A stretch of DNA of 32,000 nt, taken from Bdellovibrionales bacterium. GTDB lineage: Bacteria > Bdellovibrionota > Bdellovibrionia > Bdellovibrionales > UBA1609. The notes beneath the pieces are model-generated. The model was not told the origin of the DNA and did not search any database. It saw only the letters and a list, made by a program, of their open reading frames with translations. The position numbers and the translations under genes were made by a program. Positions 1-32,000 of the stretch are shown piece after piece. How positions within the stretch are numbered: position 1 is the stretch's first letter; every line of letters begins with the position of its first letter. The stretch lies in NCBI GenBank assembly GCA_965247685.1, contig OZ252021.1:750001-782000 (forward strand). Reading direction: 5' to 3'.

Positions 1-762
1 TAAAGGATTATTAAGCTGGTGGGCAAAGTCATCTGCTAGTTTCCCAAGAACAGACATTTTTTGATTTTGTAAAACTTTTTCTTTTAAATGTAAGTAGGAT
101 GTTATATTTGCGAAGTGATCGATGACATAATTTTGATCCTTATTACTGACAATATAGCTTTGTTTTTCATAAATTTCTCCGTTTTCTTCAAAGCAATCTT
201 TCTCAAATACTTGTGAGTTGATGTCATACATTCTTTTAAAATGTGTGTTCGATCGGACAGGTTTTTTTTCATTATCCCAAATCACTAAAGGCTCCTCTAA
301 GCTGTCAAAGGTATTCTTCCAAAGTTCACAGCCAGACTTCCAGTGTTCCTCTGACAAAACTTTACAAAAAGCTGTTTGAAGGATTTCTAATTTTTCAGTA
401 GGGAAAATGTTTTCAATAGTTTCCGTTTTAGAAAAGTATTCAATAAACAAGACTGAATTTTCAGTGTATTCTGAAGAATGCAAAGGGAGGGCTAAAACTT
501 TATAGAAGGGGCGACCTAATTCCTGAGCGAGATAAATTCGATCTGAATTAGAATTACTGCGAGTAGATTCTATAGGAGGCCACAATTCTTTAGGTAGCCT
601 TTCATAGAGTCTTTTTCTTTTTAAACAGTATTGACGAGGGCCAAAATAAGCGGAGTGACAACAAAGTACAAGTTCACCAATTTTATTTTTAATCGAACGA
701 GTTTCTGCACCCACTAATTGAATGAAGTCTTCGATATTACGAGCTAAAAATACTTTATGCAT
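1..762 (-). CDS. sensor histidine kinase, N-terminal part (3' end runs off the window start)
   Basis: Absent from the ORF track because it is open at position 1. Manual minus-strand translation from ATG 762..760 gives MHKVFLARNIEDFIQLVG... and ends at the window edge in ...KMSVLGKLADDFAHQLNNPL, a HisKA H-box (AH-E/Q-xNNPL). In-frame stop upstream at 813..811. Confidence 0.6.
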   Translation of the reverse strand, partial: MHKVFLARNIEDFIQLVGAETRSIKNKIGELVLCCHSAYFGPRQYCLKRKRLYERLPKELWPPIESTRSNSNSDRIYLAQELGRPFYKVLALPLHSSEYTENSVLFIEYFSKTETIENIFPTEKLEILQTAFCKVLSEEHWKSGCELWKNTFDSLEEPLVIWDNEKKPVRSNTHFKRMYDINSQVFEKDCFEENGEIYEKQSYIVSNKDQNYVIDHFANITSYLHLKEKVLQNQKMSVLGKLADDFAHQLNNPL

Positions 763-850
763 GAGATCAAAAAGACGTTTTTCTTTTTTTATTTCTAATT
801 CCAAGCCTGATTACCCTAAACAAATAAATACAATCTTTTATGATTATAAT

Positions 851-1498
851 TCAGTTTAAGAGGTAGGAGTTATAAGAAAATAAAGGCTTGTGACCGGTAA
901 TAGTTTGAAAAGAGCGAGTCCAGCGCACTCGAGTTCTCAAAGCTGTTTTATTTTCTGGATTAAGGTCTAGCGCTTGAAGTAAATTAGAGTGCGCAAGTTC
1001 TATTTCACCTATTTCAGCTCTCACTTCAGCCAACCCTGCCCAAGCTTCATCATTTTTTATATTTTTCTCTAACAAGAATTGAAACTTTTCTTCAGCTTCT
1101 TTATAGAGTTTCTTTTCTTTAAGAACTAAAGCCAACCCCAGTTCGATTTCTGAGTCAAAGATATTTTTTTTCAAGGACAAAGCTTTGTTGAAATTTTCCA
1201 ATGCAGAATCTTGGTCTCCTAAGTAATGATAGCAAATACCAAGCCCTTTAAAAACATCTACACCCCATTCCACTTGATATGAAGCTTTTGGAAGCAGTTT
1301 TTCAAAACATTCTAAAGCATCCTGATATTTTTGTTGTCCTATTAAAGATTGGGCGAGATAAACCCAGAAGATGTCTCCACATTCAATCAATTGGGAGAAG
1401 GTATTTTCTGCCTTTTTCCACTCTTTTTGCTCTAAGAGGCACTGACCCTCTTTTTCAAGAGAAAAAATATCCAGCCGAGTTCTCCATGAGTGTTGCAT
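851..1498 (-). CDS. TPR-repeat protein
   Basis: 215-aa ORF with repeated 34-residue-like helical units, e.g. YQDALECFEKLL, DQDSALENFNKALSLKKN, YKEAEEKFQFLLEKN and ELAHSNLLQALDLNPEN. Confidence 0.7.
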   Translation of the reverse strand: MQHSWRTRLDIFSLEKEGQCLLEQKEWKKAENTFSQLIECGDIFWVYLAQSLIGQQKYQDALECFEKLLPKASYQVEWGVDVFKGLGICYHYLGDQDSALENFNKALSLKKNIFDSEIELGLALVLKEKKLYKEAEEKFQFLLEKNIKNDEAWAGLAEVRAEIGEIELAHSNLLQALDLNPENKTALRTRVRWTRSFQTITGHKPLFSYNSYLLN

Positions 1499-1611
1499 AA
1501 ATCCTCTGGAATTTAGTTCGGCTAAAACTCAACTCATCATAAGTATTTTATAGTCTAGTTTTTACACTGCTTAGCTTTGGTCTTTACTCGAATTTAGGAA
1601 TTATTCATAAA

Positions 1612-1986
1612 TTATGCAATTTTATTTTCTTCAACACCTGAAGACATCTGGTCTCCAAGCTGCTCGTGGATTTGCATATCTTGATTGAGAATATACACCA
1701 AGAACTGCCTTTTGTTTCTGAGTAGATAGATTATTTTCCTCTTTGATTCCTCAGAAACATCTTTAAAGTCTTCCACTTTATAATGGCTCAGCTCTTGATC
1801 GATTCGGCTAATAGCATTGAGTAAAATTTCTCTGTCATAATAAAAATCTTCAAGATTTTGAAAGTTGCTATTCTTAAGTCTTCCCAGCTCTTCTTTATTC
1901 AGCTTTTGAAACTCTATCAAGTAGGAGTTTTTTTTGCTGAGCAGTTCAATCATATATGTTACGGATGCGTTTTTCATATTTATCAT
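1612..1986 (-). CDS. hypothetical helical protein (weak FlgN-like export-chaperone resemblance)
   Basis: 124-aa ORF with K/E/L-rich helical sequence (IELLSKKNSYLIEFQKLNKEEL ... REILLNAISRIDQEL ... LLRNKRQFLVYILNQDMQI). The layout resembles the FlgN family but shows no diagnostic motif. Confidence 0.45.
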   Translation of the reverse strand: MINMKNASVTYMIELLSKKNSYLIEFQKLNKEELGRLKNSNFQNLEDFYYDREILLNAISRIDQELSHYKVEDFKDVSEESKRKIIYLLRNKRQFLVYILNQDMQIHEQLGDQMSSGVEENKIA

Positions 1987-2170
1987 TATGACACAGTTTT
2001 ATAAAAAATAATCTGTCAATTCTGTGGCTCGTCTAAAGATGAGATATTCAAAAAACCCTTAATTATTGAAACCTTAGATAAAATGTTGGTTTTTTGACAG
2101 GATGTCGAAATATTGTTTTTTTATTGTCTTAACTGTGATCGGGTCAGATTTTCATCAAAGTAAAGAAATC

Positions 2171-2998
2171 TTATTTCTGATCTATTCTGAGACGAATAAT
2201 ACGTAAAATGTCTGCGGCTGTTTCTTCTAAAGCTCGTTCAGTGACATTAATAACAGGCCATCTATACTTGGCAAAGCATTTTTTAGCTTGTTCCAGCTCG
2301 TGATATACATACAATTTATCTGCATAATCTCCACCCCGACTGTGCATTCCGATTTTTTGTAAACGATTTTTCCTAATTTTGAGCAAAACATCTCCGTCAA
2401 TAGTTAAAGCAATAATCTTTTGCTGATCAAGAGCAAAAACTTCTGAAGGAAGTTTGATATCTTTAACAAAAGGGATATTTGCGACTTTATATCCTTTATA
2501 GCTCAAGAAAATAGATAGAGGCGTTTTACTAGTACGGCTCACTCCTATTAAAACAATATCTGCAGCTTGTAGGTTTTGAGTGGTAGACCCGTCGTCATAC
2601 TTGAGTGAGAATTCCACAGCCTCAATTCGTTTAAAGTACTCTTTATCTACTTGATGAAGAATACCCGCACTGATTTTAGGTTTACTTGTTAAATGGTGGT
2701 CAAAAACTTGAATCAGAGGACCTAGTAAATCAACTAAAAAATATTTTTTAGTTTCAGTACTACTCTTTAAATGTTTTCTTAAATCTTTGAGTACAATGGT
2801 ATAAGCAATGATAGTATTTTCATGATCTATAGATTCTAGTATAGATTGTAGATGAGCTTTTGTTCGCACATTAGGGTACAGGTGAGTCAGAATAATACCT
2901 TCTTCTTCATACTGGACTAAAGTGGCCTGCACGATAGCTGAAGCTGTTTCTCCTGTTCCATCAGATACAATAACGATATTTTTTTTTGTATTTTTCAT
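2171..2998 (-). CDS. PEP synthase / pyruvate-phosphate dikinase regulatory protein family (bifunctional kinase-pyrophosphorylase, DUF299)
   Basis: Family motifs IVIVSDGTGETA, the P-loop-like IGVSRTSKTPLS and the central ALTID...L..IR..R. The ORF track starts at 3148 (325 aa). Met51 (ATG 2998..2996) gives about 275 aa, the usual family length with the SDGTGETA motif near the N-terminus. That ATG overlaps the stop of the upstream ORF as ATGA. Confidence 0.8.
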   Translation of the reverse strand: MKNTKKNIVIVSDGTGETASAIVQATLVQYEEEGIILTHLYPNVRTKAHLQSILESIDHENTIIAYTIVLKDLRKHLKSSTETKKYFLVDLLGPLIQVFDHHLTSKPKISAGILHQVDKEYFKRIEAVEFSLKYDDGSTTQNLQAADIVLIGVSRTSKTPLSIFLSYKGYKVANIPFVKDIKLPSEVFALDQQKIIALTIDGDVLLKIRKNRLQKIGMHSRGGDYADKLYVYHELEQAKKCFAKYRWPVINVTERALEETAADILRIIRLRIDQK

Positions 2999-3372
2999 AA
3001 ACTGGATAATAGAATTTGTATCTTGTAAGGTAAATGGAATAAAGGCCAATGATTTATCAGTTCTTTTTGGTTCATATTTTGAGGGAGAAAAATTCTTAAA
3101 GATGGTTTTTGTAAGTTTTTCCAATTTTCTAAAACTTGTTGAACCCATTGATTAGAAGAGGAGTAGGGTAGAAAGAGGGTGTGTTGGCATGGAAGGTGAA
3201 GAGAGCTTTCACACAACAAGTTTTGAGATTGTTTATCTTGAGGAAGTTTTCTAAATACAAACTGAAGATAAGTATCTATTTTTTTTGAAAAAGGATATTG
3301 ATAAGGAGGAGGAAGAACCCATAAAGAAACACCTTTAGATAAAGCCTCTGAAGAAGCTAATACTCGAAACAT
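2995..3372 (-). CDS. hypothetical 125-aa ORF bridging nusB and the PpsR-like gene (uncertain)
   Basis: Its ATG overlaps the nusB stop (TAATG at 3374..3370). Its TGA overlaps the Met51 ATG of the downstream gene (ATGA at 2998..2995). Composition is L/Q/P/S-rich and K/E-poor, unlike neighbouring proteins. A 378-nt open frame is long for AT-rich non-coding DNA. Confidence 0.3.
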   Translation of the reverse strand: MFRVLASSEALSKGVSLWVLPPPYQYPFSKKIDTYLQFVFRKLPQDKQSQNLLCESSLHLPCQHTLFLPYSSSNQWVQQVLENWKNLQKPSLRIFLPQNMNQKELINHWPLFHLPYKIQILLSSL

Positions 3373-3737
3373 TATTGGACGCTCACTTTTTTTGATATAG
3401 CATCTAATATTCCATTAATGAATTGATAGGAATGTGTAGAGCTATAAGTTTTTGCAATCTCAATAGCTTCATTGATGAAAATTTTTGGTGAATCGGTTGT
3501 GTCTGAAAACATCATTTCATAAATTGCAATTCTTAAAATATTAAGATCTAGTAGGGCCATCCGTGAGAGCTTCCAGTTTTGGCTGTGTTCTTCTAGTAAT
3601 CGATCAATTTTTTCTTTGTGAAGTAAAACAGCTTGAACCATATGAGATACCTCTTGGGATTTACTCTTAGGTTCTTTTTGAAACTCCATTTGATATAAAG
3701 CCTGCAAAGTTTGAATACGAATATCTCTTTTTTTCAT
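3372..3737 (-). CDS. nusB: transcription antitermination factor NusB
   Basis: 121 aa with typical NusB motifs: RIQTLQALYQMEF near the N-terminus, LNILRIAIYEM, and INEAIEIAKTYSS..SYQFINGILD. Confidence 0.85.
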   Translation of the reverse strand: MKKRDIRIQTLQALYQMEFQKEPKSKSQEVSHMVQAVLLHKEKIDRLLEEHSQNWKLSRMALLDLNILRIAIYEMMFSDTTDSPKIFINEAIEIAKTYSSTHSYQFINGILDAISKKVSVQ

Positions 3738-3842
3738 AGTTTCAATAAATTATTTCTTTTTTCATTAAAAGGAAACAAAAAACTCAATAAATGTTGAGTT
3801 TTTTCCATAGATGGACTATAGATGTATTATAAGGAGGTCATT

Positions 3843-4256
3843 ATGGGAATCAGTCTTTCTGTTTTAGTCGAGCAAATTTTCGGCTATCTACTGCCTTTCA
3901 TTGGTTTATCTCTTCTCATTCGTACAAATCTTTGGACTGTTGCTCTGAAGACTGTTCTTTCTTGGAATCAGAATTCCAAAATTCTTTTTTCAGTTTTTGT
4001 TACTCTAGTCTTCTTTCCTTTAGGATTGCTTGTTGTTTTAGTTCATAACCATTGGGAGTGGGGCGCTTCTGTTATTGTGACCCTTTTGGGATGGATAATG
4101 CTCATTAAACAAGTGTTTGTATTATTTTTTCCAGAAAAGATTTTTTTATGTTTGAAATACATGGGTGGGCAAAAGTATTGGAGTCAGTTCTTAAGAGGGA
4201 TGGGCTTGCTCTACATAATATTAGGGTTTATCGTTCTTTGCCCTTATTGGTTCTAA
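3843..4256 (+). CDS. small integral membrane protein (about 4 TM segments), unknown function
   Basis: Hydrophobic ORF. AAGGAGG at 3831-3837 lies 5 nt before ATG 3843, which is preferred over the track's start at 3822. Confidence 0.6.
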   Translation: MGISLSVLVEQIFGYLLPFIGLSLLIRTNLWTVALKTVLSWNQNSKILFSVFVTLVFFPLGLLVVLVHNHWEWGASVIVTLLGWIMLIKQVFVLFFPEKIFLCLKYMGGQKYWSQFLRGMGLLYIILGFIVLCPYWF

Positions 4257-4304
4257 ATAGCTTTTCTAAAATTATTCCCTTTTGATTTATATGATCTTTC
4301 TCTT

Positions 4305-5099
4305 GTGAGCTCTTATTTTGAGTTTTTTAATAAGATTCTAATTAAAAGCTGTATTTTTACCGAGAAAGCTAATATGGCGTCTCAAAATAAAGAAAAATTC
4401 CCTTTGGGTTTGGATTTTTTTAGCTTATTTATACATGAACTAAAGTCTCCATTAATATCCTTTAAGTTTCAGCTGGATGAATTAAAGTCTGAGCTTCAGT
4501 CTTCGCAAAATCAGAAAAAAATAGATAATCTTCAAATAGATATTCATCGGCTCTTTCAATTTATAGAAGATGGAATACACATGAAGAAATTAGAAGATCC
4601 GCTGGAGCTTCAAAAAGACTGGGCTTTGTGGTCTGATACTGTCAATGAGAGTCTGTGTTCTTTAAAAGAATGGATCAGTCATAAAGAAATCATTGTTCAT
4701 TGCGAGGAAAAGACTCCTTTAAAAGTTCACGCGGATAGTCGTTGGATTCAGGTTGTAATATCTAATTTATTGCTCAATGCGATTCAACATTCTCCTCAAA
4801 AATCTTCCCTTTGGCTAAAAACAGAATTAGATGAAAATCATAACTTGTTATTTTCTATTAAAGATGAAGGTCTAGGGGTGGATGAGAAATTAAAAGATAA
4901 GTTGTTCCATCGCTTTCACACAGCTCGCCCAGCTACTGCCTCTTACATGAAAGGGACGGGGCTTGGTCTTTATATCGTTCGATCTTTGGTAGAAAAACAT
5001 GGAGGTCAAGTAGGAGTGGATTCATCTCAGCAATCCGGCTGCACTTTTTACATTTTACTTCCTCAAGCTCAAAAAACTGTTTCTCAGCAAGCTTCTTAA
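4305..5099 (+). CDS. soluble histidine kinase (HisKA + HATPase_c only, no TM or sensor domain)
   Basis: H-box FIHELKSPL, N-box NLLLNAIQHSP, G1 KDEGLGV and G2 GTGLGLYIV. The GTG at 4305 has no RBS. The in-frame ATG at 4374 (MASQNKEKF), preceded by GAGAAAG, is an alternative start. Confidence 0.8.
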   Translation: MSSYFEFFNKILIKSCIFTEKANMASQNKEKFPLGLDFFSLFIHELKSPLISFKFQLDELKSELQSSQNQKKIDNLQIDIHRLFQFIEDGIHMKKLEDPLELQKDWALWSDTVNESLCSLKEWISHKEIIVHCEEKTPLKVHADSRWIQVVISNLLLNAIQHSPQKSSLWLKTELDENHNLLFSIKDEGLGVDEKLKDKLFHRFHTARPATASYMKGTGLGLYIVRSLVEKHGGQVGVDSSQQSGCTFYILLPQAQKTVSQQAS

Positions 5100-5247
5100 T
5101 TATTCCAGGTACAATATAAATTGAAAGGTTTTTCAATCATATAAGAAATTCTGTCTATTTTACTTTATCCATTTGCTCAGGCATCAGAGAAAATGTTGAT
5201 ATTTAAATTTATTCATATTAGTCTAGCTCAATTCAAGGGGTTTTCTC

Positions 5248-6630
5248 GTGCAAGAAAAGTTCACTCAGGAATTAAAAGCTTTTTTATCTGAAGATCAAAT
5301 GATCACAAAATCCAATGAAATGTCTTCCTATGGAAAAGATTGGTTGAGCTTATACACACCTCATCCCTTAGGAGTTGTTTTTCCTAAAAAAACTCAAGAT
5401 GTTGTCCAGCTCGTCAAATGGGCTATCCATAATAAAATCGCTCTTGTTCCTTCAGGAGGTCGAACGGGGCTCAGCGGCGGAGCGACAGCTCTTCATCAAG
5501 AGGTGATTGTCTCTTTTGAAAAGATGAATCAGTTGGTGGAATGGAATGAACTTGAGGCGACTTTCACAGTCGAGGCAGGCTTTATCACCAGTGAATTACA
5601 AAGGATGGCAAAAGAAAAAGGATACTATTTCCCTATTTCTTTTGCGGCTGAAGGCTCGAGTCACATTGGTGGAAATGTAGCCACTAATGCGGGTGGAGTT
5701 CATGTAATTCGATATGGTATGATGAGAAAGTGGGTTCGAGCTTTAGAAGTGGTCACTGGAACAGGTGAGGTTTTAAATCTAGGCCGTCATCTTATTAAAG
5801 ATGCTACAGGCTACAATCTTTTACATCTTTTTATTGGTTCTGAAGGAACTTTAGGTTTTATTACAAAAGTAACGGTGGAAGTGACGACTCTTCCTAAAGA
5901 ACTTAATGTCTTTTTACTAGGAGTTTCTTCTTTGAAAGATGTCGTTGAAGTGTACTCTCAATTTAAAAAAGATATTCCACTTCATGCTTTTGAAATGATG
6001 ACAGATCTTGCTTTGAATTATGTTCAAGAAACAGGAGTGCAATTTCCACTATCTAATCGGTCGGCTTATTATGTATTAATGAAGATTCCAGAAGAGCATC
6101 AAGAGAAGGCCTTTTCTTTATTTGAAGATTTAATGAATCAAGGAAAAATTGAAGACGGAACTGTCAGTCAAAGTTTTGAGCAAGCTCAGCAGATTTGGTC
6201 TTTAAGAGAAAATATCACAGAGTCTTTGACTCCTTATAAACCTTATAAAAATGATGTGGCTGTAAGAATTTCTCATTTGCCTGATTTTTTAAGTCAAGTG
6301 GATGAGTTGCTTAAAAAAGAATACCCTGACTATAAGGTGGTTTGGTTTGGTCATGTGGGGGATGGAAACCTCCATATTAATATACTCAAACCTGAAACTT
6401 TGAGTGAGTCTGAATTTATTAAAAATTGTGAAAGAGTGAACACTTTACTTTTTTCTAAAATTAAAGAGTTCAAAGGATCTATTTCTGCGGAGCATGGGGT
6501 GGGGCTGCTGAAAAAGAATCACCTCCATTATTCTCGCTCCGAAGCTGAAATTCGGTACATGAAGCAAATTAAAAATATTTTTGATCCTCACCATATTATC
6601 AATCCAGGAAAAATCATTGATATAAGGTAA
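5248..6630 (+). CDS. FAD-binding oxidoreductase, GlcD / D-2-hydroxyacid dehydrogenase family
   Basis: 460 aa with FAD_binding_4-type motifs (VPSGGRTGLSGGA, GGNVATNAGG) and the C-terminal FAD-oxidase signature (SAEHGVGLLK, FDP..I.NPGK). GTG start preceded by AAGGGG. Confidence 0.85.
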   Translation: MQEKFTQELKAFLSEDQMITKSNEMSSYGKDWLSLYTPHPLGVVFPKKTQDVVQLVKWAIHNKIALVPSGGRTGLSGGATALHQEVIVSFEKMNQLVEWNELEATFTVEAGFITSELQRMAKEKGYYFPISFAAEGSSHIGGNVATNAGGVHVIRYGMMRKWVRALEVVTGTGEVLNLGRHLIKDATGYNLLHLFIGSEGTLGFITKVTVEVTTLPKELNVFLLGVSSLKDVVEVYSQFKKDIPLHAFEMMTDLALNYVQETGVQFPLSNRSAYYVLMKIPEEHQEKAFSLFEDLMNQGKIEDGTVSQSFEQAQQIWSLRENITESLTPYKPYKNDVAVRISHLPDFLSQVDELLKKEYPDYKVVWFGHVGDGNLHINILKPETLSESEFIKNCERVNTLLFSKIKEFKGSISAEHGVGLLKKNHLHYSRSEAEIRYMKQIKNIFDPHHIINPGKIIDIR

Positions 6631-6772
6631 ATGTCATTTTTTTTGAATCTATAGCTTACTTTTTATTATTGTTTCAAATTGAAACAATAAAAAGAGGATG
6701 AGGGCTCTTATTTTATGTTTTTCAGACGGACAGTTATATAACAATCATTACTTTAAAAAAACAGAAATTTCT

Positions 6773-6799
6773 TAAAGTTTTTCCCCAATATTCCGATTG
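6773..6799 (+). promoter_or_regulatory. candidate sigma-28 (FliA)-type promoter upstream of flp
   Basis: TAAAGTTT (6773-6780), an 11-nt spacer, then TCCGATTG (6792-6799), compared with the consensus TAAAGTTT-N11-GCCGATAA. It lies about 22 nt upstream of the flp ATG, with GGAGG at 6809-6813 in between. Confidence 0.35.
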
Positions 6800-6821
6800 A
6801 TAAGTTACGGAGGTATTTTTT

Positions 6822-7013
6822 ATGAAAAACATAAAAAAACATGTGAAAAACTTTTTGAAAGATGAATCAGGTCAAGGAACTACAGAATATATCCTCATTC
6901 TTGTTGCGATTGTCGGTGTTGTAACGTTTTTTGGTAAGGACATTACTGCCATTCTTAGAGGCAAGGTAAGTACATTAGGCACCGCGATTACAAATTTTAA
7001 CCCTAGTCCTTAA
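6822..7013 (+). CDS. flp: Flp-family type IVc (Tad) prepilin
   Basis: 63 aa: MKNIKKHVKNFLKDESG|QGTTEYILILVAIVGVV.... It has a basic leader, the G-x4-EY Flp processing motif and a hydrophobic helix. The FLKDESG..EY segment closely resembles the Caulobacter PilA leader. Confidence 0.85.
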   Translation: MKNIKKHVKNFLKDESGQGTTEYILILVAIVGVVTFFGKDITAILRGKVSTLGTAITNFNPSP

Positions 7014-7026
7014 TTAGAGATTTGTC

Positions 7027-7218
7027 TTGATTACAGAATATATACTTTTGGCGTTGCTCACGATAGGGATATTAACCACAGTGGTAGTCCCTACTCGAAG
7101 TGTTTTTCAAAACGCCACTCCACAGCTTGCCGTTCGTGTGGAAAGATACATTATGACAGGTTATCTGCATAGTAAACTGCATTGTGACACCTTGCCTGGT
7201 AGTTGCTGGAAAGAGTAA
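7027..7218 (+). CDS. Flp-like ORF lacking a leader peptide (possible degenerate or leaderless minor pilin)
   Basis: TTG start, 13 nt after the flp stop. Begins (M)ITEYILLALLTIGIL, i.e. the TEY plus hydrophobic-helix core of a mature Flp. No leader or processing Gly is possible, because an in-frame stop sits at 7015-7017. Confidence 0.4.
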   Translation: MITEYILLALLTIGILTTVVVPTRSVFQNATPQLAVRVERYIMTGYLHSKLHCDTLPGSCWKE

Positions 7219-7299
7219 CGGGTCTTCATTTTAAATTTTTGTTTTCCTTATACAAATTATATTGTTAAAATAACAAGACTTGGAATAAGGGGAAGTCCC

Positions 7300-7842
7300 A
7301 TGAATAATCAGTTGGATTATGATTTTATTTTGACAGTGGTAGCAACACTCATTCTTTTAGCAGGGGTTTTTGATGATCTTCGTTCTCGAAAAATTCACAA
7401 TAAGCTTATTTTAATTCTCATACCTATTGCGATTCTATCAGTTTTTGTTACGAATTTTTTTCGAGTGGATTGGATCTTTGCTTTTAGATCTTTACTTGAA
7501 GTGAGTTTAGCATCTGGTTTCATTGCTTTATTACTGGGTTTAGCTCTTTACATGGCAAAGGTTTTAGGTGGAGGTGATGTTAAACTTTATTTCGTCTTTG
7601 CTCTTGTGGCAGGCATTCAGGCCACTGTAGGAGCTTTAATTTTAAGCTTTATTTGGGGAGGACTTCTTGGTATTTTTATGTCTGTTTTAAAAAACCAATG
7701 GAAAAGCTTGCTCCAAAATATATTCTCTTTGTTCAAATTTCAAAAATTACCGAGGGAAAAACTTCAATTTTTACCATTTTCAGTCGTCTTATTTTTAGGT
7801 TGGATCAGCTTTCAAGTATTAAAAGATCTTAATTTCATCTGA
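7300..7842 (+). CDS. cpaA: A24-family prepilin peptidase CpaA/TadV
   Basis: 180-aa polytopic membrane protein. First catalytic Asp context is VFDDLRSRKIHN and the second is GGGDVKL. Position is directly after the pilin genes. Confidence 0.85.
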   Translation: MNNQLDYDFILTVVATLILLAGVFDDLRSRKIHNKLILILIPIAILSVFVTNFFRVDWIFAFRSLLEVSLASGFIALLLGLALYMAKVLGGGDVKLYFVFALVAGIQATVGALILSFIWGGLLGIFMSVLKNQWKSLLQNIFSLFKFQKLPREKLQFLPFSVVLFLGWISFQVLKDLNFI

Positions 7843-7917
7843 TGCTTAACTTGCACTAAAGTCTGGATAGCTGGTTGAAATAGTGAAGAATATAAGAAAT
7901 ATAATCATTTGGAGAAG

Positions 7918-8214
7918 ATGATGAAAAAAAGAAAAATGACTTGTAATTCTTTTGTTGGTCAAAGAGGACAAGTGGTTGTTGAATATATACTTTTGATGGT
8001 ATTGTTGTTTTCTTTGACTCTTATCGTTTTTAAAGGCTTTGATTTACCATTTAATAAGTTTGTGAATCGTCCTAAGGAGCTTTTTCAAGGGCTTTCTCGA
8101 TCCGGATCTTGGATCAAGTACGAAGAGGCTCGGCCTGGAAATTCACCAGATCTCGATCATCACCCTGCAAAAAAGTCTCATCATCTACAGGTTGAAGGTA
8201 GAACTGTTCGATAA
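7918..8214 (+). CDS. TadE/Flp-like pseudopilin with prepilin-type leader
   Basis: ...KMTCNSFVGQRG|QVVVEYILLMVLLFSLTLIV: G-x4-EY motif followed by a hydrophobic helix. The mature part, about 80 aa, is longer than an Flp and shorter than a typical TadE. The track start is TTG 7909; ATG 7918 or 7921 after GGAG (7911-7914) is more likely. Confidence 0.6.
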   Translation: MMKKRKMTCNSFVGQRGQVVVEYILLMVLLFSLTLIVFKGFDLPFNKFVNRPKELFQGLSRSGSWIKYEEARPGNSPDLDHHPAKKSHHLQVEGRTVR

Positions 8215-8251
8215 GTATTTTGCTTAATAGTGTATATTCTTCATTCTGGAT

Positions 8252-8315
8252 TCAGTTTTTCAATATTTGATCAAAAACTGATAGAAAAAAGCGTTAAACT
8301 TTAATGAATAACGCT
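8252..8315 (+). promoter_or_regulatory. two tandem stem-loops between the pilin/peptidase module and the machinery module
   Basis: TCAGTTTTT (8252-8260) pairs with AAAAACTGA (8273-8281). AGCGTTA (8290-8296) pairs with TAACGCT (8309-8315). Neither is followed by a clear T-run. Confidence 0.3.
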
Positions 8316-8382
8316 CAAAATTCCGAAAAAAGTAATGGGTAGAAATAGGATTTTTAATGCTTAAGCTCCTGAGGAGGATATT

Positions 8383-9210
8383 ATGAGTAAAAATGAAACC
8401 TTAGTTTTATGGTTGAGTGTGGGATTGGCTATTTTTTCCGTCATGTTGATATATAGCTACACTCAAGAAAAATCTGATGAGCTAACAAAGCAGTTTGGAA
8501 CTAAAACCTCAGTGGTTGTTTCAAATCGAGATATTAATGAGATGGAAACCATTGATGAATCTATGATTCAACTGGCCGAAATACCTCTCGATTTTACTCA
8601 GCCTGGTCATGTGACAGATATGGAAGATGCTGTGGGGCTTGTAGCACTCGCTCCTATTCAGGCTGGAGAACAAATATTAAGTAATAAAATTGTAAGACCA
8701 GGTCCGATAACAGGTTTGTCTTTGCAAGTGACTCCTCAAAACAGAGCTTTAACTATTCCTGTGGATGAAATGAGAGGAGTTGCAAAATTGATTAAGCCGG
8801 GAGATCGAGTGGATATTCTTGCGGTCTTACATGTACAAAGCGGAGGATCACCTAAGCATGTCAAAACAGTTTTGCAAGATGTAGTTATTTTAGCAACAGG
8901 TCTGAATATTATGAATGAATTGCCTCGGTTGCACACGAGTTCAGGTTCTAAAGAATTTATTGAAAATATTAGATCCAAAGCTGATTTTTCTACTATTACG
9001 GTTGAAGCAACACCTCAAGAAATTCAGGAGCTCGTGTATATACTGTCCTCCAGCCCCAGTTCTTTATTTATAACTTTGCGCCATCCTACAGACCGATTGA
9101 GAGCAAATGTTCCTTACACAACAAGTTTGGAGCATATTGTAGGTAAAAAACTTTCTCAAGAAGCTAATAAACCCAAAGTTATCACTAGAAGAAAAGTGAA
9201 CTTACAATAA
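8383..9210 (+). CDS. cpaB: Flp pilus assembly protein CpaB/RcpC
   Basis: N-terminal TM anchor, SAF-like segment (VVVSNRDINEMETIDESMI...GEQILSNKIV) and the RcpC region (RALTIPVDEMRGVAKLIKPGDRVDILA). GGAGG RBS before the ATG. Confidence 0.85.
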   Translation: MSKNETLVLWLSVGLAIFSVMLIYSYTQEKSDELTKQFGTKTSVVVSNRDINEMETIDESMIQLAEIPLDFTQPGHVTDMEDAVGLVALAPIQAGEQILSNKIVRPGPITGLSLQVTPQNRALTIPVDEMRGVAKLIKPGDRVDILAVLHVQSGGSPKHVKTVLQDVVILATGLNIMNELPRLHTSSGSKEFIENIRSKADFSTITVEATPQEIQELVYILSSSPSSLFITLRHPTDRLRANVPYTTSLEHIVGKKLSQEANKPKVITRRKVNLQ

Positions 9211-9222
9211 AGGATTTTTCAT

Positions 9223-10671
9223 TTGAGATGTTTTTATTTTATATTTCTTATTTTATGTTTTTCTGCTTCGACTCTCGAAGAATCTATTCCTTTATCTGTA
9301 GGGTTTGATACAGATTTTTCTTTAGATGATGAATGGAAAGGTAAAAAATTGTTATTTGGAGGGACTTATAAAAAGGTAACCGGAATAACGTACGACTCAT
9401 CTAAAAACTCTATCCGTTTTCAGCCGAAAAAAAGAGGTGTAGGTTCTTTGATTGTAAAAGAAGGAAAAAAGATATTAAAGAGATATACCGTCTCTGTACA
9501 AGAAACAGATTTACATCAAGTGGCTCACGAAATTAAATCCCTCCTAGGAGAGATCGATGGCATTGAAATTATTATTATTAACAATAAAGTTGTAGTGGAT
9601 GGAGAGATTTTTATTCCTCGTGATGTTCGGCGGATTTCTAATGTCGTTGGTCAATACGGAAAAAAAGCTGTTTCATTAGTCACTTTGAGTGTTTCTGCTC
9701 AGAATAAAGTAGCTCAGTTTATTGAAAGAGAAATTGGAAACCCTAACATCACTGTAAAAGCAGCTAATGAAACATTTATTCTAAGAGGAACGGTGTCTAA
9801 TCCTAAAGAAAAAGAAGATGCATATATTATTGCGCAACTTTATGTTCCGGATGTAGTTATAGATCCTTCTTTGGGAAAAGCTATTCGAGAGAGAGTGAAA
9901 AAGCAGCCTATTATTAATTTAATAAAAGTGAAACTGCCTCCTAAAAAAGAAGCTAAGCAAAATAAACTGGTGCAATTGATCGTACATTATGTGGAGCTGG
10001 ATAAAGACTACACAGATCAATTTCGTTTTCAGTGGGCTCCAAAGATTGAAGAATCTACAAAGGTGACTTTGGGAAGTCAGATTGGATCTGTTATTACAGG
10101 TACGATTTCGAATTTTTTACCTAAACTGAACTGGGCGAAACAATTTGGCTTTGCTCGTGTTCTCAATAGCTCCAACATTATTGTAGAAAATGGGGAAGAA
10201 GGCTATATCTCTTCAACGACTGAGATTCCTTTTGGCACTTTACAAGGGGCAGATGGTTCTTCCCAGCCCAACACCACTAAAGAGGAGATTAGTTTAGGGA
10301 TTACTCCTACTATCGTAGGTAAAAGGGAAGATGGAGTGCGTTTAACTGTGAACTTTCGAGTGAGATCTTTAGCGGGTACTACTGGTGGACGTCCCATTAT
10401 GAATGAAAGATCAATTAGGACTAAGGTTTATGTTCGCAGTGGCCTGAGTGCTGCTGTTGGAGGCATTATTTCTGATATCGACACTCAAGGATTCAACCGT
10501 GAACCTGCAGGAAGTAATTCCTCAGCAGGTGATCCTATATTTAATTTACTATCCTCAAAGTCATTTCAAAGAAAGAAAAATCAGTTTGTCGTTTTCGTCA
10601 CGCCAGTGATTCGAAGTTCAGCAAGTACAGATGTCGAAAAAATCAAACAAAAATTTAGAATTAAAAGGTAG
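9223..10671 (+). CDS. cpaC: Tad secretin CpaC/RcpA
   Basis: Signal peptide, a BON-like N-domain (FILRGTVSNPKEKEDAYIIAQLY) and a C-terminal secretin domain (RSGLSAAVGGIISD..., PIFNLL...QFVVFVTPVI). TTG start with AAAGGA 7 nt upstream. Confidence 0.85.
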   Translation: MRCFYFIFLILCFSASTLEESIPLSVGFDTDFSLDDEWKGKKLLFGGTYKKVTGITYDSSKNSIRFQPKKRGVGSLIVKEGKKILKRYTVSVQETDLHQVAHEIKSLLGEIDGIEIIIINNKVVVDGEIFIPRDVRRISNVVGQYGKKAVSLVTLSVSAQNKVAQFIEREIGNPNITVKAANETFILRGTVSNPKEKEDAYIIAQLYVPDVVIDPSLGKAIRERVKKQPIINLIKVKLPPKKEAKQNKLVQLIVHYVELDKDYTDQFRFQWAPKIEESTKVTLGSQIGSVITGTISNFLPKLNWAKQFGFARVLNSSNIIVENGEEGYISSTTEIPFGTLQGADGSSQPNTTKEEISLGITPTIVGKREDGVRLTVNFRVRSLAGTTGGRPIMNERSIRTKVYVRSGLSAAVGGIISDIDTQGFNREPAGSNSSAGDPIFNLLSSKSFQRKKNQFVVFVTPVIRSSASTDVEKIKQKFRIKR

Positions 10672-10675
10672 AGTA

Positions 10676-12898
10676 ATGAATCCAAATCATATTATAGGAG
10701 TTATTGGCGGAAAAGGTGGAGTCGGTAAAAGTATTTTTACTGCGAACTTGGCCATGGCTATACAAAAAGAACTTCGCTCTCCAACATTGCTGATAGATTT
10801 AGATAGTAAAAGCTGTGGAGATCAAAATATCATTTTAGGGTTGAAGCCAGTTAAAACTGTATCTCAATTTACTAACTACAAAGGTATTATTTCTCAGAAT
10901 TCACTTCGATCTTTATTTGCACAACATACTTCAGGTTTGTCCTACTTAGGGGCGGTAATGAGTCCGGAACAGATTTTAAAAGGAGATTCTCGTCTTTTTT
11001 CCCAGCAATTAATGAGTTTAAAACAAAACTATAAATATATTTGCGTCGATCTAGGATGTGAAATCAATGATTTACAATTGGAAGTTTTAAATTTGTTGAG
11101 TACTTTGTTTGTCGTTGTGACGCCAGAAATTTTAGTGATTAATCAAACAAGAAGGATTTTGAATGAACTTGTTGCTGCCACATTACCGAGTGAGCTGATC
11201 AATGTTGTTGTCAATAAATACACAAAATCTGCAATTCCATCTTTAACTATTCAAAAAGCTTTAGAGACTCCAATTTTGAATGTTATTCCCAGTGATGACA
11301 GGTTGTCTCTGCATGCTTTGCAAACTTCTCAACCTTTTGTTTTATCTCAACCCCAATCAGCAATATCTCAATCCTATCATAAAATTGTCAGACAGCTTGT
11401 TGGTGGGGTATTACAAAAAAACCAAAATATATCTCGACCTAAAATCAAAAAGAAACCTTTAAATTCCAGCAACAATACACTTCAAAAAGAAGATGAAAAT
11501 TTAGATCCTTTAACTTTGTTAAAATTACAGGTTCATTCTGAACTGGTTCAGGAAATGGATCTGAATAAAGATCTCACAAAAGCCAAAACAAAAGATGCTA
11601 AAGATGAGATTAGAAATCAAGCTGCCCGTATTGTCACTCGACTTGTGGATTCTAAAGCTCAGCACTTATCACGAAAAGAAAGAAGTTTTGTAGTGAAAAG
11701 TGTTTTGGATGAAGCTATAGGGCTTGGAGCTTTAGAAGAACTCTTAGCGGATCAATCTGTGACGGAAATTATGGTGAATGGAGCTTCAAAAATTTACATT
11801 GAAAAAAATGGAAAATTACAACTTTCCCCTGTTGGTTTTACTTCTAATTTACACTTAAAAAATATTATTGAAAGGATTGTAACCCCTTTAGGGCGTCGTA
11901 TTAATGAGAAAGTTCCTTATGTGGATGCACGTTTGACGGACGGGAGTCGAGTTCATGCTATCATAGAGCCTTTAGCTATTGATGGACCTACAGTCACTAT
12001 TAGAAAATTTCCGAGTGAGAGAATTGTGATTGATGATCTCGTTCACAAGTTTGGCTCTCTTACGAAGGGAATGGGTGCATTTTTAAAAATATGTGTGGAG
12101 CAAGGTTTGAATGTGATTATCTCTGGGGGTACTGGATCAGGTAAAACAACATTATTAAATGTACTTTCTGCTTTTATTCCAGAAAGGGATAGAATTATTA
12201 CCGTAGAAGATGCAGCAGAACTTCAGCTTAAACAAAATCATGTGGTTCGTTTAGAAACCAGAAAGTCTAGCGTCGAAGGCACGGGTGAAGTGACTATCAG
12301 AGATCTCATTATTAATTCTTTACGTATGAGACCCGATCGTATTATTGTCGGTGAATGTCGTGATGGCGCAGCTTTAGATATGTTAGCAGCTATGAATACA
12401 GGTCATGAAGGGTCCATGACGACTGTTCATGCCAATAATCCTAGGGAAGCAGTCTCTCGATTGGAAAATTTGTGTTTAATGGCGGGGATGGATTTACCGG
12501 CTAAAGCTATTCGTGAGCAAATAGCCAGCGCCGTCCAATTAATTATTCAAATTAGTCGAATGAGTGATGGCTCTAGAAAAGTCAAAAGTATTACTGAAAT
12601 TTGTGGTGTTCAGGGTGATGTGGTGACATTGCAAGAAATATTTAGATTTAAGGAAACAGGGTTTGATAAAAATAGAAAAATTACTGGACAATTTCAAGCA
12701 ATGGGTCGTGTGCCGACTTTTATTGAGAGATTTGAACGAAGAGGTGTGCATATTCCAAGAGATTTATTTACAACACAGCAATCTATTAGTCCTGCCTCAA
12801 AAAGTCCAAATAAAAATTTAATACGTCCTAAAATATCAGTTCCTCGAGTGATTAAACCTTTTCCAAAAAATAATAAAGATAAGAAGGTGGGAGCATGA
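10676..12898 (+). CDS. cpaF: fused CpaE/TadZ-like ParA/MinD ATPase domain + CpaF/TadA secretion ATPase
   Basis: N-terminal ~260 aa carry the deviant Walker A of the MinD/ParA/CpaE family: IGVIGGKGGVGKS, followed by ...ICVDLG and ...VVVTPE. After a K-rich linker comes a complete CpaF: GLGALEELLADQSVTEIMVNG, Walker A ISGGTGSGKTTLLN, ITVEDAAEL, RMRPDRIIVGECRDGAA and TGHEGSMTTVHAN. It is one uninterrupted ORF. The track start 10631 overlaps cpaC; ATG 10676 lies 5 nt after the cpaC stop. Confidence 0.85.
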   Translation: MNPNHIIGVIGGKGGVGKSIFTANLAMAIQKELRSPTLLIDLDSKSCGDQNIILGLKPVKTVSQFTNYKGIISQNSLRSLFAQHTSGLSYLGAVMSPEQILKGDSRLFSQQLMSLKQNYKYICVDLGCEINDLQLEVLNLLSTLFVVVTPEILVINQTRRILNELVAATLPSELINVVVNKYTKSAIPSLTIQKALETPILNVIPSDDRLSLHALQTSQPFVLSQPQSAISQSYHKIVRQLVGGVLQKNQNISRPKIKKKPLNSSNNTLQKEDENLDPLTLLKLQVHSELVQEMDLNKDLTKAKTKDAKDEIRNQAARIVTRLVDSKAQHLSRKERSFVVKSVLDEAIGLGALEELLADQSVTEIMVNGASKIYIEKNGKLQLSPVGFTSNLHLKNIIERIVTPLGRRINEKVPYVDARLTDGSRVHAIIEPLAIDGPTVTIRKFPSERIVIDDLVHKFGSLTKGMGAFLKICVEQGLNVIISGGTGSGKTTLLNVLSAFIPERDRIITVEDAAELQLKQNHVVRLETRKSSVEGTGEVTIRDLIINSLRMRPDRIIVGECRDGAALDMLAAMNTGHEGSMTTVHANNPREAVSRLENLCLMAGMDLPAKAIREQIASAVQLIIQISRMSDGSRKVKSITEICGVQGDVVTLQEIFRFKETGFDKNRKITGQFQAMGRVPTFIERFERRGVHIPRDLFTTQQSISPASKSPNKNLIRPKISVPRVIKPFPKNNKDKKVGA

Positions 12899-13773
12899 GT
12901 TTTTTTGTTCAAAATGAATGGTTATTATTTACCACAGTTTTTGTGACTGTCCTTATTTTAGGTTATCGATTTTTACCTGGAATTTTAAATTTTATTTATT
13001 TAAAAACATCTTCTTCTCAAAAAGAGGTTCTTCAAATCATAGAAAAAATTGGTATTCAAAAAGATGATAAAAAAACCATCTTTTACATATGGAGTTTAAG
13101 CCTGCTTATGTTTGTTTTGCCTGTTATTGCTACTTTGCCTAATATCCTACTGGGTTTGGGTGTAGGGATTATTTTATTTTTTGTAACATGGACTGGTGTT
13201 CGTATGGTGATGCAGTCTATTTGGAGTCAATATTGCTCCACTTTATCCAACCAATTACTAGAGGGATTGATCATTATGACTAGCAGCTTGAAGGCAGGTT
13301 TAAATGTCACTCAAGCAATGGAAAGAGTGGTGGATAATTTAAAAGGACCTTTATCGAGGGAATTTAATCTAATTTTAAGTAAAGTGAAGCTTGGAATGAA
13401 TCTGAATGATGCCTTGAATGAGTTCATGGATAGAGTGGATGTTCCAGATGTAGTTATTTTCGTTACCTCTGTGAATATTTTAAGAGATACTGGTGGAAAT
13501 TTAGCAGAGACTTTTTCGGTTTTAGCAGAGACTATCCGTTCTAGACAAAAAGTGCAGAGTAAAATCAAAGCCCTAACGGCTCAAGGCATGATGCAGGCAA
13601 AAATCATCAGTGTTATTCCTTTTGTAATATTAGGCATAATGTATTTTGTACAACCTGAGTATACAAACATACTTTTTAGTACGGTTTTAGGCTGGGTTTC
13701 GATCATTTTTATGCTTATTTTAGTCATTATAGGTAGATATATGATGACAAAAATGGCTACAATAGATGTATAG
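12895..13773 (+). CDS. tadB: Tad inner-membrane platform protein (T2SSF family, TadB/TadC-like)
   Basis: T2SSF domain: LKAGLNVTQAMERVVDNLKGPLSREFNLILSKVKLGMNLNDALNEFMDRV...NILRDTGGNLAE, with flanking TM helices. ATGA overlap with the cpaF stop. Confidence 0.85.
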   Translation: MSFFVQNEWLLFTTVFVTVLILGYRFLPGILNFIYLKTSSSQKEVLQIIEKIGIQKDDKKTIFYIWSLSLLMFVLPVIATLPNILLGLGVGIILFFVTWTGVRMVMQSIWSQYCSTLSNQLLEGLIIMTSSLKAGLNVTQAMERVVDNLKGPLSREFNLILSKVKLGMNLNDALNEFMDRVDVPDVVIFVTSVNILRDTGGNLAETFSVLAETIRSRQKVQSKIKALTAQGMMQAKIISVIPFVILGIMYFVQPEYTNILFSTVLGWVSIIFMLILVIIGRYMMTKMATIDV

Positions 13774-13803
13774 GATTAAATTTTAAAGAAAAGGAGTGGG
13801 TGA

Positions 13804-15465
13804 ATGAAATTTGTATTAATGATTCTTGTTTTTCTGACTTATTCAGCATGGTCTCTCGTAGATACGAAAAGTGGGAATTATAAAAAGACTTTTGTAGATT
13901 TTAATCTACAAGGTTCTGCATTTCCTTTAACTTTAGAAAGAACGTACAACTCTAGGTCTTTATATAGAGGGCTGTTTGGTATGGGTTGGTGTTCGAATAT
14001 AGAAACACAATTGAGTGTATTACCTGATAATTCCATCAAGATTGTGGAGTGTGGTGGAGGTCAGGAGATTATCTTTTTACCTCCTAAAGTTTCTCAAAAT
14101 TTAAATTTGCAAGTTTCTAAAATTCTTCAATCAGTGAAAAAAAAGAATAGTGATTTAGATGATAAATATATGAGTCAGTTGAAAAATCAATTAATGAAAA
14201 GCCAAGTCTTAAGAAATGAATTTTTAAGAGCTTATAATGTGAAAGGGCGGCCGAGTGAGCAAAAAATTTATCTAGCAGAAGGGCGAAGTAATGATTTATT
14301 AAAGTACAATAAAAAGGGATGGTTTAGAAGAGTTTTACCTAATGGTATTCAACAGTTTTTCTCTTCTTCTAATGGGAGATTAACGCAAATTTCTGATCTT
14401 TCCGGTAACTATATCAAAATAGTATGGCGAAAAGATCAGGTGCAGTACATGATGGATAATACGGGTCGACGAATAGTTTTTGAAAAAGACAGAGCAGGTC
14501 AAATCAGTAGAGTTAAAGGTGTAGGAAAAGTTTTAGCTTCTTATCTTATAGAAGATAATAATTTAGTTCGAGTGAGGAATCAAAATGGCAGTTACAATTT
14601 TTCTTATGATGAACTTCATAATTTAACACAAATTATTTACCCTGTTCAGGGTAAGAATCGCCCTAAGGAAAGTCTCACTTACGATAAAAAGAAAGATTGG
14701 GTGATGAGTTTTACAAATCAGAAAAAATGTAAAGAGACATATCAGTATAAAACAAATTCTAAAAATCCTAATCATTATTGGACAGATGTGATGAAAAAAT
14801 GTGGTCGACGAGTAACGAATAAAAGTCGCTATGAGTTTTGGAATAAAAAAGGCGCTGGTGGAACTCTTTATTTACATAGAGCTCGTCAGGAGGTAAATGG
14901 GAGTATTCGTGATGTCAGTTATCACTCTACTTTCAAAAGGGTTTCAAGTATTACTCAAAATAATCTTCGTACAAAGTATAATTATTATGAGTCAGGAAGT
15001 AATGTAGGTATGCTGAAGGGAAAATCGAGTAAAACTCAAAAAACTGTTTTTGCGAAGTACAATAATAAGTGTCGCAAACCAACTCGAGTGATTCTTCAGG
15101 CTCTTTCCAAAGGTAAAGTTTCTGAACGGCAAACAATTGATATCCAATATAATGCTAAGTCTTGTTTAATGTACCGAGTTTCTCGATCGGATGGCCGCTG
15201 GGTGAGTTTAGCTCATGATGAGAAGGGGCGTATTCAAAGGATGGAAGATCAATCCGGTAAGGTTATTATGGTAGCTTACAATAATATAGTGAATAAGCCT
15301 AAAAAGATCACTCACAAGGGAGTGGGTTCTATCGAGTTGGTGTATGACTCTAAGGGAGCCTCTCGGCTGAAAAAGGATAATCCTTTAATCATAGGTCAGG
15401 TCTTGTCTGTATTTAATGGATTGATGCAGATTATTTCTCCTGTAGCTCAAGAGTTTAGCGTATAA
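13804..15465 (+). CDS. secreted YD/RHS-repeat protein without recognisable toxin domain
   Basis: Signal peptide, then an RHS-type N-terminal motif (DTKSGNYKKTFVDFNLQGSAFPLTLERTYNSRS...GLFGMGW). Multiple YD-type repeats follow (NGRLTQISDLSGNYI, NTGRRIVFEKDRAGQISRV, NGSYNFSYDELHNLTQIIY, LTYDKKKDWV, HDEKGRIQRMEDQSGKVI, LVYDSKGA). No PxxxxDPxGL core or C-terminal toxin module. AAGGAG RBS. Confidence 0.75.
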   Translation: MKFVLMILVFLTYSAWSLVDTKSGNYKKTFVDFNLQGSAFPLTLERTYNSRSLYRGLFGMGWCSNIETQLSVLPDNSIKIVECGGGQEIIFLPPKVSQNLNLQVSKILQSVKKKNSDLDDKYMSQLKNQLMKSQVLRNEFLRAYNVKGRPSEQKIYLAEGRSNDLLKYNKKGWFRRVLPNGIQQFFSSSNGRLTQISDLSGNYIKIVWRKDQVQYMMDNTGRRIVFEKDRAGQISRVKGVGKVLASYLIEDNNLVRVRNQNGSYNFSYDELHNLTQIIYPVQGKNRPKESLTYDKKKDWVMSFTNQKKCKETYQYKTNSKNPNHYWTDVMKKCGRRVTNKSRYEFWNKKGAGGTLYLHRARQEVNGSIRDVSYHSTFKRVSSITQNNLRTKYNYYESGSNVGMLKGKSSKTQKTVFAKYNNKCRKPTRVILQALSKGKVSERQTIDIQYNAKSCLMYRVSRSDGRWVSLAHDEKGRIQRMEDQSGKVIMVAYNNIVNKPKKITHKGVGSIELVYDSKGASRLKKDNPLIIGQVLSVFNGLMQIISPVAQEFSV

Positions 15466-15476
15466 CGGAGGTTGGT

Positions 15477-15731
15477 ATGTCATTTTCTAAGAAAGTATTT
15501 ATATTAATTGTTATAGGTATTTCCAGTTTAGCTTTTGGTGCTTCAAAAGAAGATGTTCAAACAGAGGCGATAGGTGTGACTCCGCCATGTGAGCATTGTG
15601 GTCCGACTGTCACAGGGGTGCAGCGTAATGATCGTACAAATTGTGATAATCCTCTCTTACCTGAAAGTAAGTGTAGTACTACATCTAAAGAGTCTCTTGA
15701 TGATAAAAAAGATACCAGGGGTATCCGGTAG
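15477..15731 (+). CDS. small secreted Cys-containing protein
   Basis: GGAGG RBS; ATG lies 11 nt after the YD gene stop. Signal peptide MSFSKKVFILIVIGISSLAFG|AS. The mature ~63 aa carry 4 Cys, including CEHC. Confidence 0.5.
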   Translation: MSFSKKVFILIVIGISSLAFGASKEDVQTEAIGVTPPCEHCGPTVTGVQRNDRTNCDNPLLPESKCSTTSKESLDDKKDTRGIR

Positions 15732-15867
15732 AAGATCTGGAGTCCACTTTTTTCGCGTCCTAATTCTTAGAGAAGATTGATGGAGTATAAGGCTATGAAA
15801 AATAGAGAGTGCTAAAGAACCAGAAGAATTTTCTATAATGGGAGTGATATTTTCTTGTTTTTTATAT

Positions 15868-15963
15868 TCATTCTGCCATTCTTTCTGGTAATTGATAGTA
15901 AGACAGCTTTGCAAAAGAAGAAGAGATAAAAAATAAAACCAAAAGTAAAGATAAAAATTTCAT
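15868..15963 (-). pseudogene. truncated duplicate of the 5' end (signal peptide) of the adjacent LRR-like gene
   Basis: Manual translation gives MKFLSLLLVLFFISSSFAKLSYYQLPERMAE*. The first 21 aa are identical to the 16794..16027 gene because both lie in the direct repeat. The next residues are still similar (SYYQLPERM vs SICQLPIGM), then a stop follows. Confidence 0.5.
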
Positions 15964-16029
15964 TTAAAATCCTTGCTTAGAAAAAGGTTGTTAAACCTAG
16001 CCTAACATAACTTAAAAGTGAGTTAACTA
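15902..16029. repeat. direct repeat copy 1 (5'UTR + RBS + signal-peptide module)
   Basis: 128 nt matching 16733-16859. The first ~93 nt are identical; after that there are one 1-nt indel and two substitutions. Confidence 0.9.
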
Positions 16030-16794
16030 GGTTGGATCACGATTAAGGGTTTTGAGAGAGTTGCAAAGCTTAGAAAGAGAACCACTACCTCCAGCACCAA
16101 TCGCTCCATGTTCTCCAAATATTTGGAATTGCCTTTCATAACAACAAGAAGACGGAAACTTATTCACGCCATCTTGATAGCCAATAAACAAAGCATTAAG
16201 CCATTTATTATGATCACATAGATCATCAGGCCAATTTCCATTGACTCCCCAAGCTGGTGCTAAACTTAACACCTGAACCAAAGGAATCTGTTTAAAAAAC
16301 TCAGAATCGGAAATGCCTCTAAATACTTTACTACGTATTTCAAATTCAAGAAGCTGTGGATTCTGGGCGAAAAGCTTGGTCGGTATAGTCTCGATATTGT
16401 CCCCTTCAATTACAACACGTGTTAAGTGCGGAAGCCCATGAAGAAGAGTTTCTGGTATCTGTGATTGATCGGTGCGAATTGTCACTCCCTTTAAGTTAGG
16501 AAAGTGTAAAAGAGTTTTATTTTCCAACTTAAGTGCTATTTTTCCTGACTCACCGTTCATCTCAGAGCTACCATAGAAAATATAGTCCACTCTATGAAGG
16601 TATGGGTCAAAAGCAGAACATCCTTGAGTATTATATTTTTCTAACAATTCATTATATTCTTTTTCTGTAAGTACATTTTCTCTAAGAGACCAATCAATAG
16701 AATCCTGCATCCCTATTGGCAGTTGGCAAATCGACAGCTTTGCAAAAGAAGAAGAGATAAAAAATAAAACCAAAAGTAAAGATAAAAATTTCAT
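16027..16794 (-). CDS. secreted leucine-rich-repeat-like, Cys-containing protein
   Basis: Signal peptide MKFLSLLLVLFFISSSFA. LRR-like units: LLHFPNLKGVTIRTDQSQIPETLLHGLPHLTRVVIEGDNIETIPTKLFAQNPQLLEFEI. C-terminal region has CC and a GAGGSGS stretch. Confidence 0.65.
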   Translation of the reverse strand: MKFLSLLLVLFFISSSFAKLSICQLPIGMQDSIDWSLRENVLTEKEYNELLEKYNTQGCSAFDPYLHRVDYIFYGSSEMNGESGKIALKLENKTLLHFPNLKGVTIRTDQSQIPETLLHGLPHLTRVVIEGDNIETIPTKLFAQNPQLLEFEIRSKVFRGISDSEFFKQIPLVQVLSLAPAWGVNGNWPDDLCDHNKWLNALFIGYQDGVNKFPSSCCYERQFQIFGEHGAIGAGGSGSLSKLCNSLKTLNRDPT

Positions 16795-16859
16795 TTAAAA
16801 TCCTTGCTTAGAAAAAGGTTGTTAACCTAGCCTAACATAATTGAAAAGTGAGTTAACTA
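16733..16859. repeat. direct repeat copy 2 (5'UTR + RBS + signal-peptide module)
   Basis: 127 nt matching 15902-16029. It contains the AAGGA RBS, the ATG (16794) and the first 21 codons of the LRR-like gene. Confidence 0.9.
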
Positions 16860-16917
16860 TTATTATGAATAAAAAGCTCAAAAATGTCAAAAAAAAGAGT
16901 GTAAAAATTACATTTCA

Positions 16918-19311
16918 TTAAAAACCGTGACTTCTTTTTTCATTTTGTAAAAGGTCTCGAACTCCAGGAAACTCTCGATCAATAATTTTAATTGAAAAAC
17001 CTGTTCTTCCTCCCACAATACAATGAGAAAAATGTAGAATATGTCTGTTGATCTGTTTTCTATCCCATCTAAGATAAGGAACGCCATTCCTACGCTTGAC
17101 TACTAAGGAAGCTGTTTTAAGCTCTGTATCTCTTAAATGGCAACATTGAAAGGGAACATCATTACCTTTGCAGTCTTTTGCTCGATTACCCATCACATTT
17201 GGAGCAGGTGGATATATATCATCGAGTGTCGGCCCTTGAGGGTCCATACTGGAAACCCATGAAGTAAGAAGGTGATCAATATTAAAAAGCTTAAAATAAA
17301 CCTCCTCTAAAATTGCTTTCGGGTGAAAATATTCCTTCTGAATAACATTCACCCAGTTTATTTGCTTTTCAGTATAGTTCAGATAAAAAGGAATTTTATA
17401 ACTTCCTGTTTCAAGGAACCCTTGAGGCTTTAGAGGAGGTGGAGGAGCCCGAAGATGTTGTATGTATTCTGGACCCAGATCATCTGCAAAAAGGGGAGAA
17501 GGAGAATTCCTAATTTTGTTTAAAAACTCCTCATCTGCATAATGACCAATATCTGCTGGAACATAGTTAAATATATAATCACCTCGATTATTTTTACTTT
17601 CCATAAGACGAATATAGGCACTCACCATATAGTTAGGCAAAATCGCATAATGGTTCAAATCATACTCATCTGGAGCTATCGCTATCTCCTCTAAAACACG
17701 AGCAGGCAAAGTAAAGATTTTATCTTTCTTCAGTACATAATTATTAGAAGAACCATCCTCGTAAGGTAAGACCATAGCAGAGGTAGAATTATTGTTATTA
17801 ACATCATGGAGCCCATGGAGCTGTTGATAGTTTTGTAAACTTAAGCCTGCATCTTTTGCTCCTCCATTTACATTGACTATTTTTCGAATCAGCTTATTAA
17901 AATAATACTGTCTTTGACCATCTAGTAAACCATAGTTATCGTCATCTCTCTCAAAACTAAGCGAATAAACAGGGTATCTAGATGTTGGTGGTATAGTAGG
18001 TAATAGTGCATTTTTATATGGACCAAATGATGATCCAAAAGGCTTAGAGTAAGCTTCTGCTACCAAGGAAATAGGCTCCCTAAAAGGAAAAAATATCGCA
18101 CTCTTGTAATTAATATGTAAAAAGATTTGGATGTAAAAAAAATTCTGTGTATTTTGCTTTTTCATAAAACCAACCACTACTGGTTCATTCTTGATTGTCT
18201 TTAAGCCATCACATATATTGCTATTACTATTATCAGTATGCCTTTGAATCAGATTGCAACTTGTACCTGAACTACAAGTCTGAGCTTCACAAATTTCAAA
18301 AATAGTTTTGATCTCTCTTTCACAAGCACTTTGGGAATTGTTTCTCCCTCTATCTTGAACATAGAACAAATCGAGATCAGGGGGGTTAATTGTTATCCAT
18401 TCAAAATATTCATCAAAATTTCCCTCATTAGAGGTCTTTGTATAAATTATTCCATTTCTACTCCTATAACTCTCATACACAGGATAAGTGAAATTCTTAG
18501 TAATTGTATTCTTCACTCCCACATCAATATAAGCCCCTCCAAGCTCTCTTTTTTTGCTAATAATTTCATTAAAATATTTTTTGATAAATTCCTTTCTTTT
18601 TTTCTGCTCTTCGTAAAAACTTAAATATGTTGTAGAAGCTACCATCCAGTTCACGTAACCTGAATACCTACAGGAATCTCTTATACTACTTATCCTGTTG
18701 CTGACTTCTGCATTCGCAAAACGAGCTCCGTAAGTACTACCACCAGCTAGTGGAGGAAGATCGTATGGCTGATCAACCCTCTGGCAAACATTGTCAGTAC
18801 CGTTTTTGCCTGGAATATCAAAATAAGGATGCCATACACAAAATGCGAAAGGGCAACCACCACCTCCACCTACTCGACGACTGTGACCTTGATGACAGTC
18901 TGTTATGGGTGAAGGATCGAATGCTCCCGTAGAACATCCGCTAAGAGTGTTTGGGCACACAGTTTTATTCTTAGAAGGAACGGATCTTGGTCGAGCTATA
19001 CCAATCAGATCCATGTTTGCAGTAGCGCCCCCTGGATTTTGGTAAGCTCCTATATTTCCTAAAACATTGTATCGATATGAAAAAAGCTTGTAGTTTTGTC
19101 TTAACTGATAATTCAAATGAGACAAAACACTGAGAGTCTCAGCTTGCCTTTGAGCCGCATACATTGCACCAATATCTACAGAATTTTGAACATTGATCTT
19201 ATGATGAACCATAAGACCAACTCCCATCACCATTCCAAAAATGGTCAGAGAACCTAGAATAAATAATATACCAAAAATAGAGAGAAGACCTTTTGAGCGA
19301 ACCATTTTCAT
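16918..19311 (-). CDS. large Cys-rich membrane-anchored protein with TadG-like N-terminus
   Basis: 797 aa. The N-terminus KGLLSIFGILFILGSLTIFGMVMGVGLMVHHKINVQNSVDIGAMYAAQRQA fits the TadE/G-like 'Tad' N-terminal pattern: a hydrophobic helix, then D-x-G...LQNA-DAAALA-like sequence. The remainder has many Cys clusters and no family I recognise. Convergent with the tad operon. Confidence 0.55.
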   Translation of the reverse strand: MKMVRSKGLLSIFGILFILGSLTIFGMVMGVGLMVHHKINVQNSVDIGAMYAAQRQAETLSVLSHLNYQLRQNYKLFSYRYNVLGNIGAYQNPGGATANMDLIGIARPRSVPSKNKTVCPNTLSGCSTGAFDPSPITDCHQGHSRRVGGGGGCPFAFCVWHPYFDIPGKNGTDNVCQRVDQPYDLPPLAGGSTYGARFANAEVSNRISSIRDSCRYSGYVNWMVASTTYLSFYEEQKKRKEFIKKYFNEIISKKRELGGAYIDVGVKNTITKNFTYPVYESYRSRNGIIYTKTSNEGNFDEYFEWITINPPDLDLFYVQDRGRNNSQSACEREIKTIFEICEAQTCSSGTSCNLIQRHTDNSNSNICDGLKTIKNEPVVVGFMKKQNTQNFFYIQIFLHINYKSAIFFPFREPISLVAEAYSKPFGSSFGPYKNALLPTIPPTSRYPVYSLSFERDDDNYGLLDGQRQYYFNKLIRKIVNVNGGAKDAGLSLQNYQQLHGLHDVNNNNSTSAMVLPYEDGSSNNYVLKKDKIFTLPARVLEEIAIAPDEYDLNHYAILPNYMVSAYIRLMESKNNRGDYIFNYVPADIGHYADEEFLNKIRNSPSPLFADDLGPEYIQHLRAPPPPLKPQGFLETGSYKIPFYLNYTEKQINWVNVIQKEYFHPKAILEEVYFKLFNIDHLLTSWVSSMDPQGPTLDDIYPPAPNVMGNRAKDCKGNDVPFQCCHLRDTELKTASLVVKRRNGVPYLRWDRKQINRHILHFSHCIVGGRTGFSIKIIDREFPGVRDLLQNEKRSHGF

Positions 19312-19632
19312 GTTCTACCTCATTTTTGTAAGATGTGTCAGCTCAAGTCGTAACTATTATAGTTTTGTTTTTTCTTTATTTTAGTGTTTTGAAACTCTTA
19401 TCCTCTCCAATTACTTATTTTTTTATTGAGCTAAGATGTCTTATTTTAACCTGTCATCATGGACAAAAATTGTCTTTCAATGAAAAATAAATGTACAAAT
19501 TAGGTCTATTTTGGGAGATATTTTTGCTTGTAAAAATGGTAAGATAAATATCTAAATACTTAATTTTACTGAATAATTAGATATGATGACCTTGTATTTG
19601 CTTCTATAGAAGTGAAACAAGGAGTGTGAATT

Positions 19633-20286
19633 ATGTTTTACCAACTGTACGAACAAACAATGAGGCAGCTGACACAAACTTTGAGTCATAAGTTTGAGAT
19701 TCCTGTGAGTTACTCCAGTGTGTCTCAATTGAGATTTTTGAAAAAAAATAAAAGATGGCAGTTAGAAAAGGAGCAATTTATTATCCCTTTATTTAAAACA
19801 GGGGGCTGTATTCAAATCCAATCTAAAGTAAAAGATCAACAATTAGACGAGATTTATGATCATGTACAATGGACTCTGAGTTCCTTAGAAAAGGTATTTC
19901 AAGAGCACGGTGTAAGTTTATTTGATCAAAATAATTTTCCCGTCTTCATTCCTAATTCTTCTATTCAAGACTCCGTCCAAATCGCTTTGAGTTTATATGA
20001 AAACTCTTCAGCACAGGCTTTCATTCACTTGAATGCAAGAGTTTTTGATCCTTCTCTCTTGGCTGAGGATATGCACAATACTTTGATTTTGATTTCGAAT
20101 ATAGAAGAATTATCTGATCAGAATCAGAAATTTTTGTCTGAATATTTGACAAAAAATGATCAAGGACCTTTATTGGTAATTTCCTCAACTCTACCTTGTG
20201 AGTTATTTCAGAAAAAGATTCAGTCGTCTTTAATGCAATGTCTCAATTGTATGGAGAAAGGTGACTTGTCGATAAATATTATTTAA
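19633..20286 (+). CDS. hypothetical protein; C-terminal half resembles a vestigial sigma-54-activator AAA+ core
   Basis: 217 aa. PVFIPNSSIQDSVQIALSLYENSSAQAFIHLNA and NTLILISNIEELSDQNQKFLSEYL line up by eye with vLI.GEsGTGKe.vAraiH..S...fi.lNC and GTLFLDEIeeLs..Q.kLL..L. The Walker A and Walker B residues are replaced. GGAG RBS. Confidence 0.45.
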   Translation: MFYQLYEQTMRQLTQTLSHKFEIPVSYSSVSQLRFLKKNKRWQLEKEQFIIPLFKTGGCIQIQSKVKDQQLDEIYDHVQWTLSSLEKVFQEHGVSLFDQNNFPVFIPNSSIQDSVQIALSLYENSSAQAFIHLNARVFDPSLLAEDMHNTLILISNIEELSDQNQKFLSEYLTKNDQGPLLVISSTLPCELFQKKIQSSLMQCLNCMEKGDLSINII

Positions 20287-20302
20287 TTCTTAATCCACTA
20301 TT

Positions 20303-21220
20303 ATGAAGGATTTTTTAAATCATTGTCTGGGTTCAAACTGGTCAGTTCATCCTTTAAAAGGGGATAGTGGAGAACGTCAGTATTCTCGTATCGTCGTGCC
20401 TCCAAATAAAACTTTTATTTTGATGTCTTATCCTCATGAATTAAAAAAAAGATTCAAGAGTTTTATTTCTATGCAGAATTTGTTGAACCAAAAAGGAGTT
20501 CTTGTTCCAAAAATATTTTTCACAGATGCTCTCAACGGACTCATTCTTATTGAAGATTTGAGTGACTTTAGTTTAGAGCAATTCTATCTTAAACATCGTC
20601 AACTGACCTATCATGAAGTTGCTCTGAATCAGTTAATTTACTTGCAAAATGAAATTAAGAATCATGTTTTTGAAAAAGATTTCACTTTCAATCAAAGTTT
20701 GCACGAGATGATCACCTCCTACCAACAATTCCATTTTTCTTTCTTGGAGTCAGAAAAAGTCAAATTATTTGAAGAATTTCAAGATATTAGTGAGAAGTTA
20801 TCATCGCAAGAACTTGTTCCCAGCCATCGAGATTTTCATTCCAGAAATTTGTATATTCAAAAAGATCAAATCTATATGATCGATTTTCAAGATGCAGGAC
20901 GCTATCCTATTTATTATGATTTAGTGAGCCTTGTTGAAGATGTGTATGTTCATCTTTCAGAGCGTGAAAAGAGCTTACTGATGGAATATTATAGTCGCAA
21001 AAAAGATCAATCTATTGATTCTACGTCTTGGCATAGAACTGTATGCCAGCGCTTATTTAAAGCTACTGGGAGCTTTATGAGTTTTTATAATTTGAGAGAT
21101 CAAAAAACTCATTTGAAATATATTACTCCTGCTTTGAAAACAGTAGAGTCTTCTTTGATCCAGCTCAACAGCTATCCATATTTTTTAAAATATATTCAAA
21201 CACTGCTGAGTCAATTATGA
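20303..21220 (+). CDS. amgK: aminoglycoside-phosphotransferase-fold sugar kinase, AmgK-like (anomeric MurNAc/GlcNAc kinase)
   Basis: PLKGDSGERQYSRI; catalytic loop HRDFHSRNLYI; IDFQDAGRYPIYYDLVSLVED. This matches the COG3178/AmgK signature HRD-HSRNL...IDFQDA...YDL.SL. ATGA overlap with the next gene. Confidence 0.7.
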   Translation: MKDFLNHCLGSNWSVHPLKGDSGERQYSRIVVPPNKTFILMSYPHELKKRFKSFISMQNLLNQKGVLVPKIFFTDALNGLILIEDLSDFSLEQFYLKHRQLTYHEVALNQLIYLQNEIKNHVFEKDFTFNQSLHEMITSYQQFHFSFLESEKVKLFEEFQDISEKLSSQELVPSHRDFHSRNLYIQKDQIYMIDFQDAGRYPIYYDLVSLVEDVYVHLSEREKSLLMEYYSRKKDQSIDSTSWHRTVCQRLFKATGSFMSFYNLRDQKTHLKYITPALKTVESSLIQLNSYPYFLKYIQTLLSQL

Positions 21221-22215
21221 AAGCTTTGTTACTGTGCGCAGGGTATGGTTCTCGCTGGCAGTCTTATAATCAAAAGCATTCTAAAATATGCATCCCGTTT
21301 CTTAATATCCCTATAGTTGGATATCCTTTAAAGATATTAGAAGATATTGGAGTTCGGCATATTGTCATGAATACTCATCATCATGCTCAGCAGGTGCAAA
21401 GTGAGATTCAAAATTTACATATCTCTATTCCAAATCAGTTTTTTTATTACGAAGAACAAATATTAGAAGGTCTTGGAACTTTAATACAAAATCAATCTTC
21501 TTTTAAAGGAGAAGAAAATATAATTTACATGAACGGAGATTCTATTTTTTTATGTGATGAATTTTTTCAATCTATGAAAGAAGAGCATGATCGAAATAAT
21601 GCGTTTATTACTTTTTTAGTATCTCCTTCGTCTGATTCTAAAGTGCAAAGGATATGGGCAGATGGAAACTATCAGATACAAAATGTAGGGATGACTCCTG
21701 AAAAAAGTGAACTGAAAGGATATTTTTTTTCAGGGTTTTGTTTAATTCGATCAGAATGTTTTGATTTATTTAAGAAAACCGATCGTCATCTTTTTAGAGA
21801 TTTTGTTTCTCGTTACTCATCTAGCTGTTATGTTCATGTGAGAAAGGATTTAAAATTTTTTGAAGTAGGAAATTTAAACTCATACCTAAAAGCTACTGAA
21901 AAATGTTTACAGTATTTATTTGATGAACCCTCCTCTAAAGAATGTTCTCTGTTAAAAAAGACTATTTCTCGATTTTGTCCTTCTTTTAATCGGTTAGAAG
22001 GTTCTTATTATTACTCTCAGACTGTATTTCCTGAGAAACCTCAAGAGTATGTGCTTTGTGGATCCCATGTGAAAGGTTTAGAGCATTTAAAAATTAAAAA
22101 CTTTGCTGTTATTGGAAATCATGTCAATATTATAAAACCTTCTACTATAGAAGGTGGAGTTGTGGGCTCTTATTACTCATTAAATCAGTCCATAAATCAG
22201 ACCCTTAGACTCTAA
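21217..22215 (+). CDS. sugar-1-phosphate nucleotidyltransferase, MurU-like, with C-terminal extension
   Basis: N-terminal MKALLLCAGYGSRW (nucleotidyltransferase G-loop) and NGDSIF. The C-terminal ~100 aa include hexapeptide-like VIGNHVNIIKPSTIEGGVVGS. Translationally coupled to the AmgK-like gene. Confidence 0.6.
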   Translation: MKALLLCAGYGSRWQSYNQKHSKICIPFLNIPIVGYPLKILEDIGVRHIVMNTHHHAQQVQSEIQNLHISIPNQFFYYEEQILEGLGTLIQNQSSFKGEENIIYMNGDSIFLCDEFFQSMKEEHDRNNAFITFLVSPSSDSKVQRIWADGNYQIQNVGMTPEKSELKGYFFSGFCLIRSECFDLFKKTDRHLFRDFVSRYSSSCYVHVRKDLKFFEVGNLNSYLKATEKCLQYLFDEPSSKECSLLKKTISRFCPSFNRLEGSYYYSQTVFPEKPQEYVLCGSHVKGLEHLKIKNFAVIGNHVNIIKPSTIEGGVVGSYYSLNQSINQTLRL

Positions 22216-22299
22216 ATAACCGTCATCCATTTTTGTCTATATCTAATTGGTTGGAATGAAGTTGATTTTTGTTCTTATTTCAGATTTAATAGCCACGAG

Positions 22300-22599
22300 A
22301 TGAAACAAAAAGAAAAACTTCGTTCTATATCTGATGTGATTAGTAACGTTCAAATTTCTAATAAAAAAAATGAATCGACTTTTACTTGTATTCAGATTCA
22401 TCAAAATTGGAAAAGGATTATAGGCTCTCGTTGGTCTGAAATTTGTAAGCCCGTTGGATATGTTCATTCTTGTTTAATTGTTCAAGTACCTAGTTCTTGT
22501 CATATACATGAAGTACAATTTCAAAAAGACTTTTTTATTAGAAAAATTAATGAATATGTAGGTTGCAGTTTTGTTGAAGATATTCGTTGTGTGATATAA
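22300..22599 (+). CDS. DUF721 (DciA-like) protein
   Basis: 99 aa. IQIHQNWKRIIGSRWSEICKPVGYVHSCLIVQVPSSCHIHEVQFQKDFFIRKIN fits the DUF721 pattern (W..ivG..la..t.p..l..g.L.v.v.s..w..eL.f....i...in). Confidence 0.55.
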   Translation: MKQKEKLRSISDVISNVQISNKKNESTFTCIQIHQNWKRIIGSRWSEICKPVGYVHSCLIVQVPSSCHIHEVQFQKDFFIRKINEYVGCSFVEDIRCVI

Positions 22600-22621
22600 T
22601 CTCCTTCTTGCATTAGTTTGT

Positions 22622-23632
22622 TTAAACAATAAGGGTGGTGGAGGAAAAAGCCCACAATACGAAGAGTAAAGTTATAGGGCTTATTCTTCTTTGAGAGAAT
22701 AGGTATTCAGAGTATAAATAAATTAAAATAATCCACTGATAGCTTTGTATTAGATATAGGCATACTAAATAAGTAGATAGACATATAACATAAATGCTCC
22801 AATACGGATGAATGTAACTTGAAAAAAGGCTATGAAGTTTTTGCTTTCTGTACTCTGCAAGAAGTTGAACTTCTCTCCATAGCCATACCAGAATGAAACC
22901 GCAAGAAAGAGCAAAAACATCGAATAAAAAATTTGAAATTGAAAACTTAAAAATAGATGCATTACCGAATTTTTGAAGTATTAACACAATAATAGGAGGT
23001 ATGGAGAAGATTAAGATTCGAGATAGCAATATTTTATTTTTTTTAAGAATAAAATTTAGAGTTTGCAGCAAAGATTGTTTTTTCTCTTCGATACTATGAA
23101 TGTCAGGAAATATAAATTTAATTATTTTTCTCGATAGAGAAGAGGTGTTAGCCATAATGCGCTGTCGAGCATGCTTCCATACAGAAATATCGATCAGAGA
23201 ATTTCCAATATAATCAAAATGTTTGTATCCATATTTTTCTAAAAGAAAACGAGTTTTATTTTTTCCAGTGAGACGTGGTCTTTCCAGACATACTCCGTAA
23301 GTTTGAGAAAATAAGTTTAGATGTTGAGCTAATTGTTCTGCATATTTTTGACTGCATCCTGTGACTAGTACAAGATCCCTTCGGGCTGCTATTTCTTTCT
23401 GTAGAAACTTTATAACTTTAAAATTAAAAGGCAAGGAGGGTGTGTGAATAGGAATTCTTTTTTCTATTTGTATTTTAAGACCACATCGGCCTTGAGTTAA
23501 AAACCAATAAATCATTTTTAATAATCTTAAGGGGTTTGGACCTAGATAAATTAAGGAGGCTTCAAAAAAAATATCGCTATTAATCAATGTTCCATCTAAA
23601 TCTACAATAAGGGGAAGTTTTGAAGCAGACAT
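22622..23632 (-). CDS. HAD-IB-type phosphatase domain fused to a C-terminal multi-TM domain
   Basis: HAD motif I LIVDLDGTLINSD, motif II LVTGCS and a later GNSLIDISV. The last ~140 aa form about 4 hydrophobic helices. Confidence 0.6.
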   Translation of the reverse strand: MSASKLPLIVDLDGTLINSDIFFEASLIYLGPNPLRLLKMIYWFLTQGRCGLKIQIEKRIPIHTPSLPFNFKVIKFLQKEIAARRDLVLVTGCSQKYAEQLAQHLNLFSQTYGVCLERPRLTGKNKTRFLLEKYGYKHFDYIGNSLIDISVWKHARQRIMANTSSLSRKIIKFIFPDIHSIEEKKQSLLQTLNFILKKNKILLSRILIFSIPPIIVLILQKFGNASIFKFSISNFLFDVFALSCGFILVWLWREVQLLAEYRKQKLHSLFSSYIHPYWSIYVICLSTYLVCLYLIQSYQWIILIYLYSEYLFSQRRISPITLLFVLWAFSSTTLIV

Positions 23633-23664
23633 GACATACTTATAGCAAATAATTTATGAATGAT

Positions 23665-23708
23665 AAATAAAAAACTATCGTGTCTCCTTTCTAAAGGAGC
23701 ACGATAGT
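23665..23708 (-). terminator. rho-independent terminator of the EBP-like gene
   Basis: ACTATCGTG(T)CTCCTT (23674-23689) pairs with AAGGAGCACGATAGT (23694-23708), with one bulged T and a 4-nt loop. On the transcribed minus strand it is followed by TTTTTATTT (plus-strand AAATAAAAA, 23665-23673). Confidence 0.65.
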
Positions 23709-23732
23709 CTATCGAATCTTAGAATAGAAATT

Positions 23733-24758
23733 TTATAGATTATTCTCTACTTGCATCGAGTAGTCTTGAAAGACTCCATATTCATGTAGACGATTGTAGA
23801 GTGTTTTCACTGTGATACCTAAAGCCTTAGCAGCTCTTTTCTTAGATGGAAAATGATTGAGAGCATTTAATATGTAAATTCTATTAATATCTGCCAAAGT
23901 TAGAGTTGGATCATAGCTCAATTTTATAGCACATTTATCTGTATCTAAAATATGTCGAGGTAAATCTTTAACAGTCACTGTGTCTGTTGTAGCCATGATG
24001 TATATTTTTTCACAAATTTCTTTAAGCTCTTTAGTGTTGTTAGGCCACTCGTAGCATTTTAAAGAATTCATAGCTTGTTCTGTAACAGTCAGTTTTCTTT
24101 TTGATTGACCATTAACGGAGTGAGAAAAAATTCTAAAGAAGTAATGAACTAAGTCAGAAATATCTTCTTTTCTATCTTTAAGTTTAGGGAGCTTAATGCC
24201 AATCACTTTGGTATAATTGTACAAATGCTTATGGAATTCAGTATTAACTCTTTCTTCTTCTGTTTCATCTGTAATATAGATGATTCGAGTGTTGATATAG
24301 ATTGCTTTATCCGAACCTACAGGAGTAATTTTTCCTGTTTTCAGGAATGTTTTGAATCTTTCATAAACAGATAAAGGCATTTTAGTGATATTGTCTAAAA
24401 TAAGAGTGCCGCCATCGGCTTGCTGGAGAGCTCCTTCTTTAGAGGTGTGAATGGAATCACTTGAAAAACCAAACAATTCAGTTTCAAAAACTTTAGGGGA
24501 CAAACTTCCACAATGGAGTGTCACTACAGGGCTTTGTGTTTTATATTTATTATGAATATGGAGTGCGAGTAGTTTTTTTCCTGTTCCTTTTTCACCTGAA
24601 ATTAGAATGGGTAACTTCAACTGTGTCGCTTGATTAGAAGTATTCATGACCTCTTGAATGACAGGCGACCGGTAGATAAACGTTGGTAGTGCTTGATCTT
24701 CAATATACTGACTAGAGACAACTGATTTGAGATTTCCTTCTCGCAGAAATGGTGCCAT
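23733..24758 (-). CDS. sigma-54-activator-family (AAA+ + Fis-type HTH) regulator lacking receiver domain, with degenerate catalytic and sigma-54-contact motifs
   Basis: Walker A ISGEKGTGKK and C-terminal HTH_8 (RAAKALGITVKTLYNRLHEYG) are present. ELFGFSSDSIHTSKEG replaces ELFGhekGAFTGA. Walker B is LILDNI rather than LDEI. FHKHLYNYTKV replaces FReDLyyRLnV. WPNNTKELKE replaces WPGNVRELEN. GGAGG RBS. Confidence 0.8.
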   Translation of the reverse strand: MAPFLREGNLKSVVSSQYIEDQALPTFIYRSPVIQEVMNTSNQATQLKLPILISGEKGTGKKLLALHIHNKYKTQSPVVTLHCGSLSPKVFETELFGFSSDSIHTSKEGALQQADGGTLILDNITKMPLSVYERFKTFLKTGKITPVGSDKAIYINTRIIYITDETEEERVNTEFHKHLYNYTKVIGIKLPKLKDRKEDISDLVHYFFRIFSHSVNGQSKRKLTVTEQAMNSLKCYEWPNNTKELKEICEKIYIMATTDTVTVKDLPRHILDTDKCAIKLSYDPTLTLADINRIYILNALNHFPSKKRAAKALGITVKTLYNRLHEYGVFQDYSMQVENNL

Positions 24759-24793
24759 ATTCTAACCTCCATGTTATTTGGCTTTATGACGCT

Positions 24794-24812
24794 ATGTTTC
24801 AAAATGAAACAT
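24794..24812. promoter_or_regulatory. perfect 8-bp inverted repeat in a divergent promoter region (candidate operator)
   Basis: ATGTTTCA-AAA-TGAAACAT, located between the EBP-like gene (start 24758, minus strand) and the xer gene (start 24909, plus strand). Confidence 0.3.
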
Positions 24813-24908
24813 TGCGTTACAAACTACTAGACTTTTGTATAAATTTCAAGAGCAATGTATTAATTTTTTACAACTTTTATGTGTTTTTTGCATAGAATAG
24901 GAAATGAT

Positions 24909-25837
24909 ATGCTTCCTTTAATTATAGATAAATACTTGAAATATCTTGGTTTTTCAAAATCGTACTCCAAATTGACAGTGAAAGCTTATAAAAATGATTT
25001 AGAACAGTTTTTTTTTTAAACCAAAATCCTAAAACTCGAAAAAAAGGCAGTTTTGAAGAAAATATTCAAGATTTGGAAAAGCTGTCTGAAAGTTCAAAAA
25101 AGCAATTAAATGCTATTTTGAAAAAGAAACTCGGAGGGGATTTTTTTACTCAATGGAAGTCGTGGTCTCCGGCCACTCGGAATAGAAAAGTAGCTTGTCT
25201 GAAGAGTTTTTTTAAATGGCTTTATCTTAATCGCTATATTAATGAAGACTTGAGTGCTCGAATTAAAACTCCTTCTGTTCCAGTTAAAATTCCTTATTTT
25301 TTATCTGTCGATGAGACAAAGTTTTTGATTCAGACTATTGAAAAAGCACAACAGAAGAATGAGAAATTCACTCGTGATTTGGTTTTAGTTTTGCTCCTCT
25401 ACGGGGGAGGACTTCGGGTGAGTGAAGCCTGTGGTATAGAATGGAAACATGTTGATTTTGCCGAGCAAACTTTGAAAGTTAAAGGGAAAGGATCTTATGA
25501 AAGAGTTATTGTGTTGCCTGATGTGGTTTTGAAAAACTTAAAAGCTTTAAAAAAAGAGGGAAACTATCTCTTTGGAGAAAAAAAACTCAACACAAGAACT
25601 GCTTTTTCCATTGTTCGTCAATGGGGTGTACGAGCTGGCCTCAATAAAAACATTTCTCCCCATGTACTCAGGCATAGTTATGCTACACATTTACTAGATA
25701 GCGGCTCGGATTTAAGAGTCATTCAAGACCTGCTTGGTCATCGTTCTTTATCTGCAACCCAAAAGTATACTCAAGTGCGATTATCTAAACTCTCACGTAC
25801 TTTAAAAAAGTTTCATCCTGTTTCTAAAAAGAAATAA
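24909..25837 (+). pseudogene. XerC/XerD-family tyrosine recombinase interrupted by a frameshift in a T10 homopolymer
   Basis: ATG 24909 encodes MLPLIIDKYLKYLGFSKSYSKLTVKAYKNDLEQFFF*, the Xer N-terminal SAM-like domain. It stops at TAA 25017-25019, just after T10 (25008-25017). The -1 frame is open from 24998 and continues LNQNPKTRKK...LEKLSESS into the catalytic domain, with GGLRVSE, KGKGSYER, HVLRHSYATH, LGH and KYT. The track ORF 25073..25837 is only the distal part. Confidence 0.75.
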
Positions 25838-25860
25838 CTTTTAAAAAGAGAAGTTATTTT

Positions 25861-26466
25861 TTAATAAATGCGGACATTATCTAAGTAAGAATCCAAAGCC
25901 TGCTGAACACTTTCTTTAATTTGAGGAAGGTTTTCTTTTTCTAAATCTACCTTATGATTTTCACTGATAGAACTTTGGAAGAATATTTCTTTAGATTGGA
26001 GAAAAGAGGGCAGGACTCCTTGTAAAAAGAGAAATCGAATTTCAAAAAATAACTTTAATTGATCTATTCCAGATGTTGTCTCTAGTGTTTTTAGTGTGTG
26101 ACCCAATAATTGAAACATTCTAGGTTCATTAAGGTTTCCTTCTTGGCAGGTTTTATTGAACATTTTTAAGATATAAAGAGCCAAGCTTAAGCGGTTGTAG
26201 TCTTTTCTTAAACGATTGAACTTGTTAATGCCCCATGCTTGTTGTAAGCGATTCCAGCCCTCTGGTTTTTGAGACGGACGGTATCCTACACCGATATAAC
26301 TACCAGGTTCTAGTACTCCATTTAGAAATCTTTTTTTACTTTTTAGAGCAAACGGTGCAAAGAAAGATAAAATACTTCCTGATGAATTAATGCCTTTAAC
26401 AATAAGATTAGACTCTAAATGACGGGTATTTTGTAAGACAATAATTTTATCTCTAAAATATTCCAA
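25861..26466 (-). CDS. recO: DNA repair protein RecO
   Basis: 201 aa. N-terminal OB-fold pattern (DKIIVLQNTRHLESNLIVKGINSSGSILSFFAPFALKSKKRF...LEPGSYI), then LRKDYNRLSLALYILKM and LFFEIRFLFLQGVLP, typical of RecO. TTG start. Confidence 0.7.
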   Translation of the reverse strand: MEYFRDKIIVLQNTRHLESNLIVKGINSSGSILSFFAPFALKSKKRFLNGVLEPGSYIGVGYRPSQKPEGWNRLQQAWGINKFNRLRKDYNRLSLALYILKMFNKTCQEGNLNEPRMFQLLGHTLKTLETTSGIDQLKLFFEIRFLFLQGVLPSFLQSKEIFFQSSISENHKVDLEKENLPQIKESVQQALDSYLDNVRIY

Positions 26467-26487
26467 TGGGTAACCTATATAGAAAAA

Positions 26488-26997
26488 TTATATTCCTTCT
26501 TTCTTTCTTTCTTTATCATCTACTACGGATTGAACTCCACCTTTTAATTGTGGTCGATAAGCAAGATGCTTAATATCATATACAAAGTTAGTTCCGTTGA
26601 GCCCTGGAGTTTGCCACTCTGGCCCCAGACGAATAGCATCCACAGGGCAAGCTTCTTCACAATAACCGCAAAAAACACAACGAAGCATATCAATCTCGTA
26701 AGCAATAGGGTATTTTTCGACTTCCGAATCTTCATGCTCTGAAGCAATGATGCGAATACATTGAGCAGGACAGTTAGTTGCACAAAGCATACATGCTGTA
26801 CAACGAAGAGTGCCATCTTTTTTTACTGTCAAAATATGATTCCCTTTAAATCGAGGACCATACTTATAGTGTTCTTCAGGGTAATTTAAAGTCAGCATCT
26901 TCTTACGGTTCAATAAATTTCTGAATAAAACTTTTAAAGTTAAAAACAGGCCGCTAAAAATTGGAATCAAATAAGTAGGTCTTTTAACTTTTTTCAT
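26488..26997 (-). CDS. nuoI: NADH-quinone oxidoreductase subunit I
   Basis: Two 4Fe-4S motifs, CTACMLCATNCP and CVFCGYCEEACP, plus LNYPEE...RFKGNH. ATG 26997 is preceded by GAAGGGG and overlaps the nuoG stop as ATGA. The track start TTG 27012 is less likely. Confidence 0.9.
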   Translation of the reverse strand: MKKVKRPTYLIPIFSGLFLTLKVLFRNLLNRKKMLTLNYPEEHYKYGPRFKGNHILTVKKDGTLRCTACMLCATNCPAQCIRIIASEHEDSEVEKYPIAYEIDMLRCVFCGYCEEACPVDAIRLGPEWQTPGLNGTNFVYDIKHLAYRPQLKGGVQSVVDDKERKKEGI

Positions 26998-28526
26998 ATT
27001 GGCCCCTTCCAATCTAAGAAATGATTGGTTTTTATGTCCTTTTCTAATAAATGCAGTGGAGTTTTATGAATTGTTCCTTTTAAAGTCGTAGCTATTTCTT
27101 CTAAAGAATAAGCTTGAGTGACCACAGAACCTATAGCTTTTATCTTTTGGGATATTCCTTTTGCATTAATAAAAGTTCCTGTTTTTTCAAAGTATGTTTT
27201 AGCAGGAATCGTCCAGACAGTGTTTGTGGAATTTTTAAGTAAGGGGTGAGAATAAGGAGCAATCCAAATAAAAATTTGAGCTTTTAAGAAAAGCTTTATT
27301 CTCTCTTCTAAACAAGGATAAAGTTTTGGATTGTCTGGAGCACAAACAATCAATAGGGAAGTGGATGAGATTTTTTTCTCTAGTTCATCCAAACTTTTAA
27401 GATTCATTTGATGATCATCGATACTTTTTAAAAGACCTTTTGTGTTTGGGTTTTTATCTCCTCGAATCAAAAAATTGTCATAAGAGTCAAAAGTCTTTTC
27501 ATTATTTTTCCAGTGATAAACATCTTGTGATTTTGATACTTGATCATAGTAGCTTAAAAATCCATCATATTCTTCTGAAGTGTGCTGTCCTGTTAGCACT
27601 AAGCTTGCATTCTTATTTTCTGCAATCAGAGAGCTTAATTTCTCTAGAGCTCTCGATGTTTTCATTTTTTCTGATGTCTGAGAATTATAGTGATAGGCAT
27701 ACCGAGATCTATTCTTTCTGTTTATATGTTCATAAGTTTCTCTTCCTTTATCACACATCCAGTATTGATTAATGTCTTTATTATAACGTGGTTGAATACG
27801 CCACGCTCCCTCCTCATTGTAGTACAAATTAATACTACAGCCTGTTGAGCAGCCTGTGCAAATCGAGGGGGCTTTTTTGAGATACCAAACTCTTTGTTGA
27901 AATCGAAATTGCTTACTAGTTAAAGCTCCGACAGGACAAATATCGACCGTGTTTAAAGCGTAATCATTTTCTAAAGGCTTATCCTTAAAGATGCCAATTT
28001 CACTACGATCTCCTCTATTGAAGATACCAAGCTCTTTAGTTTTTGTGATATGATCTGTAAATCGGGTGCAACGAGCACACAAAATACACCGTTCTGTGTC
28101 CAGTACAATTTTAGATCCTAAATCCACTACTTTTCTTTTTTTCACCTTATTTGCAGCCATCACAGGTTGGTACTGACCAAACTTCATGTATTGTTCCTGT
28201 AATACACACTCACCTGCTTGATCACATATAGGGCAATCCAAAGGATGATTAATAAGATGAAACTCTAAACCCCATCTAACTGTATTTTTGACTGTTTCAG
28301 ATTGATTCGTAATCACCATTCCATCTTGTACGAGAATATTGCAAGCAATTTGAAGTTTAGTCTGCCCCTTCACTTCAACCATACACAATCGGCAAACTCC
28401 AGCAACAGGAAGTCCAGGATGCCAACAGTAATGGGCAATGTCCTGCTCCAACTTTTTAAAAGCTTGAATAATAGTCGCACCTTCTTCTACTTCCACTGGA
28501 ATATCATTGATCATACACTTAGGCAT
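26994..28526 (-). CDS. nuoG: NADH-quinone oxidoreductase subunit G (short form, 510 aa)
   Basis: N-terminal 2Fe-2S region (HYCWHPGLPVAGVCRLCMVEV), HPLDCPICDQAGECVLQ and CILCARCTRF, followed by a shortened molybdopterin-like domain. AAGGAGAG RBS. 8-nt overlap with nuoF. Confidence 0.85.
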   Translation of the reverse strand: MPKCMINDIPVEVEEGATIIQAFKKLEQDIAHYCWHPGLPVAGVCRLCMVEVKGQTKLQIACNILVQDGMVITNQSETVKNTVRWGLEFHLINHPLDCPICDQAGECVLQEQYMKFGQYQPVMAANKVKKRKVVDLGSKIVLDTERCILCARCTRFTDHITKTKELGIFNRGDRSEIGIFKDKPLENDYALNTVDICPVGALTSKQFRFQQRVWYLKKAPSICTGCSTGCSINLYYNEEGAWRIQPRYNKDINQYWMCDKGRETYEHINRKNRSRYAYHYNSQTSEKMKTSRALEKLSSLIAENKNASLVLTGQHTSEEYDGFLSYYDQVSKSQDVYHWKNNEKTFDSYDNFLIRGDKNPNTKGLLKSIDDHQMNLKSLDELEKKISSTSLLIVCAPDNPKLYPCLEERIKLFLKAQIFIWIAPYSHPLLKNSTNTVWTIPAKTYFEKTGTFINAKGISQKIKAIGSVVTQAYSLEEIATTLKGTIHKTPLHLLEKDIKTNHFLDWKGPI

Positions 28527-29820
28527 TCAATCTCTCCTTAAGGGATTGTTCTGATTCCTTAGAATATACAGGATTCTTATTGATGTAGTAAATGAACTCA
28601 TCTTTAAATTTTGTCACAAAACTAATGGCAGGGAGTGCTGCTGCATCTGATAAAGCGCAAATTGTTTTACCCATCATATTTTGAGAGATATTTTTAATTA
28701 AATCTAAGTCTTGTATTTGAGCTTCTCCTTGTAATACATTCTTTACAATTTTGTCGAGCCAGCCTGTTCCTTCTCGGCACGGAGTACACTGCCCGCAAGA
28801 TTCATGGTGGTAAAAGTTCATGATAACAGATAATAGCTCCACCATGCAATAGGAGTCGTCAATAACAATAATAGCTCCAGATCCAAGCATACTTCCTAGA
28901 TCACTTAGACTTTCATAATCGAGTAAAGCATTTTCACATTCCTGAGCTGTCAGTATAGAAGCAGAAGATCCTCCAGGAATAACAGCTTTTAAATGTCTGC
29001 CTTCTTGAAGTCCCCCGCATAATTTATTAATCATATCCATCAAAGGATAGCCAAGAGGGACTTCGTAGTTACCTGGTTTTACAACGCTTCCACTTACAGA
29101 AAATATTTTCGTGCCAGTTGATCGAGGAGTACCTATCGATTTATATTTTTGTGGACCACCTTTTACAATAAGAATAACAGCAGCTAAAGTTTCTACATTA
29201 TTGACGATGGTGGGTTTTTCTAAATATCCTTGAACAGCAGGAAAAGGAGGCTTCAATTTAGGATGACCTTTCTTACCTTCTAAAGAAGAAATCATACCTG
29301 TTTCTTCTCCACAAATATAAGCTCCAGCTCCAACATAAATATCCATCTCATGATCAAAATCTGAATTTAAAATGTTTTTTCCAATGTAACCTGCTTTTCG
29401 AGCTTCCTCTAAAGCTTTTTCAATGATTCGAATACAATCTGTATATTCTCCTCGAATATAAATGTAGGATTTATGAGATTGAATGGCATAAGCAGAAATC
29501 AACATGCCTTCCATTAACTGATGAGGAGCTTTTTCCATCATCATACGATCTTTGAAAGTGCCTGGTTCCCCTTCGTCGGCGTTACACAGTAAATAGCGAG
29601 GCTCATTGTTATTGGGTAAAAATCCCCATTTAACTCCTGTGGGAAATCCAGCACCTCCTCGTCCTCTGAGTCCAGAGTCTCTCACCATTTGGATCAGTTC
29701 TTCAGGTTGTTTTTGAAGTGCAACTTTTAAAGTCTCATAACCTTCATATTGTAGGTAGCCTTCTAAAGTATGAAAGTTTTTTTTATCGTAGTGCTCAGTG
29801 AGTAATTTGTGTTCCATCAA
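28519..29820 (-). CDS. nuoF: NADH-quinone oxidoreductase subunit F
   Basis: GLRGRGGAGFPTGVKW, CNADEGEPGTFKDR and ESCGQCTPCREG: the FMN/NADH-binding sites and N3 cluster motifs. Confidence 0.95.
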   Translation of the reverse strand: MMEHKLLTEHYDKKNFHTLEGYLQYEGYETLKVALQKQPEELIQMVRDSGLRGRGGAGFPTGVKWGFLPNNNEPRYLLCNADEGEPGTFKDRMMMEKAPHQLMEGMLISAYAIQSHKSYIYIRGEYTDCIRIIEKALEEARKAGYIGKNILNSDFDHEMDIYVGAGAYICGEETGMISSLEGKKGHPKLKPPFPAVQGYLEKPTIVNNVETLAAVILIVKGGPQKYKSIGTPRSTGTKIFSVSGSVVKPGNYEVPLGYPLMDMINKLCGGLQEGRHLKAVIPGGSSASILTAQECENALLDYESLSDLGSMLGSGAIIVIDDSYCMVELLSVIMNFYHHESCGQCTPCREGTGWLDKIVKNVLQGEAQIQDLDLIKNISQNMMGKTICALSDAAALPAISFVTKFKDEFIYYINKNPVYSKESEQSLKERLNA

Positions 29821-29833
29821 TTTTACCTTGGTA

Positions 29834-30319
29834 TCAATAGATAATTTTGTGTGAGTTTATTTTTTGTTTAATAGCTTCTTTCGTGTTTTCTAAAGTGGCA
29901 TTTTCCGTATAAGTTTCTCGATTAATTTGAACAACAGGTGCCGTATCGCAGGAGCCAAGACACTCAACAGCACTAAAGGTGCAAACAGAGTTTTCTTTGT
30001 GAGTGTCAAAATACGCTTTTAAATCTCTCAGTAGTTTTTGGCTTCCTTTCATGGCGCAGGTAATATTGCAGCACACTTGAATGTGAAATTTTCCTGCTGG
30101 TTTTTTATTAAACATCGTGTAGAAAGTGAGCACTTCATAGATTTCAGATTCGCTCAGATCCATCAGTTGACTGAGATAAGACACACATTCAGGGGAAATC
30201 CAGCCTCCATTTTCATCTTGAATCCGGTAAAGACATGGAATGATCGCAGAAAGCTTGGTTTCATACCTTTGCATTTCTTTTTTGACAAATTCTACGCCTG
30301 GAGAGGAAAGTTTAAACAT
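29834..30319 (-). CDS. nuoE: NADH-quinone oxidoreductase subunit E
   Basis: 161 aa with a thioredoxin-like 2Fe-2S pattern: HIQVCCNITCAMKG...VECLGSCDTAPVVQIN. Confidence 0.9.
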   Translation of the reverse strand: MFKLSSPGVEFVKKEMQRYETKLSAIIPCLYRIQDENGGWISPECVSYLSQLMDLSESEIYEVLTFYTMFNKKPAGKFHIQVCCNITCAMKGSQKLLRDLKAYFDTHKENSVCTFSAVECLGSCDTAPVVQINRETYTENATLENTKEAIKQKINSHKIIY

Positions 30320-30390
30320 TTTTATTGCTCCTTAATAATTTTAAGTTTTACAAAAAAAGATGAAAAAAACAACTTCTCTTCTTTATTTTT

Positions 30391-31314
30391 TCAAGAAGAA
30401 AGTAACGGTCTTTTTTTGAACGGAATAATAAGGAGAGTGACACCAATTCCGAAGCTCAATAATATAGCTCCGAGGTATCCATGCCACATCAAGGGCTCAG
30501 GAACAACGAAACTCACATTATAAAGACTGAGCAACTCAATAATTCCAATGGTGATTAAAGGGTCTAAGGCAATCACAAAACTTACATAAGAGGCGGGAGC
30601 TCTTTTAAGGGCTTCACCTAGGCAACCATAGGCTACAATAGTATTTACACCAAGGACAATAAGAATCAGCCATTGTATAATACTCAGATTCATCAATGCA
30701 CTAAAGTCAGCCAGAAATGAGAGTAGAAAAGCAGATATTGTATAGGTCAGCATATTCAGCTGTTGAGGAGGCCTTGTTTGAGATAATTTTTTTTGAAAAA
30801 TAGCAAAGATAGCCCAAGTTATTCCACCTATAAGAACCCATAAATTTCCATAGAAGTGTAGAGGCCATTCTTGTAAAATCATTTCAATTTGGCTCCAGTA
30901 AAATAAACCTAATCCAAATAAGGCGATTGTAATACCAGAGAGTTGTATGGGTGTAAGAACTTCTTTAAAATAGAAGATACCTGCCAGTGTTAGAATAATG
31001 ATTCCACTTTGAATCATAATCTGGGCGTTGCTGACTGTTGTCATCTCTATCCCTTTCATATAGCAGAAATAGTTTGCAGCAAGAAAAACAGCTGAAACGA
31101 CAGCCCATAAGGGAGGGTTTTTCAAAATGGTAAGATATCGTTTATTTGTAAAGTAAAAAAATATAATGAAACTTGTAGATGCGATCAACATACGAACAAA
31201 AACAATGGAACCTGAGTCGATAAAACCGGAGGTGTACTTAAGGGCTACGGCTAGGAATCCCCAGCAAACAGAGGTGATAAATGCAAAAATAATCCCAACA
31301 TTATAGGCTTTCAT
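30391..31314 (-). CDS. EamA/DMT-family transporter (10 TM)
   Basis: 307 aa with two EamA-like halves. Hydrophobic throughout, with conserved-type segments FAFITSVCWGFLAVALK and LIGGITWAIFAIFQKKL. Confidence 0.8.
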   Translation of the reverse strand: MKAYNVGIIFAFITSVCWGFLAVALKYTSGFIDSGSIVFVRMLIASTSFIIFFYFTNKRYLTILKNPPLWAVVSAVFLAANYFCYMKGIEMTTVSNAQIMIQSGIIILTLAGIFYFKEVLTPIQLSGITIALFGLGLFYWSQIEMILQEWPLHFYGNLWVLIGGITWAIFAIFQKKLSQTRPPQQLNMLTYTISAFLLSFLADFSALMNLSIIQWLILIVLGVNTIVAYGCLGEALKRAPASYVSFVIALDPLITIGIIELLSLYNVSFVVPEPLMWHGYLGAILLSFGIGVTLLIIPFKKRPLLSS

Positions 31315-31487
31315 TTTTTAATCCTACTGAAATGGTTTTTTATAAAAGGTCACATGATATAATGAGTATTAAAAAGACTTTTCAACAACCATATTTTTAG
31401 TATGACCTAGTATTCTATATCAATAGGGATTTTTTGCTACAAAATAATAATTTTTCACTTCGAGAACAAGGTTTTTTCAAAGGGCCG

Positions 31488-32000
31488 CTAGCGGTCGAGT
31501 TCACCGGCAATCACATTCATGCTTCCTAAAATAGAAACCACATCTGCGACATAGACTCCTTGAATTTGCTCTGAAAACGATTGATAGATAGCAAAGCAGG
31601 GAGGGCGTACTTTCAAACGATAGGGTTTAGGGCCTTCGTCACTGACAAGATAAAAACCTAACTCTCCATTGGCACCCTCGGTGGCATCATAAAGTTCGCC
31701 CTTACGAGGTCTGAGCCCTTTCATCACCAGCATGAAGTGGCTCATTAATCCTTCAATATTGCCGTAGACATCTTTTTTTTCCGGAAGAACAATGTCTCTA
31801 TCTCGAACAGTATAATCTCCAGAAGGAAGATTTTGAGCCAATTGTCTTATAATTTTCAAAGACTGTCTCATCTCTTCTACACGAACAAGGTAGCGATCAT
31901 ACACGTCTCCACTGGTTCCAACAGGAATATCAAAATCCATTTCTGAATAAAGGTAGTAGGGTGTTGCTTTTCGTAAATCAAGGTTTACACCACAAGCACG
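31488..32000 (-). CDS. nuoD: NADH-quinone oxidoreductase subunit D, C-terminal part (5' end beyond the window)
   Basis: The frame is open to the window edge: RACGVNLDLRKATPYYLYSEMDFDIPVGTSGDVYDRYLVRVEEMRQS...RPPCFAIYQSF...NVIAGELDR*. This is the canonical 49-kDa subunit C-terminus. Confidence 0.9.
   Translation of the reverse strand, partial: RACGVNLDLRKATPYYLYSEMDFDIPVGTSGDVYDRYLVRVEEMRQSLKIIRQLAQNLPSGDYTVRDRDIVLPEKKDVYGNIEGLMSHFMLVMKGLRPRKGELYDATEGANGELGFYLVSDEGPKPYRLKVRPPCFAIYQSFSEQIQGVYVADVVSILGSMNVIAGELDR

Follow-up and report, generated by a model that had tools for sequence, protein, structure and literature searches.

The closest described counterparts of the locus analysed here are the Tad pili of predatory bacteria. 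All BALOs carry syntenic TAD loci, a trimmed Flp2 has been described (its MXXEY motif was defined for Bd0118/Flp2), and FliA control of the Bdellovibrio TAD operon has been demonstrated (PMC5430801). In B. bacteriovorus, TadZ and TadA are fused, tadC is encoded elsewhere and there is a lone tadG (bioRxiv 10.64898/2026.07.08.737194). The hit locus genes of this species, bd0108 and bd0109, are co-transcribed with tadB and tadA, and their two products bind each other (PMC3818213, PMC4267844); Bd0108 is a disordered protein of 101 aa with a signal peptide and a CXXC motif, and Bd0109 is its binding partner (PMC4267844). Bdellovibrio lacks tadV and uses PilD, whereas tadV has been reported in the Halobacteriovorax and Bacteriovorax loci. 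The Kil system of Myxococcus xanthus, which mediates contact-dependent killing, belongs to the same Tad subclass, reported for Myxococcales, Bdellovibrionales and Bradymonadales; its large tip pilins, of the TadG/KilN-like type, can be exchanged for one another, and their genes lie in scattered clusters (PMC8460266, PMC12075869). More distant are the canonical loci of Aggregatibacter (flp-tadV-rcpCAB-tadZABCDEFG) and Caulobacter (pilA-cpaA-F).

We analysed a 32-kb stretch of DNA (32,000 nucleotides, hereafter the window) from a contig of 1.28 Mb of an uncultured small-genome Bdellovibrionales bacterium. Positions 6773–15731 of the plus strand hold a single tightly packed gene array that runs from a promoter-like motif to a secreted CxxC peptide of 84 aa, in the order given below, and a convergent block faces it on the minus strand.

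6773–6799, plus strand: sigma28 (FliA)-type promoter-like motif
6822–7013, plus strand: flp1, Flp-type prepilin, 63 aa, processing motif G/QGTTEY (PF16982 Flp1_like, E 2.6e-9)
7027–7218, plus strand: flp2-like, Flp of 63 aa, trimmed and without a leader, with a MITEY start ahead of a hydrophobic run
7300–7842, plus strand: tadV, prepilin peptidase, 180 aa (PF01478 Peptidase_A24, E 3.6e-11)
7909–8214, plus strand: small prepilin-like minor pilin candidate, 101 aa, GQ-x3-E motif and conserved C-terminal HP motif
8383–9210, plus strand: rcpC/cpaB, RcpC and SAF domains (TIGR03177, E 1.9e-38)
9223–10671, plus strand: rcpA/cpaC, outer-membrane secretin with a BON domain (PF00263 Secretin, E 4.3e-17)
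10631–12898, plus strand: tadZA, ParA/MinD-like TadZ (CpaE) fused to the TadA (CpaF) ATPase, 755 aa
12895–13773, plus strand: tadB, the only T2SSF platform gene of the locus, one domain (PF00482 T2SSF, E 3.7e-20)
13804–15465, plus strand: Bd0109-like YD (RHS)-repeat protein, periplasmic or secreted, 553 aa (DUF6531, E 5e-13; RHS_repeat)
15477–15731, plus strand: Bd0108-like small secreted peptide, 84 aa, signal peptide, TEA motif, CEHC, C-terminal xxRGIR
15865–15994, minus strand: LRR paralogue remnant, one 118-nt repeat copy with a 32-codon ORF and an identical signal peptide
16027–16794, minus strand: LRR-like protein of 255 aa, secreted, accompanying the TadG-like gene (LRR_5 match short of the Pfam threshold, E 0.0027)
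16918–19311, minus strand: TadG-like large minor (tip) pilin candidate, 797 aa, 16 Cys

We conclude, with a probability of about 0.85, that this region is the orthologue of tad locus 1 and the adjacent hit locus of B. bacteriovorus HD100 (bd0108–bd0119); orthology to Bd0109, Bd0108 and Bd0111 was judged by architecture, synteny and published descriptions. The two loci are alike in the order and content of flp1, trimmed flp2 (MXXEY), minor pilins, rcpC and rcpA, in the TadZA fusion, the single tadB, the YD/RHS protein (Bd0109) and the small secreted CXXC peptide (Bd0108), in having tadC and tadG outside the core locus, and in the presence of a FliA-type promoter motif (PMC3818213, PMC4267844, PMC5430801, bioRxiv 10.64898/2026.07.08.737194). 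A first-pass annotation of the same DNA had described the co-oriented array correctly, with every gene it listed present at the positions and spacings it gave, and domain searches recovered Flp1_like, Peptidase_A24, RcpC/SAF, Secretin, T2SSE, T2SSF and RHS_repeat among the products. Its proposal of an undescribed Tad-like apparatus is not supported: the same architecture is in print for B. bacteriovorus, with the hit locus, the TadZA fusion and the TAD locus that is syntenic in all BALOs. The odd features of the window (TadZA fusion, lone platform gene, lone tadG, trimmed Flp2, RHS protein and CXXC peptide) have likewise all been published for Bdellovibrio. The locus is thus a new example of a known system, the Kil-like Tad subclass of predatory bacteria.

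The array is widely conserved. Among 59 related loci with an RHS-type match, 49 keep cpaB-cpaC-tadZA-tadB-RHS collinear, and the order from flp to RHS is maintained in about 50 Bdellovibrionales species. Pseudobdellovibrionaceae MAGs (L028, L032, L040 and L048), from the family to which Bdellovibrio belongs, have the same locus.

At the 5′ end, the promoter-like motif reads TAAAGTTT, an 11-nt spacer and tCCGATtg, with 22 nt between its end and the ATG of flp1. The window and 10 of 32 related loci have the pattern TAAAG..CCGAT upstream of flp, where 0.015 occurrences per 290 nt would be expected, so that at the level of the motif a sigma28-like signal appears enriched there; promoter and terminator scans scored no better than shuffled sequence. 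By tblastn, flp1 lies upstream of tadV in 34 of the 49 collinear loci. The flp2-like ORF has no Pfam match. It begins 13 nt past the flp1 stop, leaving no room for a leader, and its first residues fit MXXEY; equivalent ORFs starting M-x-x-E-[YLF] were found in 12 of 13 inspected relatives. TadV retains both Asp motifs (DD at residue 25, GGGD at residue 90) and is encoded in 43 of the 49 collinear loci. Here the window departs from Bdellovibrio and resembles Halobacteriovorax and Bacteriovorax, and the joint presence of tadV and flp2 in one locus is a lineage-specific point.

The 101-aa prepilin-like protein has no Pfam match of its own, so the motif is what supports its TadE label. In an alignment of 15 orthologues, residues G20, Q21, E25, P55, G66, W68, H85 and P86 are invariant, as are the G-Q-x3-E motif and hydrophobic stretch as a whole; Pfam support in the same set is weak (Flp1_like in three, TadE in one). 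In 41 other loci, the small pilin and cpaB are separated by two further pilin-like genes of about 170–200 aa. At this locus neither is present in the window or in L058 and L059, its nearest relatives, which distinguishes these three from B. bacteriovorus.

The tadZA ORF overlaps the end of cpaC as called, and translation probably begins with the ATG at 10676, directly past the cpaC stop. A CbiA/ParA domain (ParA/MinD-like) spans residues 20–265; T2SSE is placed at 317–655 or, in the match with E 7e-61, at 364–645, and there is a match to the TadA family TIGR03819 (E 6e-94). Both Walker motifs are present (GKGGVGKS and GGTGSGKT); the Walker A-like KGGVGKS fits the K/RGGXGXS/T motif of B. bacteriovorus TadZA (bioRxiv 10.64898/2026.07.08.737194). 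In every complete related locus the match covers a fraction of 0.90 or more of the fusion, and in 49 of 49 collinear loci a single tadB lies between tadZA and the RHS gene. Compared with canonical Tad/Cpa loci, the window shares the Flp prepilin, A24 peptidase, RcpC/CpaB, secretin, TadZ/CpaE and TadA/CpaF functions and T2SSF platform, but TadZ and TadA are fused, the locus has one platform gene, TadD, RcpB and TadE/F are missing, and the operon is extended by the RHS and small-peptide genes.

The RHS gene starts 30 nt after tadB (the median gap in the collinear loci is about 65 nt) and belongs to a family of proteins of about 550 aa, with 306 matches. It resembles Bd0109 in size (553 aa against 62.5 kDa), signal peptide, position right after tadB, and layout, an N-terminal domain followed by about 13 YD repeats (PMC3818213, PMC4267844). 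Its AF2 model (pLDDT 87) predicts a beta domain at the N-terminus, an inserted helical part, some 30 YD strands and a helix at the C-terminus. The small-peptide gene follows after 11 nt; its place, its encoded signal peptide and the CXXC motif agree with those of Bd0108 (PMC4267844). Homology of the peptide is recognisable only inside the near subclade, where an HMM of the window's subclade matches the peptides of L058, L059, L001, L002, L006 and L063 (E 1e-11 to 1e-37). At least 38 of the 49 collinear loci have a small ORF with a signal peptide 3′ of the RHS gene. The suggestion that the two genes are dedicated partners of the tad core is supported by this synteny.

The minus-strand block behaves differently. 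The duplicated signal-peptide module noted in the first-pass annotation was confirmed as a direct repeat of 118 nt (15877–15994 and 16708–16825, 90% identical), whose first copy encodes the 32-codon remnant MKFLSLLLVLFFISSSFAKLSYYQLPERMAE* (15963–15865, minus strand). The 255-aa LRR-like protein has a 24-residue periodicity and is 34–37% identical to four tandem paralogues adjoining the TadG-like gene of L061; in L062, five such paralogues follow the TadG-like gene, and paralogues elsewhere likewise match LRR_5. The 797-aa protein has no Pfam match of its own, PF13400 (the Tad/TadG N-terminal domain) included. Searching with it at E ≤ 0.001 returned 16 proteins, itself and 15 homologues, the distant ones carrying PF13400. 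Its membership of a TadG-like family is upheld by the family alignment, in which 9 of 15 sequences match PF13400 (best E 9e-9; the non-matching window copy is counted). The AF2 model is of low confidence (pLDDT 61), with a predicted long N-terminal helix (residues 7–84, pLDDT about 80) and a second at 194–251, and has no fold match in the PDB.

Could the RHS gene and the small ORF be an Rhs polymorphic toxin and its immunity gene that merely adjoin the tad genes? The protein shares a YD-repeat beta-sheet spiral and a DUF6531 N-terminal domain with T6SS RhsA and the BC components of Tc toxins. The RHS_repeat and DUF6531 matches, the fold resemblance to T6SS Rhs effectors (E 1e-20) and the small ORF directly 3′, as in toxin–immunity pairs, would all suit such a pair. 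Yet the protein is only about half a closed Rhs shell (TMq ≤ 0.55 against shells of about 1000 residues), the PxxxxDPxGL autoprotease cleavage motif is found neither in this protein nor in any of 61 family members, and the C-terminal helix is conserved up to the last residues, with no variable toxin tip. Furthermore, the small ORF encodes a signal peptide whereas immunity proteins are cytoplasmic, tadB-RHS synteny is strict in 49 loci, and the literature, in which deletion of bd0109 did not succeed, describes Bd0109 as probably essential and not as a toxin. We therefore regard a toxin pair as highly improbable. An undescribed compact machine, truly lacking TadC, TadD, RcpB and TadE/F and using the RHS, peptide, LRR and TadG-like proteins as cargo or tip adhesins, is also very unlikely. 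None of TadC, TadD, RcpB or a TadE/F pair is encoded within the 32-kb window, as the first-pass annotation had observed; the window's subclade does lack the two pilin-like genes at this locus, and a TadE-like query from L006 gave no match attributable to the window genome or its nearest relatives (a search of low sensitivity, with 18 matches). However, B. bacteriovorus has the same non-canonical set and a complete machine, with tadC and tadG elsewhere, the RHS and peptide genes correspond to the hit locus, and neither of the two closest relatives has the LRR/TadG block here. The absences are a trait of the clade and give no evidence of a compact new machine.

For the block itself, we weighed a strain-specific insertion of surface genes functionally unrelated to the Tad machine. 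In L058 and L059, DNA homology stops past the small-peptide gene and restarts at window position 19,595, so that the block is absent from this site. The TadG-like gene is also far from the tad locus, among housekeeping genes, in L060–L062. With the window copy lacking its own PF13400 match, these observations favour such an insertion. The absence in L058 and L059 also counts, by the synteny test of the first-pass annotation itself, against its idea that the LRR and TadG-like genes are tied to the tad core; the 49%-identical homologue in the L058 genome lies about 650 kb from the tad locus. Against an unrelated insertion stand the TadG-type N-terminus in the family, the L063 member, which sits inside the tad locus beside pilin-like genes, the need for the lone tadG in efficient predation by B. 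bacteriovorus, and the scattered TadEFG-like tip clusters that serve the Kil pilus in Myxococcus; in L001, L002 and L006 the gene lies 3 kb downstream of the tad locus. On balance we consider an unrelated insertion unlikely. Because TadG-like genes relocate together with tandem LRR paralogues, the LRR gene is linked to TadG and not to the tad core. We read the block as a cassette with a putative tip/adhesin role that moves independently and abuts the locus by chance in the window genome, a further difference from B. bacteriovorus. Kil tip genes, in comparison, form KilL/M/N trios where the window's TadG-like gene is accompanied by LRR genes, and the Kil cluster is not known to include a TadZA fusion or an RHS/small-peptide pair, both of which the window has.

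With function and interactions carried over from the B. bacteriovorus literature, the orthologous locus might work as follows. We infer that flp1 through the bd0108-like gene probably form a single operon driven by the FliA-type promoter. TadV would cut Flp1 and the small prepilin at G/xxxxE, and the MXXEY Flp2-like protein would need no cleavage. Polymerisation would be powered by the TadZA ATPase on the TadB platform, with TadC probably encoded elsewhere, and the TadZ half would place the motor at one pole, as it does through RomR in Bdellovibrio. The fibre would pass through the RcpA secretin, aligned by RcpC, and we infer that the TadG-like large pilin primes and tips the filament, with the LRR protein as its possible partner. 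The YD-repeat protein and the CxxC peptide may act as a regulatory pair that links the state of the pilus to the predatory or growth decision. By analogy with B. bacteriovorus, the overall role of the system would be prolonged attachment to prey (or host) cells, their invasion or their killing.

An ORF listing and profile searches recovered every gene that the first-pass annotation had named, each where it had been placed. They form an array on the (+) strand that runs from 6822 to 15731, with successive spacers of 13, 81, 66, 168, 12, −41, −4, 30 and 11 nt, and a convergent block on the (−) strand faces it.

Features of the (+) array, in order, and of the convergent block.
6773–6799, (+): sigma28-type promoter-like motif, TAAAGTTT-N11-tCCGATtg
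in the array, (+): flp1, Flp-type prepilin (Flp1_like, E 2.6e-9), with a G/XXXXEY processing site that reads ...ESG/QGTTEYILILVA
in the array, (+): leaderless flp2-like ORF, 63 aa, starting MITEYILLALL... with a hydrophobic stretch after; an upstream start is impossible
7300–7842, (+): tadV, 180 aa, short A24 peptidase (Peptidase_A24, E 3.6e-11) with two catalytic Asp, DD25 and GGGD90
in the array, (+): prepilin-like ORF, 101 aa, between tadV and cpaB
in the array, (+): cpaB/rcpC (TIGR03177, E 1.9e-38)
in the array, (+): cpaC/rcpA (Secretin, E 4e-17, plus BON)
in the array, (+): TadZA fusion, 755 aa, ParA/MinD-like at residues 20–265 followed by a TadA/CpaF ATPase (T2SSE, E 7e-61)
in the array, (+): tadB, the sole T2SSF gene
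30 nt past tadB, (+): RHS protein, 553 aa (DUF6531 and RHS_repeat)
11 nt past the RHS gene, (+): small peptide, 84 aa, with a signal peptide and CEHC
16027–16794, (−): LRR-like secreted protein, 255 aa
16918–19311, (−): TadG-like protein, 797 aa

The remainder of the window encodes housekeeping functions (histidine kinase, FAD oxidase, NusB, nuo genes, RecO, DciA and a tyrosine recombinase). A tRNA scan of the window returned none, and an Rfam scan gave a single match, SNORD36 at 17271–17352 (−) within the TadG-like coding sequence, which at 30.4 bits (just the gathering score) and E 0.41 is a chance match.

We consider it very probable (about 0.85) that the array is the tad/hit locus of the Bdellovibrio-like predatory bacteria (BALOs), a match made to published descriptions, to architecture and to synteny. 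In Bdellovibrio bacteriovorus, the hit genes bd0108 and bd0109 are co-transcribed with bd0110 (tadB) and bd0111 (tadA); their products bind each other, Bd0108 being small and secreted and Bd0109 a YD/RHS-repeat protein that is periplasmic or secreted and apparently essential (Capeness et al., PMC3818213). Bd0108 has 101 aa, a signal peptide and a CXXC motif and is intrinsically disordered, and Bd0109, of 62.5 kDa, consists of a signal peptide, an N-terminal domain and ~13 RHS repeats (Prehna et al., PMC4267844). The tad locus of this species adjoins hit, tadC lies at a separate locus, and the tip protein is encoded by a lone tadG (Tesseur et al., bioRxiv 10.64898/2026.07.08.737194). TAD loci are syntenic across all BALOs, and the TAD operon is FliA-dependent (Avidan et al., PMC5430801).

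The window resembles B. bacteriovorus at each of these genes. It has a TadZA fusion and a single tadB, and the Walker A-like sequence of the fusion, KGGVGKS at residues 28–34, fits the K/RGGXGXS/T motif described for the B. bacteriovorus protein (bioRxiv 10.64898/2026.07.08.737194). Like Bd0109, a signal-peptide YD/RHS protein of the ~60-kDa class directly follows tadB; like Bd0108, a small secreted CXXC peptide lies beside the RHS gene. The leaderless ORF begins MITEY and thus resembles Flp2 (Bd0118), a ‘trimmed’ Flp starting MXXEY (PMC5430801). Unlike the genus Bdellovibrio, the window has tadV and so takes the form seen in Halobacteriovorax and Bacteriovorax, tadV being absent in Bdellovibrio and present in those two genera (PMC5430801). 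Among the eight genomes of Avidan et al., flp2 occurred only in the tadV-less Bdellovibrio loci (PMC5430801); tadV and a Flp2-type gene occur together in the window, as they do in most of its relatives. The first-pass annotation had read these genes as a candidate undescribed Tad-like apparatus. Its gene array stands, and its new machine does not, the same architecture having been published for B. bacteriovorus.

We compared 57 related loci, found in a scan at one genome per species, together with two closer relatives (L058 and L059) found by exact-protein look-up. The scan found the locus in metagenome-assembled genomes (MAGs) only, some of which carry the label Pseudobdellovibrionaceae, the family to which Bdellovibrio belongs. 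Of the 59 loci having an RHS-type match, 49 have cpaB, cpaC, tadZA, tadB and the RHS gene in collinear order, with a median tadB–RHS gap of ~65 nt. Every complete locus had a match to the TadZA fusion that covered 0.90 or more of the protein, and tadV was detected in 43 of the 49 collinear ones. A small ORF with a signal peptide lies directly 3′ of the RHS gene in at least 38 of the 49, so that the proposed association of both accessory genes with the tad core holds in relatives.

Several features of these genomes are recorded here in passing. The contigs or chromosomes of the window genome, L058, L059, L006 and L063 measure 1.08–1.40 Mb, very small for Bdellovibrionales, and the names of many related MAGs (RHO3, APA, CAR1, IP30) resemble those of invertebrate or sponge metagenome bins. 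In L059 (1788–4105) the FAD-oxidase gene is split (292 + 109 aa), tadV encodes 128 aa and the flp2-like ORF is uncalled, reflecting either gene decay or assembly error. Genes found after the hit-like pair in many relatives occur in the window at 19633–22599: a 217-aa protein with weak Sigma54_activ_2 similarity, an APH-family kinase, an NTP-transferase and DciA. The kinase and the NTP-transferase are possibly an AmgK/MurU-like cell-wall recycling pair.

The RHS proteins form a tight family of ~550 aa (306 matches), whose named members are all Bdellovibrionales or Oligoflexia MAGs. In an AF2 model of the window protein (pLDDT 87), ~30 YD strands are combined with a beta domain at the N-terminus, an insert of three helices and a helix at the C-terminus. 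The model matched T6SS Rhs shells (E 1e-20, TMq ≤0.55), covering about half of the ~1000-residue shell. When PDB sequences were searched with a profile of the family, the matches were generic Rhs and teneurin cores only, with no Bd0109 structure. We also considered whether the RHS protein and the small ORF might be a toxin–immunity pair. Unlike Rhs polymorphic toxins, which carry DPxGL and a variable toxin tip, neither the window protein nor any of 61 homologues has the PxxxxDPxGL autoprotease motif, and the C-terminus of the family is conserved, with no variable toxin domain. Because the model also spans only half a shell and the downstream ORF encodes a secreted protein with a signal peptide, we rejected this reading. 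In Pseudomonas fluorescens PS918 (L052:10001–11626) the short RHS protein has a full-length homologue (26% identity), and no tad genes lie nearby.

The small ORFs share a TEA motif, paired Cys (CxxC or CC) and a C-terminal SxG[RKQ]. An HMM of the near subclade matched its members at E 1e-11 to 1e-37 and gave marginal matches beyond it, which indicates that the peptide evolves fast and agrees with the failure of a published search to find Bd0108 homologues in Halobacteriovorax. In one relative (L001:10023–10667) the hit-like peptide gene is a tandem duplicate (83 and 102 aa), with TEAEGPGRCAYCDEH kept in both copies.

TadD, RcpB and TadE/TadF are accessory, not core, to the Tad family. The first-pass annotation had seen neither these components nor TadC at the locus, and they are indeed absent throughout the 32-kb window. 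Of the platform paralogues TadB and TadC, both of which are expected, a single T2SSF gene is present in the window and likewise in all 49 collinear loci. The minor-pilin content of the window is just the 101-aa prepilin-like gene, with no TadE/TadF, TadD pilotin or RcpB. Pfam and NCBIfam searches with this ORF, the 63-aa flp2-like ORF and the 84-aa peptide found nothing; their orthologues, and two extra pilin-like families of the relatives, gave only marginal matches to Flp1_like, TadE or N_methyl, so that TadE/F labels rest on motif and position. In all 41 other loci the tadV–cpaB interval measures 1.3–3.2 kb (L006:2761–4576 is an example) and holds, in addition to the small pilin, two pilin-like genes of ~200 and ~170 aa. 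It is reduced to ~0.5 kb in the window (7843–8382), L058 and L059, where both of these pilin-like genes are missing. A tblastn search of the window with the relatives' TadE/F-like proteins found no trace (best E 0.58). A database search for a relocated TadE-like gene, made with an insensitive word prefilter, gave 18 matches, none from contigs sized like these genomes.

Ten of 32 related loci carry the sigma28-type motif 5′ of flp, compared with 0.015 expected by chance. Upstream of the array, at 851–1986 (−), lie genes for a TPR protein and for a protein with weak similarity to FlgN; together with the sigma28-like motif at flp1, they are consistent with an organism that has flagellar regulation. 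A general promoter and terminator scan returned 48 promoter-like sites against 46 in shuffled sequence and is therefore uninformative on the operon ends.

The convergent block had been proposed as part of the tad apparatus, and comparison with the closest relatives argues against this. L058 and L059, whose RHS proteins are 78% and 76% identical to that of the window, lie on contigs of 1.16 and 1.11 Mb and are collinear with the window over the whole span between the histidine kinase and the nuo genes. In each of them the peptide gene is followed directly by a 211–214-aa protein, the APH kinase, the NTP-transferase and DciA, and the block is absent at this position. DNA homology to the window stops past the peptide gene and restarts at 19,595, and ~3.9 kb are thus specific to the window genome.

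The TadG-like label itself was borne out at the family level. The 797-aa protein has 16 Cys, and the window copy has no Pfam match at E<0.1. A family search returned 16 proteins at E≤0.001, the window sequence and 15 homologues. Conservation in the family alignment is highest over the N-terminal ~90 residues, and 9 of its 15 sequences match PF13400 (best E 9e-9). A model of the protein predicts a helix at residues 7–84 (pLDDT ~80), and a fold search of the PDB found nothing (best E 0.31). The 255-aa secreted protein scores 18 bits for LRR_5, below the 27.7 cut-off (E 0.0027), with a 24-residue periodicity; its paralogues, annotated as LRR_5, are mostly weak or faint matches and one is unmarked. 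The duplicated signal-peptide module noted earlier is a 118-nt direct repeat (15877–15994 and 16708–16825, 90% identical). Its downstream copy codes only for MKFLSLLLVLFFISSSFAKLSYYQLPERMAE*, a stump left by a second LRR paralogue.

Elsewhere, the TadG-like gene moves about. The genome of L058 has it at a site (L060) ~650 kb away from the tad locus, L061 and L062 have it amid housekeeping genes, and in L001, L002 and L006 it follows the locus at a distance of 3 kb. At the L060 site, five tandem 42-codon ORFs (6095–6723) followed by a 390-aa ORF separate the TadG-like gene from alternative complex III genes. In L063 (6814–12976) the gene sits within the tad locus and runs on the opposite strand, with cpaB on one side and three small pilin-like genes on the other. 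Tandem LRR paralogues follow the TadG-like gene in L061 (four, 8001–14810, 34–37% identical to the window LRR protein) and in L062 (five, 8001–13978). Such arrays beside displaced TadG-like genes link the LRR genes to the TadG-like gene and not to the tad core, and the LRR copy and stump of the window look like a shrunken form of them. The roving gene parallels both the lone tadG of B. bacteriovorus and the KilL/M/N tip clusters of Myxococcus, which are scattered and exchangeable (PMC12075869). TadG-like identity is 31–49% among relatives whose RHS identity is 63–78%. We entertain, as a speculative and on balance unlikely idea, that the small-genome lineage lost its canonical TadE/F-like minor pilins and that its tip is a fast-evolving TadG-like protein with a copy-variable secreted LRR array, forming an exchangeable cassette for the recognition of prey or host, which here moved beside the tad/hit operon.

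Extrapolated from B. bacteriovorus, the tad/hit locus would encode a polar, Kil-like Tad pilus with which the cell attaches lastingly to target cells and enters or kills them. Its operon structure and promoter, as well as the roles of the TadG-like and LRR proteins, are inferred. TadV would process Flp1 and the small prepilin. TadZA would serve as the motor and for positioning, working on a platform of TadB, and the gene for TadC probably lies at another site. The conduit would consist of RcpC and RcpA, the TadG-like protein may form the tip, and the RHS protein and small peptide may together be a periplasmic regulator.

The locus reveals no new kind of machine. Instead, the tad-plus-hit design, with its enigmatic pair of RHS protein and small peptide, extends beyond cultured Bdellovibrio and is conserved in ~50 species-level Bdellovibrionales lineages, some with genomes of 1.1–1.4 Mb. 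The conserved residues of the RHS family and the TEA...CxxC...SxG[RK] pattern of the peptide provide comparative constraints on this pair, and the TadG–LRR cassettes offer a testable lead on how the pilus tip might be customised.

Follow-up and report, generated by a model that had tools for sequence, protein, structure and literature searches.

A short YD-repeat protein and its small secreted partner in a Bdellovibrionales tad operon: a probable counterpart of the Bdellovibrio hit locus pair Bd0109/Bd0108

In Bdellovibrio bacteriovorus, the hit locus is a classic genetic switch between obligate predation and prey-independent growth, and its mechanism in this species is still debated. In strain HD100 the locus comprises Bd0109, a 550-aa exported YD/RHS protein, and Bd0108, a 101-aa exported, disordered protein with a CxxC motif, and the pair forms the end of the TAD operon bd0109-bd0119 (PMC3818213, PMC4267844, PMC5430801). 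The genes bd0108, bd0109, bd0110 and bd0111 are co-transcribed, and bd0109-bd0113 have been described as syntenic attack-phase core genes (Avidan 2017). Mutations in bd0108 lead to host-independent (prey-independent, HI) growth, while deletion of bd0109 failed, which the authors read as a sign that the gene is likely essential. Bd0109 binds Bd0108 directly, and its Rhs-type domain was proposed to encapsulate the disordered protein (Prehna et al. 2014, PMC4267844). This binding has a Kd of 45 µM and a 3:1 stoichiometry and was mapped to Bd0108 residues 24-66. After removal of its signal peptide Bd0109 comprises residues L19-L550, and Bd0108 carries a CxxC disulfide (C56/C59) and ends in ...AGTGRQ. 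A 2013 study tied both proteins to type IVa (PilA) pili rather than to Flp pili, and recent papers describe bd0108 as confined to a Bdellovibrio subgroup or as missing from epibiotic predators.

Two further known systems come close. Halobacteriovorax (Bacteriovorax) marinus SJ encodes a Bd0109 homologue, BMS_0182 (35% identity), followed by small signal-peptide proteins (BMS_0183/4) without detectable Bd0108 similarity (PMC4267844). In Myxococcus xanthus, a mutant of MXAN_6679 is cited as showing no type IV pilus retraction without methylcellulose (cited in PMC3818213, PMC4267844); going by these citing descriptions, MXAN_6679 likewise has YD repeats and affects how pili extend and retract in a predator, and they describe no small partner for it, unlike in the locus reported here.

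That locus lies in a 32,000-nt stretch of DNA, analysed in full and called the window below. Unlike B. bacteriovorus, its organism belongs to an uncultured, low-GC (~34%) lineage of Bdellovibrionales that is known here from sequence. We consider it quite probable that two genes at the end of its tad operon are the local version of the hit locus pair Bd0109/Bd0108. The finding is real but largely described already, and it does not constitute a new type of system; the original prediction missed the correspondence to the known Bdellovibrio hit locus and so took the module to be more novel than it is.

The tad operon and its two distal genes

The window carries, on its forward (+) strand, a Tad/Flp (type IVc, Kil-like) set of Flp pilin, prepilin peptidase, CpaB, secretin, TadZ/TadA and TadB. 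A scan for class III signal motifs identified a 52-aa Flp-type pilin (6855..7013; MKDESGQ/GTTEYILILV..., the slash marking the processing site), whose Flp1_like score of 32.7 bits (E 5e-8) narrowly missed the Pfam cut-off of 33.5 bits. It is followed by a TadV/CpaA-like prepilin peptidase (7300..7842; Pfam Peptidase_A24, E 3.6e-11) and by a longer pilin-like protein of 92 aa (7936..8214; RGQ/VVVEYILLMV...), which was recognised by a G/xxxxEY motif ahead of a hydrophobic helix, matched no Pfam family and is conserved in three surveyed loci (L109, L110 and L111). Next come CpaB/RcpC (8383..9210; Pfam RcpC, E 1e-17, with SAF), the secretin RcpA/CpaC (9223..10671; Pfam Secretin, E 4e-17, with BON) and a 755-aa fusion of a TadZ-like ParA/MinD protein to the TadA/CpaF secretion ATPase (10631..12898), in which Pfam placed CbiA/ParA at residues 19-256 and T2SSE at residues 364-645 (E 7e-61). 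The TadB-type platform protein (12895..13773; Pfam T2SSF, E 4e-20) starts with a 4-nt overlap of the tadA stop and is the sole T2SSF gene, no second one (tadC) having been found in the locus.

The tadB stop (13771-13773) is followed 30 nt further on by the start of a gene for a short, exported, Bd0109-type YD-repeat protein of 553 aa (13804..15465, identified from the open reading frame list, Pfam and homology), with an RBS-like AAGGAG 7 nt 5′ of its ATG and a TAA stop at 15463-15465. After a gap of 11 nt comes a gene for a small Sec-exported protein of 84 aa with four Cys, in the Bd0108 position (15477..15731), whose ATG is preceded at 5 nt by a GGAGG ribosome-binding site. A signal-peptide YD protein and a four-Cys signal-peptide protein on the same strand directly after tadB are what had been predicted, and the arrangement was borne out. 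Between 6500 and 17000 no terminator-like sites were found on the + strand; the promoter/terminator scan performed no better than on shuffled sequence, and we used it only to record this absence. An Rfam scan of the window returned a single match, a chance snoRNA inside a coding region.

The gene order cpaB, secretin, tadZ-tadA, tadB, YD and small gene is that of the B. bacteriovorus HD100 TAD/hit locus from bd0113 to bd0108, with strand identical as well. Across 75 related loci, almost all of them from Bdellovibrionales, the order cpaB, secretin, tadZA, tadB, YD was kept in ~64. This survey of YD genes adjoining tadB in other genomes agrees with the original prediction in placing the pair with the pilus genes and departs from it on one point: the two genes had been described as appended to the operon, and on the comparative evidence they are to be regarded as a conserved part of it across the order, not as a recent addition.

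The YD-repeat protein and its relation to Bd0109

The 553-aa protein begins with a signal peptide (residues 1-17; signal-peptidase I type site AWS/LVD), continues with a DUF6531 beta domain (~24-92) and three helices (100-143), and ends with YD hairpins (155-522) and a C-terminal helix (527-551). Pfam matched DUF6531 at residues 19-82 (E 5e-13) and RHS_repeat at residues 251-280 (E 1e-6), the latter being the one repeat above the Pfam threshold; NCBIfam TIGR01643 was matched as well, and a PDB profile search matched Rhs proteins at E 3e-11. Six Cys, or three Cys pairs, are invariant in the family and probably form three disulfides that stabilise the protein, predicted as C63-C83, C309-C333 and C423-C454. 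In an AlphaFold2 model (pLDDT 83.7), residues 155-522 were folded into ~36 beta strands. A Foldseek search of the PDB with this model placed only YD shells of Rhs, teneurin or Tc proteins among the best matches (lowest E 5e-20), at global TM-scores of only 0.2-0.4. The protein is thus like the Rhs, Tc BC and teneurin cocoons (e.g. PDB 7Q97, 8QJC, 4IGL, 6FB3) in its YD beta-hairpin repeat fold, and like Rhs toxins in its N-terminal DUF6531 domain.

Since DUF6531 and RHS_repeat are domains of classical Rhs toxins, the pair could in principle be a decayed Rhs toxin/immunity cassette, made up of a truncated Rhs protein without core and toxin and of a neighbour that would be either the remnant of an immunity gene or no true gene. 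Unlike the cocoons, however, the protein is about one third of their size and comes without an aspartyl-protease core, a toxin, a cytoplasmic immunity partner or a T6SS/Tc context. No PxxxxDPxGL, DPxGL or DPxG was found in its 553 residues by motif scan, no RHS-core or toxin family by Pfam and NCBIfam, and no plug or aspartyl-protease domain by profile and motif searches; the defence-system models of PADLOC likewise gave no match for YD proteins. Where classical Rhs proteins carry the aspartyl-protease core and toxin, this one has the conserved helix 527-551, which can be aligned across the family and in which no domain was matched. Against decay, moreover, a length of 545-560 aa and the C-terminal helix are kept across hundreds of homologues, the gene keeps a constant place within the tad operon, the partner has a signal peptide and conserved Cys, and Pfam showed no T6SS, PAAR or Tc genes in the window. 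The conservation data effectively refute a decayed cassette already, and we give it hardly any credence. These results match what had been expected of the protein, namely an RHS N-terminus and YD repeats without PxxxxDPxGL or toxin (Pfam, NCBIfam, motif scan and fold search; DUF6531 and RHS_repeat found, RHS core not), and of the pair, which was judged not to be a classical Rhs toxin/immunity pair and in which the core motif, toxin, full-size shell and cytoplasmic partner are each absent.

Setting decay aside, the relation to Bd0109 can be followed through homologues. The YD protein has 306 of these, nearly all 545-560 aa long and named from Bdellovibrionales or Oligoflexia MAGs; at E <= 1e-30 the family comprises 1,131 representatives. 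Over its full length it is 31% identical to P0197 of Pseudobdellovibrio exovorus (E 2e-94), encoded at 2.42 Mb in CP003537 within an identical gene order. We take P0197, from its position and context, to be the tad-linked A11Q_2375, which is 62% identical to Bd0109 (PMC4267844). Additionally, the termini fit: Bd0109, as decoded from published cloning primers, has the mature N-terminus LVDMKNANYS, where the window protein has LVDTKSGNYK, and the C-terminus PATAELYL, where the family consensus reads ISPVA.E. The link of the window protein to Bd0109 runs through P. exovorus, these primer-derived terminal peptides and the literature; when metagenomes were scanned for the pattern of the Bd0109 N-terminal peptide, 31 loci were returned, none an exact match to the HD100 primers, and these loci supplied the Bd0108-type neighbours used below. 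The window protein and Bd0109 are of like size, both have a signal peptide and combine DUF6531 with YD repeats, and their terminal sequences are alike; the difference is that the window protein is only ~31% identical to the Bdellovibrio-group orthologue. Judged from sequence and synteny, the 553-aa protein is best assigned as the Bd0109 orthologue.

The small secreted protein in the Bd0108 position

Cleavage at a signal-peptidase-type site (AFG/AS) would leave the 84-aa protein with 63 mature residues, which contain no W, F or Y and are 14% hydrophobic, so that disorder is judged here on composition only. Its Cys lie at positions 38, 41, 56 and 66, the first two forming a CxxC (CEHC). Small homologues beside YD proteins 77-79% identical to that of the window keep all four Cys; within this clade C38-E-H-C41 is invariant as a CxxC, a second Cys pair is present besides it, and the shared motif reads D..TEA.G....CxHC...TNC[DN]NP.LP....C...G[IV]R-end. 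Because close relatives encode homologues with all four Cys, the small ORF is to be counted as a real gene. A search of a 5.8-billion-protein database with the 84-aa protein returned only itself, for which the exact-word prefilter is to blame, as homologues exist beside the YD relatives.

A partner of this kind is common next to tad-linked YD genes. In 59 of 70 loci (~84%) the YD stop is followed, at no more than 300 nt, by the start of a small signal-peptide ORF, as compared to 6.8% at 14,000 random anchors, and a recognisable small partner is absent from ~10% of related loci. Among the 59 small partners, 29 have CxxC or CC (6.0 expected from shuffles), 30 a C-terminal G-x(0-1)-[KRQN] (2.3 expected) and 35 a [TS]E[AG] (10.5 expected). 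A fast-evolving small secreted protein with recurring motifs after the YD gene is the modestly new addition made by this work.

By its position the 84-aa protein corresponds to Bd0108, which it also resembles in lying directly 3′ of the YD gene and in its signal peptide, disorder-like composition, CxxC and Gly-x-basic/Gln C-terminus. Unlike Bd0108 it has four Cys instead of two and 84 instead of 101 aa, it is without demonstrable homology to that protein, and the Bd0108 N-terminal motif VNPGEDPN is absent, EDVQTEA standing in its place. Profile-profile comparison of the window-clade and Bd0108-type small proteins (hhalign) gave P = 0.41, and iterative HMM searches from either side through 4,564 small ORFs did not get beyond the clade in which they began and left the groups unconnected, so we do not claim homology of the 84-aa protein to Bd0108. 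The situation is like that of BMS_0182 in H. marinus, with the difference, going by its description, of two small neighbours there and one in the window.

Because the partner slot is filled in ~84% of loci across the order and the partner motifs recur, we suggest that a YD protein plus small ligand belongs to the predation pilus operon generally and ancestrally. That the module of two genes is present in a lineage that is distant, uncultured and low in GC contrasts with literature that restricts bd0108 to some Bdellovibrio. Taken further, a 'Bd0108 slot' could be a general feature of the predation-pilus operons of Bdellovibrionota and not a peculiarity of some Bdellovibrio species: behind nearly every Bd0109 orthologue linked to tad, even in epibiotic predators from which bd0108 is reported missing, there would be a very fast-evolving, small, secreted, disordered protein built on a common grammar (signal peptide, acidic T/S-E-A, a Cys pair as CxxC or CC, C-terminal Gly-x-Arg/Lys/Gln), and all of these would be exchangeable ligands of a YD 'sensor' module. 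We put this forward tentatively, as a generalisation somewhat more apt to fail than to hold.

Shell size, partner binding and possible roles of the pair

The original prediction had also raised the possibility that the YD protein is a carrier for the small peptide. This corresponds to the proposal of Prehna et al. (2014, PMC4267844), by which a single YD sheet or an oligomer of it would enclose the small disordered protein and protect it or deliver it to the cell surface or into prey via the Tad secretin. The fold class is that of the Rhs, Tc and teneurin cocoons, Bd0108, bound by Bd0109 at 3:1, is shielded from protease, and a small, putatively disordered partner is co-encoded in 59/70 loci, all of which suit an enclosed cargo. 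Additionally, NMR showed Bd0108 residues 89-101 to be unaffected by Bd0109; the conserved C-terminal G-x-R/K/Q tail is thus left uncontacted and might serve on its own as a signal for export or recognition. Size is where the carrier idea meets difficulty. In the model, YD strands take up ~370 residues as compared to 1020-1050 in solved closed Rhs cocoons (TMq <=0.40), and because the monomer is ~1/3 the size of these cocoons, a single chain is unlikely to form a closed shell like the solved ones, closure geometry being gauged from size; by the same measure the 553-aa protein falls short of a full closed cocoon with its ~1000-residue core. The weak binding of Bd0108, which stays disordered and in fast exchange, is likewise unlike that of enclosed cargo, and the YD protein is without a plug or aspartyl-protease domain. 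The likeness to the published proposal stands; encapsulation or delivery itself we consider unlikely.

The original prediction also mentioned a pilus-associated adhesin or carbohydrate binder. In this case the YD protein might sit at or near the Tad pilus as an adhesin that binds carbohydrate on the prey envelope, with the small protein as an unrelated neighbour or a chaperone. Cited literature connects YD repeats with the binding of carbohydrate or heparin, the YD gene closes the series of large genes in a pilus operon needed for predation, and the exported form with its three invariant Cys pairs would suit a stable extracytoplasmic binder. However, bd0109 could not be deleted even in cells growing without prey, which can do without predation pili, and this would not be expected of a pure prey adhesin. 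Where adaptable tips have been described for Kil/Tad predation pili, they are minor-pilin tip complexes, not YD proteins, and the partner gene is linked too consistently for an unrelated neighbour. We regard an adhesin of this kind as rather improbable.

The reading that we prefer takes the pair as the local Bd0109/Bd0108, with which the Tad/Flp predation-pilus operon of this uncultured Bdellovibrionales bacterium ends. By analogy with B. bacteriovorus, the tad transcript would give rise to both proteins, which would then be exported; the N-terminal half of the small protein, here the D..TEA..CxxC region, would make a weak and reversible contact with the YD protein; and this binding would tune the action of the YD protein on pilus extrusion and retraction, the state of the pilus in turn feeding into the decision between attack-phase behaviour and growth. 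The gene structure, fold class, orthology, synteny and small-partner conservation were observed here, while co-transcription, direct binding, the failure to delete bd0109 and the HI growth of bd0108 mutants are established in B. bacteriovorus only. That the pair has the same function in this organism, and which residues make up the binding surface, we infer from that species. The T/S-E-A region, the Cys pair and the C-terminal G-x-R/K/Q tail provide experimental handles.

The Bd0109-like module also occurs elsewhere, fused to TPR and CHAT protease domains or beside NACHT or TIR proteins, and these fusions and neighbours are consistent with a general ligand-sensing role of short, toxin-less YD sheets.

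The tad operon and its YD-repeat protein

The window (~34% GC) carries a Tad/Flp pilus operon with all genes on one strand, comprising a 52-aa Flp pilin (6855-7013), a prepilin peptidase (7300-7842), a longer pilin-like protein (7936-8214), CpaB/RcpC (8383-9210), a secretin (9223-10671), a TadZ-like ParA fused with the TadA ATPase (10631-12898) and TadB, the sole T2SSF platform protein (12895-13773). A 553-aa ORF (13804-15465, plus strand) begins 30 nt after tadB, with AAGGAG 7 nt 5′ of its ATG, and an 84-aa ORF (15477-15731) follows after a further 11 nt, with GGAGG 5 nt before its start; both ORFs lie at the coordinates, and fit the description, originally given. A terminator scan of 6500-17000 found no terminator-like site on the plus strand. 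TadZ-TadA is one fused protein of 730-755 aa in this region (10631-13773) and in all related loci, and a single T2SSF platform gene, with no tadC, is found in the window and throughout those loci.

In the 553-aa protein, Pfam places DUF6531 at residues 19-82 (E 5e-13) and only one above-threshold RHS_repeat, at residues 251-280. A YD-repeat model is the sole NCBIfam match, no NCBIfam RHS core is matched, and a motif check found DPxGL to be absent. An AlphaFold2 model built from 33 homologues (mean pLDDT 83.7) comprises a beta-rich N-terminal domain (residues 24-92), three helices (100-143), ~36 strands (155-522) and a long C-terminal helix (527-551). In a Foldseek comparison with the PDB, every one of its best 47 hits is a YD shell of Rhs, teneurin or Tc type (E as low as 5e-20), with query-normalised TM-scores of only 0.2-0.4, and its sequence profile matches Rhs proteins over residues ~175-313 only. 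Together, these results identify a true YD-repeat protein without core or toxin, bearing out the original prediction of a YD/RHS protein lacking both.

The protein has exactly six cysteines (63, 83, 309, 333, 423 and 454), all invariant in the family alignment; these, with the signal-peptidase-type site AWS|LVD, suggest that it is exported and disulfide-bonded. The most conserved stretch of the family reads S50-R-S ... G56 ... G59-x-G-W-C-S-N. The only internal model segment with pLDDT <50, residues 52-59 (SLYRGLFG), lies within this stretch, making it a candidate flexible functional loop.

Relationship to the Bdellovibrio hit locus

Database homologues of the YD protein number 306, nearly all of 545-560 aa, and the few that are named belong to Bdellovibrionales or Oligoflexia MAGs. 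Profile searching against 1.84 billion cluster representatives gave 1,131 proteins with E <= 1e-30; among the best 150, most are ~540-570 aa long. Scanning one genome per species yielded 75 YD loci, almost all in Bdellovibrionales or Pseudobdellovibrionaceae, and the window's order of cpaB, secretin, tadZA, tadB and YD gene recurs in ~64 of them. These conservation data rule out the reading as a decayed toxin cassette.

The same gene order characterises the TAD/hit locus of B. bacteriovorus HD100, a link that rests on a P. exovorus orthologue, primer-decoded Bd0109 peptides and metagenome loci. In HD100, the exported RHS/YD protein Bd0109 (cloned as L19-L550) and the exported 101-aa Bd0108 interact, and their genes share a transcript with bd0110 and bd0111; deletion of bd0109 was not achieved, and bd0108 mutations allow growth without prey and change piliation (Capeness et al. 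2013, PMC3818213). Bd0108, an intrinsically disordered protein with a C56-x-x-C59 disulfide, binds Bd0109 through residues 24-66 (Kd 45 uM, ~3:1) (Prehna et al. 2014, PMC4267844). The attack-phase core of Bdellovibrio-and-like organisms includes bd0109-bd0113 as syntenic genes (Avidan et al. 2017, PMC5430801).

Aligned along its whole length, the window YD protein shares 31% identity (E 2e-94) with P0197, a P. exovorus JSS protein encoded in the same operon type at 2.42 Mb of CP003537. From that position and the tad context, we take P0197 to be A11Q_2375, which is 62% identical to Bd0109 (Prehna et al., PMC4267844). Published cloning primers decode to mature Bd0109 termini of LVDMKNANYS and PATAELYL, compared with LVDTKSGNYK at residues 18-27 of the window protein and a family consensus end of ISPVA.E. 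Searching metagenomes with the N-terminal peptide pattern found loci whose YD proteins end in DIIAPATAELYL and are 531 aa counted from V20, exactly as expected for Bd0109. The hit-locus module is already known, and the window holds a new, distant member of it.

The small partner

The mature 84-aa protein has 63 residues, no Trp, Phe or Tyr, 14% hydrophobic residues and cysteines at positions 38, 41, 56 and 66 of the precursor. A large-database search returned only the protein itself, although homologues adjoin its close YD relatives: the three closest (YD 77-79% identical) encode clear homologues sharing D..TEA.G....CxHC...TNC[DN]NP.LP....C...G[IV]R-end, with all four cysteines kept, so the ORF is a real gene. 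Small-protein identity is 43-52% where YD identity is 77-79%, and 26-29% where it is 63-65%; the small protein evolves much faster than its partner. Profile-profile comparison did not show homology between Bd0108-type proteins and the window clade (P = 0.41), and iterative HMM searches stalled inside each clade without connecting them. We therefore regard the 84-aa protein as equivalent to Bd0108 in position and composition rather than as its proven homologue.

In 59/70 loci across the order, the YD stop is followed within 300 nt by the start of a small ORF whose N-terminus resembles a signal peptide, compared with a rate of 6.8% when 14,000 anchor positions are drawn at random. Of the 59 partners, 29 have a CxxC or CC pair (6.0 in shuffles), 30 a C-terminal G-x(0-1)-[KRQN] end (2.3) and 35 a [TS]E[AG] motif upstream of the Cys (10.5); as the loci are related, these figures suggest more independence than there is. 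Bd0108 itself has the CxxC and the end ...AGTGRQ, and Bd0108-type neighbours from metagenomes read VNPGEDPNEA...CxEC...G.[RQ]-end, in agreement with published Bd0108 residues R29, N32 and D36. The gene after the tad-linked YD gene of P. exovorus encodes a 124-aa signal-peptide protein with VTEAS, ending SSGTGN. The generality of the position and its motif grammar are the new element here; recent papers, in contrast, describe bd0108 as found only in a Bdellovibrio subgroup or as absent from epibiotic predators.

Many loci (L001, L004, L111 and ~25 others) encode another small signal-peptide protein 300-700 nt beyond the YD stop. In some cases it is a tandem paralogue of the first (L001, L111); in others it belongs to a separate 50-80-aa type, with a single Cys close to the mature N-terminus and endings like KGTR, RTN or KGNS. 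Just one small gene is present in the window. The 88-94-aa pilin-like protein, without a Pfam family, is conserved in the window (7936-8214) and its close relatives (L109 126-410, L110 273-539, L111 226-495), with G|Q.(3)EY preceding a hydrophobic helix. Its C-termini (EGRTVR, EGRK, KGREAR or EGRR) resemble the Gly-x-basic ends of the Bd0108-position proteins, raising the possibility of a shared recognition signal.

Possible mechanism and genomic surroundings

The best-supported reading of the mechanism is one carried over from B. bacteriovorus: the YD scaffold would be exported and co-expressed with the pilus machine, the small disordered partner would bind it weakly and reversibly, tuning its activity on pilus extrusion and retraction, and pilus state would be coupled to growth-mode choice. 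Encapsulation of the peptide by a monomeric YD shell is less likely, because the sheet is too small, with about one-third of the size needed for a closed cocoon (solved Rhs cores run to 1020-1050 residues), a plug domain is absent, and published NMR has bound Bd0108 remaining disordered and in exchange; an oligomeric shell is conceivable. A role as pure adhesin fits poorly with the report that bd0109 is undeletable even under prey-independent growth.

YD modules also occur in other settings. Some family members of 1,500-1,600 aa fuse a Bd0109-like module to TPR repeats and, at the C-terminus, a CHAT protease domain (P0300, at L112 6001-10803, P0329 and P0353; also in L106); they have a signal peptide, an IVDMKNANY start and N-terminal DUF6531 and YD repeats (E ~1e-95 to the family profile), and in L112 a CHASE2 protein is encoded ~1.3 kb upstream. 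Outside Bdellovibrionota, short toxin-less DUF6531-YD proteins include one of 566 aa (26% identity to the window protein) in Pseudomonas fluorescens PS918 (L068 3884-8698), encoded 7 nt after the gene for a 1035-aa NACHT/STAND NTPase, and one of 582 aa (23% identity) in a Hyphomonas MAG (L072 757-9389), with an 895-aa TIR protein on one side and VirB11/VirB4-like ATPases on the other; PADLOC defence models match neither YD protein. The CHAT, NACHT and TIR associations hint that short YD sheets may bind ligands or act as sensors.

Downstream of the module, an LRR-like 255-aa protein and a 797-aa protein (16027-19311, minus strand) lie between the small gene and a 217-aa sigma54-activator-like gene. 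The 797-aa protein matches no Pfam or NCBIfam family; its N-terminus may be TadG-like. This region is variable, since the closest relatives (L109, L110) lack both genes, with the 217-aa homologue following directly, and L111 carries different inserts. A 118-nt direct repeat (15877-15994 and 16708-16825, 90% identity) copies the 255-aa gene's 5′ end together with the region upstream of it. The copy from 15963 downwards encodes only MKFLSLLLVLFFISSSFAKLSYYQLPERMAE-stop, the first ~20 residues of which correspond to the 255-aa protein's signal peptide.
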